Source: a virus
Taxonomy: Duplodnaviria > Caudoviricetes
Direction: 5' to 3' (one strand)
IMG/VR virus record: IMGVR_UViG_3300016472_000180
Location: 1,525 to 65,524 of that record
Length of the DNA: 64,000 nt
In this document: piece by piece, positions 1 to 64,000 of the stretch
Layout of the letters: the number at the start of each line of letters is the position of its first letter
Position numbering within the stretch: the first letter of the stretch is position 1
Made by a program: the position numbers and the translations under genes
Notes under the pieces: model-generated
What the model was told of the DNA's origin: nothing
The model's input: the letters and a program-made list of their open reading frames with translations, nothing else
The model's database searches: none

Positions 1-2103
1 ATACAACCTTTTTGAATCATAGAAATAAAGCTGAGAACCAATGGTCTGGGGATCAACAATGGCAGAAGTCGAGTAATAAGTTACGGGTGAGATGGTAACA
101 TTGGTTGGGGATAACGTAGTTCCTTCTCCACCAGCAGCCTGTAGCTGGAACTGGATGTTGGCCTTGGTGTTAACAAACAAGTAATCTTCAAAGGGAACCA
201 TTGAAACAACTTCGGCAAATGTGTTTGACGAAGCGCGGATATCAATGGGATCTGTTTCTGTTATGTTTGTTGCATCACCGAGGAACAGGTTCTCATAGTT
301 ACCTAGGGCAGACGAGAACACAACATCTTCGGCAGAGAACCACAGTCTGTCTTTGAAAACAGCCAGTGACTTTATCTTAACATGTTTCAAAGCAGAGCCA
401 TCTACAGTTCTAAAGATACTGGGGCCTGGGTTTGAATCTTTGGTCCCAGACTCTCGGGGTGTCCAGTTAATGCTGTTGATGGACCACACGGGTGAGTTGG
501 ATACAATCTGCATCTGCAACTTGTGTGGCATACGGTTGGGATCAATGTAAGACCACTCGTCTGGGGTTCTTACCTTCTGCAGATATGGGTTGTTTAAACC
601 AACCACAGCATTAACAACGGTTCCATTACCAGTGCCAACAGCCGTAGCAACAAAGGTTACCCCAACCGCAGTATTGGTAACCATTCCATCACCTGTGCCG
701 ACAGTCGTGGCAACAAAGATTGTTCCAACAGCTGGAGAACCAACAACACCAACAGCTGCCCAATTAGTTGTAGAACCAACCGATGATATTTTATAAGATT
801 GTCCAACAACTAAACTGGTTACAGCAAATGGTGCAGAATAACTGACACCAACCGTTGCCCAGTCGGTTGTACCAACAACAGCAATCTTATAAGCCTGACC
901 AATAACCATGTTTGTTACAGAAAAAGCCGTGGTACCATACCCATAGATCTCAGAATCCGGGAACGATATAACTCTATAGTAACCCGCCGCAAGGTTTAAG
1001 AATGGGTTCAGGGTATTATAGATTTTACCACGACCACCAACACCACCAACAATATTTTTAAATGGGTGGTTTGTATCATATAACTGAGCCAACATCTGTT
1101 GTGCCTTGGTATCACCAGTTGTTATATTGGTATTATTTGCATACCAATCATCTTTCTCTGGTGGCAGTTTAATAACACTGGCGTCGTTTACCCGCTGACC
1201 CAAGAATGCAAGACCGGGTTTATAATAGATATAATTATCAACCGCAGTATATGCTCCGGTTACCGAATCTGGATTATAACCTAGAAAAACATCATCTGCC
1301 GTGTTTTGAATATTATCAATACCAACATCGTAAACCTTACTGATTTTTGCAGCGGTATAATAGGTCAGTTTACGACCACGAATATCATCTGTATTAGTAA
1401 CGACTCCACCTAGGTCAAACAGTTTACCACCCACATCAGAACTAAAACCAGCACTGACGTTTGTGTTTAGAATAACTATACTGGAGCCAAGTGTAACAGC
1501 CTTAAGAGATTCCTTGGCTGTCTTAGTACCAGTTCCATAGGTAATATAACTTCTGGTGGTGGTTGTTAATGTACCAGCAGCCACGGCGGCACTGTAGGAA
1601 ATACTGTTGGCGGTGGCATAGGCTTGGACAACGGTGCTGTTGTTGGGGTTTCCTGGTGTACTGTTTTGGATTGTGGGATCATTGGGGTCCCATTGGGCAG
1701 CTAAAGAAACATTCTTCCAACTGTTGTTGGTTAACAACTGATACATAAACATTAACTGGGAATCCTTGGTTGTTGCATCAAAATTAATAACAACCAGGAA
1801 CCTTGTTTCTTCGTTTATATTATACCAATAAAACCAAAGATCATTTGAATTTATACTGGATAGCTCAAATAAATCTAGTTTACTTGAGTTTAAACTAAAG
1901 TCCCAACCAGTATTATATAATCCACTGATTGTATCTTGGGGTACTATGGAGAATGCAGATCGTTTCTCAAAGTTCTTTTCTAAACTGATCAAGACATTAT
2001 CCATGTCCTGAGCTTCGTATGGTTGTCTTTTGGTAATAGCTTGTCTACCAACACTGATGATGTTTGGAACCGATAGGTTGTTTGTTGTATTACCAATAGC
2101 CAT
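1..2103 (-). CDS. Tail tubular protein B (T7 gp12-like nozzle), 3' end outside window
   Basis: Not in the ORF track because it has no stop in the window. Translated by hand at the start, the 590-900 region and the window edge, all in one frame: MAIGNTTNNLSVPNIISVGRQ...FKDRLWFSAEDVVFSS...DPIDIRASS...IGSQLYFYD. Directly follows tube A. Confidence 0.9.
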   Translation of the reverse strand, partial: MAIGNTTNNLSVPNIISVGRQAITKRQPYEAQDMDNVLISLEKNFEKRSAFSIVPQDTISGLYNTGWDFSLNSSKLDLFELSSINSNDLWFYWYNINEETRFLVVINFDATTKDSQLMFMYQLLTNNSWKNVSLAAQWDPNDPTIQNSTPGNPNNSTVVQAYATANSISYSAAVAAGTLTTTTRSYITYGTGTKTAKESLKAVTLGSSIVILNTNVSAGFSSDVGGKLFDLGGVVTNTDDIRGRKLTYYTAAKISKVYDVGIDNIQNTADDVFLGYNPDSVTGAYTAVDNYIYYKPGLAFLGQRVNDASVIKLPPEKDDWYANNTNITTGDTKAQQMLAQLYDTNHPFKNIVGGVGGRGKIYNTLNPFLNLAAGYYRVISFPDSEIYGYGTTAFSVTNMVIGQAYKIAVVGTTDWATVGVSYSAPFAVTSLVVGQSYKISSVGSTTNWAAVGVVGSPAVGTIFVATTVGTGDGMVTNTAVGVTFVATAVGTGNGTVVNAVVGLNNPYLQKVRTPDEWSYIDPNRMPHKLQMQIVSNSPVWSINSINWTPRESGTKDSNPGPSIFRTVDGSALKHVKIKSLAVFKDRLWFSAEDVVFSSALGNYENLFLGDATNITETDPIDIRASSNTFAEVVSMVPFEDYLFVNTKANIQFQLQAAGGEGTTLSPTNVTISPVTYYSTSAIVDPQTIGSQLYFYDSKRLY

Positions 2104-2105
2104 GT

Positions 2106-2777
2106 TTATCCTCTGGTTCGCCAGAACCGGAACCGACTGGGATCATTTGTATATGCGTTTCTGTTAACAGCTGATTGCAACGAGGGATCACCGCTTGAGA
2201 AGATGTTTCGTTTCTTATCGTTAATATCTGCTGCCCTGCCCCGAGCTGCAAACATAGCTGCTTGTTGGGCTAGGTAAGAATCTGTGGCAGAATCACCTTG
2301 AGTTATAATCTGGTATTCCCGAGCAGCTGTAAACGATATAGCGCGCTGGATCGAAGTATCTAGGTTTTCCCATAACAACTTAGTGATTAACTCAACATAA
2401 TAATCAACCCCAGCCTCAAAGATATCTGTATCATCTGTGATGTTCCATAGCCGAGCGGGTGATTCGTTGATAACTCGGACACGGATTTGGGTGTTATCGC
2501 TGTTGACATGGAATGAAACCAGCTCAGCTGCGATAACTCCCTCCTCGTCACCATCAGCAACCGGAAGAACCAGTTTGTTGTTGACATCTATATTCATCTT
2601 GCGTATAACTTTGTTATTAGCCATACCGCGCATTTGAAAGTCTAGGCTGGTTTGCTCTAGAATATACTCAGCAATACCAGTATCAATACCACTGGAGTTC
2701 TCAAGATCAGCAACCAGGTTTTCTCCTGAGGATAACAACATTTGATTAACAGCCTGTAGTTTTGTAATTAGACCCAT
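2106..2777 (-). CDS. Tail tubular protein A (T7 gp11-like)
   Basis: TKLQAVNQMLLSSGE N-terminus and AISFTAAREYQ motif; position after capsid. Start moved to ATG 2777 behind GGAGG. Confidence 0.9.
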   Translation of the reverse strand: MGLITKLQAVNQMLLSSGENLVADLENSSGIDTGIAEYILEQTSLDFQMRGMANNKVIRKMNIDVNNKLVLPVADGDEEGVIAAELVSFHVNSDNTQIRVRVINESPARLWNITDDTDIFEAGVDYYVELITKLLWENLDTSIQRAISFTAAREYQIITQGDSATDSYLAQQAAMFAARGRAADINDKKRNIFSSGDPSLQSAVNRNAYTNDPSRFRFWRTRG

Positions 2778-2789
2778 ATGAACCTCCTG

Positions 2790-2822
2790 AAAAACTTCCA
2801 AGTCCCGTTAGGAACTTGGAAG
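2790..2822 (-). terminator. Intrinsic terminator after major capsid gene (T-phi equivalent)
   Basis: CTTCCAAGTTCC-TAAC-GGGACTTGGAAG followed by TTTTT on the minus strand. Confidence 0.85.
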
Positions 2823-2843
2823 CGAAATAAATAAAATGTTGAA

Positions 2844-4094
2844 TTAAGGAGCAGTCACTGCATACTCAGCACCAAAGCCAGAACCAGTACCAAAGATGCT
2901 GGCAAGCTCGGCTCGGGTGTCAATTTCTGCTGAAGTATCACCAGCGGCAACGCTGGTGGTACCAACCAAGATCTGGCACAACTCTGGACGAAGAACACCA
3001 GTTCCCTTGAGCATACTTGCTACGGTGAACTGAGTGTTACGACGAACGTCTTGGACGGTATCAACCTTCATACCCATCAGTGACAGACCCGCAACAGCAT
3101 CTGGTTGGAAAATCATACCAAAGATGTTAACGGAGTTGCACACAAGGTTGTACTTGGAGCCACCAATTTCATTTCCAGCAGTACTAAGATTAGTGCGCGG
3201 GATGTGGTTGGTCTTGAGAATCTTCACACCCATGTAATCAAGCGTATCTGTTAGTTGGTTCATACCAACCGACAGTGGCGCACCCAAACCATTTTCTCCA
3301 CCAAACATAGCTTGGTTAGAATAGTTGTTGGTTGCAGCCACAACACTGCTAGTACCCACAACACCAGAGCTTGTAATGGCATTGAATGGTGACCGTGGAA
3401 TACCCAAGGCACGAATGACTTGGAATACCTTTGGTGTAACCACACAATACACATTCTGACAAGGATAGTTGTTTTCTTGCATGAAAACAAGGTAGTCCTC
3501 AATCTTTTGGAGAATATTGAGGGCGGTTGCTTCAGTACAAGCACTGACGGCAACTCCAATAGCCGATGTTGATGTGTCAACAATTGCTGGGGCTGGGAAG
3601 TTATCAACACCCAAACCACGAGGATCACTGGTAAGTGGAGCAACAACACAAGCGGCAATGTATGCAGAGATAATCTGCTTGTCGCGTGTATTGGCTAATG
3701 TTAGACCAGCTTGGCGAGCCAGCTCAGAACGATAGTCCCACTGGGTAACCAAGAGATCAACATTATCAGTCTCAAAGTGAGCAGCCATTGGACGCTTGTC
3801 AAGATTGATCTTGAAGGTCGTGCTGCTAGAGTCACCACCTACCAACTCTTCACCCGCATCCCAAGCCGCTTGTAACGCCACAGTACCAGTCACAGGGAAC
3901 TCATAAGAGAAGCCACCCGAAATGGACTTGTGGGAAATAAGGTTTTCAAACACGTTGTATTGGTCGTATGCGTTAATGACCTCACCTGACCAAAGGGGGA
4001 GCCACAGCTTGTTTGCGCCTGCTGCACCACCTGAAGGTTCTGCGGTTAGACTTGTACGCATCACCAAGTCTGCTGCTGTTAAATTATCTGGCAT
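2844..4094 (-). CDS. Major capsid protein (T7 gp10-like)
   Basis: LWLPLWSGEVINAYD, ISGGFSYEFPVTG, YRSELARQAGLTLANTRDKQI, GTGVLRPE motifs. Confidence 0.95.
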   Translation of the reverse strand: MPDNLTAADLVMRTSLTAEPSGGAAGANKLWLPLWSGEVINAYDQYNVFENLISHKSISGGFSYEFPVTGTVALQAAWDAGEELVGGDSSSTTFKINLDKRPMAAHFETDNVDLLVTQWDYRSELARQAGLTLANTRDKQIISAYIAACVVAPLTSDPRGLGVDNFPAPAIVDTSTSAIGVAVSACTEATALNILQKIEDYLVFMQENNYPCQNVYCVVTPKVFQVIRALGIPRSPFNAITSSGVVGTSSVVAATNNYSNQAMFGGENGLGAPLSVGMNQLTDTLDYMGVKILKTNHIPRTNLSTAGNEIGGSKYNLVCNSVNIFGMIFQPDAVAGLSLMGMKVDTVQDVRRNTQFTVASMLKGTGVLRPELCQILVGTTSVAAGDTSAEIDTRAELASIFGTGSGFGAEYAVTAP

Positions 4095-4265
4095 TTTGTT
4101 TTCCTAAATAAGAGATTGAAAGACAAAATAATTATCTCATCTATTAGATTGTTCTTATGGAGTCTTAGTCTGAGTGAGTTTGTTTACAAAACCATCCATT
4201 ACCTAATAAGGGGGAGTTTGTTTTATAAACATTCTCTAATTAATCCGCTGTCTTTCATAAACGGA

Positions 4266-5204
4266 TTAACTTGGAAGTTTGTTAAAGTCGGTTTTCATCA
4301 TCCGTGTTTCAACGTATCTACGGTACTTGGGATCTGTTCCAAAGGCTGGGTTGTTTCTTTCCATAGAGAATTCTCGTTTTGTTCTATATGGCATATCAGG
4401 ACTTTGGGTAGCAGATACCGAAACCTTTTTGGATACGGATTCAACCACGGGTTCTTTTAGTTTGTTGTTTGGATTCTTCTTTTGGTACATTGCGTGTAGA
4501 CCAAGCAATGCAATCTCCCAATTAGAAGATGCCAATGAACTGTTCATGCTGGCTTGTTCGGTTTCCGACAGATTTTTACTGGCCCACACAAACAGCTTGT
4601 TAAGATTTTCCTTGCCACCGATAATATCAGCTGCTTTAGTGTAAGCAACTTCGATCTTAGCTTTTTGACCTGACATATATTCTTCAATGACATAATCAGG
4701 TAGCTTAGTTTTTTCTTTAATAATTGTTTTAGTTTCATCACTTAGGGTACCATTCGTAGCGTATTCAACAGTCCAAGATTTCCAATCATCGGGATTAACA
4801 ACAGGATCAACCTTTGGTTGTTCTTCAACCTTAGGCTTATCTGGTATTCGTAGCACCTCTGGAATGCTGGGTACTGGGTCTTCTTTAACAACGGGTGTTA
4901 CAGGTGGTTCCTTATAGTCTGGGTTGTTGGCACCACCTTGTTCATACTTAGTCTTTAGGGCAGCAACTTCTTGTCTAGACTTGGTGTATTCTCGTTGAGC
5001 ATTCTTTAGAGAATCAAACCAAGACCCAGCATCCTTAAAATTCTCAGGGATCTTGCCACCTTGGTTTTTAACATAGGCTTCAAAAGCAATCTTTTCTTTT
5101 TGTAGCTGAACATCTTCTGGCAAATTAGTTATAGATTGTTCCGAGTTATTGACAACGTTTTCAGTTAAGTCGGTGTCAATGTCAGGAGTCTCATCACTTT
5201 GCAT
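4266..5204 (-). CDS. Capsid assembly scaffolding protein (gp9-like)
   Basis: KIPENFKDAGSW, IIGGKENLNKLFVWASKNLS and C-terminal NNPAFGTDPKYRRYVE; located upstream of capsid. Confidence 0.9.
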   Translation of the reverse strand: MQSDETPDIDTDLTENVVNNSEQSITNLPEDVQLQKEKIAFEAYVKNQGGKIPENFKDAGSWFDSLKNAQREYTKSRQEVAALKTKYEQGGANNPDYKEPPVTPVVKEDPVPSIPEVLRIPDKPKVEEQPKVDPVVNPDDWKSWTVEYATNGTLSDETKTIIKEKTKLPDYVIEEYMSGQKAKIEVAYTKAADIIGGKENLNKLFVWASKNLSETEQASMNSSLASSNWEIALLGLHAMYQKKNPNNKLKEPVVESVSKKVSVSATQSPDMPYRTKREFSMERNNPAFGTDPKYRRYVETRMMKTDFNKLPS

Positions 5205-5313
5205 TCTTCAAACCTTTCGTATAAACAATAGCCCGTTTATTGCACTCGGACTTAGCGTGCTTACCAGTAAATCTGGTGGTTGTTCCGCAGTTACATTTAA
5301 ATTTTGATTTCAT
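5194..5313 (-). CDS. Small basic Cys-containing protein (39 aa)
   Basis: MKSKFKCNCGTTTRFTGKHAKSECNKR; starts just after the upstream stop and overlaps the scaffold start. Confidence 0.4.
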   Translation of the reverse strand: MKSKFKCNCGTTTRFTGKHAKSECNKRAIVYTKGLKNAK

Positions 5314-5314
5314 T

Positions 5315-5842
5315 TTAGTTAATACTGCAATAACCATAAATAAAGTTAGCATAATCAGCTGTTGCTGTGGCAGAAATAAAGTCAACCTCTAGATGAGAAC
5401 ACCCAAAGTTTGGAACAACAATTGATGCAGCTGACAGTGTGGCTGAGTTGTTGATTAATGTCTGGGCAGTAAGACCAGACGTTACGGTAATACCATGCAC
5501 AAACTTTAGTGCTGTAGAGTTAACGGTTATACCTGCAGTAGATTGAACCCCAGCAATAGACCCAGCAAATAAAAGGTTTGGAATATATACACCATAACCA
5601 TCTAGAAATGACCAACCAGTTACCCGAATACCAGCCGATGTGGTAAAGCTTGCCAGTAATGGGTTGATGATGACATGTGAATATGGTCCACTAGGGATTA
5701 CAATACCATTAGCATGGCTAGTGGGATTAACCATTGTGACATGGGCATCATATGCTGTTGTTGAGGCGATGTTTGTTGGGTTTGCAACCTTTACAGTTTC
5801 CTTGATCTGCTTTGGTTGCGACATTGTGTGTGTGTGAATCAT
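5315..5842 (-). CDS. Hypothetical protein, possibly virion-associated
   Basis: 175-aa ORF rich in Ala/Thr/Gly/Ser within the head module. Confidence 0.6.
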   Translation of the reverse strand: MIHTHTMSQPKQIKETVKVANPTNIASTTAYDAHVTMVNPTSHANGIVIPSGPYSHVIINPLLASFTTSAGIRVTGWSFLDGYGVYIPNLLFAGSIAGVQSTAGITVNSTALKFVHGITVTSGLTAQTLINNSATLSAASIVVPNFGCSHLEVDFISATATADYANFIYGYCSIN

Positions 5843-5855
5843 TTAGTTTCCTATG

Positions 5856-6083
5856 TTAAGACCAGTTAACTCTTTTAGAACTTTTCTTTTCCCGTACTCC
5901 TTTAGAAGTACACATTGCTTTGGTTGGTCGGCAAGCGGGATAGCTTCGTTTGTCTTTTGAACCTGATCTACCGCATGTCTTACCTGTTTTACAATCAATC
6001 CAACCCTTACCATTATTACGGGAGAACCAACCGTGTAAACCTTTCTTTTTCTCAGCAGAGAAGTTTGCTTTTTTCTTTGCCAT
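5856..6083 (-). CDS. Small basic Cys-containing phage protein
   Basis: GLHGWFSRNNGKGWIDCKTGKTCGRSGSKDKRSYPACRP; a motif type I recall from aquatic phage head regions. Confidence 0.7.
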   Translation of the reverse strand: MAKKKANFSAEKKKGLHGWFSRNNGKGWIDCKTGKTCGRSGSKDKRSYPACRPTKAMCTSKGVREKKSSKRVNWS

Positions 6084-6223
6084 TACTTTTTCCTAGGTTT
6101 CTTAGTACCCCAATTAGCAGCTCCGACCTTCCTACATTGGACCAAAGCACCCGAAGCATATGCAGAAGGCCAGACCTTGTATCTTGATTTAACCTTATGA
6201 TAACAAGCGTCTTTCTTTGCCAT
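6083..6223 (-). CDS. Small basic phage protein (46 aa)
   Basis: MAKKDACYHKVKSRYKVWPSAYASGALVQCRKVG; stop overlaps the next start. Confidence 0.7.
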   Translation of the reverse strand: MAKKDACYHKVKSRYKVWPSAYASGALVQCRKVGAANWGTKKPRKK

Positions 6224-6224
6224 A

Positions 6225-6524
6225 TTACTTTTTACACTTTCTGTTCTTTGGGCAACTTGCTTTTGAGCCACCAGAACCAGCCCACAAATTCTTACAAGCC
6301 CAATATCTAGCGGTTAATTTGTTTGTTGCTGATCCGCAATTGTGTCGGGCTTTGAAAGACTTGCGAGCTGAGGCACTGTAGTTGTGACCATAACCAGTTG
6401 CACCATAATGAATAATCTTTTCTTGACCGTTTGCACAAGCCTTGACAACACGCTTTTTTGCTGGGTTGGGAGATTTCCGTGGCTTGTTACACGGCATACT
6501 TGCTTTATCTAGTTTCTTAGCCAT
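6225..6524 (-). CDS. Small basic Cys-containing phage protein (99 aa)
   Basis: MAKKLDK...KIIHYGATGYGHNYSASARKSFKARHNC...ARYWACKNLW; start overlaps the portal stop. Confidence 0.75.
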   Translation of the reverse strand: MAKKLDKASMPCNKPRKSPNPAKKRVVKACANGQEKIIHYGATGYGHNYSASARKSFKARHNCGSATNKLTARYWACKNLWAGSGGSKASCPKNRKCKK

Positions 6525-8112
6525 TGGGCATTCCTCCGAAGGCAGACATATCAACACCTGAATTAGACAACACATTGGCGATACCTTGTCCACCTGTTTG
6601 TTCAATATCTCTTTCAGCAGCCATTGTCCCAGCATTCGCAAGGACTTGGGTAGCTGCTTGTTGTTGTTGCATGGCCTGTTCTTGTGCCTTTGCCTCTTGT
6701 TTCTTTTGTTCCATTTCTTCTTCTGAGATAACCCAATTACGGGAATCAAATCCAAGGGCAGAAATAAGAGCGGTAGAATATGATGACCACTTGAAAGTTT
6801 GTAAAGCTTCTGGTGGTAGGTTCTTAACCATCTCACCCATTTGCATAAGCTTCTGTAACTCAGTATCTCGGGTCAAAGCTTGTAGACCTGTTACAACTTC
6901 AACAGCAAGAGTTCCTTCTTTATCAAAGAATTGGTTGTACATTCGTTTATCAAGCTGCTCTTCCTCAATCATCAGGAAGATGGTGCGCTTGATAATTGGT
7001 TCCATTAGATCCCTAGCCATAGCAGAGAATGCCCCACCCAACACAGTCTCAAGTTCTGATCCAATCATTCTAACTGCGGTTGCTGTAACACGGTCACCAC
7101 TTGGGATTGCAGAACCTGTCATCAAGAATGCTTGACCAATTTCTTTACGCATTGTCTCTACAGCCGCCTGCGAGGCGTTGATCTGTGGGTTCATGGTTTG
7201 ACTGGGGGACAAGATGAACACATCTTCCTTACGAGCAGCCACCCAAGAGCCGTTTACTTGACCAGCAAGGTCATCCAACTCGGTGATACCACTAGGGTCT
7301 ATGCACATCCAAAAAGCCGTGGAAGCAGCCATGCCGTCCAGCATTGCCTTGGTATAGGAATCCAAAGATTGAAGATCACCTAAGATATCCTCACAGTGTG
7401 ACCTACCATAATTCTCACCGGCAACACCATACCACCTAAGGACTGCTACGGGGCAGATTGAATAGACTCCTGAACTCAATAGTTCACCGTCTTGGTTTTC
7501 CTTTCTATAATCCCAAGACCCATCCTCATTCAACATATATTGACAATACTGTTTCTCATAGCCTTGTTTGTCAACCCCAAATGTTGAGTAGTTGATTTGT
7601 TCTTCGTCCTTCAGTTCATACTCAATAAAGATGATTTCTTGTACCGAGCCATCCACAGCCCGCTGAACAACATAATGATCTAATCGGGATGTTCGGAATT
7701 TAAAGTTGTCCTCAATGTGAACCAAAGAATCACCAACAACAATACACGACTGAATAGCTTGGTAAACAGTTTCCCTCAGGTTTGTTGATGACAGCTTGCG
7801 ATATACCTGATAGCACATTGTATCTAGGTATGATTTGATTTCAACACTAGGGTCCACACCATTCTTAAGATTGAACTTAAAGAATGGACTGTCGTTTACT
7901 GGTATCAAAGCAGACAACATCCGACTTGCCAAACTGGTTACCCCGCGCGACCCAACCGAAGAGAAGGGTTGAGGTAACATTTGTTCTTCGGTCCAGCCTT
8001 CGGGTGGTAACAATGATGGGATTGTTAAGGATGCACAGTATCGTGATCTAACTAATTTAGAATTACGATTAGAGTGCAATCGTTGAAAGCGGTCTGCTAA
8101 GGTGTTTTGCAT
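6517..8112 (-). CDS. Portal / head-tail connector (gp8-like)
   Basis: PQPFSSVGSRGVTSLASRMLSALIP, YGRSHCEDILGDLQSL, DRVTATAVRM, VVTGLQALTR. Confidence 0.95.
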   Translation of the reverse strand: MQNTLADRFQRLHSNRNSKLVRSRYCASLTIPSLLPPEGWTEEQMLPQPFSSVGSRGVTSLASRMLSALIPVNDSPFFKFNLKNGVDPSVEIKSYLDTMCYQVYRKLSSTNLRETVYQAIQSCIVVGDSLVHIEDNFKFRTSRLDHYVVQRAVDGSVQEIIFIEYELKDEEQINYSTFGVDKQGYEKQYCQYMLNEDGSWDYRKENQDGELLSSGVYSICPVAVLRWYGVAGENYGRSHCEDILGDLQSLDSYTKAMLDGMAASTAFWMCIDPSGITELDDLAGQVNGSWVAARKEDVFILSPSQTMNPQINASQAAVETMRKEIGQAFLMTGSAIPSGDRVTATAVRMIGSELETVLGGAFSAMARDLMEPIIKRTIFLMIEEEQLDKRMYNQFFDKEGTLAVEVVTGLQALTRDTELQKLMQMGEMVKNLPPEALQTFKWSSYSTALISALGFDSRNWVISEEEMEQKKQEAKAQEQAMQQQQAATQVLANAGTMAAERDIEQTGGQGIANVLSNSGVDMSAFGGMPNG

Positions 8113-8115
8113 ATA

Positions 8116-8457
8116 TTAAACCCCTGGTTTGTTTATACCAGTATACAAGGATGAATAGAAATCAAGTGCGCTGACATTAGACCCAGCCATTCCTTGTTGC
8201 TTGCCTTCTTCTGCTTGAGCAGCTGCTTCTTTTATGGCTTCTTGTTCAGCTTGTGTGGCAGTTTGAATTTCTTTTTCTTCCTCTGCCTTTAGTCTGGCGC
8301 GTTCGGCTGCATCACGGGCAACGCGACGGGCTTCGGATGCTTCGGCATCTGCGCGTCGTTGATCTTCTTGTTGCTTCTGAAACTCTCGTTCCTCTTTTAA
8401 CAACTGTTGTTGCTCAGAGAAAGTCATACCACCACTGATAGACGGTGAACCTCCCAT
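8116..8457 (-). CDS. Virion protein upstream of portal (gp7.3/6.7-like position)
   Basis: MGG- start, Q/E/A-rich coiled coil, synteny. Confidence 0.55.
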   Translation of the reverse strand: MGGSPSISGGMTFSEQQQLLKEEREFQKQQEDQRRADAEASEARRVARDAAERARLKAEEEKEIQTATQAEQEAIKEAAAQAEEGKQQGMAGSNVSALDFYSSLYTGINKPGV

Positions 8458-8648
8458 TAGTTTACTCCTTTTTGTTTATTGCAGACAATCTTTAGTTTTT
8501 GAATGAGTTCAATTTGACCCGCTCTGAACGCAGCCTTGCGGAGAAACTCTTGTGGGGTTAGTTCAGGATCATATTCCAGTGTCGGATACATCTGTTCTAA
8601 GATTTTTATTAGTTGTGGGTCGATTTTTGGAAATGCTTCGTGCTTCAT
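8457..8648 (-). CDS. Conserved small podophage protein
   Basis: FPKIDPQLIKILEQMYP...FRAGQIELIQKLK; typical location upstream of the portal block. Confidence 0.6.
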   Translation of the reverse strand: MKHEAFPKIDPQLIKILEQMYPTLEYDPELTPQEFLRKAAFRAGQIELIQKLKIVCNKQKGVN

Positions 8649-8784
8649 TGTTAATCTTATCAACCTCTTGTTGGATCTTTTCGACCTGTTCATATAGGTC
8701 CTTCAGGATTAAACGAATGTCTGAATTGTTGATAGATCCAAAGCTGAGATTTAATTTTGTTTTAAAGTTATTCAGTAAACTCAT
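8569..8784 (-). CDS. Hypothetical coiled-coil protein
   Basis: 71-aa ORF whose start overlaps the upstream stop; its 3' end overlaps the next gene by ~80 nt. Confidence 0.45.
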   Translation of the reverse strand: MSLLNNFKTKLNLSFGSINNSDIRLILKDLYEQVEKIQQEVDKINNEARSISKNRPTTNKNLRTDVSDTGI

Positions 8785-9734
8785 GGTTTGATTAAAGTGG
8801 AAAGGGTTTGTAGGTATGCTTTTGCATCAGGAGTTGCGCTACTAAATTGAAAATTTGCTGGTGTTGTGTTAGCATATCTGTTTCCGACATAGGCGTTTTC
8901 TGCTTCTCCGTTAAACCGAGTATATGTTTCTCTAATGCCTTGCAATATTTTTTTAAACATTTGTTCTTCGGATAACGAAGCCGTCTGATAAGTTCCAATT
9001 TTTTTTGTTGATTGACCATAGCGGGTAAACTCTTCATTTATATTTTTTGTAAGTTGTGAAAAATCTTTTTGTATCTTCTTTAGTTCTGCCTCCACAGCCA
9101 GTGCTGGGTCTTGGAAAAACATAACTTGTTCATCATCTGCTGTCGTTTCTGTTTCATTCTTCAGTTCGCCACGCTGAAGACTGCCAAGTGTGTTGTACTT
9201 TGTTTGCAACTCTTCTGATATCTTTGGCAACATCTTTGCAATATCGTATTTTGTTGGTTCTGCTTGCTCGGTCAAAAAGGCAGAGCCACCCAATATACTT
9301 GCTTGTTTAGCGGCATCAATCAAAGATGTCGCGGCCTCATAATACCCAGGCTCATAACCTGTGTAAATACTGCCCATTAGGCCTTTTCGATTGGTTTTTT
9401 TATAACCAGCAATCTTTAATAACTCATCTGCGCTTGTTGCATTCAGAAGAAAATCATTGGGACCAAGTGCTTTACTGGAGACTGTGAAGTTGTCTGACAG
9501 TGCATAGAACTCCTCATAGATACCTTTACCAAGACTAGTGGTTGGCATAGAGCCTGTTATAGCGGGGTTTGTAGCCGCTGCTCGCGCTTGGTTATAAGCC
9601 TTCATTAAGATATCCATTTTAATCTGGTTCTCTTTTTTAGCAGCTTCCTTAGCGGCAGGGGTGTTGGCATCCATCAATGCTCTTACCTGTTTTAAAGGTA
9701 CACCACGTTGTATCATAGCTCTATAGTCTTCCAT
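8781..9734 (-). CDS. Hypothetical protein (317 aa)
   Basis: Long ORF filling the gap between RNR and the head module; no recognised motif. Confidence 0.7.
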   Translation of the reverse strand: MEDYRAMIQRGVPLKQVRALMDANTPAAKEAAKKENQIKMDILMKAYNQARAAATNPAITGSMPTTSLGKGIYEEFYALSDNFTVSSKALGPNDFLLNATSADELLKIAGYKKTNRKGLMGSIYTGYEPGYYEAATSLIDAAKQASILGGSAFLTEQAEPTKYDIAKMLPKISEELQTKYNTLGSLQRGELKNETETTADDEQVMFFQDPALAVEAELKKIQKDFSQLTKNINEEFTRYGQSTKKIGTYQTASLSEEQMFKKILQGIRETYTRFNGEAENAYVGNRYANTTPANFQFSSATPDAKAYLQTLSTLIKP

Positions 9735-9742
9735 ATTAGTCC

Positions 9743-11620
9743 TTATTTCACATCACATCCTCCAGCAGTACAAGCCATCTCATGTGAAGATGTAGTTGAG
9801 TCTGATGTTTCATATTGCTTTAGCTTTGAAAAATCTATATCCACCTTAGGAAATAGGTTGTATGTCCGTGCATCTACAGCCTCAAAGGGAGCTTGGGCAT
9901 ATGTATGATCTGATTTGGGTAGAAACGACACACCTGAAATCTTATCGAAGTTAGTCCAAACCCAATTACCAACCTCCAAGTAATCGGTATCTGTATAAGA
10001 AACCGTAATACTGGGTTTATGATCACAGTAATATTCTTGGTAAATCATCCAAAGATTAAGATGGTCTATTGCCCCTAGTGTTTGTGATGTTGTTGTTTCT
10101 GACTCTGCTTTCTGTGGGAATGAAACAACAGCAGTTGACTGGGGATTCATAATACAATCTTCAATAGCAATAGATGGTGAGTCCTTCATCAGTTGATAGA
10201 TTGGATCCTTTTTATCAACACGAACCCTACGAATATAATACTCGGAGAATCGTGGATGCAAACCGCTAGCTGAGTTAGCCAGACAGCTTGTTGTACCCTC
10301 GGGCTTGATGCAAGTGATTGACTTGCTTGGGTTGATTCCTAGGTTGGTGGACCAAACAATGTTTGTGTACTGGGCAGTTTCCCTGAGTGTCTTTAGGGTA
10401 TACTTTAACCAACTGTTGCCTTCTTTACCAGACATCAGTCGGTTATCAAAGATACCAGTCATTGACACACCAAGCAACCGCTCTTCATTACAGTTGTTCT
10501 TCCAATCCTCGGAAAGATAGGTAAAGTTTGTGAACATACTTTGGACTGTGCCAATAATAGTTGCTTGCTCTATCTTCTTTGTTAATGTTTCTATGGTGTC
10601 TGTCGGTCGAACAACAATAGTAGACAGATTGCAGAATTGATTTGGTCGAAGAATAATCTCAGAACATGGGTTAGTTCCAAAGTTAAAGTTAAGATCTCTT
10701 CGTGCATTCTTAGCCAGATTAGTCATTGCTTGGCGGTTACAAATACCACGCTCACCACTGTGGGAATTGTAGAGATCAGTCCATTCTTCCAAGAACTGAC
10801 CCATTGGTGGCTTCTCTGTATAGATGGCTGAGTTGTTTGCTAGGGCGCGGTGTGATGATGATTCCCACCATGCACCAGACTTGCAAGTTGCCATCTCACG
10901 GTTACTGAGGTCACTCAGAGAGATCATAGCAGACCGTCGAACACCACCCACAATAACAGACTGGGCAATCTTACAACAGATATCGTGACACTCCAACGGT
11001 GTCAAGTGTCTTCCTTGTGCCTTATAGAATGTTTGAGTTACAAACCGAAAGACTTCTTCCAAGGGCTGGGGACCGCTTGCTCGACCACCAAAGGTCTTCA
11101 GTCTCTCACCAGCACCACGGACAAGGGATGTATCCCACTTTGGGTGTAGACCAGACTGAAGGTGGTCGAACAACTGAGCCAAGGCGTTGCACCAACCTTC
11201 CCTTGAGTCCTCGACTAACACAACTTGTGTCCAATCCTTGGAGATCTTATCTGGAATTTTTGGCAACCGAGATATACATCTACCCTCGACACTGTAGCCA
11301 ACGCCAGTACCACACATTAGAATATACATCAACTCGCTGAATGACTTCAGGGATGTTATTTCAAGATATGCACAATTGTACAAGGCGGTGTGGTCTTTAT
11401 CTAATGCTGGTCCTGCGGTCATCAGACCGCGCATTGACGGCAGCACTTCTAGATTTAAGATGGCATCTTTAATATCAGGGCGTGTCCCCAACAAGGGAAC
11501 CTTGGTACAAAAGAAATCCCACCATCGGTCTACTGTTTCATGCCAGAATTCCCTACGGTTTAACTCGGGAATCCAACGCGAGTAACGACTGAGAGCTATG
11601 AATTGTTGAAATGCGTCCAT
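9743..11620 (-). CDS. nrdJ: Class II (B12-dependent) ribonucleotide reductase, monomeric RTPR type
   Basis: LPSMRGLMTAG, LYNCAY, GGVRRSAMISLS, GTNPCSEIIL, FCNL, CIKPEGTTS, C-terminal ACTAGGC. Confidence 0.93.
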   Translation of the reverse strand: MDAFQQFIALSRYSRWIPELNRREFWHETVDRWWDFFCTKVPLLGTRPDIKDAILNLEVLPSMRGLMTAGPALDKDHTALYNCAYLEITSLKSFSELMYILMCGTGVGYSVEGRCISRLPKIPDKISKDWTQVVLVEDSREGWCNALAQLFDHLQSGLHPKWDTSLVRGAGERLKTFGGRASGPQPLEEVFRFVTQTFYKAQGRHLTPLECHDICCKIAQSVIVGGVRRSAMISLSDLSNREMATCKSGAWWESSSHRALANNSAIYTEKPPMGQFLEEWTDLYNSHSGERGICNRQAMTNLAKNARRDLNFNFGTNPCSEIILRPNQFCNLSTIVVRPTDTIETLTKKIEQATIIGTVQSMFTNFTYLSEDWKNNCNEERLLGVSMTGIFDNRLMSGKEGNSWLKYTLKTLRETAQYTNIVWSTNLGINPSKSITCIKPEGTTSCLANSASGLHPRFSEYYIRRVRVDKKDPIYQLMKDSPSIAIEDCIMNPQSTAVVSFPQKAESETTTSQTLGAIDHLNLWMIYQEYYCDHKPSITVSYTDTDYLEVGNWVWTNFDKISGVSFLPKSDHTYAQAPFEAVDARTYNLFPKVDIDFSKLKQYETSDSTTSSHEMACTAGGCDVK

Positions 11621-12135
11621 TAGTTTGTTCCAGTTGATCCAAAACCACCCGAACCTCGCACCGTATTGGGTAACTCAGTTACCTCAATAAACTTAGGTTT
11701 ATTTATGGGTGTTATAATCAACTGGGCAACTCTGGAACCAGCATAAACAACAATATCTTTATCTGTAGTATTAGTTAACACAACCTTAACAGTACCCCTA
11801 TAGTCTGGATCTATTACACCAACTCCATTAGCTAGGATTATTCCTTGTAAGGACAGGCTTGACCTGATGTAGACCAACCCAGCAGTGTTCTGTTGTAACG
11901 CCAAGGTTACACCAGTGTCAACCAATGTCGGGGTGTTTGGCTTTAGGACAACCTCAGATATAGAACTTAGGTCTGCACCCACAGAATCTGGGGTCTTAAA
12001 GACTGGTGTCGCAGAACCTTTTTCTAAAGTAATCTTAACAGCATTCTCTGGTTCTGAGATTGTAAAAGATTGTGTGGTGTATGATTGAGGGTTACCATAG
12101 TAACCAGTGTTTACATTATATGTGGAATTTGTCAT
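11620..12135 (-). CDS. dut: Trimeric dUTPase
   Basis: SVGADL, IRSSLS, GVIDPDYRG, RVAQLII, RGSGGFGSTG. Confidence 0.93.
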   Translation of the reverse strand: MTNSTYNVNTGYYGNPQSYTTQSFTISEPENAVKITLEKGSATPVFKTPDSVGADLSSISEVVLKPNTPTLVDTGVTLALQQNTAGLVYIRSSLSLQGIILANGVGVIDPDYRGTVKVVLTNTTDKDIVVYAGSRVAQLIITPINKPKFIEVTELPNTVRGSGGFGSTGTN

Positions 12136-12153
12136 CTTTATCCTTGGTTGTAT

Positions 12154-12168
12154 TCTTTAGCCCCAACT
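12154..12168 (-). promoter_or_regulatory. Putative phage RNAP promoter copy (AGTTGGGGCTAAAGA)
   Basis: Identical 15-mer at 19504-19518 and near-identical at 34473-34487; all three lie at gene ends facing downstream. Confidence 0.6.
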
Positions 12169-12169
12169 A

Positions 12170-12907
12170 TCAGTAAGGTTGCCAAAGAAGGGGTTGATTG
12201 TTATTATAATCGTATTCATTATCTCGTAAGATACGAACACATTGTGCCATTTTAACGCAAAAATCTAGGGTATAAGGTACACCCTGGGAATCCTTTGAGT
12301 GTTCATAGGTATACATAACAGCATCAGTCCAATACTCAGGTTGAACCGAATCTAAAATCTTCTGGGCTTTGACTGGACCACACTTCCATATGCCGGGAAT
12401 GTTATCCGTGGTATCCCCAGTCAACCATTGCTTGTGAAAGTTAAACTCAGCAACCTTGGGATCCAACAGTACTGGGCTATCTTCTTTATCTGGGTTCCAA
12501 TGCCAACCACGAACAGACCTGAGGTCTTTGTCAATGGTCACAGCAATGGCCCGATAACCACTGGCCAGCATTCCCATGATGTCATCAGCCTCCAGTGAAT
12601 CAATAACTATCTTATTATATTTCGACAATAAATCAGTTACCAACCCAAGATTTTCTGGTATCTTTCTGGATGTGTCATCGCGGTGACGCTTGTATAGATC
12701 CCAAACTTTACGACGAAAGTTATCAGACCTTGGACAAGAGAATGCAATCTGGATATCTGTAATTCCAAATGGAGTCCACTCTTTGACATCATTATCTATT
12801 CTTTGTTCCAAGTCTTCGATACCTTCAGTCTCAGCCCAGAAAGCAATCCTGTATGCTAGGATGTCACCATCCAAGACAGCTGTTTGTGGTTGTTCTTCTG
12901 GGTACAT
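12170..12907 (-). CDS. 5'-3' exonuclease (T7 gp6-like)
   Basis: LDGDILAY, NFRRKV, LEADDIMG, IDKDL, LTGDTTDNIPGIWKCGPVKA. Confidence 0.92.
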   Translation of the reverse strand: MYPEEQPQTAVLDGDILAYRIAFWAETEGIEDLEQRIDNDVKEWTPFGITDIQIAFSCPRSDNFRRKVWDLYKRHRDDTSRKIPENLGLVTDLLSKYNKIVIDSLEADDIMGMLASGYRAIAVTIDKDLRSVRGWHWNPDKEDSPVLLDPKVAEFNFHKQWLTGDTTDNIPGIWKCGPVKAQKILDSVQPEYWTDAVMYTYEHSKDSQGVPYTLDFCVKMAQCVRILRDNEYDYNNNQPLLWQPY

Positions 12908-13075
12908 TTAAGAGATTTCCCTTACTTCATATTCTTGTAGTTTAGATAACAGCCTAGTATTTCTTTCTTGAAGAAGTATGATGTGTTCTTCCAGTTTTTT
13001 CTTCTCACATTTTAATTGAGCAATCGTAGTATTCAGAGCTAGAATTGTATCATAGGTTTGGTTGTTTGGAATCAT
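12908..13075 (-). CDS. Small coiled-coil protein (55 aa)
   Basis: Hand-translated MIPNNQTYDTILALNTTIAQLKCEKKKLEEH...; fills the intergenic gap exactly. Confidence 0.55.
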   Translation of the reverse strand: MIPNNQTYDTILALNTTIAQLKCEKKKLEEHIILLQERNTRLLSKLQEYEVREIS

Positions 13076-13083
13076 TTTAAAAT

Positions 13084-13188
13084 TTACTCGTCATTGTATC
13101 GTAGGTGATATGGTATGCAATCATCGTCGTTATTCTCATGTTCTTCTTCTTCATCTTCACAATCTTCGTCATCCCAACATTCTTTCAT
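13084..13188 (-). CDS. Very acidic 34-aa peptide
   Basis: MKECWDDEDCEDEEEEHENNDDDCIPYHLRYNDE; TAATG overlap with the upstream gene. Confidence 0.5.
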   Translation of the reverse strand: MKECWDDEDCEDEEEEHENNDDDCIPYHLRYNDE

Positions 13189-13925
13189 TATAGTTCCTCG
13201 TTGTTGTCTAAAATTTTACATCGCTTAAAAGCTTCTAACGCAAGTTTATCTAACTCTGCTTGGGTTAACTCTATGTCATGTCGGAACTTCATACAACCAA
13301 AGCAGTCACATAACTTCTTATCATCACTTTGCAAGTAGTCCAGCCAATCATCAAAGTATGACTCGGCTTTCTTTTTGAACGCTTCTTCAGTTGTGTCGTT
13401 AAATAGCCGAAAGTGAAACAGGTTTTGATAATCGCTTAGCCACGATTCAATTTTGTTTGCCATGTCCTCGGACTCATGCTCACGCCACTTAGCATCGTGG
13501 TCACTTAGCTTCCTATCACCGTGGGCTATGAATACATTCAAAGCATCTATCTTTCTACCATAACCAACCTCATTCAGATACCGACAGTCATCTACAATGA
13601 CACACTTTTCATGCCACTTTCTTGGGGATGTCTCAAGATTTTCAATATCCAACACCTTGATTTCATTCAAGCGTTCATTGAACTTAGTCAACCAATAGTC
13701 TGGATCTTGCTTTCTCTTGCCTGAACCTAACACCTGACAAGCCAGCCTGTATTCCTCTGGGTTATCTTCCTTTGTTAACCCAGTCTTAGCCACTTCTCTT
13801 TTCAGAATGTCAGCAAATGATAACAAGGTTGGGGAAAACCCTTTGTTGTACATATACTTACTGAACCATTTAGCCAAAGTTGTTTTACCAACCCTAGCTT
13901 TACCGCCAAACATTATTACCATCAT
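13188..13925 (-). CDS. Deoxynucleoside monophosphate kinase family
   Basis: FGGKARVGKTT P-loop, SFADILK, LQVLGSGKR-like segment, IVDDCRYLNE. Confidence 0.8.
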   Translation of the reverse strand: MMVIMFGGKARVGKTTLAKWFSKYMYNKGFSPTLLSFADILKREVAKTGLTKEDNPEEYRLACQVLGSGKRKQDPDYWLTKFNERLNEIKVLDIENLETSPRKWHEKCVIVDDCRYLNEVGYGRKIDALNVFIAHGDRKLSDHDAKWREHESEDMANKIESWLSDYQNLFHFRLFNDTTEEAFKKKAESYFDDWLDYLQSDDKKLCDCFGCMKFRHDIELTQAELDKLALEAFKRCKILDNNEEL

Positions 13926-14398
13926 AAGAATTGTTCCTTGTAAACCCAGCTAAGTAAGAAGTCATACAGTTGTTTTGGTGAGAAGAACCTAGGTATGAAT
14001 ATCCCATGCAATCCTAGGAAGTCTGACACAAAGGTAGCACATGTTGGTGGTGGGTCACCAACATTCCAAAAGTAAGACTTTAGTTGATACTTGATTAAAT
14101 CCCAGTGCTTTGTTAGTGGGTAGTTATTTATATAGTTGTTAATGTTTTCATGTAGATCTATCTCACCAAAGCTGGTTATGTGGTATGGATCAACACCTAA
14201 AAATTTCTTGTTTAGCCCCAACTTTATGATCCGTGGACTACCACCATCAACCGTTAATACAATCAACCTGTAGTTTGTAAACTCAAGTTCAATATGAACA
14301 TGAGTGTGTTTGGAAAAACACATAAGATGTATTAATGGTTTACGCCATCCTTGTAACTTATAGTTATTATAGAAGCAGACTAAGACTTCAGCTTTCAT
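13922..14398 (-). CDS. Putative permuted papain-like (NlpC/P60, YiiX-type) enzyme
   Basis: His motif KHTHVHIEL precedes Cys motif TCATFVSDFL, then FSPKQLY, matching the permuted H...C...SP order. Confidence 0.55.
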   Translation of the reverse strand: MKAEVLVCFYNNYKLQGWRKPLIHLMCFSKHTHVHIELEFTNYRLIVLTVDGGSPRIIKLGLNKKFLGVDPYHITSFGEIDLHENINNYINNYPLTKHWDLIKYQLKSYFWNVGDPPPTCATFVSDFLGLHGIFIPRFFSPKQLYDFLLSWVYKEQFL

Positions 14399-14735
14399 AG
14401 AAGATCTTTAGACCTAGGTACACGGCTAGGGCGTGCTCAACCCGTGCGCCCTCTGATCTTTCCCATCCAGTCAGCATGACCACAGCGTCTGATGCCATAA
14501 TGGCGGAGATATCCCGCTCCATACACATCTTGAGGTTTTCTTTTGCGTTGATTGCAACACAGTCTCCGTCGTATCCCATGTCTTCATCCATCTGTGCCGG
14601 GTTAAATACCCGACCAACCATTGGATTATTACTCCATTTACGAGCTGCATCAAAAAAGGCTGGGAAGTTACTGTTCTTGTATCCACGCATAGGCCCCGCA
14701 ATATAGACTGTTAGTTTGTTAGTTGTTGATTCCAT
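14388..14735 (-). CDS. DUF4406 family (nucleoside 2-deoxyribosyltransferase-like)
   Basis: VYIAGPMRG..NFPAF, FNPA, DAVVMLTGWERSEGARVE. Confidence 0.85.
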   Translation of the reverse strand: MESTTNKLTVYIAGPMRGYKNSNFPAFFDAARKWSNNPMVGRVFNPAQMDEDMGYDGDCVAINAKENLKMCMERDISAIMASDAVVMLTGWERSEGARVEHALAVYLGLKIFYES

Positions 14736-14744
14736 TAGTTTCCT

Positions 14745-16451
14745 TTAGTGTGTTTCTGACCAATTCGTACCAATCGTAAAGTTTGCATCTACAGCAATGT
14801 TTAGATTCAGTTCGTTACCAGCCTTGTTGGCAGCGGTAACAATAACTCTACCGACATCCTCTGCAATATCAACTGGTGCTGCAAATTGTAACTCGTCGTG
14901 AATGTAAGCCATTTGAAAGACATCAGAACCATACAGTTTGTTTAGATCTTCATTAGCCTTTAACATCCATAACTTGGAAACAATAGCACCAGCACCCTGT
15001 AGTAATGTGTTTAACGCAGCGTGTTCTTTCCTGACTGGGATCTTTCTGTTGTCGGGTAACACAACAGCTTTATCCTTGAGATACCAGTAACGAACAAGGT
15101 CTTGAACCTTTGCCAAAGCAGGGATTTCTTTCTGAAACCTGACACGCAACTTTGAAGCATTCTGAACAGAGCAACCAAGTACCTTACTTAACTTGACATT
15201 ACTGGCACCATAGAGATAAGCATAGATAAATGACTTGGCAAGATCTCTGGATGATAAACCAGCAGCAACCTTGTTGTGTTCGTGTATGTCACCATTAATT
15301 AGAATGGATGCATAATGTCCCTTATCAAACTCACTCATATAGTGGGCTAACATCCTGAGTTCAAGACCCTTGAGATCAGCACCAACCTGAACATACCCAT
15401 CCTTGCCGGGTATCCACAGTGACCTAGCTTTGCTGTCTCCAGATACCTGTGCTATGTTAGGCTGACTGTGTGTGCATCTACCAGTAGCAGCACCCTGTGG
15501 GTTGATGTTACCATGTATCCGATTGTCTCTTGATGTAGATGCCCTTAAGTTCCAATCTTCTACTTGTGAGATCAGTTTAACAATATCAAAGTACTTTACC
15601 AGAGTTTTGGCTTCTTCAAAATGCAAGGTTGATAAGACCTCTTCATCTACATTAGGATTACCTTTGTCTGTTTCGGGTGCTTTCCACCCATACTTGTCAA
15701 ACAAACGCTCGGCAATCTGTAACCTAGAACCTGGGTTAAATACCTCAACCTTATCCTTCAATCTCTTACCAGTCTTATCTGAATAGCGTTCAGTTATCTT
15801 CGCAGGGAAGATGCTGTTCATCATATCTTCTATCCCCAGTTTTTCTAGAACTAGGTTGCGATACAATTCTTCGCCTGCTGCAAGGTCATAACCAAAGCCA
15901 CTCTCGACTTGCTTACTGAGCAGGCTTGTTATCTGATGCTCAAACTTAACCAAAGATTTGTTGCTTGAAATAAAGTTCGTTTGTTGTTTGTATATTAGTT
16001 CACAAAGCAGAACATCATTCAAACAATACTGACCCATAGCATCTGTGTATTCAGACCAACCACCAGTGTACTCGGTCTTAGGATACCGTAAGTGTTTACC
16101 CCAGCACTCAAGTGAGTTGCCACCAAATGGGTGTTCGTTTCTATCGGGATACATAAGCCTAGAAACAACTAGGGTGTCAACAATAAGCCTTGGTTCTTTT
16201 AGACCCAACAATCTATTCAACACAGGATAGTCATATCCGTAAATGTTGTGACCTATTAAGATGTCAAATTGTTTAAGGTATTGTTTCAGAGAACCAAGAT
16301 TCTCTTCTGTCCACAACCTAGGTTCACTGGCATCACGATCTTTCGTAGCTACACACCAGATCCTAGTACACTCTGGCAGTGCTTTACCTTTCTTTTCTAC
16401 TACAACCTCATTGAGAGAGTTGCCTTCTATATCTAGTACGCATGATTTCAT
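14745..16451 (-). CDS. polA: DNA polymerase family A with 3'-5' exonuclease, T7 type
   Basis: DIEG, GHNIYGYD, YCLNDV; ATGRCTHSQPNIAQV; motif A DLKGLELR; motif B RDLAKSFIYAYLYG; motif C IHDE. Confidence 0.96.
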   Translation of the reverse strand: MKSCVLDIEGNSLNEVVVEKKGKALPECTRIWCVATKDRDASEPRLWTEENLGSLKQYLKQFDILIGHNIYGYDYPVLNRLLGLKEPRLIVDTLVVSRLMYPDRNEHPFGGNSLECWGKHLRYPKTEYTGGWSEYTDAMGQYCLNDVLLCELIYKQQTNFISSNKSLVKFEHQITSLLSKQVESGFGYDLAAGEELYRNLVLEKLGIEDMMNSIFPAKITERYSDKTGKRLKDKVEVFNPGSRLQIAERLFDKYGWKAPETDKGNPNVDEEVLSTLHFEEAKTLVKYFDIVKLISQVEDWNLRASTSRDNRIHGNINPQGAATGRCTHSQPNIAQVSGDSKARSLWIPGKDGYVQVGADLKGLELRMLAHYMSEFDKGHYASILINGDIHEHNKVAAGLSSRDLAKSFIYAYLYGASNVKLSKVLGCSVQNASKLRVRFQKEIPALAKVQDLVRYWYLKDKAVVLPDNRKIPVRKEHAALNTLLQGAGAIVSKLWMLKANEDLNKLYGSDVFQMAYIHDELQFAAPVDIAEDVGRVIVTAANKAGNELNLNIAVDANFTIGTNWSETH

Positions 16452-16455
16452 TTAT

Positions 16456-18189
16456 TTACTCATTGGGAACATCTGCGGGATCGTAAACAACATTGCCTGA
16501 ATCGTCAAGTGTAAATCCAACCTCCTTCAGTCTACCTGATTTGTGATCATAGAACAACGCAGTAGCAATACCAGCACGACCAGTTAAGCGATTCTTTAGA
16601 ACCCGAACCACAGTTGTGTTTGCCACCCTGTTGTTTGGATTCTGTCGGTCACGCTCTAGACCAATCACCGTGTTGGGAACCGAGGACAATGCACCAGAAC
16701 CACGAAGATCCTGTAGTGTAACCCGACTACCTTCCTCGTATGCTTTATCTGTTTTCTTAAGTTGAGATACAATGTCAATGTGAACACCAGTACGAACAGA
16801 TATAGACCTGAGTTCTTTCATCAGTGTATCAATAATGATTCGTTCTGAGTTACCACCATCAACATCCTTCTCTGATATACCAACAAGACCAGCAGCCGCA
16901 GCAGTAACATGGTCAAGAACAATAACATCCAACTTAAGACTGGTAGCCATGAACTCAATCCGTGCCAACAGATTGCTCATAGCATTGTTACCAAGGTGGT
17001 CGTAGATATATAGATTGGTTTGACACAATCTCTTCTTTGCCTCAGCATATTCTTCTTCAGTTAGATCATCAAAGATAGACACATTGATAATCTCTCTACC
17101 CATCTTAACCTGTAGTGTGTTCATCATACGGGTTGCTCTGATTGCTCGTACTGGTTTGTTGATCAGTAGGGATATCAGATCATCCATAGTTTCTTGTGGT
17201 GATTCTTCTAACATGATACACCCAACACTGCGACTGTCTGTTAGGTGGTTGATAATCAACTCACGAATGATTGTTGACTTACCAGACCCAGTACCACTAG
17301 CCCACAGTGTGATCTCTCCACTGCGTTGACCAATCAAGAACTCGTTTAGCCTAGTGTATGGGAACGGATATACACGAACATCCTCTATCTCTTGTTGATC
17401 GTTGATGATATTAGAAATGTGTAGAATCTCATCAGGTGAATACACCTGTGCTTCCCATAAACAATTCACCAATGTCTTGGACTGGGAGTGCAACAAACAT
17501 TCGTTTGCATCCTTATAGGGTAACTTGGCAATCCTGCATTTACCCGATGGTAACATATCTGCAACTTCTTTGGCTGCTGCTTGACCAGCCTCATCCATAT
17601 CAAAGCACAAGATAACCTCTGAATAACTGTTGACAAAACTAAGGTTATCCTTGATTGATCTAACAGCAGATGCAGCACCATTAGGAATGGATACGACTGC
17701 CCATGTACCACCCAGTACTTGGTTCACGGTCATACAATCTATCTCACCCTCGGTGATGATTAATCGCTTACCGCCTGTTGACTTCCACAGGTTCTGACCA
17801 AACAACTCAACACCAGTAGCAGAACCACGCCATGCAAACTTCTTATCGGGACCACGAAGATGTTGTCCAACCAACTGATTGTCTTTATAGTAGTTGGCGA
17901 CATGGATTGTTTTGTTGTTGATCTCGGTGACCTGATAGTTGTACAACCTACAAACTTTTTCTCCTAACATTCTTTCTGGGATATCACAATGTGTACCATC
18001 CAGTGGTACGAATTCTTTTGGTGATGTAAAAACTTTATCTGTCACTTTGTTTCCTTTATAAAATTTGCAACTAAAACAATAACTGTGGTCTGAATAAACG
18101 GCTAAATTATCACCATTGGAATCTCTTCCGACTGCCTGACACTTGGGACAAGCAGCCCTGCGTACAAATACCGACTCTGTTTTATTCAT
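16456..18189 (-). CDS. Primase/helicase (T7 gp4-like)
   Basis: Zn finger CPKC...CFSC; TOPRIM ITEGEID and FDMD; Walker A GTGSGKST; LDH; DLRGSG; KNRLTG. Confidence 0.96.
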   Translation of the reverse strand: MNKTESVFVRRAACPKCQAVGRDSNGDNLAVYSDHSYCFSCKFYKGNKVTDKVFTSPKEFVPLDGTHCDIPERMLGEKVCRLYNYQVTEINNKTIHVANYYKDNQLVGQHLRGPDKKFAWRGSATGVELFGQNLWKSTGGKRLIITEGEIDCMTVNQVLGGTWAVVSIPNGAASAVRSIKDNLSFVNSYSEVILCFDMDEAGQAAAKEVADMLPSGKCRIAKLPYKDANECLLHSQSKTLVNCLWEAQVYSPDEILHISNIINDQQEIEDVRVYPFPYTRLNEFLIGQRSGEITLWASGTGSGKSTIIRELIINHLTDSRSVGCIMLEESPQETMDDLISLLINKPVRAIRATRMMNTLQVKMGREIINVSIFDDLTEEEYAEAKKRLCQTNLYIYDHLGNNAMSNLLARIEFMATSLKLDVIVLDHVTAAAAGLVGISEKDVDGGNSERIIIDTLMKELRSISVRTGVHIDIVSQLKKTDKAYEEGSRVTLQDLRGSGALSSVPNTVIGLERDRQNPNNRVANTTVVRVLKNRLTGRAGIATALFYDHKSGRLKEVGFTLDDSGNVVYDPADVPNE

Positions 18190-18204
18190 TTATTTCCTTA
18201 TGGA

Positions 18205-18240
18205 GATGTGGCGGGGCAGTTTGTCAGACCACCCCGCCAA
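18205..18240 (-). promoter_or_regulatory. Intergenic GC-rich stem-loop without U-tract (possible processing site)
   Basis: TGGCGGGGTGGT-CTGACAA-ACTGCCCCGCCA. Confidence 0.45.
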
Positions 18241-18245
18241 TCTTG

Positions 18246-18647
18246 TTAAGCGCATCCTACTTCCAGTGTAAAGTATCCACTAGAACCTTTCTCAGCCCAT
18301 TGCTTTGTAACATACAGGCTAATGATTTGTGAATCATCAACCCATATCTTACCATTCATGGTATCCAGTATCGCCTTGGCAAAGTTATCAATATCAGGTC
18401 TTGGATACAGCTTCTCTGTTTTAGTGGGTTGTTTAACAAACAACTCAATAGATACAGCCAAGACACTGGTCAGTGGTGTAAAGCTTGGATCCAAAGTATT
18501 CCAAACTTTTTCAGCAGCAATTTCTCTAAAGTTTTTATAAGCACCTACATAGAACGCTCCCCACCTAGATACCCTTGGGCGACTTGCAGCAACTGGGTTG
18601 ATGTCAAATCTCCATGAGTATCTTTTAGAAGGGGCAGTCTTCGTCAT
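18246..18647 (-). CDS. rusA: RusA-like Holliday junction resolvase
   Basis: RPDIDNFAKAILDTMNG..WVDDSQI catalytic Asp/Lys pattern; occupies the gp3 position. Confidence 0.88.
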   Translation of the reverse strand: MTKTAPSKRYSWRFDINPVAASRPRVSRWGAFYVGAYKNFREIAAEKVWNTLDPSFTPLTSVLAVSIELFVKQPTKTEKLYPRPDIDNFAKAILDTMNGKIWVDDSQIISLYVTKQWAEKGSSGYFTLEVGCA

Positions 18648-19158
18648 CTATGGTACTCTCGCCTTCATCGGTGTATGCTACACCAGTTCCAACGAAACCA
18701 CCTTCAACTGGTGCAAAGTCATTTTCCTTACTGAAGGTTGAGTTCTTCTCAATAACCTGAATACCATTCAAGTAGATTGACAGGGAGTTATCCCGTGTAA
18801 GAACCATTGGAACAAGCTTCAGTCGAACCTTGTCACCACCGAATGGAACTGCTGATGTTGGGATACCTTGTGAATCAACACAAGGGAATACACCCTTATC
18901 AACATGAACCTTAGACTTAGCCTTAAAGTAGGTCACACCCTCAGACTCACGAAGGCCATTGATCTTCTTGGCTCCAGTGGTCTTCAGGATGTTGTTCAAC
19001 ACATTGCGGAACGCAGCATCAACAACAACTGTGATGTTATGATTCGCACTACCTTCTCCGAATGCTGTGTCTGGCTTAAGTAGATTGCTCCACTTAGTCA
19101 TCAGTGTTTCGGTGATAAACGGGGAACTCTTACGATTCTTAGTTACTTTCATTGTCAT
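18625..19158 (-). CDS. Single-stranded DNA-binding protein (gp2.5-like)
   Basis: WSNLLKPDT, GGDKVRL, LNGIQVIE, acidic tail ending in Phe (DDEDCPF). Confidence 0.88.
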   Translation of the reverse strand: MTMKVTKNRKSSPFITETLMTKWSNLLKPDTAFGEGSANHNITVVVDAAFRNVLNNILKTTGAKKINGLRESEGVTYFKAKSKVHVDKGVFPCVDSQGIPTSAVPFGGDKVRLKLVPMVLTRDNSLSIYLNGIQVIEKNSTFSKENDFAPVEGGFVGTGVAYTDEGESTIDDEDCPF

Positions 19159-19330
19159 TCTTTGTTTCCTTTTTGGTTGTTAGATTCTTAATAGTGTTGA
19201 TCTGTGCATTGATATCCACAACAATTGAACTGAGTACCTGTGCCATACTTGATAAGTACAAGCACACACTATCAGAACTAATTGCTGGTGGTGCAGTCTG
19301 TTGGACTTGTTCTTCTACCTGTGTATCCAT
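19139..19330 (-). CDS. Hypothetical protein
   Basis: 63-aa ORF behind a GGAGG RBS. Confidence 0.6.
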   Translation of the reverse strand: MDTQVEEQVQQTAPPAISSDSVCLYLSSMAQVLSSIVVDINAQINTIKNLTTKKETKNDNESN

Positions 19331-19350
19331 TTAGTATCCTCCTTTCTTCT

Positions 19351-19443
19351 GTGTCTTCTGTTTGCGAACGGGTTTCTTATGTCGCACACCGCGTACACCA
19401 AGCCCTCCAGTTTGGTGTCTTCTGTTTGCGAACGGGTTTCTTA
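19351..19443. repeat. Perfect 29-bp direct repeat separated by a 35-bp spacer
   Basis: GTGTCTTCTGTTTGCGAACGGGTTTCTTA at 19351-19379 and 19415-19443. Confidence 0.9.
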
Positions 19444-19499
19444 GACTTCTTGTCTAAACTGCGTTTTGAACTTGTCTTCTTGTTCATCATATCGAGCAT
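19377..19499 (-). CDS. Small Lys/Arg-rich ORF (40 aa) running through the first repeat
   Basis: GAGGAG RBS then MLDMMNKKTSSKRSLDKKSKKPVRKQKTPNWRAWCTRCAT. Confidence 0.45.
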   Translation of the reverse strand: MLDMMNKKTSSKRSLDKKSKKPVRKQKTPNWRAWCTRCAT

Positions 19500-19503
19500 C
19501 TCC

Positions 19504-19518
19504 TCTTTAGCCCCAACT
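19504..19518 (-). promoter_or_regulatory. Putative phage RNAP promoter copy
   Basis: AGTTGGGGCTAAAGA overlapping the upstream stop codon. Confidence 0.6.
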
Positions 19519-19838
19519 TACTGGAGTGTCTCCATCTTAATAATCATCCGCTTTGGAATCTTATTTACTTGGGCTGTTTCTCCTGGACCAATGGTACTGG
19601 TTACAGCTACCTGTTCATTATCCATGAACAGAACAAACCCAACCGTTAACATATGTGGCAATGGTTCCTTGGCATAAGACTTTGCCATGTCTTTTTCTAT
19701 CCAATCCTCTCCGCCTATAGTGTATGCATCAACCCACAATATCTTAACAAGCTTAGGAACCTTATAGGGGAGAACAACTTCATTAGTAAGTGTCTCTTTC
19801 TTTACTTGGTTGTCAAGTTGTTTTTGTTTCTTAGCCAC
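19518..19838 (-). CDS. Conserved phage protein (V.I.W.DA family)
   Basis: VKILWVDAY...W...TVGFV...KIPKRMI; start reset to GTG directly after the upstream stop. Confidence 0.65.
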   Translation of the reverse strand: MAKKQKQLDNQVKKETLTNEVVLPYKVPKLVKILWVDAYTIGGEDWIEKDMAKSYAKEPLPHMLTVGFVLFMDNEQVAVTSTIGPGETAQVNKIPKRMIIKMETLQ

Positions 19839-19839
19839 A

Positions 19840-20502
19840 TTACAACTCCATGACTTCAAGATAGGGGTGCTTACCATCAAGGACAACACCACAAGATACG
19901 ACTGGTTTCTTGAGATGGTTCTGTCCATAAGAGAATCCTAGGTGGCTGTGGTCAACTCCACTACCAACATCCATACCAAAGTATCTGGTCTTTGGTCCAA
20001 CCAACCAGTTGATCCCAGCAATGCTGTGGTGATGCCCCAGTACACAAGACATTGCTCTAGACTTCATTACGTTAAAAGCAGGAAACATCCCGCCAGTACC
20101 AGTACCGTGGCTGTAATACACACCGTCAACAATATGGTTATAATCCCATTTCCAATTTTTAGTTTCATAGATTTCTCTATAGTGTTTAATATAGAACGGT
20201 GGTATACCCTGATCAGCAGCAAGTCTAAAGACTCGCTCATCGTGGTTACCTATACATACCAATACCTCACCGAAAACCTTTTGCCACTTAGTAATAGCTT
20301 CTTTGGTAGCACTGTATTCAGTGCAGGCATCTATGGATTCGGGATGCTTCTTGTGGAAGCTGATGGTGTGGTGGTCTACCACATCACCAATGTGAACCAC
20401 CTTATTACACTTGTACTTTTTATACACATCTTTTACAAACTCTAGATATTGTGGGTGACAGGCAGGAAAGTGTGTGTCACCTATGACCAAGACTCTACTC
20501 AT
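19840..20502 (-). CDS. Calcineurin-like metallophosphoesterase
   Basis: IGDTH, IGDVVD, GNHDER, SHG, GHHH motifs. Confidence 0.9.
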   Translation of the reverse strand: MSRVLVIGDTHFPACHPQYLEFVKDVYKKYKCNKVVHIGDVVDHHTISFHKKHPESIDACTEYSATKEAITKWQKVFGEVLVCIGNHDERVFRLAADQGIPPFYIKHYREIYETKNWKWDYNHIVDGVYYSHGTGTGGMFPAFNVMKSRAMSCVLGHHHSIAGINWLVGPKTRYFGMDVGSGVDHSHLGFSYGQNHLKKPVVSCGVVLDGKHPYLEVMEL

Positions 20503-20749
20503 TATCTTCTTTCTTGTTGACTTCAACAAACAGATGCAGATGGTAATTCTCTGGATTACCCAAGGCATTGCTGCTATTCATAAACAAATCATTGATATTC
20601 TCTACAAGAATGTTACCTATCTCTTGAGATACTACGGTTACTTCGATTGTCTTTTTCTTTTGCTTTAACTTGGCAAGAGATAGAAACTGCTTCATAAACA
20701 TTTCCATATCACCTTCACAAGTAATTTTAAAAGCTTTCTTTTTTGTCAT
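20495..20749 (-). CDS. Hypothetical protein
   Basis: ATGA overlap with the RNAP stop. Confidence 0.6.
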   Translation of the reverse strand: MTKKKAFKITCEGDMEMFMKQFLSLAKLKQKKKTIEVTVVSQEIGNILVENINDLFMNSSNALGNPENYHLHLFVEVNKKEDNE

Positions 20750-23223
20750 TGAAATAGGTACTCCGATTCTTTTACATGGTTTATATCGAAACAACCAGAC
20801 TCAGGTAAGTCAGGAAGGTTTACATTAAGTGTAAGCTTTAGTTCCTGCTTCAACATTTCAAACAACGGCAACTCATGCATTCTATGGAATTCCTCCTTTG
20901 TAAACTGTCTCATTAATGGGATGAATGGAGCATGACATCCATAACTGTCGTGAACCATACTCAGGGAATCTATACCATGCTTCAACATTTGTTCTATCGT
21001 ACACCACATATGGCTGGCATCCAAAGAATGAATGTAGTTAGGGGATATAGCCAAGTTAACTTGCTTGGAATCTATTGTGTTCTTGTCGTGGTATCCAAAG
21101 TACAACTCCTTCATGTTAAACAACTTGGTAACAGACCGCCTTGTTATGATCTCATAGTACTGGTGTACCACATGGAAACCACAGGGTGTTGTCCACTCTA
21201 GGTTTCTATTTAGTTCCGAGGCTATGTCAGAGACCTTCTTTAACCACACCTTACCCATATTGGGTTCAGTCAGTGTGGTCTTGAGAGCCTTGTCAATAAA
21301 GGTAGCCAGTTCCATAACAGCACCAGCCATCTTATCTTTGGATACCCAGTCCAAGTGTCCCTCAGACTTACAGTATCTACGAATACCAAACAAGGTAACA
21401 CCATAAGGGTCGGTCATGACCGCCCGTTTGACAACATTCCTGCTGATGTGGTTACCCCAATGTTCCAAGAATGTCTTAGCCCAGTTACCAGACTTAGTAT
21501 CATTAACACAATCATCTTGCATGATCTGGGTTATTAGATCCGCAACATACTGATACAAGTCCCTAGGTTTATCTGAGTTGGTCAGGTTAACCATCTCAGC
21601 CAGTTTCTCAGACTTCATCAGTGCTGCCCAATGCTGGACACCATTACAAGATCCATCCATTTGAATTGGTAGTTGTGTAAGTCCATCTGTTCGGAATAAC
21701 TCAAACACAGCAGCCAACCGTTGGAATGATGGGTTCTTTTTCTTCTTATCAGATTGCCATAGACCTAGGTTATCATAGGGATCATGGTGGATATCCCTTA
21801 GCATATCCATGTTATCATCAACCCACTTGACACGGTTATCAAATGAATCCTTGTCGTGGTCAAACAGGTTTGCAATGTGAACCTTTAGCCAATACAATCC
21901 CTGTTCTGTTTGTTTCACTGGGTTTGCAAACCTAATAAGACCACGGTCAAAGTCTGAACTTTGGGGTGACAATAGATCACAAGAGGCATTAGCACGACCA
22001 CGGAAATCACAGGTATACAATTGATAGAAGAACCCATGCTTCATCATATCCTTGGCAAGTTTCAGCCTGACAAGCATACGACCACGAGATCGTTCCTCTT
22101 TGAACCAATTACCATAGGCTTCCTCTTTAAGACCACACCACTTAGCCTGTTCTTCTTTAGTCCCATCTTTAGGGTATGGGTCCGAATAATCAAACGCACT
22201 GAACTCATAGGCTGGTAAATTACAAGCACGGGAATTGTTTCTAAACAGGTTGTTCATAACCTGATAGACATCCGTGTTTATTTCCCACTCGGTGTGCATC
22301 ATTGCATTAAGACCATCGACAACAATTTGAGATGGTGTCGATCCTTTTTGCACAACATACTCATCCCACATCACATCTTTGAAACGCTGCACAACTGGCT
22401 TACGAACATATGGTAAAAGATTTCCACCTGAAGAAGCAACAGTGTGTGGCACTGGTGGAACAATCATTGGTCGATACAGCATAGCGGCCAACGCAATAAC
22501 ATCTGTGTGTCTCTTACTTAATTCCTGTAGTACAGAATCAGTAAAGGATACAACAACACGATCAGACCACCGAGATCCTGAGTATCTCTTTGAGTTAATC
22601 AGTTTAATCACATTAGACTTCTCAGCAATCCTGAGCATATGGTGACCAAAGTCTTCTCTGTTCTTTCTGGTAAACGAGGATTTACTTAGACCACCCAGTT
22701 TCTTTGTGAAAGCCTTGCACCGCTTTGGTGACCAGTTGCGTTGATAGTGAGACTGCTTTATCCACTCATCCTTGTTAAAGTTCTTGGTTATCTGATACCC
22801 CACAATATCTATAACCATCTCACTGATAGCATGGGCTATGTGTTGGGCTGTTGGTAAACTTATTGATTCCGAGTCTGTCTTCCTGTCCCACAGGCTAGAG
22901 TTAAACCACTCAACAATCAAACACCTAACAGTTATATCAGCCATCTTTGCTGCGCCCACAGCAAACAAAGGTATAGCCCAAGCTGGTGTCTTAGTATTCT
23001 TAGCCGAGTAATCAATCCACTCTTGATACAGTGGTGTCAGGTTTTCAACACAAGTATCTAACAAAGATTGCTCTGGTCTACCTTCATCTGGTGCTACATC
23101 GTATTCCTTCCAGTATCTTTTCTCAGACACATTCAACATATCTTCTTCAGTTATTACCTGAAGATTTGTTCTCAAGTCTTGTTCTTCCTTGGATAACTGT
23201 AACCAAAGTTTTTTACTGGACAT
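20746..23223 (-). CDS. Single-subunit T7-like RNA polymerase
   Basis: DFRGR; PIQMDGSCNGVQH (motif A); RNVVKRAVMTDPYG (motif B); SPNYIHSLDASH; VHDSY (motif C). Confidence 0.97.
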   Translation of the reverse strand: MSSKKLWLQLSKEEQDLRTNLQVITEEDMLNVSEKRYWKEYDVAPDEGRPEQSLLDTCVENLTPLYQEWIDYSAKNTKTPAWAIPLFAVGAAKMADITVRCLIVEWFNSSLWDRKTDSESISLPTAQHIAHAISEMVIDIVGYQITKNFNKDEWIKQSHYQRNWSPKRCKAFTKKLGGLSKSSFTRKNREDFGHHMLRIAEKSNVIKLINSKRYSGSRWSDRVVVSFTDSVLQELSKRHTDVIALAAMLYRPMIVPPVPHTVASSGGNLLPYVRKPVVQRFKDVMWDEYVVQKGSTPSQIVVDGLNAMMHTEWEINTDVYQVMNNLFRNNSRACNLPAYEFSAFDYSDPYPKDGTKEEQAKWCGLKEEAYGNWFKEERSRGRMLVRLKLAKDMMKHGFFYQLYTCDFRGRANASCDLLSPQSSDFDRGLIRFANPVKQTEQGLYWLKVHIANLFDHDKDSFDNRVKWVDDNMDMLRDIHHDPYDNLGLWQSDKKKKNPSFQRLAAVFELFRTDGLTQLPIQMDGSCNGVQHWAALMKSEKLAEMVNLTNSDKPRDLYQYVADLITQIMQDDCVNDTKSGNWAKTFLEHWGNHISRNVVKRAVMTDPYGVTLFGIRRYCKSEGHLDWVSKDKMAGAVMELATFIDKALKTTLTEPNMGKVWLKKVSDIASELNRNLEWTTPCGFHVVHQYYEIITRRSVTKLFNMKELYFGYHDKNTIDSKQVNLAISPNYIHSLDASHMWCTIEQMLKHGIDSLSMVHDSYGCHAPFIPLMRQFTKEEFHRMHELPLFEMLKQELKLTLNVNLPDLPESGCFDINHVKESEYLFQ

Positions 23224-23235
23224 ATGCCTCCTTGT

Positions 23236-23493
23236 TTAGAATCCTTCTAGTTCAGGATTCAGTGGGTTCTTTTCATAGTCTCTATACAATGACCTATACT
23301 GTTGACCTAGAGAGAAACATTCACGCTGTTCCATATCCCTGATTTCTATGTTACAAGGGAAATGCTTCAGTCTAGCCCTAGCCTCCATTCGTATCTTCTT
23401 TGGTACTTTAGGTGTTAACTCAGGATACAACAAGGATACTAAGAATCTTCTAGTTGCCATCAAAGAATTATATCGTTCTTTTGGTATTGTCAT
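23236..23493 (-). CDS. Conserved phage hypothetical protein
   Basis: MTIPKERY...FL..L...TPKVPKKIR..AR..LKHFP pattern. Confidence 0.65.
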   Translation of the reverse strand: MTIPKERYNSLMATRRFLVSLLYPELTPKVPKKIRMEARARLKHFPCNIEIRDMEQRECFSLGQQYRSLYRDYEKNPLNPELEGF

Positions 23494-23532
23494 TTTTTAT
23501 TCTTTCTTAGACCTTGCACAGTTCGGTGTCGG

Positions 23533-23760
23533 TCATGGGTTGCCCTCCTTGAAGCAGTCCCATCCACGCTCTTTCGCAAGTGACAGTGGAGAAGACGAGT
23601 AGAGTTCTCCTATATCAATGCACCAAAGCCGCCGCGCCTCGTCGCGCTCGGCGGTGAGGGTCACGTTCTCCTGCCGCAGACGCTTGATCTCCGCAATTGC
23701 CTTGTCCATCAGCGATACCGCATCGGGCGCAATCGCCGCAATGATGTCTGTGTCCTTCAC
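23533..23760 (-). CDS. ERDEAR..RGW-module protein
   Basis: GGAGG RBS and GTGA overlap; LTAERDEARR...RGWDCFKE. Confidence 0.65.
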   Translation of the reverse strand: MKDTDIIAAIAPDAVSLMDKAIAEIKRLRQENVTLTAERDEARRLWCIDIGELYSSSPLSLAKERGWDCFKEGNP

Positions 23761-23879
23761 TTGCCGTCCTCCTTCTTCGGGCGTCTTGGAAACAGCACGC
23801 TTATCCCGATCCCTGCGAGGCAACACAGCATCGTCAGGACGATGCCGACAATCACTCCGATTCCGAAATCGTCGCTCAC
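23757..23879 (-). CDS. 40-aa single-pass membrane protein
   Basis: Hand-translated MSDDFGIGVIVGIVLTMLCCLAGIGISVLFPRRPKKEDGK; GTGA overlaps at both ends. Confidence 0.6.
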   Translation of the reverse strand: MSDDFGIGVIVGIVLTMLCCLAGIGISVLFPRRPKKEDGK

Positions 23880-24052
23880 TTGCTTTCCTCCTTCCGTAGC
23901 CGCTGCACTTCCCTCCTGTTCTCCTCCAACGCCCACCGCAGTTCTTCGATGAGTTGCGTGGCGTTCGGTGTCGCTCCGCTCAAGCCTCGCGTCTGCGCGA
24001 GGATGCGGTCGGACTTCTGTGCGAGTGTCATGGCGCAGGTGTTACTGAACAT
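23876..24052 (-). CDS. Hypothetical coiled-coil protein
   Basis: AAGGAG RBS; GC-rich codons. Confidence 0.55.
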   Translation of the reverse strand: MFSNTCAMTLAQKSDRILAQTRGLSGATPNATQLIEELRWALEENRREVQRLRKEESK

Positions 24053-24069
24053 GGTAAGTCTCCTTGTTA

Positions 24070-24351
24070 TCAAATCTTCTTGGGCAGAGTGAGGGGGTAG
24101 GAAGGTCCGCTGACAACTTCATTCTGAATGAGGATGGTCTTCAGGGTATCGAATGCCTCACCCATCTCCTCTGAGATGTCATCACATGCCTTCTCAATAT
24201 CACGACCGCTGATGGAGCGTGACGAGACATTATTGTTGAGTTTAGTAATCTTTGCGAACAGACCCTCCATCGTCTTTGCGATGTCGTAGAGGTCAGATGC
24301 ACTTGTGGTAACGGTCTTGTTGGTCTTGTTCTTTGTTGCAGTCTTAGTCAT
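24070..24351 (-). CDS. Hypothetical protein
   Basis: AAGGAG RBS before MTKTATK. Confidence 0.6.
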   Translation of the reverse strand: MTKTATKNKTNKTVTTSASDLYDIAKTMEGLFAKITKLNNNVSSRSISGRDIEKACDDISEEMGEAFDTLKTILIQNEVVSGPSYPLTLPKKI

Positions 24352-24397
24352 TGTCAGTCTCCTTGTTGTTAGAGTATAGCAGGTAAATGGTGTGCTG

Positions 24398-24499
24398 TCA
24401 AGCAAACATCTTGCGGATCTTTTTGTAGCCGTAGTATGCCACCATTGACACTCCAGCAACGATGGCTGCGGCTTTGATGTACTTCCAAAAGTTATTCAT
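24398..24499 (-). CDS. 33-aa membrane peptide
   Basis: MNNFWKYIKAAAIVAGVSMVAYYGYKKIRKMFA behind AGGAG. Confidence 0.55.
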   Translation of the reverse strand: MNNFWKYIKAAAIVAGVSMVAYYGYKKIRKMFA

Positions 24500-24519
24500 G
24501 GCTTTCTCCTTTCTGTGTT

Positions 24520-24891
24520 TCAGTTGATTACTTCTGTTGTGACGGGAACGGGTTTTGAGCGTTGCTTGTACTTCTTGTACAGGAAATAGGCAAGGTAGGC
24601 AATCGCCGCCAAGATACCCATTTTCAATAGGGACGAGAACCATCCTCTGTCAGCCTTCTCCTGCGGCTTGCTCTCCGCTTCCTCGGTGTGTGCGTGGTTC
24701 TTCTTGCAACCACAGCCCGAAAAGTATAGACTGCTGTAGTGACGCAACTCGGACTCAAGGTGACGAATCTTGTTGTCCTTGCTCAACATTTTCCACTTGG
24801 TGTCATGCAAGTGAATCATGTAGAGCAGGGACACCACGACGAATCCGACTGTGGAAAGTCCAAGCAAGATGTTGAGATTGTGTGGGGTCAC
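24520..24891 (-). CDS. Two-TM membrane protein
   Basis: Hydrophobic N- and C-terminal segments flanking a coiled coil. Confidence 0.6.
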   Translation of the reverse strand: MTPHNLNILLGLSTVGFVVVSLLYMIHLHDTKWKMLSKDNKIRHLESELRHYSSLYFSGCGCKKNHAHTEEAESKPQEKADRGWFSSLLKMGILAAIAYLAYFLYKKYKQRSKPVPVTTEVIN

Positions 24892-24922
24892 TTGCTTTTC
24901 TCCTTTTGTGTGGAGTGTGAAA

Positions 24923-25165
24923 TCAGATCAGATCGCCGTACTGGATGCCAGTCTCGGGATCGCAGTCGCTCGGGCCTTCAGAGAATTCCCGCACCACCCG
25001 ATCATGGTTCTGCCATGCCTCGTCGCGCTCGGCGGTGAGGATTGCGTTCTCCCGCTCCAGTTCACGGGCAAAATCTGCACGAACAATGAACGCCGACCGC
25101 AGACCGTCCTCACTCCACCAGTTTGATTCTGCTGCGTCGGTGCGAGGTGTTTGGGTGTTGCTCAT
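24923..25165 (-). CDS. ERDEA-module protein
   Basis: TPRTDAAE...FARELERENAILTAERDEA; ATGA coupling. Confidence 0.65.
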   Translation of the reverse strand: MSNTQTPRTDAAESNWWSEDGLRSAFIVRADFARELERENAILTAERDEAWQNHDRVVREFSEGPSDCDPETGIQYGDLI

Positions 25166-25731
25166 TCGTCGTCCTCCTCAAGTAGGTAGCACCACCCACG
25201 GGCGGTGGCATGAAACTCTGGGGTGTCTCCGTCACATCCCTGTGTGACATTACGAGACAACAGAAAACACACTTCCTGTCGTGCCTCGTCGCGCTCCTTA
25301 CGCAATTCCTCATTCTCTTTACGAAGTCGATCATTCGCTTCAAGAAAAATCTTATCTTGTCCCTTAAGGAATTTGTCAAAGTCAGACACTGATGGTGGAA
25401 ATCCTGGCCACTTTCTCTCATCATTGAAATAATTCCAACCACGGGAGTTGGCGTAATCTCCTGCAAGGAATCCAGTCAGGTGATGAAAGCCACAGACTTC
25501 CCACCTTGCTTCATCGCGTTCCTCCATCAACTTTCTATTCATCTCAGCAACAGGCTCACATGCAGTGCATGAACCTTCAAATCCATTTTTGAGATCGGCA
25601 ACACGCATGCGGAGATGCTTGATCTCAGCAATGGCACGACCAATCAAAATCTGATGAAATGTATCTCGGTTACCGCTGTTGAGGTAGTTGTTCAGAACAT
25701 CAACAATTTCACCTTCTGTTGGTTCAATCAT
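25162..25731 (-). CDS. Protein with two ERDEAR..RGW modules
   Basis: EERDEARWEVC...RGW and KERDEARQEVC...RGW. Confidence 0.7.
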   Translation of the reverse strand: MIEPTEGEIVDVLNNYLNSGNRDTFHQILIGRAIAEIKHLRMRVADLKNGFEGSCTACEPVAEMNRKLMEERDEARWEVCGFHHLTGFLAGDYANSRGWNYFNDERKWPGFPPSVSDFDKFLKGQDKIFLEANDRLRKENEELRKERDEARQEVCFLLSRNVTQGCDGDTPEFHATARGWCYLLEEDDE

Positions 25732-26018
25732 TCGTAGTTTCCTTCATTCTGCCACTTTTCATCTGCAAGCCTTTGACCAAGAACCACAAGTTCTCTGAAA
25801 TGATTCCAATCTACACGGGAGTCAAGCGGCCTATCTCCGACAAACATCAAATCATATCCTTCTTTATGCTTTACGAAATACGCTATCGTCCACTTGAATT
25901 TTCCGTCCTCTGACCAAAGACAGATGTGGTGATCGGAACACAATTCAAGGGGGTATCTGGTTGGATTTTCTAGAGGCTTGTAATAACGTGTGTTGACAGG
26001 CTTTGAAAGATTGCTCAT
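25728..26018 (-). CDS. Hypothetical protein
   Basis: 96-aa ORF with coupled stop/start. Confidence 0.6.
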   Translation of the reverse strand: MSNLSKPVNTRYYKPLENPTRYPLELCSDHHICLWSEDGKFKWTIAYFVKHKEGYDLMFVGDRPLDSRVDWNHFRELVVLGQRLADEKWQNEGNYE

Positions 26019-26033
26019 TCGTAGTTTCCTCCG

Positions 26034-26516
26034 TTATCCATCGGTGTTTTCCTTGAAACAGTCCCATCCGCGTGAATTTGCATAGTCAACCGCATCCGGG
26101 GAGATGTAGGAGGATCTGCCACCCTTGCCACCCATGATCATGCACACCTCACGCCTCGCCTCGTCGCGCTCGGCGCCTGCTGCTTTGTCGATTGCCTTGC
26201 TTACATCAAGAGACTTGGGAAAGGTCTTGCTGCTAACCCATGTCACGATGTCGCGCACTTCCCACCCCGCGTCTTCAATAGCGGCAGCGAGTCGATGGTA
26301 TGTGCGCGTTCCACTAAACGCAAGCAGATATGCACCTGGCTTGGCAACCCGTAGTGCTTCTACCCAAAAGTCTTTGCCTGGAACTCCGCGATCCCACTCG
26401 TTGCCCATGAACTCTAACCCGTATGGAGGATCGGAGACAATGGCATCCACGCTGTTCGCGGGAAGTTTACGCATCTCGTCCAAGCAGTTGCCGTTAATGA
26501 TCGTGAAGTCGCTCAT
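26034..26516 (-). pseudogene. Truncated beta-class N4/N6 DNA methyltransferase fused to an ERDEAR..RGW module
   Basis: GNCLDEM, SVDAIVSDPPYGL, LRVAKPG, FPKSLDVSKAIDKAAGAER, then switches to RDEARREVC; no FxGxG SAM-binding motif. Confidence 0.75.
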
Positions 26517-26872
26517 CCGAATATACTCTCCAGTTGTTCTTCATCAATTGATGATGCAATACCAGAAATTATAAATTCACTGTGGGCAAATGCATTAGCA
26601 ACCTCTTTCATTTGCTCCTTAGTACCTTGAAAATGATAGTCACGATCCCCAGTAATCAAGGAAAACCCAGTGCCACAAAAGATACTGTCGATTGATCGGA
26701 CAGATGGCAAATACTTCTTTTTGTTTGCTCTTATCCAGTCTTCAGGTTTATTGAGATCAGCATAAGTATCCAAGCTGAATGAGATAAACAGGTCGTATAT
26801 AACATCCTTAAACTTTAGGCGAGATACTTTACTAATGTTTTTACTAACGATTGATGAATTCTTCTTAGGCAT
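26513..26872 (-). CDS. Hypothetical protein
   Basis: 119-aa ORF, AT-rich. Confidence 0.6.
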   Translation of the reverse strand: MPKKNSSIVSKNISKVSRLKFKDVIYDLFISFSLDTYADLNKPEDWIRANKKKYLPSVRSIDSIFCGTGFSLITGDRDYHFQGTKEQMKEVANAFAHSEFIISGIASSIDEEQLESIFG

Positions 26873-26919
26873 ATTCTTTTCCTTGCAATAATGGGGTTAG
26901 TTGATGGATAAAAAACTTA

Positions 26920-26993
26920 GGATATCCAGCAGGATTCGAACCTGCACTGAACGGTATTGTCTACCCGCCTCTACCATTTGGGCTATGGATACC
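26920..26993 (-). ncRNA. tRNA-like element with collapsed anticodon loop
   Basis: Acceptor stem GTATCCA/TGGATAT, D arm TAGCCCAAATGGTAGAGGC and T arm GCAGG-TTCGAAT-CCTGC are intact; anticodon arm is GGTA-GACAA-TACC. Confidence 0.7.
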
Positions 26994-27004
26994 ATTAGAG
27001 TTCT

Positions 27005-28006
27005 TTAGCAATTTGCCAAGGCAAGCTTCATAACATTTACCGAAGAGTTCTGATTAGTACCCAACAGATTACTGTAGGCTCGACTCTCCATAGTTGGCTT
27101 ACGACCACGGCTAGGTGAATGATGCTGAATGTACTTGGTAACTGCATTAACTGCCTGCCATGCTGAAGGTGGCGCAGACAATACCTTACGCTCTTCGTCA
27201 AAGTTAGAACACCAAACACCAATCTTTGTTGATGCATCCAAGACAGTATTGTAATCAGATTCCGAAGCATAAGTTTCACTTACTGGGATTAGCTTCCACA
27301 GATTCTCATATACAGATACGAAGAATCGCTGAAGTTGTTCCGTTGTCCACACAGTTTTTGATAGATGGTCAACAGAATCTTGGAAGACTTGTCCAGTTGC
27401 AGCATAGGTTGCCAATGCCTGTGACATATTGTACTTCTTTTCTTCGATGTTACCAGTGTGGGTAAACCTGAAGCCACCCTTGGAACTGTTTATTGCCATC
27501 TTCAGTGTGTTCATGCAGACAACACGAATAGATGTTGGCAACCCAGTCAATGCAATTGAACCATCGTGAGATGAAATCAATGCAAAGTACTTAGTAATCT
27601 CATCATTGGGAGAGTTACTTGGGGTGAAACTGTCGCCCTTCAAGAGACAAATAATCTTCTTACCACCCTGTAGACTTAGGGCAGACTCGACCTTTACATT
27701 TGAGCCAAGACTGTAGGCTAGATTAAAGATCTCATGGTTCTGAACCAACTGATAATCAGGAGATTGGACAGACAGAATTTCATTGGTATCATTCCTGATA
27801 ATAGCACAGAAGTTATTGGATTGAGTGGTTGCCTCGATATCCAAGTTATCTGCACGGATACCTGTAGACTTACACACAGTCCAATCTAATCCAGCCAACC
27901 GCATTGCTTCATTGGGTTCCATAGCATTGTCTACCGTATAACCCAAACCATGCCATGCTGGTTCCTTGTGAAACACCGCTCCATCAACAGATGTAATCTC
28001 ATGCAT
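27005..28006 (-). CDS. DUF932 family phage/plasmid protein
   Basis: PAWHGLG, AGLDWTV, SPDYQLVQN, SHDGS, TSIRVVCMNTL. Confidence 0.88.
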   Translation of the reverse strand: MHEITSVDGAVFHKEPAWHGLGYTVDNAMEPNEAMRLAGLDWTVCKSTGIRADNLDIEATTQSNNFCAIIRNDTNEILSVQSPDYQLVQNHEIFNLAYSLGSNVKVESALSLQGGKKIICLLKGDSFTPSNSPNDEITKYFALISSHDGSIALTGLPTSIRVVCMNTLKMAINSSKGGFRFTHTGNIEEKKYNMSQALATYAATGQVFQDSVDHLSKTVWTTEQLQRFFVSVYENLWKLIPVSETYASESDYNTVLDASTKIGVWCSNFDEERKVLSAPPSAWQAVNAVTKYIQHHSPSRGRKPTMESRAYSNLLGTNQNSSVNVMKLALANC

Positions 28007-28063
28007 TTGTTATATTCTCCAAGGTTTATCCCCAGTATCTACGAGACACCACAGATAAACCAA

Positions 28064-28136
28064 TAGGTTGAGTGGGAGTCGAACCCACACTGGGTAGATT
28101 TTAAGTCTACTGCCTCTGCCATTGGGCTACCAACCT
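28064..28136 (-). tRNA. trnL: tRNA-Leu (anticodon UAA), short variable loop
   Basis: AGGTTGG/TCAACCT acceptor stem; GTAGA-CTTAAAA-TCTAC anticodon arm; GTGGG-TTCGACT-CCCAC T arm; no encoded CCA. Confidence 0.88.
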
Positions 28137-28141
28137 CGATA

Positions 28142-28399
28142 TTAAAACCAATCCAACTGATGCCACTCGCCTCTTGGGATTGGGCGTTCACTGATAACAT
28201 AACCACAATCATTATTACTAAGGAAGAATCCAGATACCAAATAGACCGAGTTTGTAAAGTTGTTTTGAAACACAGTCCACACCCTGTTTTCTTTCTTTGC
28301 TTTAATAAACTCTTCAGATGAGCTTTGATCGCTACGGATTTCTTTTAGATATCCCCAGTTCCTGTTAATATTTTTTGATGGTATGTTTTCCATAGTCAT
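28142..28399 (-). CDS. Hypothetical protein
   Basis: 85-aa ORF coupled to the upstream gene. Confidence 0.6.
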   Translation of the reverse strand: MTMENIPSKNINRNWGYLKEIRSDQSSSEEFIKAKKENRVWTVFQNNFTNSVYLVSGFFLSNNDCGYVISERPIPRGEWHQLDWF

Positions 28400-29238
28400 A
28401 ACTTGATAATAAACTTTGAGTCCTGTACCTTGCCCTTTGGGGACAATATAACTACGCTGCCCTTTGGATCCTTGAATCTTTCATCAGTTATATCTCCACT
28501 GATAACATTAAACTTGGTTTGCTTGGGGTCATTAGGAAACACACAATAACCACGGTTAAGAACATCTTCATAGTTAGAACACACAACGGACACATTCTTC
28601 TTCTCATTCAAGAACCGTAAACAATGGTCTAGGTTCCAACCTGAATAACTAAAGGTTAGGTGCAGTTGTGGATCTTGTTTCTTATTGCAAGGATTACCCA
28701 AGGAATCAACATCATCATTACGATTCACAGCATCCATTAGTTCAGGTCGCTTGGTATAATCATAGTTGATAGAACCAAAGGTATAGATAATGGGTGCTAT
28801 AGTAAACCAACTGACATCACTGATTACATTACTACGGAAAGCCCATTGACCCCAGCCATGCCTAGCGGTACATAATCCTAGTTCATAGAACAAGGTAGAA
28901 AAGAATACCTCGGGGTCTTGTGCAAGTAAGTGTGTCTTACGGATTCTAGCCTGTTGGACACAACTCATTTTACCACGACCTGATTTACCAAGGCAAGCCG
29001 ATTCACATTCCGCAGACCGTGATGGACACAACTGGTAACCACTAGATGCAGCGGGAGCCAATGATAATCCATAGGTTGGAATACTGGATTTGTTTAGTTT
29101 AGTATTACCATTGGGCGGAGTCAGTAACTTGAAGCCTAGGTGGAAACGCTTGCGATTTGTGTAACACTTGACGGCTTCATTATATCCTTGTCTAATAGTT
29201 TCTTCAGGTAGAGGTTGTGTAGTTGTTAGGTTCAACAT
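28396..29238 (-). CDS. GP88-like phage protein (Cys cluster)
   Basis: GNTKLNK, LSLAPA, CPSRSAECESACLGKSGRG, FRSNVISD, DYTK, LTFS, GDITDERF. Confidence 0.75.
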   Translation of the reverse strand: MLNLTTTQPLPEETIRQGYNEAVKCYTNRKRFHLGFKLLTPPNGNTKLNKSSIPTYGLSLAPAASSGYQLCPSRSAECESACLGKSGRGKMSCVQQARIRKTHLLAQDPEVFFSTLFYELGLCTARHGWGQWAFRSNVISDVSWFTIAPIIYTFGSINYDYTKRPELMDAVNRNDDVDSLGNPCNKKQDPQLHLTFSYSGWNLDHCLRFLNEKKNVSVVCSNYEDVLNRGYCVFPNDPKQTKFNVISGDITDERFKDPKGSVVILSPKGKVQDSKFIIKL

Positions 29239-29352
29239 TCTTTATCCATTTGAGTAGAGTTAGATACTTGTCTCTAGTTTCCTTATCTTGATAGTATTCA
29301 TACGCCAGTTTTACTGCTGCAACTAACAAGTCTTTTGTTTCTTTGTTGATAC

Positions 29353-29706
29353 TCACAGTTTTACCAGGCTCCCTTCATTGTTAGAGTAGAATATTTTATT
29401 AAAGATTTCGGTACACCACAACATACAAATAGGACACGGTTTAGATAACCCGATAAGACCATTAGCCTTGAACCTGTAGTTCACAAGCGTAAGATTCTTC
29501 AGACCCATATGCTGAACCTTGCGGTAAGCATCCAGTTCTGAATGCAAGTATGGAGTTCTATAGCCCATCCGTAATGCTTTGGGATGCATCTTTGTATGGT
29601 TAGTACCCCACGCCAACAGTTTATTTCTGCGGTATATCAAAGAGATATGCATACGATGCCGAGGAATATTAGTGGCTATTCTTTTTATTTCCTCTAGGTT
29701 CTGCAA
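29353..29706 (-). CDS. Zn-dependent deaminase fold protein (CMP/dCMP deaminase-like)
   Basis: LHSE ... SKPCPIC (HxE...PCxxC). Confidence 0.75.
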   Translation of the reverse strand: MQNLEEIKRIATNIPRHRMHISLIYRRNKLLAWGTNHTKMHPKALRMGYRTPYLHSELDAYRKVQHMGLKNLTLVNYRFKANGLIGLSKPCPICMLWCTEIFNKIFYSNNEGSLVKL

Positions 29707-29854
29707 GTTTCCTTACCTCATAGTTAGACTTATGAATCAACCATAGATTACGCCAAGTGTCTGCCTCTGATTTTGTTTTCCATACTGCGGGATTCTCTCT
29801 GTCTTCCATTAGCCATCCTTTATTTTTACCTGTTATAATATAGATACCATACAT
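29669..29854 (-). CDS. Hypothetical protein
   Basis: MYGIYIITGKNKGWL...; start placed downstream of tRNA-Ile. Confidence 0.5.
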   Translation of the reverse strand: MYGIYIITGKNKGWLMEDRENPAVWKTKSEADTWRNLWLIHKSNYEVRKLAEPRGNKKNSH

Positions 29855-29856
29855 AA

Positions 29857-29931
29857 TCGGGCTGGCGGGAATCGAACCCACATGAGCGCGCTTATAAGGC
29901 ACGACCTTTTACCAATATCAGGCACAGCCCA
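29857..29931 (-). tRNA. trnI: tRNA-Ile (anticodon UAU)
   Basis: TGGGCTG/CAGCCCG acceptor stem; CGTGC-CTTATAA-GCGCG anticodon arm; GTGGG-TTCGATT-CCCGC T arm. Confidence 0.82.
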
Positions 29932-29962
29932 ATACCCATAGAGTTTATCTATGGGTTTTACT

Positions 29963-30202
29963 TTAGTTATTCATATCATCTGTATCATCATTCATATTGA
30001 ACAGAAAATCAACATCGAACCACTCAAAGGAAGTCTGCAATAACTTCTGATAGTTACCGCTTGTTGCTTCCTGAAGATACTGATCAACTTCTGTATCTGA
30101 AAGACCCGCTCGACGGGCTGCATTCTTACATTTAGAAAGAATTTTCATAGCATTACCATCATATATAGTTACCTTGACATCAGGATACTTTGGGTCTTTC
30201 AT
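29963..30202 (-). CDS. Conserved phage hypothetical protein
   Basis: DGNAMKIL...AARRAG....YLQEATSGNYQKLLQ pattern. Confidence 0.65.
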   Translation of the reverse strand: MKDPKYPDVKVTIYDGNAMKILSKCKNAARRAGLSDTEVDQYLQEATSGNYQKLLQTSFEWFDVDFLFNMNDDTDDMNN

Positions 30203-30206
30203 GGTA

Positions 30207-30620
30207 TTATCCTTGCAATAAACCAGTGGTTTCTGAAAGATCAATATACTCCTTGTGTGTAGTATCGGGTGGGATATCTCTAATAACTTCATCCAAAAGA
30301 CCCGACTCTAGAATAAACCGAAGAAGTTCCTCTCGTGATAGATGCTCGTGGTTACAGAACTTGATACCAAGATACTCATATCCTTTCAGGATATCGTCCA
30401 ACAGTTCTTCTCTACAGGATTCAAATGAAACAGGAAAATCAATACCAAACTCTGAAAGCCTAGTGCGATCCGTTGTCCACGGTGCTTTCTCAAAATCATA
30501 ATGCATCATCCAGTAGTCATAGTCCTTATTGTCATTGTTGACAATCAAAGATTCAATCATAGCCCGACGATGCTGACGCTTGTTAGAGATAATAGATTCG
30601 ATTTGTTCATTACTGTGCAT
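30207..30620 (-). CDS. Hypothetical protein
   Basis: GIKFCNHEHLSREELL...LDE; acidic. Confidence 0.55.
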   Translation of the reverse strand: MHSNEQIESIISNKRQHRRAMIESLIVNNDNKDYDYWMMHYDFEKAPWTTDRTRLSEFGIDFPVSFESCREELLDDILKGYEYLGIKFCNHEHLSREELLRFILESGLLDEVIRDIPPDTTHKEYIDLSETTGLLQG

Positions 30621-30966
30621 TAGAAAGTTCCTGTGATAACTTTGTTGTGTTGCGATACATCCATTCCTTGGAGACAATAGTTTCGTACCAGTCTTGAATA
30701 CTTGGGATACGCCCCAAGTCTTCGATAACATGCTGTTCACCAATCAGTCTAACAGGGATTTCCTTACGATCACTGTTTACTAGAATAGAACCAAAGAACT
30801 TTTCAAGTTGAAAGATACCCATTGAATGGTGTCTCAATGCCCTATGTCTGAAGTCAGCATATGCAGATTTGCTTTCGTCAAACCATGCATGAATGCTAGT
30901 GTAATCGCTTGGACAGCCACCAAACTTTTTCACAGAAGATAATGCGTGATGGTATGGGTGGCTCAT
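30610..30966 (-). CDS. DUF6915-like protein
   Basis: MSHPYHHALSSVKKFGG..DY..IHAWFDESK...DFRHRALRHH..GIF...IGEQHVIEDLG.IPS..DW. Confidence 0.8.
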   Translation of the reverse strand: MSHPYHHALSSVKKFGGCPSDYTSIHAWFDESKSAYADFRHRALRHHSMGIFQLEKFFGSILVNSDRKEIPVRLIGEQHVIEDLGRIPSIQDWYETIVSKEWMYRNTTKLSQELSNAQ

Positions 30967-31289
30967 TAGAATGTTAGAATAATATGGTCGGTTTCGTAAG
31001 TAGTGATTACCATGTTGTTTATAATCTTGATATTGACCTCATCATTTGACAAGGTAATAAAGATTTCACCGTTGCTGCCTTCATTGATTTCCCAGCCTGC
31101 ATAATGATCACACAAGGTGGTATACATAAAATCACGCAAAGCCTCTGAAACATTCCATGGGACAACAGATTCCTTTGGGGTAAAATCAGGAGAATCCAGC
31201 ATACCCTCATCACCATATCCTGTATAACTCAAATAAACTTCAGTAACACCCAATGATCTCAACGCCGCAAAGATGTTTTCTTTTTCCAT
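30966..31289 (-). CDS. DUF6878-like protein
   Basis: LRSLGVTEVYLSYTGYGDEG ... AGWEINEGSNG. Confidence 0.65.
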   Translation of the reverse strand: MEKENIFAALRSLGVTEVYLSYTGYGDEGMLDSPDFTPKESVVPWNVSEALRDFMYTTLCDHYAGWEINEGSNGEIFITLSNDEVNIKIINNMVITTYETDHIILTF

Positions 31290-31403
31290 AGTTTCTCCAT
31301 TAGTAGTGCAAATACTAAAGTCAAACCAAGAACCAGTAAAGATACTGGGGTCAAGTCAATGAAACAGAGAATGATACACAATAGAAAGAACACTAGGGTT
31401 GTA

Positions 31404-31832
31404 TTAGTTTGTTTCATACAACTTTAGGAAAGATTCCTTTAGGGAACATGGCACAGATGGATCGTCAATCTCCCACTCTAAAGACTCAAGGGGTGAGGTA
31501 GAATCCCACATTCCAATGAAACCAATACCAGCTTCGGCATATTCCAACATGATATTCCCATCATACATATTTGCTAGGGAATCAAAGAAAGAAATAGGTG
31601 GACTCCATGCCGTAAGAAACTGTAAGGTAACAATATCCCCATCCTTGGAGATATCTATATCTTCGCAGGATACATCCCACTTTGTGTTCCACTTGTTACA
31701 ATGATCTTCTATAGAATCTTCTGCGGGAACATATTTAGAGAAAAACTCTCCATTACCAAGAGAAACATATTCATAAATCTCTTTGGCGATTTCACCAGAC
31801 AATGTAACTTTATTCATGCACCAGTTTGGCAT
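31404..31832 (-). CDS. DUF1281/YubB-like ferredoxin-fold protein
   Basis: MPNWCMN, WNTKWD, FLTAWSPP, YAEAG. Confidence 0.8.
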   Translation of the reverse strand: MPNWCMNKVTLSGEIAKEIYEYVSLGNGEFFSKYVPAEDSIEDHCNKWNTKWDVSCEDIDISKDGDIVTLQFLTAWSPPISFFDSLANMYDGNIMLEYAEAGIGFIGMWDSTSPLESLEWEIDDPSVPCSLKESFLKLYETN

Positions 31833-32104
31833 TAGATACTCCGAAAGATTTTTCCAAGATATGCAGAAACCATTCCTGCAAGGGCAAACAATAGACCAAG
31901 ACTGATCCAAGCGGCGGGTGGCATTACACCTTTATCATGATCATACAATCCCCACAGTGCAACAATAATCATACCAATAATAAAGACAAGACAAATAATA
32001 TCCCAGCCCACCCACCTGTTTGTATTAGACCTGAAATAAATCGCAATCGATGCACCACAAGCGATACACCAAGTAAACATAGCAATACCAAGAATCCAAG
32101 CCAT
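31832..32104 (-). CDS. Three-TM membrane protein
   Basis: Three hydrophobic segments; GGAGA RBS. Confidence 0.65.
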   Translation of the reverse strand: MAWILGIAMFTWCIACGASIAIYFRSNTNRWVGWDIICLVFIIGMIIVALWGLYDHDKGVMPPAAWISLGLLFALAGMVSAYLGKIFRSI

Positions 32105-32131
32105 ATGTTATCTCCATTATGATTCCTAACA

Positions 32132-32156
32132 ATACATATCCACCATGGATATGCAT
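32132..32156 (-). promoter_or_regulatory. ATGGT-loop hairpin, copy D
   Basis: ATGCATATCC-ATGGT-GGATATGTAT upstream of RBS. Confidence 0.75.
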
Positions 32157-32159
32157 GAA

Positions 32160-32530
32160 AGAAACAAGTACCCCTGTGCATACCCGTCGATATACACAGG
32201 ACGCACTATGCTTATTACTCTGTTTATACTCGCATAGTCGAGTAATCATCTTTCATATCAGGATATATTATCAGTAAGGTAAAGACAATCATAAAAACCT
32301 TATCAGCCATTTGTCCCCTAAATGGTCATACCATAGTGGAAGGACTATAAACCCACTACTACACCCTTGCGGGGCGTTTATTATTTAGGTTTGCATCGCC
32401 TAAACAATATCCTATTGCGGCTTACCGTTGCAACGGATCCGCCATAAAGATTGGATTGAAAGAAATACTAGGGATTTCTCCCTAGTATTCCATGGTGTGG
32501 TGTTTATAGATAACACCTAACTATCTTACG
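32160..32530 (-). ncRNA. Candidate structured non-coding RNA
   Basis: No credible ORF; consecutive stem-loops and two interleaved 7-bp helices. Confidence 0.5.
32458..32489 (-). terminator. Terminator-like hairpin, GAAA loop
   Basis: AATACTAGGGA-GAAA-TCCCTAGTATT + TCTTTC. Confidence 0.65.
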
Positions 32531-32539
32531 GAGATAAGA

Positions 32540-32725
32540 TTATTCCTCGAAATACTGGGACGATGGCAAGTTCAATGCCTTGTTGATAGCAATAACATTG
32601 TCTTCCACAGTCAACACCGCAGCGGTCAACGCTTGCCGCAGTTCAGCCACTTCAGACTTGAGATTATTCAGTTGTGTTTGTGTTGCATACAACATCTTTG
32701 CCAGTTCTTCCATACTGTTATTCAT
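32540..32725 (-). CDS. Small coiled-coil protein
   Basis: GGAGA RBS; 61 aa. Confidence 0.65.
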   Translation of the reverse strand: MNNSMEELAKMLYATQTQLNNLKSEVAELRQALTAAVLTVEDNVIAINKALNLPSSQYFEE

Positions 32726-32752
32726 TGTTTTTTCTCCATAAAAAACTCTGAA

Positions 32753-33100
32753 CTACATACTCACCATGAATATGTAAACTTCCAAACCAAGGTCTTGTGC
32801 TAGGGTAATCATGGACTTTGTTCCCCTAGATTGTCCATCCCAAATGGCGATAAGTGCATCGGCATTTTCCGCCATTTGTTTATTGCGGATATACCCTGCA
32901 CTCTTGCCATAAGTAGCCCATTGTGCAGGGTATGAATGGACTGGGATACCATTAGCAATAGACCATTGTTTGCCAAGTGTATCCACCCCACGCGCTTCAC
33001 CGCAAACAGTAGCGGTAATCTCAAATTTCGATTCCAGTATTGCAGACTCAACAATACTAGGGTCAACAATATCCCTAGATCCTGCAATGATTGTTCTCAT
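32753..33100 (-). CDS. SLOG family protein (YspA/DUF2493-like)
   Basis: MRTIIAGSR, VCGEARGVD, AGYIRNKQM, IAIWDGQSRGTKSMI. Confidence 0.88.
   Translation of the reverse strand: MRTIIAGSRDIVDPSIVESAILESKFEITATVCGEARGVDTLGKQWSIANGIPVHSYPAQWATYGKSAGYIRNKQMAENADALIAIWDGQSRGTKSMITLAQDLGLEVYIFMVSM
32754..32776 (-). promoter_or_regulatory. ATGGT-loop hairpin, copy C
   Basis: TACATATTC-ATGGT-GAGTATGTA then GTTCAGAG. Confidence 0.75.
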
Positions 33101-33129
33101 TCTGTTATCTCCATAAAGAACTCTGAACC

Positions 33130-33154
33130 ATACATACCCACCATAGGTATGTAT
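33130..33154 (-). promoter_or_regulatory. ATGGT-loop hairpin, copy B
   Basis: ATACATACCT-ATGGT-GGGTATGTAT then GGTTCAGAG. Confidence 0.75.
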
Positions 33155-33155
33155 T

Positions 33156-33187
33156 GAAAAGAATACTGGGGATTTCTCCCCAATATT
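33156..33187 (-). terminator. Terminator-like hairpin, GAAA loop
   Basis: AATATTGGGGA-GAAA-TCCCCAGTATT + CTTTTC. Confidence 0.65.
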
Positions 33188-33195
33188 CCAATGTG

Positions 33196-33453
33196 TTATC
33201 GGCAAGGTGTGCCGCATGGATAATACCCATGCAACTTGCCATAGGCTTCCCATGATTCTGCGAAAGCCATTGCTTCATCATAGGTCAATCCATCTTCATC
33301 CCGACCATCTTCAACTTCAATCCACATTTCACGCTCATTTTCTTCCGCAAGTTCCTCTTGCAGTTCCATTTGTTCAGCCACAGACAACTCCTCTGCGATC
33401 AACTCACAAAACCAACCAACATCAAACTCATTTGAAGAATCATACTCTTTCAT
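33196..33453 (-). CDS. Highly acidic early protein (85 aa)
   Basis: 25 D/E versus 5 K/R by hand count; GGAGA RBS. Confidence 0.7.
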   Translation of the reverse strand: MKEYDSSNEFDVGWFCELIAEELSVAEQMELQEELAEENEREMWIEVEDGRDEDGLTYDEAMAFAESWEAYGKLHGYYPCGTPCR

Positions 33454-33482
33454 TTTTTTCTCCGTACACAACACTCTGAACA

Positions 33483-33507
33483 ATACATATCCACCATAGA
33501 TATGTAT
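33483..33507 (-). promoter_or_regulatory. ATGGT-loop hairpin, copy A
   Basis: ATACATATCT-ATGGT-GGATATGTAT then TGTTCAGAG. Confidence 0.75.
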
Positions 33508-33533
33508 ATTTTTGCCCCGTGGCATCGACAATG

Positions 33534-33564
33534 GGGTACAATTGAGCCGCCCAATCGCCCCGAT
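33534..33564. repeat. 31-bp direct repeat, copy 1
   Basis: GGGTACAATTGAGCCGCCCAATCGCCCCGAT; 30/31 identical to 34093-34123. Confidence 0.9.
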
Positions 33565-33570
33565 TCCACC

Positions 33571-33618
33571 AAAAAAAGCAGGGGATATCGTGAGCATTAT
33601 ACTCACGATATCCCCCGC
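33571..33618 (-). terminator. Strong intrinsic terminator after the first early gene
   Basis: 17-bp stem GCGGGGGATATCGTGAG/CTCACGATATCCCCTGC + T7. Confidence 0.9.
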
Positions 33619-33628
33619 ATGACCCGTA

Positions 33629-34042
33629 TCAGTACGGGAGTCCGAACGCTCCCGTGAACGCCACCGATTCAGCAGTATTCTTGGGGCGATTCTTGGAGCC
33701 AAGTGGTCGCCCACGCTTGCGCCCGCCCAACCCCGCCTCCGCCTCACGCGCCACCGTGCGCTGGAGTGCCTGCGCCTGCGGAGGAGTGGCACGAGTAGGC
33801 TCCACCGTAGTGCGAATGCTGCCATCGCCCGTGAACGCGGGGGACTTGGTTCCTTCAACATATCGGGCATTATCAAACAATCCGACGCTCAACTTCACTT
33901 CATCGGAACAACCAGACTCCGCCCGCTCCCACAGAGTACGCAGATCCGCCTTCGTGAGCGTCACGGACACGCTGATACGAGGCCCATTTGCCACAGTGCC
34001 ATCATTCAGCCACGCTGCTGCCTTACCAACCTTCTTGAACAT
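33629..34042 (-). CDS. First early gene; AT-hook-containing protein
   Basis: AGGAG RBS, start MFKKVG; RKRGRPLGSKNRPK near the C-terminus. Confidence 0.7.
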   Translation of the reverse strand: MFKKVGKAAAWLNDGTVANGPRISVSVTLTKADLRTLWERAESGCSDEVKLSVGLFDNARYVEGTKSPAFTGDGSIRTTVEPTRATPPQAQALQRTVAREAEAGLGGRKRGRPLGSKNRPKNTAESVAFTGAFGLPY

Positions 34043-34092
34043 TATTATATCTCCTAAAGATGCGAAACAATCCCACGGCGGGACTGTCGCAA

Positions 34093-34123
34093 GGGTACGA
34101 TTGAGCCGCCCAATCGCCCCGAT
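34093..34123. repeat. 31-bp direct repeat, copy 2
   Basis: GGGTACGATTGAGCCGCCCAATCGCCCCGAT. Confidence 0.9.
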
Positions 34124-34129
34124 GCCTTG

Positions 34130-34470
34130 CTGCCACCGAAGGTGACCACCACCGACCCCCCCCCTTGTGTGCGCGTGCATGGGCGTGTGCATGGGTGCGC
34201 GGATCTCGCGCGGGGGGGCGCGGGGGGGTGCGTGCGCGGGACCACGGGAGTGGTACCCCCTTGTAAATTTTTGGTACCTAAGTCGATTTCTACGGGATAC
34301 CCAAGTCAATACATTTTATTATTGTTGTGTTGTTCTGACTTGGTTGACCGTAGAGAACCTTAGGTTAATCCCAAAGTACCTTAGGTTAACCATAGTAACC
34401 TTAGGTAAGAATAACCACAACAATCTTTAAACCTAAGTGATCTATGGTTAACCTAAGTAAACTACAGTAT
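34130..34470. other. Probable genome terminus / terminal repeat region
   Basis: Non-coding gap between the last virion gene and the first early gene; G/C runs, then an abrupt AT shift with CCTTAGG/ACCTAAGT short repeats. Confidence 0.65.
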
Positions 34471-34472
34471 CA

Positions 34473-34487
34473 TCTATAGCCCCAACT
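34473..34487 (-). promoter_or_regulatory. Putative phage promoter facing the genome end (phiOR-like position)
   Basis: AGTTGGGGCTATAGA overlapping the stop of the 4311-aa gene. Confidence 0.6.
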
Positions 34488-37400
34488 ATTGGGATCTACC
34501 TAATAACCTAGTTAACAAAGGTGAAACTCCCTTAAGATCAATCTCAGATTCTTGCTTTATATCAGTCTTAAAACCTGGGGGAACTATAGGTACCTGTAAT
34601 GCTTTCTCTTTGACATAGTTCCTGTTGGTTGGTTCTTTGGGTGTATATGTTTCCATGCCATCTTTACCCAAACCAGGTGCTGTAGAACTACGGGGGGCAG
34701 AACCTGTGGGTGCAGAACCAAGGGGTATACCACTACGAGAACCACGACCACTACGGGACCTAGATGAATATGGATTGGGTTGTGTTTGAATACCATCCAA
34801 GATCCATTGCAATGCATTGGTTTCATCAATGTTTGCCCGTTCCTCTATGATTCTAGCTGGGATCATCAGTGGTGACTTGTTAATGAAATGTCCTGGGACT
34901 GCTAGAAGTTTTTGACCTGGGCTGGTAGATGGGTCATCATCAAACATTGCTTGGGGTACTTGTATGACCTTCCTTAATAAACTGAGAGTTGAGTTAGCAC
35001 CCACTATAGGAGAACCACCAATACCTGTTGATACCAAGGATTGTACTAACTGGTTTGGATTACTGGTTCCACCTGTAAAGTTGTGGACTGTTCTGACGGC
35101 TGCTTCCAACAGTGGTGTAAATGATCCCACCATTGGCAATCTTGTGGCAACTCTGATGATCATGCTTTCTGGGTCTGATTCCAATTCATTTAACATGTCT
35201 TCAATTTCACGACCACTAGCCCATTCTCGGAACAATCCAATCAATGTTTCTAACACAGCATAGAATACCAGTGTGCCAATCAATAGATTTGTGGTACCAC
35301 GGTTTGGGGCATTCAACATAACATCATCATAGAAAGATGACATGTAAGATGTAATTGCAGCCAACACTTTACCTTGTTCGGATCCCTCAAGTACACCCAT
35401 TGACCTGTTTAAACCATAGGATGCTGTAACTGATCGCTTTCGGATTCTTCGTTCAATACCTTCTTGGAAATCAACAATTGCTTTTTGGTAAACCTCTGGG
35501 TTAATTGGCGGGTTTGTCATGTTCCCCAAGTCACGGTATGCCAAATGCAATTCTCTGAAATCAATAACACCATCTAGTGCGTTGGCGTGGTTTAATCCCC
35601 AACTGATTGCATCCAAGTTGGTAATGCTGTCTAGACCGCTGGTTACTGCGTAGATTGCGTCGAACTCACTGAGTCCAGCTTCCCTTGCCAATCTCTTGTA
35701 TAACTTGGTAAGCTGTCTTTCTGCTTTCTCTGATCTCTCACTGGCTTTCAGCAATCGTTCCATCTCAGCTCTTATTGTTGGTTCTTCTCGTAGCTCTAAG
35801 AACTTTCTTATCTTACCACTTCGGATCATCTTCAACAACTTACGGTAATGTCTTGCCTTGGCATAGTACCGTGTCAGGTTGGTGTTATCTGTAACACCAC
35901 CAAGCAATACTGCGGTTTGTCCAAGCTTGGCTAAATTATCCGCAACCAAACCTGAGATACCACCGCTGATATTGGGTGTTTCCCAAATAGCTTTATATGG
36001 TTTAGACAAGTCCATATCAAAGTTTGCATCAGCAATGCCTTCGTTAAGGTGGGTGGTGTGTTCTTGATGCCAATCTTCTATACTGGTTGCAAGATCATCA
36101 ATTTGGAATCTGTGGTGTGAATCTCCTCTGGTGAGAACATTCAACAAATTAGATACCAACCTAAAGATACCAACTGGAATACTGAGTCCACCAGTTCTTA
36201 TTGAACTCTTGATAAACTCACCAACAGCTTCTGGTGACTGGGCTACACCATAAGCAATACCACCAGCCATGTTAATTACACCACGCAAACTTTTTGCTGC
36301 GTTTCTTGTTTGTCTGCTGCCAATACCGCTTCTTGGTATTGATCCATTGTATTCCGCATATTGCCACATCAACCGAGACATACCATCATAGACATCTTGT
36401 TTATGAAACACTTTGTCTTCTGGTTTTATGCTGTCGAACTCATCAATGTACCTCAGGATTCTTTCTTCCATCATCATTAAAAACTGCTTTGGACGCAAGC
36501 CTGTTTGTCCTGCCAGCTTATCAATTGTTTCTTGGAACAACAAATCAAATACACGGTATCTTACAAAGTTTTGGTATGCTGCATGTAGATCTGTTCTTGC
36601 AAGTTCAAACAACTCTGGATTCCCAAGTATTTCTGCTGTTGAGAAGTTCCTGATGGTGCTTTGGTAATTCTCGTAATGGTTGGTGTCAATATCAGGTCTA
36701 TCGTTTCTTGTTCCAGCTATTGTGCGTGCGTGTCGTCCACGCTTGGCTTTGTAATCCAACAGATCCCGTATCTCAACTTCAACCAAGGACAAACCAGAGA
36801 ATTCTTTCTTCCACTTATCCAGGACATGCTCGGAACTACCTGAAACTGTTTTGTAATACCTGTCTAAATCCGCCTTGGAAAGATCTTCGATTGTCTCTGG
36901 CACTCTATAGACATTAATAACATCACCTTTCTTAATGGTAAAGTATTTCTTACCCTTTATGCCAAAGTATTTATCTAACCCCGTTGGTGATGTCACAGTC
37001 GTGACAAACAGCTTTTCCAGTGTTTCGTTATCCAGATAAGTTGCTTCTGTTTCTACAAACTTTCGATTCTTGGTATAAAATGTTTTGACATCTTCAATAT
37101 CCAAGATACCCATAACAATCAAGGTGTTGATATCTAACATATCATCATTCAACTTGGATTGTGTTCTGGTTTCAACCAAGCTTCGTACCAACTTGGCATA
37201 CTTTTGGTTATCCATTAGAATGTCATTCAGTTTCTGCACAACGATCTGTATTGGCAAATACTCATCTGCTGGGACATCTTCACCATTCTTATCAACAACT
37301 TCTCGCCACCCAGTCTTTCTCTCTAGGTCCAAGATTACTTTGTTAATATGAATCATCTCTTCTCGGTATTTATTTAAGACCGCAGCAATATCATCTGCAT

Positions 37401-40400
37401 CAGCAATACCCAACAACTCTTGTATTTCCTTAGCTGTGGGAGATACCTTTTTTTGCCAAGCTTCAATCTGCAATCGTTGCAACTGTTTGACCTGACCATT
37501 TGTCAGTTTTAACTTGGTAATTTCAGATGCAAAGATTCTGTGTATCTTTGCAAGGTTGCTGACTAACATGATTGCTTCGGTCTTTGCTCTGTTTGCAGAC
37601 CGCAATGGTGTTGCCCCAGGTGCCACAAGCTGACCAACCATTGTCTTGGTATCATCAAACATGGCAGATAACAACCGCATTGATCTTTGCATTGATCGTG
37701 TTGTTGACCCTAGGCGCGTTTTAGATTGAATGAAATTAACAGACTTGGACATGAAAGTTCTCCAAATGTTTCTGTTGGATCTTTCACTGCCACCAAAGAT
37801 AAAACTGATAAAGTTGTTCTGCCTTAATAACATTGATGAGCTGTTGTTAAAAACATCCATAATGTTATCAAGCATTGTATTCAACGTCAGCTTCTCTTCT
37901 TCAGGAATTTCATCCACCTTCAGTTCTTTTGTTTTTGAGTTTTCAACCAGAGGCATTGGTTCTACTTGAGACTGGGCTGTTTGTTTCTGTCTTGCAACCT
38001 TTGCTTCTGTGGTTGGTGGGATGATTGGTTCTTTGTTTCGGTTATTGATAAAGTTTAATAACTCATTATCAACACCCTTGAGAGACATCTTACCATCTTT
38101 GATTGTAACATTATCTGGTATCAACGGTGGTGTAAACTTTTGGGTTTCCGTTGAAATATTTTGTGCAGCCTGTCTATAGATTTCCTTAAGGGTCTTTGGC
38201 TTGTAATACTGGAGACTGACCTTATTGGCGTCTTCCTCAGCCAGTAACTTGGTAACCTGTTTCCAGAAGTCTTGGACAATGTTTACATTGTTTGCAAACC
38301 GTGCTCTATTACGATGCATGATTGCCGAGTTAATGTCAACAAACTCCAAGAACATCTCCTTGAATGCATCTGGTATTCCAGACAGCATTGCATTCCTTGC
38401 CTTCTTATCCAACGACTTAAGGAACTTGGCAAGCAGGAACTTGAAAGACCCAGCATCTGTACCACCGTCCCTGAGGGATTCATTGCTTTCTGTTAAACCC
38501 ACCATAACCTGTTCTGCCTCAGTTGTCAGCGGCAGATCGGTTCCAGAACGATTATCGGACCCTTGGGTATCCTTGGGTCTTTTTGGCTGGACCGTTGTAT
38601 CGGGTTTAGCCAATGGTTCAATAACTGGGATATCCTTGTTGTTGGGACCCCGTTCCACCGTAACCCTGACACTTGGCTTTGCTGCCCTTGGTTTGGCTTC
38701 TGCAGCCTTTTGTTTTTTCGGGGGCTGAGGTATGGGCTTTTCCTCGGAAGCCTCAGGAGCGGCTTCAGGAGCCTTGGTTGGCTTGTCTACGGTTTTCTTA
38801 GGTCCAGCCACCTTGGCTGGTTCTGCCCGGGTGATGCCGCCGTAAGACCATTCGTATTCACTGAACAAGAACTTCATGGTTGTCTGTCCAGTTCTTGGAT
38901 CAACAACCCTGACGGCCTTGATATCAAGTTTCTTCATAAGATCCAGGAATCGACTAACGGCTTCCTTTTCCTTGCCATCTTTATACAACTGTTTGATAAA
39001 AACTAACAATGGATTAATATTGTCTTTGGTAAACTGGGGGTGTGATACTCCATTAAGAATTGTTTGGATTGTCTTAAGGGACGCAAAGAAGTAGTTACCA
39101 GCCATACCATCTGCATTGTGCCATGCTGCAGCCGAAGCCGTGGTCCATTCAACCTTGGTTTTTACACCAGAGCTGATGAATTGACCTTTTGAATTTCTTG
39201 GTCTACCGTCCATTGCGCTTTCGGCAACAGCTGGCTTAACGTGTGGTGTCAGTGGCGTTATTGGTTTATTTCTTCGATTAGCTACAACGGTTACTGGGCC
39301 AACGGTTTCTTCTGGTTTAATGATTGGAACTGTTGGCTCGGCTTCTGGTGGTGTTGACTCAATGGCTCTATCAATAGCATTGACTTCGTTTTGTTGTTCA
39401 ATAGACTCGGTGACTTGTTCTATGATTTCTTGTTTTGATGGTTTTGCTACAGCTTGTTTTGGTTCTTGTAATTTCTTCTGGTTTTCTATCAATGCTTTGA
39501 GAACAGCCATTAGATCCTTGTCATTGACATCTTCAATAGATTTTCCGTATTGTTTTTTAACAGCTGTTTCGATAATCCCACGGGATGAAACAACAACATC
39601 AGAGAAGGTATCTGAAATGTCTTTTGTATCAGCCAACTTAATTTTAAATTTGGCAGCTTCTTCCAGGATTTCATCTGTTGTTAAACCCTTGGCAAGGCTG
39701 GCAACAACAAACTTTCGTTTGTTCATAGTTGCTTTATTTTTACCATAAATTTCAAACCCAAGATCAGCAAGCTCAACTAACTGATTGGCTTTTTCTTTGC
39801 GGATTTCTAACAAAGGCAGTTCTTTTTCTTCTACATCAATTCTGGTAACAACCGTTTCGTCACCAAACTTTTCAGTCTGAGGTGAATAAACTTTTCTGTA
39901 TTCTTTTTCAAAACGCTGGAATAGTTGGGATTGGTTTTTCTTTTCATTGGCTAACCACGCTTCATCTGTTAAATCTGATGTTAACTTCTCGCCACGTTTA
40001 CCAAACAATGTATCTGTGACTTCCAGCGATTCGTTTTCTGCATCTATAAACTTTCGCCAATTTGATGCTGTTAATCCAGCAGATGATTTTCCAGTTAACT
40101 TTTTTTGTTCATCTAAGAACTTATTATAAGCTGCTTTGGCAATCCGAAGCCTGAGTTCTTTGCCTGTAGCAACATCCGTTCCATCTCTTTTCTTAAAGAA
40201 TATAAAACCCTTGTCAGTTGAAATATTACCAACAATCTCTGCAATATGGCTTTCAAGATTTTGGCTATATTTTTTATCAACAGAAAAATTGTTGATTATG
40301 ATTTTTTGGATACGTTTAATATATTGCCAAGGATTTTGTAAGACCTCATCAAGCAAATCTTCTTGCTCGGGTGTCAGTGGATCTTTTGATTCTGGTCGTT

Positions 40401-43400
40401 CCTGTTTAATTGTAATTGGGTCTGCAATTCCAGACTCGTAAGCCGAGGAAAACCGGATAACTCCATTATCACCAATCTGTAAGTCACCAGTATTCAGTCC
40501 ATATTGGATTTTGCTTCTAACTGTTTCCAAATCCCTGGTTCTAGTTTCTGGACTAAAGGTTAAACCCTCGGTCAGTTTATCAAACAAGGTTTTATCGGTT
40601 ATATCACGAAGCATTTTTTCTGCTTGTTCTACAGCTTTTGTGCTGGCTGCTGGTTTGGTAGCTTGTGGTCTTGGTTTGATCTTACCGCTTGCCACTGCTT
40701 TCCGATAGTCTGCCTCTAGTTCTGATTCTCTTTTGGGGGCATAGTATGCTCTAGCAGCTTTAGCAACAGTATTAATAGCTTTTCTTCGGTTTTCTGAGTT
40801 TGTTTTATGCGCTTTTGCTGCAAGTGGTGAAACTTGCAGCATTGCTGCAAGTTTTGAATCAGACGAAAGTAGTACGGTTTCATACGTTTCATACCTAAGT
40901 CCTACTTTTTGGAAAGCTGCTTCAAGTTCTGGTGTAAGACTTTTTTTTGGTAAAACCGCAGCTATAAAACTAGATAACGGAATTTTTTTTATTGGTTTGG
41001 CTTCAAAGTAATTTATTTTGCTGGTTTTAAGATCATCTAAATACTTAAAGACATTTTCAATAAATTCAAGTGGCACTGTTTCGGTGGCATAACCAAACTC
41101 ATTAAGTATTGTCTTAAAACGAACTATACTGTGTTCCTTTGGAAAACCGTACTTAAGTAAGACTTGGTGAAAAGGAAGGGGCTTTCCCAGGCTAGCCTCA
41201 TACCGTTCATAAAACGCTTCATCACCTATACCAAAGTTCAAATCAAAATTAGTAATGGGATGATAGTTGTCACTAGACTCTCTTAAGGCGTTTAGTGTGG
41301 CATCTAATTTAGCAAAATCTTCTAAATGTTCTTTGGTATCTGTTATTCTGGTTTTTGCTTCTGAACGCATTTCCTCAATAGAGGAGAATTGAGAAATTAA
41401 CAAGGATGCGAGTTGTTGGGAATTTAAATTGTCGTCATCTAAAAACACACCGATTCCCCGCTGTTGGTGGCCTTGCATATAATGGAACAGATTGTCGTCG
41501 TTCCAATCAACAAGCTTACCACTAGCATCTACAAACTGTGTACTAAAGAAAGGGGAAGTAGTCAGGAACAACCACTTGTAAAAATCTTTAGTATTTATCC
41601 CGTATGGTTGTAACAGGTTTTCAGCACCTCTGTTAGAAAGAGAAAAATTTTTAGTCTCAAGTTTTTTAGTTATTGTTTTCCAATCTGTATCAGAAATAGA
41701 AATACCGCTAATATATGCATATAACCTATACGTTTCTATATGTTGTTCTAACATGCGTATAAAAAACGGTTGATCTAAAAAATCATAAGAACCATCTTCT
41801 TTTTTAAGAACAGGAGAAGACCCTCCATCTGGAGGGGTTGCGTTAAGTACTTTATCTATCAGATTCTGTAAGTTATTACGCGAAGGTGTTGATGATGAGT
41901 AGTTTTTAAGAACCTTAAAGAACTTCTCTAGTTTTTCTAAAGCTTGTGGGTTTTTACTAGGTAACCAAGTTTGTATTTGTTCTGGTAACGTTACAGTATA
42001 TGCATCTCCGGAATAAACAGGAACTCCGGTTTCAGGATCTATGTGGCTTTTTGTTCCAATAAGAGTAATATCTCCAAAAGTAGCAGTGCTGCCTTTTTCG
42101 GCTGTTACTACACCCATGGATGGGGCTATTAGATCACCACCAGACTTAACCACTTTGAAAAATTGGCTAGAAGAGATGTTAGTGGTGGTTAGAAGAAGTG
42201 TACTATCGTCTGATTCTCTTTCGGGCGCACCCAGTAATCCATCAATATGACCCAAAGTTTCTGCAGTGTTTTGTACCAACCTAGGCGAATCATTGGGTAT
42301 AATTTTATTGCTGTAGATTGGCATCAGCTGTGTGCTGGGGTTAAACACCACATAATGACGAAGCTGTTGTTCTGGTGCTTTGGGATCAACTTGGTTGGGG
42401 AATGAGCGATAGGTCATATCCTCAACAATAATACCATCATAACCAAACTTCTTAAATATAAGAACATTTAACAAAGATTCTGGAATGTCCCCAGCAAGCA
42501 ACTCTGCCGCTTCGTTTTGTTCTGCCCAAAACTCATCAGGAAAATTCCACTCTTTGTCTTCGTATCGAAAGTTTATTCTAGCATCATCCTTTGAAAAATG
42601 TTTGCGCCACTGCCCAGGCCCAGCATCAAGATGCATGGCTAATTCTTGGTCTGTCTTTAAACCAAATTTTTCCATGTATTCTTTTTTCAGTTTCTTTGTT
42701 ATATCTTGCAACACAAACGGAGGTTCTTTACCTTCTTTTATTGGGTTAATAATAATTGGGTTTTCAATGTTGGCATAGTAATAATACGCATACTCACCAA
42801 CATTATAATTACTAACCCCAGAGTAGTCTACTAGATAGGTTTCTCCATCAGACTCTCTGTTTGTCAAGTATACGCCATAACCCAACATATCTGTATGTGG
42901 AAACAGTAAGGTTGCTTTAAGACTTACATTCCACTCGTAGGTGCCACCTGATTTTCTTTTAATTCTACGAGGAGTATAATGACCCATAACAACTAGCTTC
43001 CCAGTAACAGGATCTCTGGCCTGTGAATTAGCAAAAGCTTTTTCTGCTTGTGTTGTTGGGTTGTTGTTAATTTTTTCAATTATTTTCTTAAGCTTCTTTT
43101 GCTTGTTTAGAACAACAGCAGCCTCAGCAAATCCTTTGAACATGGTATAAATACTGCCAATGTTTTTTGATTCACTGTCAAACTCAAGTAACTCCAGTGT
43201 TCCGCCTGTTTTGTCTTGGTTTGGTTTGAACAAATAGTTATTGCTTGGGTTTGTTCCATGAACTTCTGGATTATACTTAACTGTGGTTACTTCGATTGTC
43301 TTAATCAGATCATTAAACTCAGGTGATTTAGCAACCAAATCAAACAAACTTATTTCAAGTGGAGTTAACAGAGTTTGTTCTTGTAAAGCAAGCACCTGTT

Positions 43401-46400
43401 CTCGCCTAGCTGCTTTTTCAGCTGGGACTTTTATTTTTTCCATCTCTTCCGTTTCGGGGTTATACACTTCTGCTGTTTCGGTGCCAATATAATTTTTTCT
43501 AAAGTTATTTAAATACTCTGTTAATTCATCTATTAACTGTAGACCAGTTAGACGCTTACCACGAACAGAGGCTCTTTTTAATTGTTCAATAAGAGTCAGG
43601 TCTTCCAAAGCTCTTACTGGAGCACCAAGCTTTGCCGCTGCTTTACCAAGACTGTAGCTGAAGAAATTACGCATCAACACATCTGGTGTTGAAAGCATAG
43701 TCTTTCTTTGCAATCTTGCATCCTTCTTTTTTTCTGTATCCAGATATTGGGATATATCAGCTGGACTAATTTCCGTTTCTGACCCAGACCGCTTAATTGG
43801 TGGATACCCGTTTTCTACCAAGGATTGGTTGTAGATGTCAATAACAGAACTAAAGTATTTTTTATTGATCTTCAAGTATCTTGACATTGTATCAATAAAC
43901 TCAGTGCGGTTTTTCTTTAAACTGAGTCCGTCAAGTTTGGTATTCAAGAATGCATCAACATGTATTGGTGTTACTTGCTCTGAGGAGGTGTACTCAACTA
44001 GGGCGGCTATTTCATCTTCTGTAAACAAATAGCTTATCTGCTTTTGTGACAGCGTTAGCTCGTCTTGTGTTGGTTGGAATATCCGTATAAGCTCTCGGTT
44101 AATTTTATCCTGCAGTTCTCGAGTGGTTAGGTATTCACGGTCACTCAGTAATCGCATAACAGTATCTTGATATACAATTCTAGAAATCAACAGTCCAGAG
44201 TTCTTATCAAGCAACGACAACATTTCCTTAACCGACTTGAATACCTGCTCTTCCTCAAGTACCTTACTTAGCTTTAACGAATCCAAAACATCCATCAAGG
44301 ATTGACCAATTGAAACAAACTTCTGCATTAACATCTTACGAACCAACCCTTGGTTTGGTGCTTGGTTAATAAAGGCAGCCAGTCTAACTTCGTCAATCAT
44401 CATAACAGAAAAAGCTTCGGCCATTAACTCTTGTGTATTACCGCCAAGATAGTATTTGTTTATCTGGTCTGTATCTAAAGTTTCTCGCAAAGAAACAATA
44501 AAGTCTGCTTCTGATGAGAACAGATTACGAATATTCATCAAAGAAGAACCATGACCAAACATCTCAAAGACATGTCCAATCTCATGCAATACATTTTTAA
44601 TTCTATTCATTTCTCCTGGTTTACCAAAGTATTCTCCAACGGTGACTTCTCCAGCTACTGGGTCAACCATAGACCGTTCTCCACCAACAAGCTTACTGAT
44701 TATGCTTGCAGCTCCAGAGTTCCAGTTCAGGTTAACCGTAGCTGCCAGGATAATACGAACATCGGCTTCGGTTAATCGACCAGATGCAACAAACTCTTGC
44801 ATCGTTTTGTAATAAGCTGTGATGTGTTCTTTGTTTCCCCTAGCTTCTTCAATAAAGGCTGCTGGGTTGGTTAAAACACCAGTGATTCGTTTCTGTTGGG
44901 CTGGACTGAGCTTTCTTGCCTTTCGTGAACCACGAAGAATTCTGCGTAGGGTTGTTTTACCTTCCCGACCAAACAACATTGCTTCAATCGTATCTTCAAT
45001 CTCTTTCTTAACCTTTGGATCATTCAGCTCTCTTTCAGTTCTAAGAGCCATGTCCTCTTTGGCTTCGGCGGTTGCCGCATCAACCCGCTCCTGTGTAACA
45101 TTTATTGTTGGTTTTTCTGGTGTAACCGCAGCTGTGGGGGTAACTGCAGCTGCGGGGGTAACCTCAGGTGTGGGGGTCACTGCGGGTGTAACTTCAGGTT
45201 TGGTTTCACTTACGGTTACCGGCTTCTTGTTATTCTTAACAGAATCAAATATAGCCTCAACGGTTTTTCTGGTAGATGATTGTGGTGTGATTGTTTCATC
45301 TAGTGGCTTGTTCAGTCTAACAGCGTTATCAACATCAGCCAAATCTTCGACTGACAAGGTAGCCCTCAGTTTTGCTTTTGTTTCATCAAACAACTGCAGC
45401 TTACCAGCCAAAACAGTAGCCGACTGCTTTACATCATCTGGTGCATCTATTTCACCTAAAACATCTTGCAGCTTCTTTTGAACAGCAGGCACATTCAGCT
45501 GTTCTAACAGGTGTACTTTTTGTTTTGTAGTCAGGCTGCTCCATGGACCCACGGTAGACAGGTTATCTAATACATCATTTAGGGATTTTATGGTCCCGCC
45601 TCTGATACCACGATCAATGAAATCAAGAAGCTCTTCACGACCACCACGATTATCTAGGCTAGGTTTAAGAGCTTTGTCAGCTTGCTTTGGTGTTGCAACA
45701 GCTTCAGCAGCATCAACAGCGTTTGCTGCGGTTCGTGAAGCATCGTTAATGTCTGACAGCTCTGGCTGTTTGCCCTTTGAGACTGCCGTGTGGATTGTTC
45801 CAGAGATTGGGTCTACATTTCTAAACAGTGTACCGTTGGTAAGTCGTTTAAAGTTGTTCAGTGTTATAGCAAATGGGTGTTGTTCCATTATTGCCATGGC
45901 TTTTTCTGGTGATAAAATCCCAGCCTTGGCCAACCTCTTTACCCTGGCGTTACGGAAGGCTGGGAAAGCAGAGGCTACGGATGACCCCAGTATGCTAAGT
46001 GAGCCACCAAAGATTGCTCCAGTAACGGCGGCATTACCAACCTCATCCCAATCAAAGGATGACTTCATTTCTGGGTTGTAATAGTACAGTGCGTTAGCCA
46101 AAGCTATGTTGTTCTGTTGTCCCATGTAGTTTTGTGCTGCGCCCCACCCAGCACCCACAGTAGCCGTAGCCAAGGCTCTCCTGACAACACCCCACTGCAT
46201 AGCAACTCTAGGTAGATCACCAGTCAAACCCCACTTAGCAAAACCCAAGGCTCGACGACCAAACCTGGCAATTCCTAAACCAGCTTTGGCTGCTCCAGCT
46301 GCTTGTGTAACACCGGCGGGTATTAAACTTATTCCAGCAGATATACCTAACTCAACACCAACTTCAGTTGCAAGATCAACACCACTACCAACCATGCCAT

Positions 46401-47421
46401 CCTTAAAGCTTAAGAAAAAGCCTTTGAATTTTTCCGTTGTGCTTGGAACATAGTCTGCTACTTGTTGTTGAATGTTTGAGCTATTCATGCGAGACATCAA
46501 CATCATTCTAGCGTGGGTTTCATTTCTAGCCCCACGGAACATGTCTTCTGTTACCCCATAATTCAATAGACCATCTTTTACATATGGGTCGCTTGCAATT
46601 TTGGTGTTAAACCACGCTATGTGATTAAATTTTGGATCAAATTTATCAACAGCAGCAACAATATCATTCATGGATGTGCTGGGTAAACCACCATGGGCAA
46701 CGTCGTAATACAACTTATACTCATCATCACTGATTATACCTAGAAAGTGCATAGTATCAGCTGCATTGTCTGAAACTGATTTTATTAACTCAGGTGTATC
46801 AAAAAGGTTCCTCCATACACCAAGACCCCCAGCTATTGCTTTACCAATAACACCCTGGGATCTATAGAAATTTTCTGCAGACATTTCAATTGGTTTTTGT
46901 TCAAAGCCATTCAATCTGGCTTGAATATATGTAACCACTTCTGATTGCTTTTTGAATGCCTTTAGATTTTCTGGGTCTGTAAGATCAGTCTTGGCCAAAA
47001 TATCTAGTTGTGTTTTTTGGTTTATCAGGTTGGTGTCGTTAATGTCTTCTTCATTAACAATAATCTCGTTAAATGTTGGCAATCCAATCATTTGTCTAAT
47101 TAAAGGTGCTTGACTTGGATCCACACCACCACTAATAAGCGTGTTGTTAACAACCTCATTATTTAATAGAGCCAAGGCTTGTGTTTGTGATCTTACTTGG
47201 GGTTCTGTTAATGGTTGTCTTTTTGGTAAAATATCCCAGTTAGACCGGTCTGAAATACCTGATGGGTCCAGCAATATACCCTCGGTTGAACCTTGGGATG
47301 GTTGCATGTAAGTCGAAGAAAGGTACTTGTTGTAAAACGGTAGTTGTTTTGGTGGCTCGTTTGGTGTTGGATTTAGATTATAGAAATTCTTTTGTTCGTC
47401 GTTAAAGAAAATATTTTCCAT
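34486..47421 (-). CDS. Giant internal virion (ejection) protein, gp16-like position, with polyvalent-protein domains
   Basis: 4311 aa; follows gp14/gp15-like genes; no Cys noticed on reading; HEIGH zincin motif; ART-like motifs. Confidence 0.8.
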   Translation of the reverse strand: MENIFFNDEQKNFYNLNPTPNEPPKQLPFYNKYLSSTYMQPSQGSTEGILLDPSGISDRSNWDILPKRQPLTEPQVRSQTQALALLNNEVVNNTLISGGVDPSQAPLIRQMIGLPTFNEIIVNEEDINDTNLINQKTQLDILAKTDLTDPENLKAFKKQSEVVTYIQARLNGFEQKPIEMSAENFYRSQGVIGKAIAGGLGVWRNLFDTPELIKSVSDNAADTMHFLGIISDDEYKLYYDVAHGGLPSTSMNDIVAAVDKFDPKFNHIAWFNTKIASDPYVKDGLLNYGVTEDMFRGARNETHARMMLMSRMNSSNIQQQVADYVPSTTEKFKGFFLSFKDGMVGSGVDLATEVGVELGISAGISLIPAGVTQAAGAAKAGLGIARFGRRALGFAKWGLTGDLPRVAMQWGVVRRALATATVGAGWGAAQNYMGQQNNIALANALYYYNPEMKSSFDWDEVGNAAVTGAIFGGSLSILGSSVASAFPAFRNARVKRLAKAGILSPEKAMAIMEQHPFAITLNNFKRLTNGTLFRNVDPISGTIHTAVSKGKQPELSDINDASRTAANAVDAAEAVATPKQADKALKPSLDNRGGREELLDFIDRGIRGGTIKSLNDVLDNLSTVGPWSSLTTKQKVHLLEQLNVPAVQKKLQDVLGEIDAPDDVKQSATVLAGKLQLFDETKAKLRATLSVEDLADVDNAVRLNKPLDETITPQSSTRKTVEAIFDSVKNNKKPVTVSETKPEVTPAVTPTPEVTPAAAVTPTAAVTPEKPTINVTQERVDAATAEAKEDMALRTERELNDPKVKKEIEDTIEAMLFGREGKTTLRRILRGSRKARKLSPAQQKRITGVLTNPAAFIEEARGNKEHITAYYKTMQEFVASGRLTEADVRIILAATVNLNWNSGAASIISKLVGGERSMVDPVAGEVTVGEYFGKPGEMNRIKNVLHEIGHVFEMFGHGSSLMNIRNLFSSEADFIVSLRETLDTDQINKYYLGGNTQELMAEAFSVMMIDEVRLAAFINQAPNQGLVRKMLMQKFVSIGQSLMDVLDSLKLSKVLEEEQVFKSVKEMLSLLDKNSGLLISRIVYQDTVMRLLSDREYLTTRELQDKINRELIRIFQPTQDELTLSQKQISYLFTEDEIAALVEYTSSEQVTPIHVDAFLNTKLDGLSLKKNRTEFIDTMSRYLKINKKYFSSVIDIYNQSLVENGYPPIKRSGSETEISPADISQYLDTEKKKDARLQRKTMLSTPDVLMRNFFSYSLGKAAAKLGAPVRALEDLTLIEQLKRASVRGKRLTGLQLIDELTEYLNNFRKNYIGTETAEVYNPETEEMEKIKVPAEKAARREQVLALQEQTLLTPLEISLFDLVAKSPEFNDLIKTIEVTTVKYNPEVHGTNPSNNYLFKPNQDKTGGTLELLEFDSESKNIGSIYTMFKGFAEAAVVLNKQKKLKKIIEKINNNPTTQAEKAFANSQARDPVTGKLVVMGHYTPRRIKRKSGGTYEWNVSLKATLLFPHTDMLGYGVYLTNRESDGETYLVDYSGVSNYNVGEYAYYYYANIENPIIINPIKEGKEPPFVLQDITKKLKKEYMEKFGLKTDQELAMHLDAGPGQWRKHFSKDDARINFRYEDKEWNFPDEFWAEQNEAAELLAGDIPESLLNVLIFKKFGYDGIIVEDMTYRSFPNQVDPKAPEQQLRHYVVFNPSTQLMPIYSNKIIPNDSPRLVQNTAETLGHIDGLLGAPERESDDSTLLLTTTNISSSQFFKVVKSGGDLIAPSMGVVTAEKGSTATFGDITLIGTKSHIDPETGVPVYSGDAYTVTLPEQIQTWLPSKNPQALEKLEKFFKVLKNYSSSTPSRNNLQNLIDKVLNATPPDGGSSPVLKKEDGSYDFLDQPFFIRMLEQHIETYRLYAYISGISISDTDWKTITKKLETKNFSLSNRGAENLLQPYGINTKDFYKWLFLTTSPFFSTQFVDASGKLVDWNDDNLFHYMQGHQQRGIGVFLDDDNLNSQQLASLLISQFSSIEEMRSEAKTRITDTKEHLEDFAKLDATLNALRESSDNYHPITNFDLNFGIGDEAFYERYEASLGKPLPFHQVLLKYGFPKEHSIVRFKTILNEFGYATETVPLEFIENVFKYLDDLKTSKINYFEAKPIKKIPLSSFIAAVLPKKSLTPELEAAFQKVGLRYETYETVLLSSDSKLAAMLQVSPLAAKAHKTNSENRRKAINTVAKAARAYYAPKRESELEADYRKAVASGKIKPRPQATKPAASTKAVEQAEKMLRDITDKTLFDKLTEGLTFSPETRTRDLETVRSKIQYGLNTGDLQIGDNGVIRFSSAYESGIADPITIKQERPESKDPLTPEQEDLLDEVLQNPWQYIKRIQKIIINNFSVDKKYSQNLESHIAEIVGNISTDKGFIFFKKRDGTDVATGKELRLRIAKAAYNKFLDEQKKLTGKSSAGLTASNWRKFIDAENESLEVTDTLFGKRGEKLTSDLTDEAWLANEKKNQSQLFQRFEKEYRKVYSPQTEKFGDETVVTRIDVEEKELPLLEIRKEKANQLVELADLGFEIYGKNKATMNKRKFVVASLAKGLTTDEILEEAAKFKIKLADTKDISDTFSDVVVSSRGIIETAVKKQYGKSIEDVNDKDLMAVLKALIENQKKLQEPKQAVAKPSKQEIIEQVTESIEQQNEVNAIDRAIESTPPEAEPTVPIIKPEETVGPVTVVANRRNKPITPLTPHVKPAVAESAMDGRPRNSKGQFISSGVKTKVEWTTASAAAWHNADGMAGNYFFASLKTIQTILNGVSHPQFTKDNINPLLVFIKQLYKDGKEKEAVSRFLDLMKKLDIKAVRVVDPRTGQTTMKFLFSEYEWSYGGITRAEPAKVAGPKKTVDKPTKAPEAAPEASEEKPIPQPPKKQKAAEAKPRAAKPSVRVTVERGPNNKDIPVIEPLAKPDTTVQPKRPKDTQGSDNRSGTDLPLTTEAEQVMVGLTESNESLRDGGTDAGSFKFLLAKFLKSLDKKARNAMLSGIPDAFKEMFLEFVDINSAIMHRNRARFANNVNIVQDFWKQVTKLLAEEDANKVSLQYYKPKTLKEIYRQAAQNISTETQKFTPPLIPDNVTIKDGKMSLKGVDNELLNFINNRNKEPIIPPTTEAKVARQKQTAQSQVEPMPLVENSKTKELKVDEIPEEEKLTLNTMLDNIMDVFNNSSSMLLRQNNFISFIFGGSERSNRNIWRTFMSKSVNFIQSKTRLGSTTRSMQRSMRLLSAMFDDTKTMVGQLVAPGATPLRSANRAKTEAIMLVSNLAKIHRIFASEITKLKLTNGQVKQLQRLQIEAWQKKVSPTAKEIQELLGIADADDIAAVLNKYREEMIHINKVILDLERKTGWREVVDKNGEDVPADEYLPIQIVVQKLNDILMDNQKYAKLVRSLVETRTQSKLNDDMLDINTLIVMGILDIEDVKTFYTKNRKFVETEATYLDNETLEKLFVTTVTSPTGLDKYFGIKGKKYFTIKKGDVINVYRVPETIEDLSKADLDRYYKTVSGSSEHVLDKWKKEFSGLSLVEVEIRDLLDYKAKRGRHARTIAGTRNDRPDIDTNHYENYQSTIRNFSTAEILGNPELFELARTDLHAAYQNFVRYRVFDLLFQETIDKLAGQTGLRPKQFLMMMEERILRYIDEFDSIKPEDKVFHKQDVYDGMSRLMWQYAEYNGSIPRSGIGSRQTRNAAKSLRGVINMAGGIAYGVAQSPEAVGEFIKSSIRTGGLSIPVGIFRLVSNLLNVLTRGDSHHRFQIDDLATSIEDWHQEHTTHLNEGIADANFDMDLSKPYKAIWETPNISGGISGLVADNLAKLGQTAVLLGGVTDNTNLTRYYAKARHYRKLLKMIRSGKIRKFLELREEPTIRAEMERLLKASERSEKAERQLTKLYKRLAREAGLSEFDAIYAVTSGLDSITNLDAISWGLNHANALDGVIDFRELHLAYRDLGNMTNPPINPEVYQKAIVDFQEGIERRIRKRSVTASYGLNRSMGVLEGSEQGKVLAAITSYMSSFYDDVMLNAPNRGTTNLLIGTLVFYAVLETLIGLFREWASGREIEDMLNELESDPESMIIRVATRLPMVGSFTPLLEAAVRTVHNFTGGTSNPNQLVQSLVSTGIGGSPIVGANSTLSLLRKVIQVPQAMFDDDPSTSPGQKLLAVPGHFINKSPLMIPARIIEERANIDETNALQWILDGIQTQPNPYSSRSRSGRGSRSGIPLGSAPTGSAPRSSTAPGLGKDGMETYTPKEPTNRNYVKEKALQVPIVPPGFKTDIKQESEIDLKGVSPLLTRLLGRSQ

Positions 47422-47430
47422 TGCTTTCCT

Positions 47431-50400
47431 TTATTTACTGCTGGACCAAAGTTCAGCTTCTGCTTTTCTTCGTTTTATCAAGCCATTTAGTTTTTTACCA
47501 CCTGATTTATTATAAAGACTGAGGGCTTGTGGTACTTTGTTGAATGTACTGACCTTGGACAAAGCGGCTGATATTGTTTCAAACCCAGGTTTGTTATAGA
47601 AGTTTTCACCAACATTATATGCAAATGAGATTATGGCTGATTGTTGGTTGGGACTCATTTCTGTCCATGTCGGAATTGTTTTACTCAGGGTTGGGATTAT
47701 TTTGGTGTCAATATAGGCCTGGGCAAACTGGGTGGCTTGTTCTTCTGTGATTGTATCACCCTGTTTAACTTTAGAGCCGTTTGGATACTTGGTTGTACCT
47801 TTACCAATAGTCCAAACCCGACCAGTATTATCCCAATATGCTGTGGTTTTTAACCCCTCATACTCAGAAATAAGTTTCATGTGTGGTTTATCGGATACAG
47901 TTCCTGGGGATACTGGGGTGTTTGTATTGGGTGTATCTGAAAGGAAGCCCAACCTTTTTAGTTCAGAATCAATAATCTTGTTTAATATCTTTTTCTCATC
48001 TGTAGTTAAGTCCATGTTCTTCAGTTTCAGGAACATGGCTTTGGTTTCTTCACTTAGTTTGGGTAAAACAAACTCTTTATCTAAACCCAAATCAACATCT
48101 TCAAATCCAAAAAACTGTTTGACATATCTTACGGTATCATTAGCAGCTATATCTTTAGATAACTTTTCTGGAACAGTTAAGATTTCTCTGAATTTTTCTT
48201 TACTGGCCAATGTCATCCAACCCGTTTCGTTTCGTCGGTACGAGTTTAAATCAAACTTGTCTGGGTCTTTACCAAGATATTGTAAAATAATTCCTTGGTA
48301 TTTTTTTTGCTTACCGTGCTCTTCTATTACTGCATTCAGCCTGTTTGCGTTTTCCTGTTGATAATCAGGAGGAAGATCGCCAAATGCATATTGGGGTGCC
48401 AAATCCACACCACGCATCATACTAACTCCACGCGAATCCAGTTGTTCATTATACCACAACAAATCAAACCTGTTTTCATCTATGGATTCATCTTCTTTAA
48501 AAGCATAAAGATTACCACTGCCTTTTTCGGTATAAAAACTGTAGCCTTGGTCAGCAAGTTCCTTGGCTGCGGTTGGCTCTAATCCATAGGGTGCTAGACC
48601 TTTGTTTACACCCCCATTAAGAATGGATGGGTAACCGGTAAAAATGGGATAGTTTGCTTTGTTGCCAAAATCTGTGAATCCTTCTGTTTGACCCATTGGG
48701 TAACCATGAACAAATTCCTGGTTTGATTCAAATGCTTCTGTTAAGGTAAACATAATAGACAGATAATCTGTGAACTTGGTATAACCAAGCTCTTTACCAA
48801 CAGCCATTGCTTTATTCAGAACATCTCTTGAAAATACTACTGAGTCTTGGTCTACATCTCCATAATCTGCATTTAGTCTGAACAAAGCACTGCGGGTTGG
48901 ATCTTCGTTAAACACAGCATGATCCTTGGCTATCATCTCTTTTATAACACCTTTATTATGCAGTTCTTTGTAGTATGTTATAAAGTCTTGTAGGTTGTTT
49001 ATTTCTTTGTTTGGTATAGGAGCAACGTATTCATTACCAGCAAAGTACGTTTCAAACCCACCCCTTCTGTCTTCTGTTGACCCGAGCCAATCAGTATCAC
49101 GCCAGAACCTAGGGTCTTTAAATGGCGAGTAATTAGCATTACTGGAAGGAAACCCAGAAGAACCACGAATTGTCAGATCTGGGTTTTCTATTCTACCAGT
49201 CTGTTTGCCAGAATACTCAATTTCAATAAGTTTCTTAAGTCTGTTTTGTATTTCTGATTGAACCATATCCCTACCCATAAGGACTGGTGTTTGACTGGTT
49301 CCACGTCTTGGTATATAAACACCGCCGACCAATTGGTTTTTTGAATAAAGATTGTTTAAAAGGTTTTGGGTTTTTCCATTTTTATCTATATATGGAATAT
49401 TAGTAATACCTATTGTAATACCACCACCAGCTTTTGCCATAGTATCTGGATCACCATAGTCTAACCGTAGACCCCAGTGTTGAGCACCGGTAATTGAACC
49501 AAACGCTTTGGCGGCATATTCTACTTGTTGTTCCATACCCAGTGTACCAGGATCTACACCATCTTGCATAATTCCAAGAGCTACCCAAGTTCTTGGGTTT
49601 ATTGCATATGCCATTTGTAATAAAACAGCATCGGTTGGTATGTTTCTTTTAACACGTTGATTTGTTTTTTTTAAATTATCCTTATCATTTCCAAATGTTC
49701 CATCGAAGTTAAATCGTTGTGATTCGTGAACAACATCAAGCATTATATTAGCTAGGTCTGGATTAGAATTAGGAGAAAGTGTTTTAATAAATGAATGTGC
49801 TCCCTCTCTTGTTGTAATACCCGACGCGTCGTTTGAATCAGTTACAAGAATATTAGCAACACCGTTTGAACCTTTACTTAACAGTTCTTTTCTTACTTCT
49901 TCTCTTGCAGCTTCTGGTATTCCACTTGTTATATAATTGTTTTCCTTAGCTACACCAGTATAGTCGCCCACTAATGTTGTTGAGGATGGTGCTACATAAA
50001 ACTTACCATGCTCTGGTACCCAAATCAAACCAGCACTGCTAAGTTCTGGTTTTAAAAAAGATTCTTCTAATGCTGTATTTATTTTATCAATGTTTTTTGA
50101 GTCTTTTAAATCTAGGTTGGCCAGATGTGGTTGTTGATTGACAAACAAGAATGCACGCATCATTATCATCTTTAATTCTGGGTTGTCTTGTATAAGTTGA
50201 GCCATGTTTTTATTTGGCTCTCCTGATGTATCTCTTATAATACCAGACGCAGATGTAACTACATAATCATCAAGCTTACCTTTTCCTGAAAGCATGTCAA
50301 TTACCTTATTATTGACAGTAAACATCACCGCTTGTTCTTGGGGTGAACCACTTTCTGTATAGATATCTGATGTGCTGGTTACTGGTTGTTGTTTGTACCT

Positions 50401-51573
50401 GATGTTAAACAGGTTAATAGCACCTTTTATTTGTTCTGGTGTATATTTGTTAAATTCCCGAAGTGTTGCCATGTTAAACAATGGGCTTCTAGCAGCACTG
50501 TGATAAAGTTGAATTCTTGCTGCCTCTTCTGCACTGATTCCTATTTTACTTGCAAAATGTGCAATGGTTGATGGGTTCAAATTACCAACTAACCGTGCTG
50601 TATACATTTCTTCACTTGGACTTAAGTTCCTAGCAAGTAACTGCTTAACCAGTGTCTCCATCTCCTTATGAATCATGGTGCCGTTTTGCAGATTACTGTG
50701 TTGCATGATGTATGGGAGCGTTGCATTTACTTCGTCCTCAGTAAGCTGCGATATGGGAACATTTAACCTGTATTGTCCGTTTTCTTTCATAAACACGGGG
50801 ACTTGTTTTGTTGTTCCATCTGGTTGTTGAACGGGAATTGTTCTATCAAATATTTGGTTATTCTCGTTTGTATTACCAAATAGCATGGCACCAGCTGCTA
50901 CTGGGTCAAGCGGTAGACTATCTAGCTGATCTTTGGTAATAAATGCTGTTTCACTTTTCTTTTTTACCTCAGCGCTTTGAGATGCAGCTATAGAAGCTAA
51001 ATCAAACTGATACTTGGATTGGTTAAATGCCTGTTCTGTTTCAAGTAAACCCTTCCGTGTTTGGATTGCCAGTGGTTGATACTTGGAACCTATGTTTGTC
51101 ATCAGTGGATTTTTATTATCCGTAAACAAAGCATAGTCACTTTCACCAAGAATTCTTATGGCTTCTTTTTTATAATTACTTTTTAACTTGTCATACTCAG
51201 CATCAATCTGTGCATAAACTTCAGCCGGTGGTTCAGCACCTTGGTATTTATATGGCAATAACTTTGCTTGTGCCTTTATTTCCCAATCTTGGATTGCTGA
51301 TTTTAATTCTATCTCAGTGTTTGCCAACGTAGCTTGTTTGCTGGAGATAACATAGTCTACAGTTTGTTCATACAGTTTTGCTGCGGTTTCTGATGCATCT
51401 ACTCCCAAAGCATTCCAATTAATACCGCTATCTATAGCAAGTTGTGGTGAGATGGGCTGAGGCAGTTCAGTTATTCCTTCTTGGTATTGTATAACAGGGG
51501 TGGCACCAAGCCCAACTGATTCCCTTGGACCTTCTTCAAATATCTCTTGCTTGATAAAGTTAAATTGACTCAT
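47431..51573 (-). CDS. Internal virion protein (gp15-like) with C-terminal GH24 lysozyme domain
   Basis: EYEGLKTTAYWDNTGRVWTIGKGTT...NQQSAIISFAYNVG...GLIKRRKAEAELW. Confidence 0.85.
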   Translation of the reverse strand: MSQFNFIKQEIFEEGPRESVGLGATPVIQYQEGITELPQPISPQLAIDSGINWNALGVDASETAAKLYEQTVDYVISSKQATLANTEIELKSAIQDWEIKAQAKLLPYKYQGAEPPAEVYAQIDAEYDKLKSNYKKEAIRILGESDYALFTDNKNPLMTNIGSKYQPLAIQTRKGLLETEQAFNQSKYQFDLASIAASQSAEVKKKSETAFITKDQLDSLPLDPVAAGAMLFGNTNENNQIFDRTIPVQQPDGTTKQVPVFMKENGQYRLNVPISQLTEDEVNATLPYIMQHSNLQNGTMIHKEMETLVKQLLARNLSPSEEMYTARLVGNLNPSTIAHFASKIGISAEEAARIQLYHSAARSPLFNMATLREFNKYTPEQIKGAINLFNIRYKQQPVTSTSDIYTESGSPQEQAVMFTVNNKVIDMLSGKGKLDDYVVTSASGIIRDTSGEPNKNMAQLIQDNPELKMIMMRAFLFVNQQPHLANLDLKDSKNIDKINTALEESFLKPELSSAGLIWVPEHGKFYVAPSSTTLVGDYTGVAKENNYITSGIPEAAREEVRKELLSKGSNGVANILVTDSNDASGITTREGAHSFIKTLSPNSNPDLANIMLDVVHESQRFNFDGTFGNDKDNLKKTNQRVKRNIPTDAVLLQMAYAINPRTWVALGIMQDGVDPGTLGMEQQVEYAAKAFGSITGAQHWGLRLDYGDPDTMAKAGGGITIGITNIPYIDKNGKTQNLLNNLYSKNQLVGGVYIPRRGTSQTPVLMGRDMVQSEIQNRLKKLIEIEYSGKQTGRIENPDLTIRGSSGFPSSNANYSPFKDPRFWRDTDWLGSTEDRRGGFETYFAGNEYVAPIPNKEINNLQDFITYYKELHNKGVIKEMIAKDHAVFNEDPTRSALFRLNADYGDVDQDSVVFSRDVLNKAMAVGKELGYTKFTDYLSIMFTLTEAFESNQEFVHGYPMGQTEGFTDFGNKANYPIFTGYPSILNGGVNKGLAPYGLEPTAAKELADQGYSFYTEKGSGNLYAFKEDESIDENRFDLLWYNEQLDSRGVSMMRGVDLAPQYAFGDLPPDYQQENANRLNAVIEEHGKQKKYQGIILQYLGKDPDKFDLNSYRRNETGWMTLASKEKFREILTVPEKLSKDIAANDTVRYVKQFFGFEDVDLGLDKEFVLPKLSEETKAMFLKLKNMDLTTDEKKILNKIIDSELKRLGFLSDTPNTNTPVSPGTVSDKPHMKLISEYEGLKTTAYWDNTGRVWTIGKGTTKYPNGSKVKQGDTITEEQATQFAQAYIDTKIIPTLSKTIPTWTEMSPNQQSAIISFAYNVGENFYNKPGFETISAALSKVSTFNKVPQALSLYNKSGGKKLNGLIKRRKAEAELWSSSK

Positions 51574-52616
51574 TCTTTGTTTTCCTGTAGATATGAACCG
51601 TATTTCTCAAGGGTTCTAAAGATTGCTTGTGCCAGATCTTTTTCGGATTTAATTCTACCAGCAGAAATCTCACCCCGAAGACCCAACACCAACTTATCTT
51701 CCATTTTCTTATCGGGCAACATAGCAAAAGCTGTGTTCCATTGATCTGGTTGAAACGAGCCAGACAAAAGATACTCGGCAGCAAGCGTAGAGCTGTCTCG
51801 TTCATCCCGTGATATACGGTTTCGATTGAACGCTAGGTTTCCATCTATCGCTTTCTTGATAATAGTTGGAGCCAAGGATCGAACAACACTTTGCTCCTCT
51901 AGCGAGGGTTCTACAAACCGATCTTCTTTAAAGACTTGCTTACGGTCCTTTAGAAAGTAGGCTGGGATGAACTGATTGGTTTCGCTGAAGACACCGATTC
52001 TGCCTTGTTCTACCTTAGCCAACTCCAGTAAATTCAGTTGCTCCAGTTTAACGGCGTCTGATGTGTGGGTTGTAGATGGAACATCTGGGTCTAACTGGGC
52101 TAACACAGCAAACCTGTTTATACGGAGATCCAAGTCCTTCATGTAGACCTGTTGAGCCTTGGAGTAATTACTGTTAGCTATGGTTGTACTTAGTTCTGCT
52201 AAGATTGGATCTAGCTCAGTCCTAGCCCATTCTGGGACATACTCTAGTCTCTCTTTTAGATAGAACTCCTTATTAACACTACTATCTATAAACTCTAATT
52301 CCCTTTTGGTAATATCAACAAAGTCTCTTTTAGCCCCAACCATTCCTTCGGGGTGCATATCAACATAGGTTTTCCAATACTTGTTCTTAGCCTCATTACT
52401 CAGGGTAGAGATGTCTGTATTGTTCTTCCAGTATTGAAACTTACCCACAGGATCTGTTGGATACATTTGTCCAGCTGTGTTTGCTAGATCAGTTAGTTTG
52501 TTGATTTCATCCTTGGCTATCTTGTTGTCTACTGTTTCTGGGTTTGTGTTGGTCTTTGGAGCCGCTTGTTTGGCTATGGTATTAAGTTCATTGAATAATG
52601 AATTAAAGTTAGACAT
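51570..52616 (-). CDS. Probable internal virion protein
   Basis: 348 aa, helical composition, lies between gp14-like and gp15-like genes. Confidence 0.55.
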   Translation of the reverse strand: MSNFNSLFNELNTIAKQAAPKTNTNPETVDNKIAKDEINKLTDLANTAGQMYPTDPVGKFQYWKNNTDISTLSNEAKNKYWKTYVDMHPEGMVGAKRDFVDITKRELEFIDSSVNKEFYLKERLEYVPEWARTELDPILAELSTTIANSNYSKAQQVYMKDLDLRINRFAVLAQLDPDVPSTTHTSDAVKLEQLNLLELAKVEQGRIGVFSETNQFIPAYFLKDRKQVFKEDRFVEPSLEEQSVVRSLAPTIIKKAIDGNLAFNRNRISRDERDSSTLAAEYLLSGSFQPDQWNTAFAMLPDKKMEDKLVLGLRGEISAGRIKSEKDLAQAIFRTLEKYGSYLQENKE

Positions 52617-52624
52617 ATTATACC

Positions 52625-53263
52625 TTACTTTTTGTATTCTAGTTCTGCTTGGTAACCCGCAGCAACTCCACTAATACCAGCTGCAATCAAACCTGTGGTT
52701 AATGCTGAGGATGATGTATCTGCAATTCCACCAGTTGTTGGCAGGAACACCGCTTGCTCTTGGAAGCTGAATTGGCGTTGACCAAGCTGTTGGCTTTGTC
52801 TCTTTTCGATGTCCTTATAGGCTTGCCTATAGTTTGCCTTTAGGGCAATCATGTTTGCGGTGATGTTTGACATGTTCTGCCTAAGTAATGCTCTGGCGGT
52901 ACCAGAGCTTGATCCAATACTGCGAGAACTGAGAGTCCCAAGAAACTGGGCATTGGTTGCAGATGTTTGCTTACTCAGGGTTCCCTTTTGGTTTTGGAAT
53001 GATTTATCCAAGTACAGTTCTTGTAATGCCCGATCAACATTAGCACCCTTTTCAATCAACAGGTTTCTTTCCAAGTTGGCTTGGAATGCTCGCATCTGGT
53101 TCCGTTGGTTGGCTTCAAACTGCCACTTGTTTCTAAAGTTTGCTTGTTGTTGTTGTAACTCTACTGCTTTGGCTTGAGCACTGGCTTGGGATGATGCTCC
53201 AAAGGCACTGAAGATACCTTGGGCTAAAGCTAACCCACCTAAAACTAAGGCTTCACCTACCAT
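52625..53263 (-). CDS. Internal virion protein B (gp14-like)
   Basis: Gly/Ala-rich ends, Q-rich coiled coil, SIGSSSGTARALL. Confidence 0.75.
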   Translation of the reverse strand: MVGEALVLGGLALAQGIFSAFGASSQASAQAKAVELQQQQANFRNKWQFEANQRNQMRAFQANLERNLLIEKGANVDRALQELYLDKSFQNQKGTLSKQTSATNAQFLGTLSSRSIGSSSGTARALLRQNMSNITANMIALKANYRQAYKDIEKRQSQQLGQRQFSFQEQAVFLPTTGGIADTSSSALTTGLIAAGISGVAAGYQAELEYKK

Positions 53264-53268
53264 TGTAA

Positions 53269-54957
53269 TTATCCTTTGTTAAATCTTTTTAGAATTGATG
53301 TTCCGTAGTTGTTCTTTTTGGGCGGCTGACCATTCAATAGAATTGCACCAGAGATACGCTCGCCCAATAGACCAATCGTTCGTTTGTTTGACAACCACTC
53401 TTTGGTTGCTCGTTTCTGTTCTTCTTCCATGTTCTTCTTAATAGCAGTATCTGGGTCTATGGAGATCAACGATGACCAATGAGATACAGCCGCAGACAGA
53501 ACATCCACCCGATCATCATGCTTGAGAGATCCCTTGCGATCCGACAGTCTGGTTATTTGTATTTGATTTTCCTTGTCCTTGATAACTTTGGTATCAAACA
53601 CAAGACGGTGTTGGGCAAAGATTGGCTCCAGTGTCCTCAGGATACGGGTTTGTTTATTGCCCGTTACCTTGTATTCCTCAATGGCTAATTGACCACATCT
53701 TAAACTGACAATGGGACGCAAGATTTGACCAAACATACCATCACCATAATTTGATTCATACTTCAGTTTTTTTATGTTGTATTGACAGAGTAGATCGGTA
53801 ATTTTACCAAGGGTAACATTGTCATACCCACCCTGTAGACCCAACAGTTCATGGATAACCACATAGCCATTAGCAAAGCTGGCAATACAGACCGCAGTCT
53901 CATCCGCCCCACGCCCCGAGGGATCAATGAACATCACAGTCTCTAGGTATTCAATATAGGTGGGTGATATCCACATTGGCTCATAGCATATGTCTCCCCG
54001 CATACCAAAAGAAGGGACCCGTTTGTTCTGGGTTGAATTAGCCCATGTCATCTTATTGGGAAATACCTCAGGGTCAACATCAATCACCAACAAATCAGAC
54101 AACCTCAGGGGATACCGCTTGATATCCGAAGAACTGGTATCCAGTTTGTAATGCAGGGCAAACAAGCTGGGACCAATCTTGGCTTCGATACCCAGTAACT
54201 GTTCATCTGAGAACCGTTCTGGTTGTGTTGATTGTCCTGGTTCCAAGGGCAGATCTAGGACATAGGGATGGACATTCTCACGCTCGGCCTCGTTTGAGAT
54301 ATCTGGCATCACAGCAGGGAACTTAATAACACTGTAGATGTTTGCCAGTTTGTTGTAAACGGAATCCTTGGTCTGTGGGGTTCCCAAGAATCGGATGGTG
54401 GACCCCTCGATTTTATTGCGGATGTTCTCTAATTCCATACACCTGTCCCACAGCTTTTCCCTGGCGGCTGGGGTATCTGAGTTCTCGGGGATCTCAATAT
54501 CATCACACAGAATATCATCCGCATGTGATCCCGTGATCTGAGAAGTAATACCCTTGGCGGCAACCGATAGATCTTGGCTGATACGGGTACGACCATGGAC
54601 ATTGAATCCAAATGCCGAGTCTTTCTCAAACTCTTGGGGAACCAGATGTTGCATATACGGAACCAAGGACAAGGTTTGCCTGACTTGGGAGACAAACTTG
54701 ATAGCTTTGTCCCCAGCGGCTGAGATAATCAATTGGGTTCTATTAATATCCTTCAGTAACTTCCAACTAACAAAGCAAGCATTGATTACACTTTTTCCAT
54801 CCCCACGCCCCGCTTGCATCAAGAAATCATTAGGCCCATCCTGTAGTTCTTTTGCCATTGCATATTGCTTTGGGGTGGGTTCACCTAAACCCAAATACTT
54901 GAAACAAAAATACAAGTGATTTCTAAAGTCTTGTATAACTTCTGGGGGTATCTTCAT
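53269..54957 (-). CDS. Terminase large subunit (gp19-like)
   Basis: QAGRGDGKS, GITSQITGSHADDILCDDIE, LGTPQT, IDPSGRGADET, ESNYGDG, HDDRVD. Confidence 0.95.
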   Translation of the reverse strand: MKIPPEVIQDFRNHLYFCFKYLGLGEPTPKQYAMAKELQDGPNDFLMQAGRGDGKSVINACFVSWKLLKDINRTQLIISAAGDKAIKFVSQVRQTLSLVPYMQHLVPQEFEKDSAFGFNVHGRTRISQDLSVAAKGITSQITGSHADDILCDDIEIPENSDTPAAREKLWDRCMELENIRNKIEGSTIRFLGTPQTKDSVYNKLANIYSVIKFPAVMPDISNEAERENVHPYVLDLPLEPGQSTQPERFSDEQLLGIEAKIGPSLFALHYKLDTSSSDIKRYPLRLSDLLVIDVDPEVFPNKMTWANSTQNKRVPSFGMRGDICYEPMWISPTYIEYLETVMFIDPSGRGADETAVCIASFANGYVVIHELLGLQGGYDNVTLGKITDLLCQYNIKKLKYESNYGDGMFGQILRPIVSLRCGQLAIEEYKVTGNKQTRILRTLEPIFAQHRLVFDTKVIKDKENQIQITRLSDRKGSLKHDDRVDVLSAAVSHWSSLISIDPDTAIKKNMEEEQKRATKEWLSNKRTIGLLGERISGAILLNGQPPKKNNYGTSILKRFNKG

Positions 54958-55031
54958 TTAAATCCCTTTACAGACATTCTTTTTCCAGGGGTACTGGGGT
55001 ACCACCCAAGTCCACGGAGGTCTGTAATGGC

Positions 55032-55262
55032 TTATGCGGGCTTGGAAGAGGCAAACTTAAAGGGGACCATGGAACTCAGCTTGCGATCCACCGCCTCCAG
55101 TGAATCTGATGGCACAGAGTCCAATAACTCTTTGTTATCTTGGATGACTCCTCGGATAACTTGGTACAAACCTGGTCCACACTTAGCGGGATCATCTAGA
55201 TCCTCCAGCATGACCGATAACAACTTATCATAGATTGCATTCACTGCTGCTTTGCGGTTCAT
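55032..55262 (-). CDS. Terminase small subunit (gp18-like)
   Basis: 76 aa directly upstream of TerL; ...GLYQVIRGVIQDN pattern. Confidence 0.7.
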   Translation of the reverse strand: MNRKAAVNAIYDKLLSVMLEDLDDPAKCGPGLYQVIRGVIQDNKELLDSVPSDSLEAVDRKLSSMVPFKFASSKPA

Positions 55263-55476
55263 TTGTCTTCTTTCGTATAAAGGTTTTCCATGTCCAACTC
55301 AGAACAACAGCTAGAATTGGGATATACCACAGAATCCACAAGTAACTGGGTTCACCCGAGGCTTGTAGATTGTGTTTAATGGATTCTTCCATAATTGAGG
55401 GTCTAGAGTTGTCTGGTAATACGGCAGGAACCGTGGAACAACCACACAACATTAACAACAGCCAATATTTTATCAT
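55228..55476 (-). CDS. Lipoprotein with C-terminal TM (possible unimolecular spanin)
   Basis: Signal peptide with LCGC lipobox; C-terminal LWILWYIPILAVVLSWTW. Confidence 0.5.
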   Translation of the reverse strand: MIKYWLLLMLCGCSTVPAVLPDNSRPSIMEESIKHNLQASGEPSYLWILWYIPILAVVLSWTWKTFIRKKTNEPQSSSECNL

Positions 55477-55907
55477 GTTTTATTACCTCCAACTGCGGAT
55501 CCAAAGTAAAAGCCAATAATTGATACTAAAATCTGTCTGTTTTCAGATGTGTACAAGAACCCATTGATTTCAACAAAGATCTTTCGGCTGGTTTCTGGAA
55601 CCAAGCCAAATAAACCCTCGGGATTCTTTGCATCAACCTCGACAAATGTGGGTACACCAAAGAATGGCAGAATAAACGGAGCTGCCAGAGTACTGAATAG
55701 TACCGTCAGTACAATGACCTGACGAACTACCTTCCCAGCATCTAGGGGAACTCGGGCTACGGCTTTATCTTGGTTTTCGGTAACTTGCTTGTTTGCGGTT
55801 ATAACCCGCTCAAATAATTCCTTCTGGTCTTGGGATTTTTGGGCAAGATACCGGAATATAAACCCAGTAATCCCACCTCCCAATAATGATATTAACTCTA
55901 GTGGCAT
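55473..55907 (-). CDS. Putative holin (multi-TM)
   Basis: Three hydrophobic segments; position in the lysis/terminase block. Confidence 0.55.
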   Translation of the reverse strand: MPLELISLLGGGITGFIFRYLAQKSQDQKELFERVITANKQVTENQDKAVARVPLDAGKVVRQVIVLTVLFSTLAAPFILPFFGVPTFVEVDAKNPEGLFGLVPETSRKIFVEINGFLYTSENRQILVSIIGFYFGSAVGGNKT

Positions 55908-55916
55908 TTGTTTTCC

Positions 55917-56156
55917 TTAATTAACTAATCTTACAAAAATGTTTATACACACACTGGCTAATGCACCCAAAGCAACTGACCATCCCATGACATAACCTCG
56001 GGTATGCTCCAGTATTCGCAACCGCTTATCGTGTTCTATCAATTGGTTTTGTTGGTATTGCTGCATTGAAATCAAGGCATCCACCTTACCCTCAAGACGG
56101 CCAATCGCTAGAAATAACTCATCATATTGTGGTGTTGTCATATTAAATGGTTCCAT
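55917..56156 (-). CDS. Small coiled-coil plus C-terminal TM protein (holin/antiholin-like)
   Basis: DELFLAIGRLEGKVD...RLRILE...hydrophobic tail. Confidence 0.6.
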   Translation of the reverse strand: MEPFNMTTPQYDELFLAIGRLEGKVDALISMQQYQQNQLIEHDKRLRILEHTRGYVMGWSVALGALASVCINIFVRLVN

Positions 56157-56202
56157 GTATTTAATCTATATTATATTTAAAAAATAAATATAAATCGACA
56201 GG

Positions 56203-56247
56203 TTATACGGACGTGTCGATTAGTTCGTCGTGGTGGGGGGAGGTCAT
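56203..56247 (-). pseudogene. Relic 5' fragment of a homolog of 55917-56156
   Basis: MTSPHHDEL(IDTSV*) versus MTTPQYDELFL in the intact gene. Confidence 0.7.
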
Positions 56248-56250
56248 GTG

Positions 56251-58839
56251 TTATGCCTTGCGAACACGCGCCAACAGCGTGCCGCTGCCGAGATCCAGCG
56301 TCCCGCCGCTTTCGTTCTGAAACCTGACGGACACGGTGTTGGCGGCGCTCACGTATCCGGTCACGGTGATGCCTTGCAGGTCAAGCGAGAATGACACGCA
56401 TTCGACGAGGTCGCCGAGCGCAGCCCCGGTCACGGTCACGGTCGTTGTTGTGCCGGCCCCGTCAATTAGGTTCGGAGGGTCATAGGTGGCGGAACCGGAC
56501 AGCACCGATCCCGGCAGGTATGCGGTTATTGCATTGACGTAGTTGCCGGTGTTCGCCGACTGCCACGGCGTGTTGTCGCGCAAAAGCAGGTTCGTCACGG
56601 TATCAAACGACAGCCCGTAATTACGGTTGGCGTTCGCGCTCCCGTAGACATTGTTGATGCACGCGGCATTCACGCAATCCCAAATGATGATGTCGGCATC
56701 GGAGTCTGCCGAACCATCGACCAGCAATCCGTCGATGATCGTGTTTCCCTGAACCACGGCGGTGCCGGTTAGCCCAGCAGGCCCGTGGATGTAAACCGAG
56801 CCACGCGAGCATCCGTTGATGAGGTTGTTCGTCACCATCGCCGCATTCTCGATCTGGTCAAGAAAGATTCCGAGTGTCGTTGTTCCGGTCGCGCCGACGA
56901 TGGTGTTGTCGCTGACGCCGCAGGTCTTGACAGAATAATTGGCCGCAGTCGTGTTTCGCGTCCGAATTAGACCGCAGTTTTTGGTTACGTTGCCTGACAC
57001 GTTCAAGAATGCAAATGCACCGGACGTTGCTGACGTGCATTCCACAAGGCACGGGCCGCCCTGTCCGGCACACGTGATCGCGTTTCCTTCGATTGCTACG
57101 GAAACGTCGGTCCCGGTGTAACTGGTGTTGTTTATGCGTGCCCACGGAGCTGATGTGGTTGATGCACTAGAACATTCCATCGTGTTGTTTGCGATGGTGA
57201 TGATGCCCCCGACTTGCGTGTTCGTCGTGATGACATTTGAGTTGCCGCCGATGTCGATGAACGTTCCTCGGCCAGACGCTCCGACTTGAAACGATTGCAT
57301 CATGTTGTCCAGGAACGAGATGCTCGTTCCGCGCAACTCCGAGCAAAGCACCAACGCTTCGGACGAACCGCGACCGATGATCGTGCATCCTTCGACGGTG
57401 ATATGGTCGCCTCCGACGATCAAGCCTCCATCAATGGTGCATCCAGAGGCCATGCAGTATTCGCAGTTGCCGTGGAAATCAAGCGCGCCATTGTTTGCGG
57501 TGGACGGTCCCGTCATGGCGGTGAGGTTGGCGTACTTGATCAGCCGGTTCGTCACGGCACCGATCTCGTCGGCACCGCCGGTCGTGATGGCATGCCGCAC
57601 ACCGTAGAACGTCCCGCCGTTCACGGCAACCGACATGCTGTTGGAGATCGCAAGTCCGTAATCGCCGCCGAAATTTGAGGACGCATCGTCCTGGAGCATG
57701 CAGTTCGTGATCGACAGGTTGTAGGCGTTCGTGATGTCAATGCAGGAGTACGAGCAATCGGTCACCTTCACGTTGTCAAACACGCAATCGAAGCACCTTC
57801 TGGCTCGAATGCCGGTGACGGGGTTGGCCGTGCTGGCAAGCCCCTTGAGCGTGAAGTCGCGCATGGCGAACGTGCTGGCGCCCGTCAACTTGTACGCATT
57901 GACATTTGCCGCCGTGTATCCGGCAAACAATGATCCCTGCGTCGTGACGGTGTTCGTCGCCAAGGCCGCGACACGCTGCATTTCTCCTGCACGGTAGTAC
58001 GTCCGAGCCGGATTCCAGGAACCGTTGGTCGGGTTGTAGATCAGAATGACATCGCCACGAACCACGGATGGCGCAGAAGCAAACACAACGGCAGATGCCC
58101 CGGCAACCGGGTCGGTTGAAATGGCTGGAAGGGCGGTCCATGTCCCCTGCGCGACCTCGATATGGACGCCATTCGTCAGGTTTGCATACGTGGCTGCGCT
58201 TCCGTCGATAATCGTCGCTGCTGGACCGTCGCCGTACATGCTGACGTTTTGCGGCACGGACAGCGTGGAACCGACCTTGTAGGTTCCTGCTGGCAAGTGG
58301 ACGCGCTTTGCCCCGCTCGCAAGCGCCGCGTTGATCGCCGCCGTGTCATCCGCTACGCCGTCACCGACAGCGCCAAAGTCCTTGACACTGATAGTTTCCG
58401 CAAACTTCTGTGTCCCAGTCCTAGCAACCGCACCCGCACCAGCTGGTACATAGTTCACAAAGTCTGAATTCGTAGTTGTTACATTTGTCAATACAAAGTT
58501 TACAACCTCGATATTGTTGGTTCCAGCTGGTGGTGCCTCGGTAAAAGTCAGCGTAGTACCAGACGTTGTATAGGTATTCTTCTGTTGATAAACACCATTA
58601 ATATAAATAACCGTACCATTGCCCAAGGCACCGGGGTCACTGGCTAGGGTGAACACGGTCTGAGAACCAGTACCACTGAACATCTGGCGGTTCATTGCAG
58701 CTGGATTTGTTGGCATCAAATTAGCTGAGTTTATATAGGTCATCCATTCGGTCCCAGTCCAAACATAGGTTGTTGTACCATATGTATACTGTTGATTAAC
58801 AGTAGGGCTTGCTGGGAATGATATACTGGTATTGGGCAT
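56251..58839 (-). CDS. Tail spike/fibre with pectate-lyase-like beta-helix (putative depolymerase)
   Basis: FPASPTVNQQY N-terminus; SVKDFGAVGDGVADDTAAI; beta-helix-like repeats. Confidence 0.85.
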   Translation of the reverse strand: MPNTSISFPASPTVNQQYTYGTTTYVWTGTEWMTYINSANLMPTNPAAMNRQMFSGTGSQTVFTLASDPGALGNGTVIYINGVYQQKNTYTTSGTTLTFTEAPPAGTNNIEVVNFVLTNVTTTNSDFVNYVPAGAGAVARTGTQKFAETISVKDFGAVGDGVADDTAAINAALASGAKRVHLPAGTYKVGSTLSVPQNVSMYGDGPAATIIDGSAATYANLTNGVHIEVAQGTWTALPAISTDPVAGASAVVFASAPSVVRGDVILIYNPTNGSWNPARTYYRAGEMQRVAALATNTVTTQGSLFAGYTAANVNAYKLTGASTFAMRDFTLKGLASTANPVTGIRARRCFDCVFDNVKVTDCSYSCIDITNAYNLSITNCMLQDDASSNFGGDYGLAISNSMSVAVNGGTFYGVRHAITTGGADEIGAVTNRLIKYANLTAMTGPSTANNGALDFHGNCEYCMASGCTIDGGLIVGGDHITVEGCTIIGRGSSEALVLCSELRGTSISFLDNMMQSFQVGASGRGTFIDIGGNSNVITTNTQVGGIITIANNTMECSSASTTSAPWARINNTSYTGTDVSVAIEGNAITCAGQGGPCLVECTSATSGAFAFLNVSGNVTKNCGLIRTRNTTAANYSVKTCGVSDNTIVGATGTTTLGIFLDQIENAAMVTNNLINGCSRGSVYIHGPAGLTGTAVVQGNTIIDGLLVDGSADSDADIIIWDCVNAACINNVYGSANANRNYGLSFDTVTNLLLRDNTPWQSANTGNYVNAITAYLPGSVLSGSATYDPPNLIDGAGTTTTVTVTGAALGDLVECVSFSLDLQGITVTGYVSAANTVSVRFQNESGGTLDLGSGTLLARVRKA

Positions 58840-58890
58840 TAAAATTATTCCTTATGTTAATTGTTATAAATAATGTTTGTTATTCTTAAG

Positions 58891-58963
58891 TTAGTCCTGC
58901 GTGGCAAGCAGCGAATTGACCTTGCCCTCCAAGGAACAGTTCGTCGTGGTGGGGTGTGGTCAT
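58891..58963 (-). pseudogene. Frameshifted relic of a homolog of 55917-56156
   Basis: ATG ACC ACA CCC CAC CAC GAC GAA CTG TTC CT (MTTPHHDELFL), then after a deletion TTG GAG GGC AAG GTC AAT TCG CTG (LEGKVNSL); ATGA overlap with the fibre stop. Confidence 0.8.
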
Positions 58964-61608
58964 GTGGCGGCAACAATAAAGGCGAGAACCTGGTCCATCC
59001 TGACACCAAACGAAGTTCCAGCAGCACGAATGACATTGCCATCTCCGTCCACAATCTCTCCCCATTCGTCGTAGCAGAACATTCCGTACCGCGACGGGTC
59101 AAGGCCGCGAGCGAGGAATGCGTCCCTGACATCCTGCGCGACCATGCCGACATGGATGCGAGCATCGTCGCCCTTTTCCGCGACAGCAGATCTGAATCGG
59201 AATGCCTTCACCATCGACTTCAGGTCGCCGGCAACGAGCAACTCGGCTGCGGACAGTGCGCGAATGTCTTGCTTTGCGCGTTGATCGGACGTGATGATCG
59301 TCCCGTTTGCCGCATAGATGTTGTCCCACTTGTTTCCAGACGCGCCGAGGTCTGCCGTGCCGTCCGTGTCTGGGAACGTGGCGCCCGATGTGCAGTAAAT
59401 GTTGTCGGGATGGAAGATCAGGCTTGCCCCAGCTCCACTCAACGCACCTCGGCAATTGATGACAGCCATGTTGGTGTCGCTGCCGAGAAATTCAATCCCA
59501 GTATTTGCGTCCACGCAATTGACATACATGTCGTTGGATCGCAGCTTGAGATTGAACGCTGCGTTGGAACTCGTCCAATTCTCGACGTTCAAACCATTGC
59601 CAGACGATCCTGTGTAGTCAATGCCTGTACCAGCAGGGTTACCGTTCGCTCGAATGTTGCGCCATGTGATTTGATATGGGCTGTTCTGCACGAGAAACAG
59701 CGTGAGCCCGGTGCTGGTTGTCTGGAAGTCCATCCCGGTGAAATTGATCGAGCGGGTTGATGCGCCGTCCACACGCACCAACTTGGCGTTCGTCATGTTT
59801 GATTGACTGTCGAACACCTTGCTGCCGAATACGTTGAAGTTCCTGCACCCACTGAAAATAATTGCGGCTACGTTCGCATTCGACGGCACACCGAACAACT
59901 CCATGTCCAGGCCGAAGAACTGATAGTTCAACGAGTTCGACACCTCCATGACATGAACGAACGACGTTGTCCCGCTGACTGGCTCAAAGTACAGTTCGGT
60001 GAACGTCATCCCAGAACTGGCTCCAGCAGTCAGCCCGCGCTGCGTGAATTCAACGGAGCAGTGCGTGAACGTCAGGTACTGCGTTGGCGTAGTTGCGGCA
60101 ATGCTGATTCCATTCGTCGCATTCAGGATGTGAAGCGAGTCGATCTGCACAAGCGTTGCGCCATCGGCCACGAAGGCGTAGTTCGATCCGGCCTGGTTCG
60201 TGATCTGCACGTTTCTGACCACGCCGTACTGACCTGGGCAACGGAACCCGATCCCGGTGCTCCCGTTCTGGTCGATGGTGAGATCCTGGACGATGATGAA
60301 CCCGGACGCGCACCGCAGGCCGGCTCCGGTCGCGCTGGTGTTCTTCAGGATGGTGCGCGTCGGACCATCCCCGACGATCTTCATTGCCGCATTGACGTAC
60401 AGCCCAAACCCGGCGACGGTTTCCGAGAATGCATAGGTGCCTGCCGGGAAGTAGAGGGTTTGCTTGCCTGCACCTCCCTTGCAGAATGCGATGGCGGCAT
60501 CAATCGCCGCCGTGTCATCGGTGACGCCATCCCCCACCGCCCCGAAGTCCTTCACACTTACGACCTCACCCAGTTTGCTGGGAAGAGTACGGCTAACAGC
60601 ACCCGTGCCACTAGCAGTGTACGTTAGATTGGTAACAGGCGCAGTAATACTGGAGAATGTCTTAGCCCCTGTGATTGTTTGTGTTGTATTAGTTGAAACC
60701 AAGTTCACAGCGGTAACTGGAGTCCCAGCCACAGCAACCCAAGTATTACCAGCCCAAACACTGAGTTTACCCGTCTTGGGATTAAACCATAGTCCTGATT
60801 GACCAGCTGTTGGGGATGTCTCAAGAATGTCTACGGCACTGCTGGTGGGTGCAACGTCATCCTTGGTCATCACACCGTGGTTAAAGATCTGACCCAAGGA
60901 ATACAACCGCGTTGTTGCATGTAGGTCTGCCGTTGGTGCTAAGGTCTGTAGGGTACCATTAAAGACCCAAGGCACAGCGGATGTTGTAAGTTTACCAGGT
61001 GTAACAGCACCATCCACAATTTGAGCGGTGTTAACTGTATTATTTGCTAAGTTAAACACCAGCGAATAATTTGTTGTTGTCAGGATAAAGACACGATCTA
61101 ACAATTCTTGTGCCAAGTACAGTAACTGAGTTGTTTGTAGATTCAGCTGTGTACTGGTCAGCTTAGAACCAGCAACCCAAGATACCAATGGGATATCACT
61201 GACGGTCTTTCTACGGATCGTCATATTTGCATTGTTTAGCAGAGCGGGAACCTGGATATACGAGGGTGTGTTTGGGGTATCCAGTCTATAGTACAAGAAA
61301 TCATAAACATTACCACTAGAGGGTAGATCAATGTTTGTGATCGTCTTAGTGTTGTTGTTTATAGTTAATCTAGAGTTCGGAATAATAAACACATCCCGTT
61401 TATCAGACTGCTTTACATTGATATCCGTTAGGAAGTTTGTGATGGTAGTGGTGCTACCAGAACGGTCTGCCGAGAATACTCGTTCAACCTCAAGCTGTGC
61501 AGTAAATGGGATGTTTGGTATTGTTGCTATGGTATTAAATGAAATACCGTTCACTGTAGACCACAGACCCGTGGTACTTGTGATAACTGGTTGATTAGTA
61601 TATGGCAT
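58960..61608 (-). CDS. Tail fibre/spike: T7 gp17-like N-terminal adaptor, beta-helix, C-terminal intramolecular chaperone (peptidase S74-like)
   Basis: RKTVSDIPLVSWVAGSKLTSTQLN; VKDFGAVGDG; TSDQRAKQDI...HVGMVAQDV. Confidence 0.88.
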   Translation of the reverse strand: MPYTNQPVITSTTGLWSTVNGISFNTIATIPNIPFTAQLEVERVFSADRSGSTTTITNFLTDINVKQSDKRDVFIIPNSRLTINNNTKTITNIDLPSSGNVYDFLYYRLDTPNTPSYIQVPALLNNANMTIRRKTVSDIPLVSWVAGSKLTSTQLNLQTTQLLYLAQELLDRVFILTTTNYSLVFNLANNTVNTAQIVDGAVTPGKLTTSAVPWVFNGTLQTLAPTADLHATTRLYSLGQIFNHGVMTKDDVAPTSSAVDILETSPTAGQSGLWFNPKTGKLSVWAGNTWVAVAGTPVTAVNLVSTNTTQTITGAKTFSSITAPVTNLTYTASGTGAVSRTLPSKLGEVVSVKDFGAVGDGVTDDTAAIDAAIAFCKGGAGKQTLYFPAGTYAFSETVAGFGLYVNAAMKIVGDGPTRTILKNTSATGAGLRCASGFIIVQDLTIDQNGSTGIGFRCPGQYGVVRNVQITNQAGSNYAFVADGATLVQIDSLHILNATNGISIAATTPTQYLTFTHCSVEFTQRGLTAGASSGMTFTELYFEPVSGTTSFVHVMEVSNSLNYQFFGLDMELFGVPSNANVAAIIFSGCRNFNVFGSKVFDSQSNMTNAKLVRVDGASTRSINFTGMDFQTTSTGLTLFLVQNSPYQITWRNIRANGNPAGTGIDYTGSSGNGLNVENWTSSNAAFNLKLRSNDMYVNCVDANTGIEFLGSDTNMAVINCRGALSGAGASLIFHPDNIYCTSGATFPDTDGTADLGASGNKWDNIYAANGTIITSDQRAKQDIRALSAAELLVAGDLKSMVKAFRFRSAVAEKGDDARIHVGMVAQDVRDAFLARGLDPSRYGMFCYDEWGEIVDGDGNVIRAAGTSFGVRMDQVLAFIVAAT

Positions 61609-61617
61609 TAGTTTTCC

Positions 61618-63039
61618 TTAGTAAGATGGATACCATTTAGTTGTTGTTGAATCATAGGTCATAATTAAAGCTTTGCTGACAACAGCCGTTGTTGCCAAGG
61701 CAATGTTTCCAGATGTTCCAGTGGTAAACAGGCCCGTTGGTATCAAAGTAATCTGACCACCAGATGTTGAAATACCTGTAGGAGCCGTGATTGTATTGAT
61801 TTGCGTTGTGCCTGAGATAAATGTAATTGGCTTTGTGGGAGCAATGGTGGCTGCGCTTGCTATTGTTGGTGCAGCTTCACCTGTGGAAACTACACCGTAG
61901 AAACGATTGGCAACATTGGTGGACTTTCCCACGGTAACTGTGTTGCTGCCGATGCCAACAGCCTGATATCCAATAACAACTTCATCGCTGGCATTATCTC
62001 CAGATGCTCGGGATTCAGCACCAATAAATGTGCAGTTGTTTCCAACTGCTGTAAGATTAGTGTTGCTTGCGGTCTTATATGCTCCAGCAAAAATACCAAC
62101 AGCAGTGTTGTTTTGTCCTTGAGTTGCATATCGTAGAGCCAACTGACCAATACCAGTATTGTTACTGGTGGTTGTTATAGCAAATAGAGACTCCGTTCCA
62201 ACAGCAGTATTTTGTTGACCTGTTGTCAAGGAATACAGAGAATTAATACCAATACCGGAATTATATGATCCACTGGTATTGGATACCATTGAATTGTATC
62301 CAATAGCCGTATTTGCTTGGCTAGTAACAGAGGCACTACCAAACAGTGCTTGGTAGCCAATAGCGGTATTGGTTGAACCCGTGGTTAAACGATACGCCGC
62401 TGAATTACCAATGGCAGTATTAGAACCGGAACCAGTTGTGCAATTTATAAGAGAAGAGCTACCAATAGCAGTATTGTAACTGCTGGTTGTACAATTAAGT
62501 AGGGCCTGAGAACCAAGTGCTGTGTTTGATCCGCCCGTTGTCAAGGACCGCATTGCGCGGTATCCCATAGCCGTGTTATTTGAACCCGTGGTTATATCTC
62601 TATTGGCTTGCCATCCAAGAACCGTGTTATTAGTACCAAAGGTTAGAGCAGCACCAGTGTTAGCATCACCAAAAAAGAAATTTGTGTTTGTGTAGCTAAG
62701 TTTGCCAAAACCACCTAAATAAATTGAACCATAGGCATTAATTATTCCATCAAACTCAGTAGTATCTATAAAATAAGATGTACCATCTACCTGAAGCTGT
62801 CCTATATTTACTGCGGAAGAAAATGTTTTATCGCCAGTAACAGTCTGGTTAGTAGCTATAGTGACTAGGTTACTGGTCAGATCAGTAGATGCCGACAAAG
62901 ACTTGACAGTTCCAGCCGAGTTCTTAAAGAATATCTTTTCATCCACAGTGTTAATGGCAAGCTCACCCAGCGACAACACCCCCGCAGTTGGTGCCGAGGC
63001 TGCCGTGGAACTTCGTTTTAACTGAATGGTATTGGGCAT
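61618..63039 (-). CDS. Tail fibre protein with adhesin-like NTAxG repeats
   Basis: IQLKRS...P..L..GELAINT N-terminus; ~14-aa NTA(I/L/V)G..AL...TTG repeats. Confidence 0.8.
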   Translation of the reverse strand: MPNTIQLKRSSTAASAPTAGVLSLGELAINTVDEKIFFKNSAGTVKSLSASTDLTSNLVTIATNQTVTGDKTFSSAVNIGQLQVDGTSYFIDTTEFDGIINAYGSIYLGGFGKLSYTNTNFFFGDANTGAALTFGTNNTVLGWQANRDITTGSNNTAMGYRAMRSLTTGGSNTALGSQALLNCTTSSYNTAIGSSSLINCTTGSGSNTAIGNSAAYRLTTGSTNTAIGYQALFGSASVTSQANTAIGYNSMVSNTSGSYNSGIGINSLYSLTTGQQNTAVGTESLFAITTTSNNTGIGQLALRYATQGQNNTAVGIFAGAYKTASNTNLTAVGNNCTFIGAESRASGDNASDEVVIGYQAVGIGSNTVTVGKSTNVANRFYGVVSTGEAAPTIASAATIAPTKPITFISGTTQINTITAPTGISTSGGQITLIPTGLFTTGTSGNIALATTAVVSKALIMTYDSTTTKWYPSY

Positions 63040-64000
63040 TAAAATGTTCCGCCATCAATTGTGCTGGTGGTGTATAAACCATTGGTCACTGTGTCTGCAT
63101 TACCAATCAAGTTACCACGAAAATTGGTTGCTTGGAAATCGCCAAGTGTACCAGAGAATACCTCACTTGAGTTGGTTGCATCTGGAATAAATGCTAGGTA
63201 TCCGGTCGAGTCATCAAATCCAAAGAAACCAACCTTGGCTGAAGAACCATTATGCCAGCGGAATTCAATACCACGATCCTTGTTATCATCGCTGGCTGGA
63301 GCAACGTCCCCACCCAAAGTCATAATAGGATCATCCAAGGTTGTTGTGGTTGAGTTAATGGTTGTGGTTGTTCCATTCACTGTAAGATTACCACCAACAA
63401 TAATATTTCCTGTGGATGTTATATTATCACAGCCAACAGTCCCTGTAAAAGTTGGACTGGCTGAAAGAACAACGCTGCCGCTGCCAGTCGAGGATGTAAC
63501 ACCAGTTCCACCATTAGCAACCGGCAGTGTCCCAGTAACTCCCGTTGTCAGCGTCAGTCCTGTACAATTAGTCAAGGTACCAGCAGAGGGTGTACCTAGA
63601 TTTGGTGTCACCAGTGTAGGTGATGTTGCAAAGACCAAAGACCCAGAACCAGTTTCATCTGTGATAGCCGAAATTAGGTTCGATGAACTAGGTGTTGCTA
63701 AAAAGGTTGCAACACCCGACCCCAGTCCACTGATTCCCGAAGCAACAGGTAACCCAGTACAATTCGTCAGTGTTCCTGAGGCTGGTGTTCCAAGCACAGT
63801 AGCCCCTGTAAATGTTTTGACCCCAGAGATGGTTTGGTTAGATGTCAATGTAGCAAAGGAACCAGGTCCACCAATCGTCAATGTGGTGCCACCTGTTTTA
63901 CCAATCCACAAAGTATCATCTACTTCGTTGAACGCCAGTTCTCCAACTGTCAAGGTAGCAGGGGAACCAGCAGCTCCTGATGTTCGTCGTTTAATTAGAA
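63039..64000 (-). CDS. Tail fibre-related protein, 5' end outside window
   Basis: Frame open to the window edge (LIKRRTSGAAGSPATLTVGELAFNE); LGTPASGTLTNCTGLP repeats; DDNKDRGIEFRW. Confidence 0.8.
   Translation of the reverse strand, partial: LIKRRTSGAAGSPATLTVGELAFNEVDDTLWIGKTGGTTLTIGGPGSFATLTSNQTISGVKTFTGATVLGTPASGTLTNCTGLPVASGISGLGSGVATFLATPSSSNLISAITDETGSGSLVFATSPTLVTPNLGTPSAGTLTNCTGLTLTTGVTGTLPVANGGTGVTSSTGSGSVVLSASPTFTGTVGCDNITSTGNIIVGGNLTVNGTTTTINSTTTTLDDPIMTLGGDVAPASDDNKDRGIEFRWHNGSSAKVGFFGFDDSTGYLAFIPDATNSSEVFSGTLGDFQATNFRGNLIGNADTVTNGLYTTSTIDGGTF

Follow-up and report, generated by a model that had tools for sequence, protein, structure and literature searches.

What do short hairpins do when they are repeated in front of consecutive early genes of a phage? 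On the minus strand of an uncultured T7-like phage, four such hairpins stand before four small early genes, and they might act in the DNA, as promoters or operators, or in the messenger RNA. The textbook example of early mRNAs being processed by the host RNase III comes from T7-like phages. The phage belongs to a divergent clade with genomes of 60–70 kb and hundreds of metagenomic relatives. We analyzed a stretch of 64,000 nucleotides of its genome, referred to here as the window.

Four hairpins open a repeated leader

On sequence reading, the four hairpins and their arms all lie where the initial annotation had placed them (Table 1). Each has a stem of 10–11 bp, and the apical ATGGTG is constant. 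In the window, the pattern CATANNNATGGTGNNTATG is matched exactly four times, each time on the minus strand by one of the hairpins; when up to two mismatches are allowed, 0.76 matches are expected by chance. An unfiltered run of a covariance model returned only the four hairpins, at 50–58 bits, with their own reverse strands next best at 23 bits or less, and a fifth copy was not found in the whole 65,524-bp genome. Rfam in the gathering mode, applied to the whole window, matched only tRNAs and the neighboring Pistol ribozyme, leaving the hairpin unmatched. In an E-value-mode scan of positions 29000–36000, the sole match overlapping a hairpin was a sub-threshold STnc400 hit (33151–33234; 27 bits vs a gathering score of 80).

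Table 1 Features of the early region, in order of transcription of the minus strand
Feature	Positions	Strand	Sequence or description	Basis or remark
Terminator of first ORF	33578..33618	−	Strong intrinsic terminator, 19-bp stem, run of seven T; closes the GC-rich first ORF	
Hairpin A	33483..33507	−	ATACATATCT-ATGGT-GGATATGTAT; 5′ arm 33507-33498, loop 33497-33493, 3′ arm 33492-33483	Covariance model, 58.1 bits
Rest of leader A	33451..33482	−	TGTTCAGAG, spacer, GGAGA SD, gene A ATG	
Gene A	33196..33453	−	85 aa, very acidic	ORF
GAAA-tetraloop hairpin	33160..33189	−	Terminator-like hairpin followed by the linker TTCTTTTCA	47-nt repeat family D3
Hairpin B	33130..33154	−	ATACATACCT-ATGGT-GGGTATGTAT; 5′ arm 33154-33145, loop 33144-33140, 3′ arm 33139-33130	Covariance model, 58.1 bits
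Rest of leader B	33098..33129	−	GGTTCAGAG, spacer, GGAGA, gene B ATG	
Gene B	32753..33100	−	115 aa, YAcAr/SLOG-like (PHROG 'GTP-binding domain')	Family search
Hairpin C	32753..32777	−	TTACATATTC-ATGGT-GAGTATGTAG; 5′ arm 32777-32768, loop 32767-32763, 3′ arm 32762-32753	Covariance model, 50.3 bits
Rest of leader C	32723..32752	−	GTTCAGAG, spacer, GGAGA, gene C ATG	
Gene C	32540..32725	−	61 aa, coiled-coil-like	ORF
Second GAAA-loop hairpin	32462..32491	−	Copy located after gene C	Repeat family
Pistol ribozyme	32170..32243	−	Self-cleaving ribozyme, Rfam RF02679	46 bits (gathering score 34.5)
Hairpin D	32132..32156	−	ATGCATATCC-ATGGT-GGATATGTAT; 5′ arm 32156-32147, loop 32146-32142, 3′ arm 32141-32132	Covariance model, 54.9 bits
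Rest of leader D	32102..32131	−	TGTTAGGAATCA, GGAGA, gene D ATG	Repeats D2, D9
Gene D	31832..32104	−	90 aa, hydrophobic	ORF

The hairpins lie 1–2.4 kb downstream of a terminal-repeat-like region that comes after the last late gene, and ~9–10 kb upstream of the RNA polymerase (RNAP) gene. Each one opens a repeated leader of ~58 nt, consisting of the hairpin, GTTCAGAG, a spacer of ~10 nt, a GGAGA Shine-Dalgarno (SD) sequence and the ATG. The annotated downstream signals were all recovered: GTTCAGAG directly follows hairpins A, B and C (three of the four) and GTTAGGAA follows hairpin D, while GGAGA is found 16–19 nt, and the ATG 27–29 nt, past every hairpin in the window. In relatives, 30–37 nt separate the hairpin from the ATG. 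The 58-nt unit from hairpin to ATG constitutes the repeat family D1, within which units A, B and C are 64–78% identical. The loop, read as UAUGGUG, resembles the SD context UAUGGAG downstream in units B, C and D. Directly after the stem, all copies have GT (GTT in 6 of 7), ~12–13 nt from the loop center.

The leader is portable, in that the whole unit is repeated before otherwise unrelated small early genes. Family searches gave no match for gene A and recognized no candidate RNA-binding protein among the early proteins. In the GC-rich first early ORF, sequence reading showed an AT-hook-like motif, RKRGRPLGSKNRPKN. Hairpin C sits within the last eight codons and the stop codon of gene B, and its 5′ arm codes for VYIF, which is aligned with the conserved C-terminal VYVI of a gene B homologue. 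An RNA element could tolerate being written over a coding end in this way.

The stems covary and the wobbles favor one strand

The covarying stems and the unchanging 5-nt loop described in the initial annotation were borne out, since compensatory changes occur far above shuffled controls. In an alignment of the four window copies and one copy from a relative, 50 of 50 stem cells pair and five pairs have changed on both sides (1 of 500 shuffles). With six distinct copies, 96.7% of the stem cells are paired and 6 of the 10 pairs have changed on both sides (0–1 of 500 shuffles); shifting the partner by 1–3 columns lowers the pairing to 23–68%. ATGGT and the next G are constant in all six distinct copies, whereas 8 of the 10 stem pairs vary.

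When the five copies were counted on both strands, the coding strand had 44 Watson-Crick pairs, six G·U pairs and no mismatches, vs six A·C mismatches on the opposite strand, where every template-strand hairpin would carry an A·C. Read on the coding strand, every imperfect pair is a G·U; on the template strand it would be an A·C, and this asymmetry points to an RNA element. The proposed selection on a single-stranded structure, and not on a double-stranded operator, thus withstood the count, with 6 of 6 imperfect pairs being G·T(U) on the coding strand in addition to the compensatory changes. The hairpin was predicted in the minimum free energy RNA folds of all five units folded, with a z-score of −5.1 for hairpin B jointly with the hairpin upstream of it. 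A consistent lower stem below the hairpin was not seen in the folds of the five units. The hairpins are most likely cis-acting RNA stem-loops, which would fold in the messenger RNA.

Terminators and a Pistol ribozyme lie upstream

Terminators had been annotated ahead of copies A, B and D. This context holds for B, where the GAAA-loop hairpin ends 5 nt before the stem, and for A, where the strong terminator lies ~70 nt upstream, but directly upstream of D there is a Pistol self-cleaving ribozyme. After the second GAAA-loop hairpin, the window has a decayed hairpin remnant, ATCTTTATGGCGGATCC, vs an intact ATGGT hairpin in the relative L123.

The Pistol match is full-length (model positions 1–68) and scores above the gathering threshold, with P1, the conserved AUAAA linker and the GU cleavage dinucleotide all present. 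The outer helix was left unaligned by cmscan, and GAGU and ACUU can pair there by eye. A homologue in the relative L128 scores 39.8 bits. From the GU dinucleotide of the model, cleavage is predicted at G32171^U32170, 14 nt before hairpin D. The ribozyme ends 13 nt before this hairpin, and the intervening linker ACTTGTTTCTTTC resembles the TTCTTTTCA that follows the GAAA hairpin of unit B. In unit D the ribozyme takes the slot of the terminator-like hairpin in unit B, which lends support to the idea that the transcripts are processed here. Cleavage in trans at the other units was rejected on inspection, since the linkers before A–C cannot pair with the substrate-binding strands of the ribozyme.

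A scan of the region that would supply a read-through transcript found no sigma-70-like promoter on the strand of the hairpins. No manual alignment across the copies gave consistent −35/−10 hexamers, a result that concerns sigma-70 only, as the promoter type of the host may differ.

The family is confined to two related lineages

Conservation in relatives had been proposed as a check. A covariance model built for the hairpin and run over 88 relatives' loci (1.4 Mb) found a copy in L123, its sole match, which belongs to a sister lineage with 93% RNAP identity; the hairpin was absent from 86 other loci. At least three more copies occur in the sister lineage, whose contigs break at adapters, and the family thus consists of the four window copies and at least three others within two closely related lineages. 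Because the family is this small, the invariance of the loop rests on few independent events.

Orthologous hairpins in the sister lineage precede different genes: a DUF1281_C gene in L123, and a membrane ORF and an 80-aa gene in L227. At one and the same junction, the hairpin remnant of the window is followed by ~300 nt of ribozyme-bearing non-coding RNA and then by hairpin D with its gene, whereas L123 has one intact hairpin only and gene D is missing. The first copy is preceded by a strong terminator in both lineages, and the sequence from terminator to hairpin is not conserved between them. Terminator-like hairpins precede copies A and B, the L123 copy and the first L227 copy. A more distant relative (L196, 44% RNAP identity) has its own repeated modules of hairpin, leader and SD, rich in G·U pairs, which suggests that structured leaders recur in this clade.

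Scans of IMG/VR gave only single chance matches with a loose motif pattern and zero matches for the motif with the GTTCAGAG tail. Searching for ACATAYYYATGGTGRRTATGT in species genomes and metagenomes yielded 4 + 4 isolated, unrelated palindromes, which do not support a wider family. The four from the species genomes formed no arrays of the kind sought for a CRISPR-repeat mimic (Racr or solitary repeat unit, PMC10651486) in this exact-pattern scan of 185,579 genomes, which misses diverged repeats. In L128 and L137, a hairpin with the same stem and another loop (CATACC/CATACT) beside tRNA genes had a chance-level score and was rejected. Both also carry long palindromes, TATCCCATAGGYTACAC-TRTAGWG-GTGTACCCTATGGGATA, that are similar to the window hairpins in loop and position. 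We left these out of the family because the clade-wide GGGTATCC motif is present in them, as is a core resembling the SP6 promoter, and homology could not be shown.

The giant virion protein and a candidate phage RNAP promoter

The gene immediately upstream encodes a virion-type protein of 4311 aa, in which Pfam, PHROGs, a PDB sequence search and a profile comparison with the phage RNAP family found no RNA polymerase domain. Its features in the protein atlas point to polyvalent-protein domains. A fold model, which covered residues 3000–4199, had the PhiM1 ejectosome protein as its best match (Z 7.8), and the conserved C-terminal part, as modeled, looks like a T7-type ejectosome protein. A Foldseek search of this C-terminal model against the PDB returned nothing at E ≤ 0.001, with N4 gp50 at only E 1.5. 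The giant protein had neither a same-length homologue sharing sequence words nor a match among GenBank phages, and single-protein searches for relatives, with its C-terminus or with the DUF932 protein, found nothing.

The candidate promoter of the phage RNAP, an 825-aa enzyme, is AGTTGGGGCTAWAGA, which occurs on the coding strand only, in dozens of relatives down to ~60% RNAP identity. The hairpin shares only CTAT.G with it and was rejected as a copy of this promoter.

A proposed structured leader for early messages

As the best explanation, we propose that these early mRNAs are processed individually and that each is protected and insulated by a portable structured 5′ leader, whose loop is probably recognized by a factor; on the sequence evidence, this proposal stands an even chance of being right. 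RNAs of the early region would be ended or cut between the genes, by the GAAA-loop hairpin with its pyrimidine-rich linker in unit B and by the Pistol ribozyme in unit D, and each downstream message would start a few to ~14 nt ahead of its hairpin. A stable hairpin near the 5′ end, 16–19 nt before the SD, would shield the message from 5′-end-dependent decay and would block the pairing of upstream sequence with the ribosome-binding site, the design logic of the synthetic ribozyme-plus-hairpin insulator RiboJ. Only pairing is required of the stem, but the apical AUGGUG is constant. Probably, therefore, a trans factor, for instance an RNA-binding protein or nuclease of the phage or host, also contacts the loop, and it would treat these early messages as one group. 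We infer both the protecting or insulating role and the existence of the loop-binding factor.

Counted against the leader are the predicted 14-nt single-stranded 5′ tail in D, which exceeds that of classical protective 5′ hairpins, and the failure of the scan to find a sigma-70-like promoter that would supply the read-through transcript. In addition, since the sequence from terminator to hairpin is not conserved between the lineages, the hairpin is the sole conserved candidate for a restart, which favors a promoter-like role. The small size of the family and the lack of a recognized RNA-binding candidate among the early proteins also weigh against the leader.

Alternative explanations

The promoter-like role had been put forward in the initial annotation by analogy with phage N4. 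The N4 virion RNAP reads a template-strand hairpin and starts ~11 nt from the loop center. By this account, which we consider doubtful, an inverted repeat extruded from supercoiled DNA would restart each early gene after the preceding terminator, and the polymerase would be an unrecognized injected enzyme, as in N4, or the phage RNAP working in another mode, but not the host sigma-70 holoenzyme. The setting is indeed that of the N4 promoters: several short, small-loop hairpins at the entering end of a podophage genome, upstream of early genes and beside a giant virion protein gene, with the GT after every stem at a distance from the loop center comparable to that of the N4 start. The position is also the promoter slot of terminator/promoter cassettes such as T4 PeSLs (PMC4122927). 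It further speaks for promoters that A, B, the L123 copy and the first L227 copy all come after terminator-like hairpins, that only the hairpin is kept between the two lineages from the strong terminator to the first copy, and that the scan found no sigma-70-type promoter on this strand. However, N4 promoters have 5–7-bp stems and 3-nt loops, are read on the template strand and are served by a T7-like RNAP domain in gp50 (PMC4496689; PMC13434306), whereas the stems here are 10–11 bp, the non-template strand has the better hairpin (6 of 6 wobbles favor it, and each of the five counted template-strand hairpins would carry an A·C) and the 4311-aa protein yielded no RNAP domain in sequence and profile searches. 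Its features instead point to polyvalent-protein domains, and its C-terminal 1200 aa best fit a T7-like ejectosome protein. The candidate phage RNAP promoter is a different conserved motif, and copy C lies inside a gene with no terminator before it, where a restart is not needed.

Alternatively, a sequence-specific RNA-binding protein or endoribonuclease might bind the AUGGUG loop and switch the early messages off (or on) together, with no intrinsic protection, in the manner of coat-protein or RegA-type operators. Such a role would fit the constant loop on covarying stems, the confinement of the element to the first few genes of the early region and its set spacing from the SD. It would also fit the likeness of UAUGGUG to UAUGGAG, the SD context of units B, C and D, since one factor might read both. 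We nevertheless rate such an operator as unlikely: with 16–19 nt between the hairpin and the SD, it is not obvious that a bound protein would block the ribosome, no RNA-binding candidate was recognized among the early proteins, few independent copies lie behind the loop invariance, and the ribozyme and terminators are left unexplained. We see a similarly slim chance that the UGG-centered AUGGUG loop is the address tag of a dedicated system, either a phage- or host-encoded factor that stabilizes, silences or cuts the first-entering messages collectively or a new kind of non-template-strand, hairpin-dependent start by an injected enzyme hidden in the three quarters of the 4311-aa virion protein outside the fold model. 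It is less probable still that the terminator-plus-leader cassettes persist mainly because homologous recombination between them lets early genes be gained, lost and exchanged, as has been proposed for PeSLs, the hairpin being a by-product. The cassette-like repeats (the 47-nt terminator family and the 58-nt leader family), the differing contents of the same junction in the window and L123, and the different genes behind orthologous hairpins are what such a module would leave. Neutral repeats, however, would not keep pairing through six both-sided changes and all-G·U-compatible one-sided changes, hold the loop constant or overwrite a coding end, and recombination and function are compatible with each other. 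A palindromic double-stranded operator, with two 9-bp half-sites 7 bp apart bound by a dimeric protein, is very improbable. AT-rich inverted repeats upstream of genes and the first-ORF protein with its AT-hook-like motif would suit it, but changes in one half-site are compensated on the other arm far above chance, every imperfection is a G·T on the same strand, the central ATGGT is asymmetric and kept in one orientation only, and the genome and metagenome scans gave only isolated, unrelated palindromes.

Comparison with known systems

The structured leader resembles several known arrangements in part. RNase III sites of T7 are irregular helices of ~20 bp or longer with an internal loop at the cut. 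Like R0.3, R0.5, R1, R1.1 and R1.3, the hairpins here are repeated RNA structures between the first early genes, and both are thought to yield stable single-gene messages from a long early transcript. The suggestion that they are sites of this type did not survive the comparison, however, since the helix is about half the required length (10–11 bp vs ~20 bp) and perfect, with no internal loop; moreover, the conserved part is the apical loop, and one unit would be cut by a self-cleaving ribozyme. RiboJ was engineered from a hammerhead-type satellite ribozyme and places a self-cleaving ribozyme and then a hairpin upstream of a ribosome-binding site. In unit D the parts are likewise ordered as ribozyme, short linker, stable hairpin, spacer and SD, but with a natural Pistol ribozyme, and three of the four units have a terminator-like hairpin or a coding end instead. 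The boxB of lambda has a 5-bp stem, a GNRA-like loop and a boxA partner, and occurs once per operon, upstream of terminators. The hairpins share with lambda-type nut boxB the conserved pentaloop and variable stems of a short early-transcript RNA hairpin, whereas they are present in four copies, after terminators and without boxA. Clustered hammerheads, often in many copies, reportedly lie between phage or prophage genes, as is said to have been described by Perreault et al. in 2011. There, as here, a ribozyme or hairpin punctuates the intergenic gaps of an early operon; in contrast to those clusters, there is one Pistol ribozyme here and the repeated element is a non-catalytic hairpin.

T4-type PeSL cassettes likewise flank variable small early genes with a repeated intergenic terminator and expression signal, and both they and the cassettes here are apparently involved in gene gain and loss. 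In PeSLs, a sigma-70 early promoter is recognizable after the stem-loop (PMC2839356, PMC4122927), whereas the second part here is a covarying hairpin with an SD and without a sigma-70 consensus. Membership was rejected because the terminator part is present but the −35/−10 pair was not found by scan or manual alignment, which cover sigma-70 only. Among further candidates, we also rejected an E. coli Chi-like TGGTGG (which faces the wrong way for the near end and would need no hairpin), attC sites (too short, without R″/L″ boxes), mimicry of an anticodon loop or T-loop (no U33, no TΨC), a kissing interaction with the ACCATGG ahead of terminator 2 (which unit B does not conserve) and pairing with the 16S 3′ end (4 nt only).

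Implications

Should the hairpins prove to be promoters, hairpin promoters would for the first time be known from outside the N4 group. An address-tag loop, if real, would give T7-like phages a regulatory principle not seen before, and this in a large aquatic clade without cultured members. A further use of the compact 58-nt leader might be as a portable expression part. With a short covarying hairpin joined to the ribosome-binding region, the clade seems to solve the early-mRNA problem of T7 with other parts. Unit D, if we read it correctly, is a natural counterpart of the ribozyme-plus-hairpin insulators of synthetic biology. To our knowledge, Pistol ribozymes have no known biological role; on the same reading, they would be given a concrete, testable job, namely making the 5′ end of an early message.

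Conserved pairing and strand bias of the ATGGT hairpins

The initial annotation had described four hairpins with an invariant ATGGT loop, and reading the sequence confirmed their positions and arms exactly. Neither the window nor the full 65,524-base genome contains any further match to the core pattern, and a covariance model built from the four found no degenerate copies. GTT directly follows each hairpin, in the longer form GTTCAGAG in A-C, and a GGAGA Shine-Dalgarno sequence and an ATG lie 16-19 nt and 27-29 nt past it, respectively. From hairpin to ATG, the entire 58-nt unit recurs as a repeat family, with 64-78% identity among A, B and C. Hairpin C lies within the final eight codons of gene B. 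Its 5' arm codes for VYIF, aligned with the conserved C-terminal VYVI in a homologue, and the gene B protein continues four residues past VYIF, through the loop and the 3' arm. ViennaRNA predicted the hairpin in all five units folded, with an 11-bp stem and a UGG triloop.

The hairpin is portable. Three further copies were found in a sister lineage with 93% RNA polymerase (RNAP) identity. One, in locus L123, lies immediately past the GAAA-loop hairpin following gene C, upstream of a DUF1281_C gene, in a lineage that has neither the ribozyme region nor gene D. The stem of the other two (L226 and L227) is ATGTATC/GATACAT; a strong terminator precedes one of them by ~60 nt, with an 80-aa gene 3' of it, and the other sits 5' of a GTG-start membrane ORF. 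Several short ENA contigs of this lineage (L223, L226, L227) start or stop with GTTTCCCAGTCACGATA, which looks like a leftover random-amplification primer, and such ends are not biological. The distribution of the family is very narrow. No Rfam family matched the hairpins at threshold, the sole overlapping match (STnc400) being far under its gathering score, and an exact-pattern scan of 185,579 species genomes found no CRISPR-array-like occurrence of the hairpin.

We compared the six distinct hairpin sequences, to which the genomes near-identical to the window (L120-L122) contribute no variation. In total, 58 of 60 stem cells are paired and 6 of the 10 pairs are altered on both sides, values matched by at most 1 in 500 column shuffles (a five-sequence version was also run); sliding the partner columns reduced stem pairing to 23-68%. 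ATGGT and the next G are unchanged in all six sequences, and eight of the ten stem pairs are variable. On the coding strand, five hairpins contain 44 Watson-Crick pairs, six G·T(U) pairs and no mismatch, whereas on the complementary strand every one of the five shows one or more A·C mismatches, six in all. A seventh T·G comes from the sixth copy (L226). Were imperfections to fall on either strand at random, the chance of all six lying on one strand would be ~0.016, or ~0.03 with the T·G shared by A and B counted as one event. These results support the single-stranded element proposed in the initial annotation and place it on the coding strand. The acting form would then be RNA or, less plausibly, the non-template DNA strand. 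We conclude that the hairpins are a real, selected, strand-specific RNA-type family.

A composite intergenic cassette

The ATGGT hairpin belongs to a composite intergenic cassette, of which it makes up the second half. A GAAA-tetraloop hairpin with a pyrimidine-rich linker (…AGTATTCTTTTCA), together a 47-nt repeat of its own, makes up the first half in unit B and L123; variants of this repeat lie 5' of many early genes throughout the clade, where no ATGGT hairpin accompanies them. Unit D instead has as its first half a full-length Pistol self-cleaving ribozyme (RF02679), followed by a linker, ACTTGTTTCTTTC, similar to that after the GAAA hairpin. The cut, read from the GU dinucleotide of the model, would fall 14 nt 5' of hairpin D. 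A second Pistol ribozyme was found in a relative with 77% RNAP identity, and both sit in a non-coding early stretch (~380 nt in the window, ~900 nt in L128). Trans-cleavage by the ribozyme was considered and rejected. The ribozyme also partly identifies a region annotated initially as a candidate ncRNA.

Downstream of gene C, the window has the decayed remnant of a hairpin (ATCTTTATGGCGGATCC), separated by ~300 non-coding nt from the ribozyme, which hairpin D and gene D follow, whereas L123 has one intact hairpin at this place. The cassettes are thus also places where genes have been gained and lost, like the PeSLs of T4-type phages (PMC4122927). Another repeated leader, comprising a hairpin rich in G·U pairs (GGTTGTCACGGT…), a conserved spacer and GAAGGAGAGGTGTGACATG, is present in a relative with 44% RNAP identity; structured leader modules of unrelated sequence thus appear to recur in the clade.

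Genome context

The source IMG/VR virus record, 64,000 of whose 65,524 bases make up the window, has direct terminal repeats and a T7-like gene layout, and the minus strand carries all large genes of the window. The RNAP is only ~27% identical to that of any cultured phage. The metagenomic relatives form a large clade with RNAP identities from 93% down to ~47%, many of the contigs being 55-70 kb. Hairpins A-D lie among the first early-region genes, 1-2.4 kb beyond where the last late gene ends.

Features of the window and of related loci (L-numbers)
Feature	Position	Strand	Remarks
Tail spikes, large terminase, small internal proteins, 1380-aa protein		minus	In this order; C-terminal lysozyme domain in the last
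4311-aa ORF	47421-34486	minus	Follows the 1380-aa protein
Repeat-rich non-coding stretch			Follows the 4311-aa ORF
Small-gene region			Next; ~11 kb, three tRNAs
Single-subunit RNAP	23223-20746	minus	
Primase-helicase, DNA polymerase, exonuclease, ribonucleotide reductase, portal, scaffold, capsid		minus	In this order after RNAP
AGTTGGGGCTAWAGA	34479, 19510, 12160; 29563	minus	Weaker at 29563
Region with ACCTAAGGT/ACTTAGGT array	34480-34150	minus	Past the giant gene
34-nt direct repeat	33534-33567, 34093-34126		94% identical
First early ORF	34042-33629	minus	137 aa
Hairpin A	33507-33483	minus	
Hairpin B	33154-33130	minus	
Hairpin C	32777-32753	minus	
Hairpin D	32156-32132	minus	
STnc400 match	33151-33234		
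Candidate ncRNA region	32160-32530		
Pistol ribozyme	32170-32243	minus	46 bits versus 34.5
Predicted Pistol cut	G32171^U32170	minus	
Second Pistol ribozyme	L128 3584-3647		39.8 bits
Regions comparable to the array region	L128 1400-1990, L126 250-800, L211 7090-7866		
Repeated leader	L196 5040-5115, 5500-5575		
Long palindromes	L128 3000-3040, 4105-4145; L137 1921, 2070, 2238		
GGTATCC motifs	L126 560-4200		15, coding strand

After the giant gene, the repeat array is followed by a block kept in three lineages, AAATCGACTTAGG N4 CAAARATTT N3 AGGGG N TAC, and then by a very GC-rich tract with poly-G/poly-C; the contig of one relative starts inside this block, just past TCGACTTAGGGG. Array, block and tract are probably a genome terminus or an early control region. 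The first early ORF is GC-rich and has an AT-hook-like RKRGRPLGSKNRPKN, its own Shine-Dalgarno sequence and a strong terminator, and the direct repeat flanks it like an inserted cassette. In L126, the GGTATCC motifs are spread over 3.7 kb of an early region largely devoid of ORFs, adjoining a small gene for which Pfam gives a Cas_VVA1548 (Csx16-like) match.

No polymerase was detected in the 4311-aa protein by Pfam, PHROGs, PDB sequence search or profile comparison with the phage's own RNAP family. Protein-atlas features indicate polyvalent-protein domains (ART-PolyVal, LPD) in its N-terminal half. Conservation in relatives is confined to the C-terminal ~1300-1800 aa (43% and 27% identity), and about 40 giant proteins share the C-terminal ~1200 aa as a conserved core. 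The best fold match of an AlphaFold model of this core (residues 3000-4199, pLDDT 71.6) was an ejectosome core protein of the T7-like phage PhiM1 (8vb2_A; Z 7.8 over 293 residues, next row 5.5), a match that is modest for a helical protein. N4 gp50 reached only E 1.5 against the model. The ~3100 residues outside the model could conceivably contain an injected polymerase.

Promoters and other candidate identities

Dozens of relatives (loci within L123-L211), down to ~60% RNAP identity, keep AGTTGGGGCTAWAGA, with its T7-like CTATAG core, at equivalent gene boundaries and exclusively on the coding strand. This motif very probably serves the clade's single-subunit RNAP as its promoter. Only CTAT.G is common to it and the hairpins, which were rejected as phage RNAP promoters. 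A sigma-70 identity was also rejected: a scan found no such promoter on the hairpin strand, and no register yields consistent hexamers across copies. Two parallels drawn in the initial annotation were not supported: for N4-type hairpin promoters, the stems exceed the expected length, the better hairpin forms on the strand opposite to that required, and no polymerase signal was found in the neighbouring giant protein, and for T7-type RNase III sites, the 10-11-bp helix is perfect, without an internal loop.

L128 and L137 contain long palindromes, TATCCCATAGGYTACAC-TRTAGWG-GTGTACCCTATGGGATA, with a conserved pyrimidine-pyrimidine mismatch, located downstream of GGATACC-type hairpins and ~45 nt 5' of early ATGs. 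In the core, TAGGTTACACTATAG, 14 of 15 positions agree with the SP6 promoter.

Possible function of the hairpin leader

We give about even chances to the hairpin element being a portable structured 5' leader with a protective and insulating role. The GAAA hairpin or the ribozyme, as the first cassette half, would be where RNAs end or are cut, and each downstream message would begin shortly 5' of a stable hairpin, which may shield the 5' end of the message and keep upstream sequence off the ribosome-binding site. The proposed logic is that of the synthetic insulator RiboJ. In addition, a trans-acting factor reading the loop is suggested, because the loop is invariant; that the hairpins are purely an operator for an RNA-binding regulator is rather improbable.

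The main rival, a promoter-like role, has real support in the strong intrinsic terminator 5' of the first copy in both lineages, in the hairpin alone being conserved between that terminator and the gene when the two lineages are compared, and in the lack of any other visible promoter. However, the strand bias of the wobbles is against it and no second polymerase was found, and we regard it as unlikely, although less so than the pure operator. A mainly recombinational module is more doubtful than either, and a dsDNA operator, contradicted by the compensatory changes, the strand-biased wobbles and an asymmetric loop kept in one orientation, is highly improbable.

The hairpin family is best seen as a variation on the theme of structured leaders and intercistronic cassettes in phage early regions, and its link with a Pistol ribozyme is of interest.

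Follow-up and report, generated by a model that had tools for sequence, protein, structure and literature searches.

The window analysed here is a stretch of 64,000 nt (positions 1,525 to 65,524 of the IMG/VR record IMGVR_UViG_3300016472_000180) taken from a complete 65.5-kb IMG/VR genome of a member of the Caudoviricetes. Its genes lie on the minus strand throughout. They code, among others, for a T7-type RNA polymerase, a T7-type primase-helicase, DNA polymerase A, a portal and a terminase, which places the phage in the T7 supergroup. A scan of the whole window against Rfam returned two tRNAs and one Pistol ribozyme. The two tRNAs are clear (44-57 bits in Rfam); a further tRNA-like gene, located at 26920-26992 on the minus strand and called tRNA-Ile with the anticodon AAT by ARAGORN, scored only 34 bits.

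The Pistol match falls into a gene-free spacer of 435 nt (32539-32105, minus strand), which lies amid small early genes, 2 kb past the gene of a virion protein of 4311 aa and 9 kb ahead of that of the polymerase. The spacer begins after the stop codon of a 61-aa ORF, ends at the start codon of a 90-aa ORF (Table 1) and contains no credible reading frame of its own: the frames overlapping it are only 30-74 aa long and are not conserved. A sequence-only reading made earlier had noted an ORF-free region of about 370 nt here, and this is borne out. It had also called the rest of the genome tightly packed, which is roughly right, a few other gaps of 200-500 nt being present. Gene order upstream of the spacer is common to the related loci L153, L163 and L166, and gene order downstream to L124, L141, L159 and L111. 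When the small proteins on either side, the SLOG-domain protein and the C-terminal part of the giant protein were used to look for close relatives in IMG/VR, the matches were all distant or unrelated and none had a pistol; the spacer itself had no match among GenBank phages.

Two other features of this part of the genome were recorded. The stop codon of the SLOG/YAcAr gene falls inside an AUGGU-loop hairpin. Directly after the giant gene there is a non-coding stretch (34486-34060, minus strand) in which a repeat of the TTAGGT / AACCTAAGG type occurs several times at approximately 34480-34340 and a very GC-rich run of low complexity follows 3' of it at about 34260-34140; this stretch may be the true genome end or an early promoter region.

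Table 1. Coordinates of the genes and RNA features at and around the spacer (w/, paired with).
Feature	Position	Strand	Remarks
T7-type RNA polymerase	23223-20746	minus	Pfam RNA_pol, 296 bits; ~27% identity to cultured phages
SLOG/YAcAr-domain early gene	32753-33253	minus	PHROG 'GTP-binding domain'; two genes upstream of cassette
Upstream 61-aa ORF	32540-32725	minus	stop at 32540; no family
GGUGUU/AACACC hairpin	32499-32517	minus	within 20-nt sequence-conserved motif
13-bp GAAA-loop hairpin with U-rich tail	32462-32491	minus	-19.6 kcal/mol; covarying twin 33189-33160
9-nt direct repeat TTTCTTTCA, left copy	32457-32465	minus	bounds 301-nt insert
Orphan structured RNA module H1-H4	32333-32442	minus	~110 nt (about 110-135); homologues and compensatory changes
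Module H1	32442-32417	minus	outer stem, internal loop, inner hairpin
Module junction AAUAGGAU	32416-32409	minus	eight nucleotides, invariant
Module H2	32408-32380	minus
Module H3	32377-32361	minus	GNRA loop
Module H4	32359-32333	minus
Candidate module pseudoknot	32413-32409 w/ H4 loop 32345-32341	minus	five pairs
Fifth hairpin	32307-32325	minus	6-bp stem, 7-nt loop; alignments
Linker, predicted H-type pseudoknot	32246-32302	minus	read by eye
Linker helix a	32302-32297 w/ 32280-32275	minus
Linker helix b	32288-32281 w/ 32253-32246	minus	ends 2 nt before pistol P1
Pistol self-cleaving ribozyme (predicted)	32166-32243	minus	RF02679, 46 bits; clade model R2, 97.7 bits
Pistol P1	32243-32239 w/ 32232-32228	minus	5 bp
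Pistol pseudoknot	loop 32238-32233 w/ 32210-32205	minus	6 bp
Pistol linker	32227-32223	minus	AUAAA
Pistol P2	32220-32217 w/ 32169-32166	minus	4 pairs, GAGU/ACUU
Purine-32 equivalent	A32212	minus
G33-C41 pair equivalent	32211/32203	minus
G40 equivalent	G32204	minus
G42 equivalent	G32202	minus
Pistol P3	32201-32189 w/ 32184-32172, loop 32188-32185	minus	13 bp; opens with U32201-G32172
Predicted scissile GU junction	32170-32171	minus	cut G32171 / U32170
9-nt direct repeat TTTCTTTCA, right copy	32156-32164	minus	directly after pistol
10-bp AUGGU-loop hairpin	32132-32156	minus	standard early-gene leader element
Downstream 90-aa ORF	31832-32104	minus	hydrophobic, no family; ATG at 32104, GGAG ribosome site

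AUGGU-loop hairpins are found on the minus strand at 33507-33483, 33154-33130, 32777-32753 and 32156-32132; their loop is invariant, their stems covary, and each of the four is followed by a short conserved leader, a GGAG site and an ATG. AUGG(U) was also seen at the 3' edge of the module described below and in its 5' flank, and could hint at a binding factor shared by the hairpins and the module. The strongest hairpin of the spacer, absent from the helices listed in the sequence-only reading, is the 13-bp GAAA-loop stem. Hairpins with GAAA or GAAACA loops are frequent around the pistols of relatives (L074, L119, L120, L124, L141), and the one in the spacer may be a terminator-like or a 3'-end protecting structure. 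In the paralogous spacer at 33215-33096, which has the ordinary form, the GAAA hairpin is directly followed by the AUGGU hairpin. The spacer studied here has the same arrangement plus an insert of 301 nt between the two copies of the 9-nt repeat.

The remaining leader hairpin, GGUGUU/AACACC, belongs to a 20-nt motif which in relatives immediately precedes the module (L159, L163) or a pistol (L100, L164, L166). An SP6-like general phage promoter was considered for this motif and ruled out, as it occurs once in 64 kb with up to three mismatches allowed. A sigma-70 promoter in the spacer is likewise unsupported, promoter-like sites being fewer than in shuffled sequences.

The Pistol match covers 32243-32170 on the minus strand and positions 1-68 of the RF02679 model, its 46 bits standing against a gathering score of 34.5. 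The sequence-only reading had recognised no known ribozyme core and had offered the H-type pseudoknot as part of a novel RNA; the pseudoknot is indeed supported, but it belongs to this known class. Several of the helices listed by eye thereby find their place. ACTATGC/GCATAGT is the pistol pseudoknot that joins the loop of P1 to the junction, the 12-bp hairpin is P3 (13 bp when the U-G closing pair is counted), and TACTCG/CGAGTA, taken for the alternative hairpin of a switch, is P1 itself, which is also the helix picked by the minimum-energy fold. All eleven helices exist where they were read, and ten are backed by relatives: H1-H5 of the module, the linker hairpin, P1, the pseudoknot and P3 of the pistol, and the 5' GGTGTT/AACACC. 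The exception is ATTACTC/GAGTAAT, a helix in competition with P1 and P2. In L119, L150, L159 and L163 the strand used by P2 varies and the 5' strand of this helix stays as it is; the two do not covary, and a switch thus lacks comparative support.

With a clade model, R2, 63 distinct phage pistols were aligned. In this alignment 95% of the cells are paired, compared with 31-49% when the partners are slid, and double changes occur at every pair of the pseudoknot, P2 and P3 but one. The pseudoknot is 98% paired with five of its six pairs compensated; all 13 pairs of P3 covary, and its U-G pair is present in 59 of the 63. P2 is the weakest helix family-wide (77% paired). The active-site residues known from the structural literature, i.e., G40, G42, purine-32 and the G33-C41 pair (PMC6154101), have their equivalents in the window, as does the AUAAA linker, and the columns for G33, G40, C41, G42 and purine-32 (A or G) are invariant in 62-63 of the 63 sequences. 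Judged by its sequence, the pistol is complete and is a canonical member of RF02679. The phage's early block was searched for further pistols, permuted ones included, and none was found; this is the only pistol in the genome. As a ribozyme it is unremarkable: its class is well known and widespread in phages, and the strict pistol pattern alone has more than 120 sites in IMG/VR.

A pistol-like copy of a different kind was seen in L100 (11474-11567) and also in L068 and L056. It has an insertion before P2 and an A at the positions of both G40 and G42, is the only one of the 63 without the catalytic guanines, and in L100 lies 1.3 kb from a canonical upstream pistol. This copy may be inactive or a variant.

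The position of the cut depends on the register of P2, which was compared across 28 distinct loci from viruses and metagenomes that share P1 and the pseudoknot with the window. The 3' strand of P2 had been left unaligned by cmscan; realigned, it gives four pairs out of four and a GU junction. The one extra nucleotide of the window, by which cmscan was misled and which 19 of the 63 natural pistols have as well, lies after P2, between it and the pseudoknot strand, and not before it. L119 has the same P2 with a GA junction, and different but compensated P2 sequences are found in L159, L120, L129 and L163, that of L159 being fully compensated; model R2 gives this register too. A register shifted by one, with a GG junction, was ruled out, as L119 has an A in the second position yet a canonical P2. 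Across the family the junction leading from P3 to P2 reads GU in 49 of the 63 sequences and GA in another 8. Since a junction of exactly two nucleotides is a feature of the pistol class (PMC4604425) and the register is fixed by the relatives, self-cleavage, in this class an internal phosphoester transfer, is predicted to fall between G32171 and U32170.

In L124, L120 and L141 about 170 nt directly after the pistol (12090-11930 in L124) are conserved and include a long hairpin. This stretch is absent from the window and is possibly another structured RNA.

Upstream of the pistol lies a second structured RNA. A blastn comparison of the spacer with pistol-bearing loci gave a match of 277 nt and 75% identity in L124, spanning the upstream hairpins, and more copies of this four-hairpin module were found in L141, L153 (same contig as L124), L159 and L163. 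The core covariance model R1 scores L124/L153, L141, L159 and L163 at 116-146 bits and a distant copy in L050 at 28.6 bits. Weaker matches in L128/L031 (12 bits) and in L168 (16.5 bits, with many mismatches) were judged to be due to chance. The module is thus carried by five other lineages of related uncultured phages of 62-69 kb, beside the same pistol. In the six-sequence alignment 97% of the cells are paired against 34-48% in slid alignments, 18 of the 36 pairs change on both sides, and none of 500 shuffles reaches these values; the alignment behind these counts was itself fitted to the model and represents five or six lineages only, two of which are nearly identical. The five pairs between the invariant junction and the H4 loop can form in five sequences and vary on one side only, and this pseudoknot therefore stays a candidate.

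No match with E of 1 or below to any family of Rfam 15 was found over 31900-32800, and over 32230-32560 there were only two chance-level ones (E 7-9). The homologous loci gave no Rfam match at gathering scores either. The module core pattern was found in IMG/VR only in L124 and L141, and a set of 185,579 prokaryote genomes had no copy. As an RNA motif the module is undescribed, narrow in distribution and in no Rfam family. The earlier proposal of a structured non-coding RNA on the minus strand is therefore borne out, with its novelty confined to these 110-135 nt and the pistol part being known; covariation in homologous phages, named then as a check, speaks for the module.

The fold energy distinguishes the two parts of the spacer. 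The whole stretch folds better than shuffled sequences on both strands (z of -5.4 on the minus and -3.3 on the plus strand), as does the pistol alone (z of -5.4), but for the module with the linker (32452-32244) z is only -0.78 and 44 of 200 shuffles fold as well. The strong value for the whole region stems from P3 and the GAAA-loop hairpin. The module thus owes its support to covariation and not to energy, and the energy check proposed along with the earlier reading is passed by the region as a whole but not by its candidate novel part.

The plus-strand z value would also be in keeping with hairpins that act at the level of DNA or transcription, as terminators, promoter hairpins or a replication signal, the pistol match being incidental. 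U-rich tails follow both the GAAA hairpin and P3, whose stems are worth about -19 kcal/mol each, and a loose scan passed P3 as terminator-like. The U runs are short and interrupted, and the GAAA hairpin, its run being short, was not accepted by the terminator scan. We consider this explanation highly improbable. The pistol scores above a curated cut-off, has an intact catalytic core and covaries throughout its family, promoter-like sites are depleted as described above, and many of the pairs in the module are of the G-U type on the minus strand and could not form on the plus strand; the module therefore fits an RNA of the minus strand only.

The relation of the spacer to its paralogue, with the 301 nt bounded by a direct repeat, invites another explanation, namely that the cassette is a selfish or tolerated insertion which recombines among phage early regions and merely cuts the transcript. 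The module is patchy among close relatives: in four complete or nearly complete ones (G001-G004, 62-69 kb) the same pistol is present and the module is nowhere found. The modules of L124 and L141 are 98% identical and have different upstream flanks, which also would suit an exchangeable element. Compensatory changes across lineages, on the other hand, indicate selection on the fold, and the cassette occupies a syntenic place in several relatives. It has neither terminal inverted repeats nor a mobility gene, and the 9-nt repeat is here simply the U-rich tail that comes after stable hairpins. On balance, we find an insertion of this kind unlikely.

Between the module and the pistol, the fifth hairpin is shared with L124 and L141 only and is replaced by a different sequence in L159 and L163. 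The linker pseudoknot, read by eye, recurs in L124/L141 and again in L159/L163 with topology and position unchanged and with unrelated sequence, and one of its helices appears also in the RNAalifold consensus. RNAalifold further proposes a long-range stem closing the module, which conflicts with the linker pseudoknot.

In L050 the order of the two RNAs is reversed, the 3' end of the pistol abutting the 5' flank of the module. This locus (identical to L167; 1273-576, minus strand, in a 67-kb phage) presents a string of RNA genes: pistol, module, a manA-like match and a tRNA. The manA-like match scores 26.8 bits and is below its cut-off of 55.2.

A compact fold in which several hairpins, one of them with a GNRA loop, are combined with an invariant junction and possibly a pseudoknot could be that of a cis-acting sensor, similar to a riboswitch or an aptazyme, which controls folding and cutting of the pistol or translation of the downstream gene. 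Such a role would suit the location of the module directly 5' of the ribozyme in five lineages, joined to it by a pseudoknot that ends at P1, and the 7-bp alternative helix of the window could compete with P1 and P2. The evidence from relatives points the other way: this helix is unconserved, the module of L050 comes after the pistol, complete relatives have the same pistol without it, and the genes downstream of the module differ among the carrier phages. A sensor is therefore quite unlikely in our opinion. As the module can flank either side of the cut and can also be absent, it looks like a separate RNA whose end is defined by the ribozyme, and is probably not a part of the latter.

We favour a reading in which the spacer is an RNA cassette among the early genes that precede the RNA polymerase gene in an uncultured phage of the T7 supergroup, and in which the early transcript would be processed by its own pistol, setting one end of a small accessory RNA; we would give it a probability of about 0.6. 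In the 5' to 3' direction of the minus strand the elements follow in the order of two leader hairpins, the four-hairpin module, the fifth hairpin, the small pseudoknot and the pistol. A long early transcript made by the host would run through the spacer, and the pistol would fold and cut itself between G32171 and U32170 while synthesis goes on. The upstream product would then consist of the module with the ribozyme attached, and its 3' terminus, closely following the 13-bp P3 hairpin, would be a 2',3'-cyclic phosphate. Downstream of the cut, the mRNA of the 90-aa gene would start with a 5'-OH at U32170, 14 nt before the AUGGU-loop hairpin and 66 nt before the ATG, and would thus have this hairpin at its 5' end. 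The cut would do the job of the RNase III sites of T7 early mRNA without host enzymes, and would set one end of the module as a separate accessory small RNA rather than a part of the ribozyme. The GAAA hairpin with its U-rich tail could terminate transcription, in which case the cassette would need its own promoter, and none was found. The sequence shows that the ribozyme is complete; transcription of the cassette, its cutting, stable products and any action of the module in trans are inferred.

More tentatively, the module may represent a new functional class of phage RNA, for example one that binds a ligand or a protein or serves as an anti-defence decoy, produced early in infection and with its ends cut by a pistol on either side. 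We hold this to be possible though doubtful. If true, it would give the pistol a concrete job, the maturation of a small RNA. No biological role of pistol ribozymes has been established in any organism (PMC4604425). Here a complete pistol is tied to a defined neighbour, a conserved RNA which precedes the ribozyme in five lineages and in a sixth comes immediately behind it, and this arrangement makes the trimming of a small RNA from an early transcript directly testable.

In T7 early mRNA, RNase III sites are structured intercistronic elements of the host-transcribed early block. The cassette shares with them the T7 supergroup, the intercistronic structure, the place in such an early block and the stable hairpin that the cut would leave at the upstream 3' end. 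It differs in that the cut is predicted to be made by the RNA itself and to leave a 2',3'-cyclic phosphate and a 5'-OH.

The pistol class is represented by RF02679 and the env25 structure 5K7C and has been described by Harris et al. (2015; PMC4604425) and reviewed (PMC6154101). The ribozyme of the window has in common with it P1 with a 6-nt loop, the 6-bp pseudoknot between loop and junction, the AUAAA linker, the 4-bp P2, the U-G-closed P3, the two-nucleotide GU junction, the equivalents of G40, G42, purine-32 and G33-C41, and the intergenic setting in a phage. Its peculiarities are the extra nucleotide between P2 and the pseudoknot, found in 19 of 63 relatives too, a long P3 of 13 bp and the fusion to a conserved upstream RNA domain.

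Ribozymes of other classes have been reported from similar surroundings. Prophage genes can be flanked by ribozymes thought to process long transcripts, and in a haloviral genome a hammerhead is found 13 nt ahead of the start codon of an early gene and matches a mapped 5' end (Perreault et al., 2011; PMC3088659). The cassette resembles these cases in its location between small phage genes of the same strand, in the short distance to an early start codon and in the presumed processing of a polycistronic transcript. The window differs from them in the class of the ribozyme, in having a single copy and not an array, and in the structured non-ribozyme RNA that accompanies it. Theta (HDV-like) ribozymes beside phage tRNAs were proposed to mature the tRNA ends (PMC10879173), and there too the cut is so placed as to set where a neighbouring structured non-coding RNA ends. 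In the window the ribozyme is of a different class and its neighbour is not a tRNA; among the phages with the module, the ribozyme follows the RNA in five lineages and precedes it in one. The module itself can be compared with conserved multi-hairpin orphan RNAs such as the drum, skipping-rope and DUF3800 motifs (Weinberg et al., 2017; PMC5737381), some of the orphan motifs of that study having been found near ribozymes or phage genes. It has no sequence or structure match to any such motif through Rfam and adds one undescribed motif to the orphan RNAs of phages, the pairing of pistol and module in either order being the notable point.

What the first reader, a model, noticed from the sequence alone, without database searches (positions are those of the whole stretch)
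34486..47421. 4311-aa ejection protein, more than three times the size of T7 gp16
It follows the gp14- and gp15-like genes, appears Cys-free and has a gp16-like helical C-terminus. It is interrupted by several enzyme-like domains and Pro/Thr/Ala linkers (TPEVTPAVTPTPEVTPAAAVTPTAAVTP). This matches the large polyvalent protein concept: a virion-delivered multi-enzyme cargo injected with the DNA to counter host defences. How a protein of this size is packaged and ejected from a T7-type head is unclear; autoproteolysis is possible.
Basis: partly seen in the sequence, partly recalled or inferred. Interest (0 to 1): 0.8.

Follow-up and report, generated by a model that had tools for sequence, protein, structure and literature searches.

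The report
Giant cargo-carrying phage ejection protein
An uncultured T7-like phage encodes a 4311-residue, cysteine-free protein whose tail end looks like the T7 gp16 injection protein and whose front carries a protease-like, an ADP-ribosyltransferase-like and an RNase domain, so it is most likely an injected multi-enzyme cargo protein, a kind already described in N4-like and other short-tailed phages.

Summary
An uninterrupted 4311-aa ORF lies on the minus strand at 34486-47421. It has no cysteine and contains the quoted Pro/Thr/Ala linker. The genome is a complete 65.5-kb T7-like phage. The gene ends a cysteine-free block (212, 348, 1380 and 4311 aa) placed after the large terminase.

- **C-terminal module.** HMMER finds about 40 metagenomic relatives, mostly 3100-4160 aa, that share the C-terminal ~1300 aa. 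An AlphaFold model of this module (pLDDT 72) matches predicted "internal virion protein D" structures (Foldseek, best E 2e-8). Its best solved matches are the PhiM1, E1004 and T7 gp16-type ejection proteins (Z 7.9 to 6.0).
- **Cargo.** A PBECR5 RNase domain scores above Pfam's cut-off. An ART-PolyVal-like domain is supported by profile-profile comparison (94%). A zincin HExxH...E motif is invariant across the family. About two thirds of the middle region has no counterpart in relatives.

Not shown: presence in virions, ejection, processing or enzyme activity.

The principle is published: gp16 homologues carry passenger domains (Hardies 2016, N4 vRNAP) and phages encode polyvalent proteins (Iyer 2017). 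I file this as a new variant of a known kind, the largest in its family. Another first-stage note on this window had already flagged the ART-like stretch.

The parts
34486..47421 (-). Giant gene, 4311 aa, no cysteine
45922..46404 (-). Residues 340-500: Gly/Ala-rich hydrophobic stretch (peaks 354-372 and 464-482) inside the family-conserved N-terminal module (about residues 250-1050); possibly membrane-active
   Evidence: hydropathy; conservation across giants
45118..45198 (-).
44272..44964 (-). Residues about 820-1050: zincin-like metallopeptidase domain, H946-E947-x-x-H950 and E998
   Evidence: H, E, H and the downstream E are invariant in 13 giants and present in 29 of 31 aligned sequences; weak Pfam ATLF hit, E 0.003, below cut-off; PF18818 finds nothing
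42307..43041 (-). Residues 1461-1705: ART-PolyVal-like ADP-ribosyltransferase domain with H1481, Y1518, D1662 and an insertion of roughly 90 aa
   Evidence: hhalign 94.2%, E 1.2e-7, against Pfam-positive ART-PolyVal domains of P0029 and P0045; BLASTP E 1.5e-9 to the G002 giant, whose region scores PF18760 E 1.1e-6; G001 giant scores PF18760 at 45.7 bits; ESM atlas top hits are ART-PolyVal clusters at 0.90; the Pfam HMM itself finds nothing in the query
41848..42189 (-). Residues 1745-1858: PBECR5 (phage Barnase-EndoU-ColicinE5/D-RelE-like RNase) domain; N-terminal half of the profile matched
   Evidence: PF18814: E 1.4e-10, 41.9 bits against cut-off 25; six-frame search E 3.7e-12; absent from the G001 and G002 giants
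34732..38508 (-). Residues about 2972-4230: family-conserved C-terminal module with a gp16 / internal virion protein D / tetrameric-ejection-protein hub-like fold
35230..35286 (-). Residues 4046-4064: strongest hydrophobic helix (mean Kyte-Doolittle 2.14), in the stretch best conserved in distant relatives
34489..34530 (-). Residues 4298-4311: extreme C-terminal motif GVSxxLGxLL, nearly invariant in the family
   Evidence: consensus and near-invariant columns
47431..51573 (-). 1380-aa cysteine-free protein with a C-terminal phage lysozyme domain (residues 1237-1372): candidate gp15 / IVP-C / octameric ejection protein
   Evidence: PF00959 E 6.8e-24; 0 Cys; fastest-diverging gene of the block, 24% identity to G001; unrelated to the giant's C-module by hhalign, 0.1%
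51570..52616 (-). 348-aa cysteine-free protein of the same block; no family match
52625..53263 (-). 212-aa cysteine-free protein with an N-terminal hydrophobic helix (5-23): candidate gp14-like small ejection protein
53269..54957 (-). T7-type large terminase directly upstream of the block (context)

Best explanation
The gene encodes the gp16-type (internal virion protein D, tetrameric ejection protein) component of this T7-like phage's ejectosome, enlarged by about 2900 residues of passenger domains.

Shown:
- It is the last gene of a cysteine-free block (212, 348, 1380 aa with a lysozyme domain, then 4311 aa) that follows the terminase, in this phage and in two relatives.
- Its C-terminal ~1300 aa form a conserved family module. 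The predicted fold of that module matches gp16-type hub proteins.
- Its N-terminal ~1050 aa form a second conserved module with hydrophobic Gly/Ala-rich segments and an invariant zincin HExxH...E motif.
- The ~1800 aa between them are variable. In this phage they hold an ART-PolyVal-like domain and a PBECR5 RNase domain, separated by low-complexity linkers.

Inferred:
- A few copies (about 4, by analogy with T7 gp16 and N4 vRNAP) are built into the core above the portal through the hub module.
- At infection the protein is threaded unfolded through the tail. The lack of cysteine fits this, as in T7 gp15/gp16 and N4 gp50-52.
- The hub and the hydrophobic segments help to form the inner-membrane end of the DNA conduit, and the passenger domains reach the cytoplasm before any phage gene is expressed.
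- There the ART would ADP-ribosylate host proteins and the RNase would cut host RNA, to shut off the host or disarm defences.
- The zincin may cut the linkers to free the domains, or trim the protein in the head.
For: - Genome: a complete 65,524-bp T7-like phage with a single-subunit RNAP, T7-type TerL, portal, scaffold, capsid and tail tube A and B.
- Synteny: TerL, small proteins, a 1.4-1.7-kaa lysozyme protein and then the giant are conserved in G001 and G002, whose TerL is 80% identical.
- Family: 55 HMMER hits, about 30 of them giants of 3100-4160 aa matched over their C-terminal ~1200 aa and nearly Cys-free.
- Fold: AF2 model pLDDT 72. BFVD gives 60 hits at E<=1e-3, best 2e-8, named internal virion protein D or core protein. 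In the PDB, 8vb2_A is first of 48,161 chains at Z 7.9 with 305 residues aligned, followed by 9vvp_O (Z 6.2) and T7 gp16 7eyb_I (Z 6.0).
- Cys-free: the giant and its three upstream neighbours here, T7 gp15 and gp16, and N4 gp50, gp51 and gp52.
- Cargo: PBECR5, ART-like domain, zincin motif.
- Published principle: IVP-D homologues carry passenger domains for the cytoplasm, such as N4 gp50 and H66 gp60, and IVP-C homologues often carry lysozymes and diverge fastest (PMC4819975). Polyvalent proteins combine MPTase, ART and PBECR domains next to virion genes (PMC5512222).
Against: - There are no virion proteomics, so packaging and ejection are inferred.
- No sequence or profile similarity to T7 gp15/gp16 or N4 gp50/gp51 was found, and no PHROG or PDB sequence hit.
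- The PDB Z-scores (6-8) lie in the range that helical proteins can reach by chance. The case rests on which proteins rank first and on the BFVD hits, which are themselves predicted models.
- The Pfam ART-PolyVal and MPTase-PolyVal HMMs find nothing in the query. The ART strand-1 motif reads H-Y-T rather than H-G-T/S.
- PBECR5 is matched over only half of its profile, and its catalytic residues were not checked.
- About 1500 residues have no assignment.
- The block lies after TerL, not after tail tube B as in T7.
Confidence: 0.75

Rival explanations
1. It is a packaged core protein, but the 'enzyme' domains are inactive relics or spacers. The protein would act only as a structural hub or DNA-spooling core and conduit, and nothing enzymatic would be delivered.
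For: The ART region fails the Pfam HMM. It has H-Y-T where bona fide members have H-G-T/S, and a ~90-aa insertion. PBECR5 is matched over profile positions 18-127 of 239 only. PF18818 finds nothing.
Against: The zincin H, E, H and downstream E are invariant across 13 giants that share only 19-37% identity. H1481, Y1518 and D1662 line up with the H-Y-D triad described for polyvalent ARTs (PMC5512222). PBECR5 scores 17 bits above its cut-off.
Confidence: 0.12
2. It is a late-expressed cytoplasmic polyvalent protein that is not packaged, for example one acting against superinfecting phages or late host defences. It would merely have borrowed a helical module resembling gp16.
For: There is no proteomic evidence. 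The block is not in the T7 position, since it follows TerL. Iyer et al. note that polyvalent proteins may also act against competing elements (PMC5512222).
Against: No other gp16-sized candidate stands out in the genome: the gene map shows no other large helical protein, and the 1380-aa protein is unrelated to the hub module. All four proteins of the block lack cysteine, as do the ejection proteins of T7 and N4. The lysozyme-bearing neighbour fits an ejectosome (PMC11440229).
Confidence: 0.08
3. The 1380-aa lysozyme protein is the true gp16 equivalent, and the giant is an extra, fourth ejected protein: a dedicated effector carrier riding on a duplicated hub.
For: Some BFVD matches to the hub model are ~1400-aa proteins annotated as lysozyme (ranks 4 and 42). 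So gp16-type proteins with lysozyme domains of this size exist.
Against: hhalign finds no relation between the 1380-aa family and the giant's hub module, 0.1%. The 1380-aa protein diverges fastest and carries its lysozyme at the C-terminus, as in phiKMV gp36 and the PhiM1 octameric protein (PMC4819975; PMC11440229).
Confidence: 0.05

Closest known systems
T7 gp16 (internal virion protein D; PDB 7EYB, 7K5C) and the PhiM1 tetrameric ejection protein (PDB 8VB2)
   Same: It is the last and largest gene of the ejection-protein block. It is cysteine-free and mostly helical. Model residues 208-996 (giant 3217-4005) superpose on residues ~540-1220 of these chains.
   Different: It is 3.3 times longer. 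No sequence similarity is detectable. It has no transglycosylase or endolysin domain of its own; the lysozyme sits on the 1380-aa neighbour. It has a ~2900-aa N-terminal extension with cargo. The block is placed after TerL.
N4 gp50 virion RNA polymerase (3500 aa), an IVP-D homologue with an embedded passenger (PMC4819975; PMC13434306)
   Same: [quoted passage not shown] It is encoded after two smaller ejection proteins and has zero cysteines.
   Different: The cargo here is a protease, an ART and an RNase, not an RNA polymerase. No RNAP match was found in the giant, and the phage encodes a separate T7-like RNAP. No sequence or profile similarity to gp50 was found.
Phage-type polyvalent proteins of Iyer et al. 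2017 (PMC5512222), for example Roseovarius Plymouth podovirus 1 CBX87992.1 (ART plus N4-like RNAP), P1 DdrB/DarB and MuF-PBECR fusions
   Same: Several conflict-type domains (zincin MPTase, ART with an H-Y-D triad, PBECR RNase) sit in one polypeptide next to virion genes.
   Different: Only PBECR5 reaches a Pfam cut-off. None of the LPD, helicase, methylase or MuF domains typical of that set was detected. Here the anchor is a T7-type hub, and the paper does not mention gp16 or internal virion proteins.
Pseudomonas phage H66 gp60 (F116 group): a very large IVP-D homologue with a methylase-like domain (PMC4819975)
   Same: An IVP-D homologue enlarged by a domain that must act inside the cell.
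   Different: The cargo and the phage group differ. It was not compared directly here.
T4 Alt, a packaged and injected ADP-ribosyltransferase
   Same: The proposed role of the ART domain: modifying host proteins at the moment of infection.
   Different: Alt is a separate ~70-kDa head protein of a myovirus and belongs to a different ART clade (PMC5512222).

Membership tests
gp16 / internal virion protein D / tetrameric ejection protein of T7-like podoviruses | Largest and last gene of the block of ejection-protein genes, after small (gp14-like) and medium (gp15-like) ones | tested here: met
   The order 212, 348, 1380 and 4311 aa is conserved in G001 and G002. However, the block follows TerL rather than tail tube B.
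gp16 / internal virion protein D / tetrameric ejection protein of T7-like podoviruses | Helical hub fold like the solved gp16-type chains | tested here: met
   BFVD Foldseek best E 2e-8, with 60 hits at <=1e-3 named IVP-D or core protein. In the PDB, 8vb2_A scores Z 7.9 (rmsd 5.4, 305 aligned), 9vvp_O Z 6.2 and 7eyb_I Z 6.0; these are the top three, and 8vb2_A is first of 48,161 chains. The Z-scores are moderate.
gp16 / internal virion protein D / tetrameric ejection protein of T7-like podoviruses | Sequence or profile similarity to T7 gp16 | tested here: inconclusive
   phmmer, hmmsearch and hhalign found nothing significant. The family is known to diverge beyond sequence recognition (PMC4819975).
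gp16 / internal virion protein D / tetrameric ejection protein of T7-like podoviruses | Present in the virion core at about 4 copies and ejected at infection | not testable with these tools
   This is an uncultured phage and no proteomics exist.
Polyvalent proteins (Iyer et al. 2017) | Two or more distinct conflict-type domains in one polypeptide, drawn from the polyvalent inventory | tested here: met
   PBECR5 is above its cut-off. The zincin HExxH...E motif is invariant. The ART-PolyVal-like domain is supported by hhalign at 94%.
Polyvalent proteins (Iyer et al. 2017) | Encoded among virion or packaging genes of a portal-terminase phage | tested here: met
ART-PolyVal (PF18760) | Match to the family HMM above the gathering score | tested here: not met
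   No match at E<=10 in the query. The score is met in the G001 giant (45.7 bits), P0029 and P0045, and nearly met in G002 (29.9 against 31.2).
ART-PolyVal (PF18760) | H (strand 1), Y (strand 2) and D (strand 5) triad and overall profile similarity | tested here: met
   H1481, Y1518 and D1662 align with Pfam-positive members. hhalign gives 94.2%, E 1.2e-7, over 190 columns.
PBECR5 (PF18814) | Match above the gathering score | tested here: met
   41.9 bits against 25, but only profile positions 18-127 of 239.
PBECR5 (PF18814) | [quoted passage not shown] | not tested
   The tools printed no residue-level alignment to the profile, and the C-terminal half of the profile is unmatched.
Zincin metallopeptidase (MPTase of polyvalent proteins, PF18818) | HExxH plus a downstream Glu ligand | tested here: met
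   H946, E947, H950 and E998; the equivalent columns are invariant in 13 giants.
Zincin metallopeptidase (MPTase of polyvalent proteins, PF18818) | Match to the PF18818 HMM | tested here: not met
   No match at E<=10. There are only weak ATLF hits (E 0.003) and, in P0029, weak Peptidase_M78 and DUF4344 hits.
N4-type virion RNA polymerase | Single-subunit RNAP domain inside the giant | tested here: not met
   No RNAP family was found in whole-protein or tiled Pfam and PHROG scans. The phage's RNAP is a separate 825-aa gene.

The most novel reading that the evidence does not exclude
This may be a modular effector-delivery platform in T7-like phages. A conserved N-terminal membrane/zincin module and a conserved gp16-type hub would bracket a cargo cassette that is gained, lost and swapped between related phages: ART in all three close relatives, PBECR5 only here, and middle regions of 290 to about 2050 aa across the family. 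After ejection the zincin would cut the low-complexity linkers. Each virion would then release a few copies of an ADP-ribosyltransferase and an RNase into the cell ahead of the DNA. That would be a phage counterpart of polymorphic toxin systems, and the T7-lineage counterpart of N4's vRNAP delivery.
Probability: 0.3. Interest if true: 0.75.

Novelty: new variant of a known kind. Interest (0 to 1): 0.55.

Why it matters
Injected proteins act before any phage gene is read, so they decide whether an infection survives the host's first defences. For T7-like phages the ejectosome is usually seen as a conduit with a cell-wall enzyme. This family suggests that the gp16 position can also carry a changing set of enzymes: a protease, an ADP-ribosyltransferase and an RNase.

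At 4311 residues it would be a larger delivered protein than N4's 3500-residue polymerase, whose passage through a 30-45 A tail is itself an open structural question (PMC13434306).

The family comprises about 40 clusters, seen here only in metagenomic sequence collections. It has no detectable relative among 50,697 deposited phage genomes and matches no Pfam or PHROG family outside the PBECR5 domain. It therefore offers new ART and RNase variants to test as host-takeover or counter-defence effectors.

The general principle is already published, so this extends known biology and is not a new kind of system.

Tried and rejected
- **Whole-protein scans.** Pfam, PHROG and NCBIfam gave nothing usable. 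The whole-protein Pfam scan even missed PBECR5, which appeared only with 280-500-aa tiles.
- **Deposited phages and PDB.** tblastn of both halves against 50,697 phage genomes gave no match. PDB sequence and profile searches gave nothing.
- **Word-indexed protein searches.** All three found only the protein itself, fragments, and one 74%-identical C-terminal piece.
- **Single-protein locus scans of IMG/VR.** Nothing. Alignment A1 was too diverse to seed a scan.
- **AF2 of residues 790-1989 without an alignment.** pLDDT 33, unusable. The ART, PBECR5 and zincin folds were therefore not checked by structure.
- **PF18760 and PF18818 HMMs on the genome.** No match.
- **PHROG scans.** Nothing for the distant 1600-1900-aa relatives. 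Tiles of the giant gave only weak rows: phrog_342 'internal virion protein with endolysin domain' at E 0.0066 on residues 455-570, and a 3513-position PHROG at E 0.005 on the PBECR5 region.
- **ESM atlas on residues 2270-2720.** Only unnamed viral clusters at 0.82.
- **Comparisons with T7 gp13-17, N4 gp50/51 and a MedDCM podovirus** by phmmer, hmmsearch and hhalign: not significant.
- **Internal repeats in the giant.** None.
- **Terminator downstream of the giant's stop.** None in the 176-nt gap.
The genomic contexts of the other ~30 giants and of the truncated variant P0007 could not be examined.
- **Fusion artefact.** Rejected, because independent contigs carry the same or homologous uninterrupted ORFs.

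Full report
**1. The observation**

The ORF listing gives one ORF at 34486..47421 on the minus strand: ATG start, 4311 aa (translation).
- An AAGGA ribosome-binding site lies about 7 nt upstream. The gene begins 9 nt after the stop of the preceding 1380-aa gene.
- The protein has no cysteine. The other long minus-strand ORFs of the window have 1.3% Cys, which gives P about 3e-25 for none in 4311 residues.
- The quoted linker is at residues 742-768; the residue before it is K, not T.
- The ratio to T7 gp16 (1318 aa) is 3.27.
- The identical protein is on record as a cluster of 8 sequences on 2 contigs, and homologous uninterrupted ORFs occur on independent contigs. It is therefore not an assembly fusion.

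**2. The genome**

The window is bases 1525-65524 of a 65,524-bp IMG/VR virus record with terminal repeats, rated complete. All genes are on the minus strand.

PHROG and Pfam scans identify a T7-like single-subunit RNA polymerase, primase-helicase, DNA polymerase, ribonucleotide reductase, portal, scaffold, major capsid protein, tail tube A and B, several tail spikes and a T7-type large terminase. The terminase is at most 39% identical to those of deposited phages, the nearest being marine and freshwater Autographiviridae.

After the terminase come ORFs of 212, 348, 1380 and 4311 aa, and after these the early region. In T7 the equivalent block (gp13-16) follows tail tube B, so here it has moved behind the terminase.

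**3. The block looks like an ejection-protein operon**

- All four proteins lack cysteine, 6251 residues in all. T7 gp15 and gp16 have none, and neither do N4 gp50 (3500 aa), gp51 and gp52.
- The 212-aa protein has an N-terminal hydrophobic helix.
- The 1380-aa protein ends in a phage lysozyme domain, PF00959, E 6.8e-24. The same is reported for the gp15-position proteins of phiKMV-like phages and for the octameric ejection protein of PhiM1 (PMC4819975, PMC11440229).
- Two IMG/VR relatives have the same order after the terminase: 159, 231, 353 and 1733 or 1702 aa, then a giant of 3631 or 3888 aa. Their terminase is 80% identical to this one, and G001's RNAP is 77% identical.
- In G001, a linear contig rated 90% complete, the RNAP is at 8 kb and the giant ends 813 bp before the contig end. 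This suggests that the block sits at the right end of the genome.
- Identity to G001 falls in this order: terminase 80%, 212-aa 78%, 348-aa 56%, giant 36-45%, non-lysozyme part of the 1380-aa protein 24%. Hardies et al. give exceptionally fast divergence as a hallmark of IVP-C (gp15).

None of these proteins shows sequence or profile similarity to T7 gp13-16 or N4 gp50/51. The literature treats that as normal for these proteins. The labels gp14-like and gp15-like therefore rest on position and features only.

**4. A family of giants**

Word-indexed searches found only the protein itself, fragments, and one 74%-identical C-terminal piece. tblastn found nothing in 50,697 phage genomes.

A full HMMER search with residues 3010-4209 against 1.84 billion representatives found 55 proteins, 40 of them at E<=1e-30. 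About 30 are 3100-4160 aa long and match at their C-terminal ~1200 aa. They carry 0-6 cysteines each. The query is the longest.

Mapping the whole query on them shows three zones:
- a conserved N-terminal module, about 250-1050;
- a middle (about 1100-2900) that most members do not share with the query;
- a conserved C-terminal module, about 2900-4230.

The closest relatives match 21-1209 and from 2313 or 2446 onward. Middle regions range from 290 to about 2050 aa. Only 34% of the query's middle is matched by any other member at E<1e-5, although within some sub-clades the middles are shared.

**5. The C-terminal module**

AlphaFold2 with the 44-sequence alignment gave pLDDT 72 and pTM 0.69, a mostly helical model.
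- Foldseek against BFVD gave 60 matches at E<=1e-3, best 2e-8, aligned over more than 1000 columns. Nearly all named hits are 'internal virion protein (D)', 'internal core protein' or 'protein inside capsid D' of Autographiviridae (LIMElight, LKA1, Acibel007, phiKT, RSB3, JG068, BB8). Several are 'large polyvalent protein associated domain-containing' proteins of uncultured phages.
- In the PDB, Foldseek's first hit is 8vb2_A, the C4 ejectosome of PhiM1 (E 0.022, probability 0.82).
- VIA-align ranks 8vb2_A first (Z 7.9, rmsd 5.4, 305 residues), then 9vvp_O (E1004 core, Z 6.2) and 7eyb_I (Z 6.0), ahead of fumarases at 4.8.
- 7eyb_I is T7 gp16, and the E1004 protein Gp29 is its homologue.
- An independent scan of 48,161 representative chains again puts 8vb2_A first, two Z units above the next.

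Model residues 208-996 (giant 3217-4005) align with residues ~540-1220 of these chains, that is the hub after the inserted lytic domains. The Z-scores alone are in the range helical proteins can reach by chance. The argument is that the top three solved matches are all gp16-type proteins and that the viral library agrees.

**6. The passenger region**

- *PBECR5.* Residues 1745-1858 match PF18814 at E 1.4e-10, 41.9 bits against a cut-off of 25. A six-frame search confirms this at E 3.7e-12. The domain is absent from the G001 and G002 giants. Only profile positions 18-127 of 239 are matched.
- *ART.* A separate first-stage note proposed an ART-PolyVal domain at residues ~1464-1710. The Pfam HMM finds nothing there. 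Four other lines support it:
  - The ESM atlas's nearest clusters for residues 1440-2010 are all ART-PolyVal, at 0.90, a weak lead.
  - Family members P0029 and P0045 have clear PF18760 domains (1e-19 and 1.8e-14). The G001 giant has one above the cut-off at the same relative position (45.7 bits), and G002 nearly so (29.9 against 31.2).
  - The query's 1391-1695 matches G002's 1387-1714 by BLASTP at E 1.5e-9.
  - A profile of the query, G002 and P0011 regions aligns to a profile of P0029 and P0045 with hhalign probability 94.2%, E 1.2e-7, over 190 columns. H1481, Y1518 and D1662 fall on the H-Y-D positions that Iyer et al. describe (PMC5512222).

  I call it ART-PolyVal-like. Activity is uncertain: the motif reads H-Y-T, and there is a ~90-aa insertion shared with P0011.
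- *Zincin.* HEIGH is at 946-950 and E998 lies in an N-x-x-E motif. The equivalent H, E, H and E are invariant in 13 giants that are only 19-37% identical, and are present in 29 of 31 aligned sequences. Pfam gives only sub-threshold hits: ATLF at E 0.003, and Peptidase_M78 and DUF4344 in P0029. PF18818 gives none.
- *Unassigned.* Residues 1-250, 1100-1440, 1860-2200, 2313-2700 and 2780-2860 have no assignment. Low-complexity linkers separate the blocks.

**7. Mechanism**

*Shown:* the gene position, the family architecture, the hub-like fold, the cargo domains and the cysteine-free composition.

*Inferred from T7, PhiM1 and N4* (PMC13434306, PMC11440229, PMC4819975):
- A few copies are assembled on the portal through the hub.
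- They leave the head unfolded through the tail and help to build the inner end of the trans-envelope conduit.
- They bring the passenger domains into the cytoplasm.

The roles proposed for the ART (host protein modification, as for T4 Alt), the RNase and the zincin (release of domains at the linkers, or trimming in the head, both suggested by Iyer et al.) are hypotheses.

The packaging puzzle has a precedent. N4 holds 4+/-1 copies of a 3500-residue protein and is thought to eject it unfolded (PMC13434306). A 65.5-kb genome also implies a head larger than T7's (inference).

**8. Comparison and novelty**

Hardies et al. [quoted passage not shown] Iyer et al. 2017 define polyvalent proteins with MPTase, ART and PBECR domains next to virion genes. 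The kind is therefore known.

What is new here:
- a sizeable family in T7-like phages that encode their own RNAP, with the hub anchored to a conserved zincin/hydrophobic N-module and a changeable cargo;
- a family detected only in metagenomic sequence collections, with no relative among the deposited phage genomes searched;
- the query as its largest member, with a PBECR5 insertion that its closest relatives lack.

No paper in the library contains both 'internal virion protein' and 'polyvalent protein'. Iyer et al. do not mention gp16 or internal virion proteins. A recent preprint reports an ejectosome protein that inhibits CBASS (10.1101/2025.07.23.666291, seen, not read).

I rate it a new variant of a known kind. 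'New member' would be the conservative alternative.

**9. Limits**

There are no proteomic or expression data. Only one of four ~1200-aa stretches could be modelled with an alignment.

Noticed in passing
window 34330-34470: The 176-nt gap just past the giant's stop holds five to six copies, in both orientations, of a TTAACCTAAGGT-like 12-mer (exact at 34357-34368 and 34378-34389). The window has 16 matches at up to 2 mismatches against 6.4 expected. With G001's contig ending 813 bp past its giant, this may mark the right genome end or concatemer junction, as with T7's short repeats.
   Followed up: partly
window 47431-54957; L008 and L009: The ejection-protein block lies after the large terminase rather than between tail tube B and the tail fibre as in T7. 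The same order is found in the two relatives.
   Followed up: partly
L002 (T7) and L013 (N4): T7 gp15 and gp16, and N4 gp50 (3500 aa), gp51 and gp52, contain no cysteine at all. Absence of cysteine may be a usable mark of podovirus ejection proteins.
   Followed up: partly
window 34489-34530 (residues 4298-4311): The extreme C-terminus GVSxxLGxLL is nearly invariant in the family although it follows a low-complexity Ser/Arg/Gly tail. It may be an assembly or docking signal.
   Followed up: no
protein P0007 (132 aa, ENA contig of 4823 bp): It is 99% identical to giant residues ~2545-2655 and then diverges into a short Cys-containing tail. It is probably a frameshifted or mis-assembled variant.
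   Followed up: no
window 45862-46071 (giant residues ~455-520): Two weak, independent hints place this hydrophobic part of the N-module opposite T7 gp16 residues ~380-450: phrog_342 at E 0.0066 and the family HMM against T7 gp16 at iE 0.024. If real, the cargo is inserted within a gp16-type scaffold rather than added to its N-terminus.
   Followed up: no
window 56000-62000: The two tail-spike genes (862 and 882 aa) lie in a GC-rich island, 0.49-0.56 against about 0.41 elsewhere. This suggests recently acquired receptor-binding modules. It is the subject of another first-stage note.
   Followed up: no
protein P0011 residues 154-213: A relative of the giant carries a PcfJ-like domain (PF14284, E 1.1e-5) at its N-terminus in place of the usual N-terminal region. 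This is another sign of module exchange with conjugative-element proteins.
   Followed up: no
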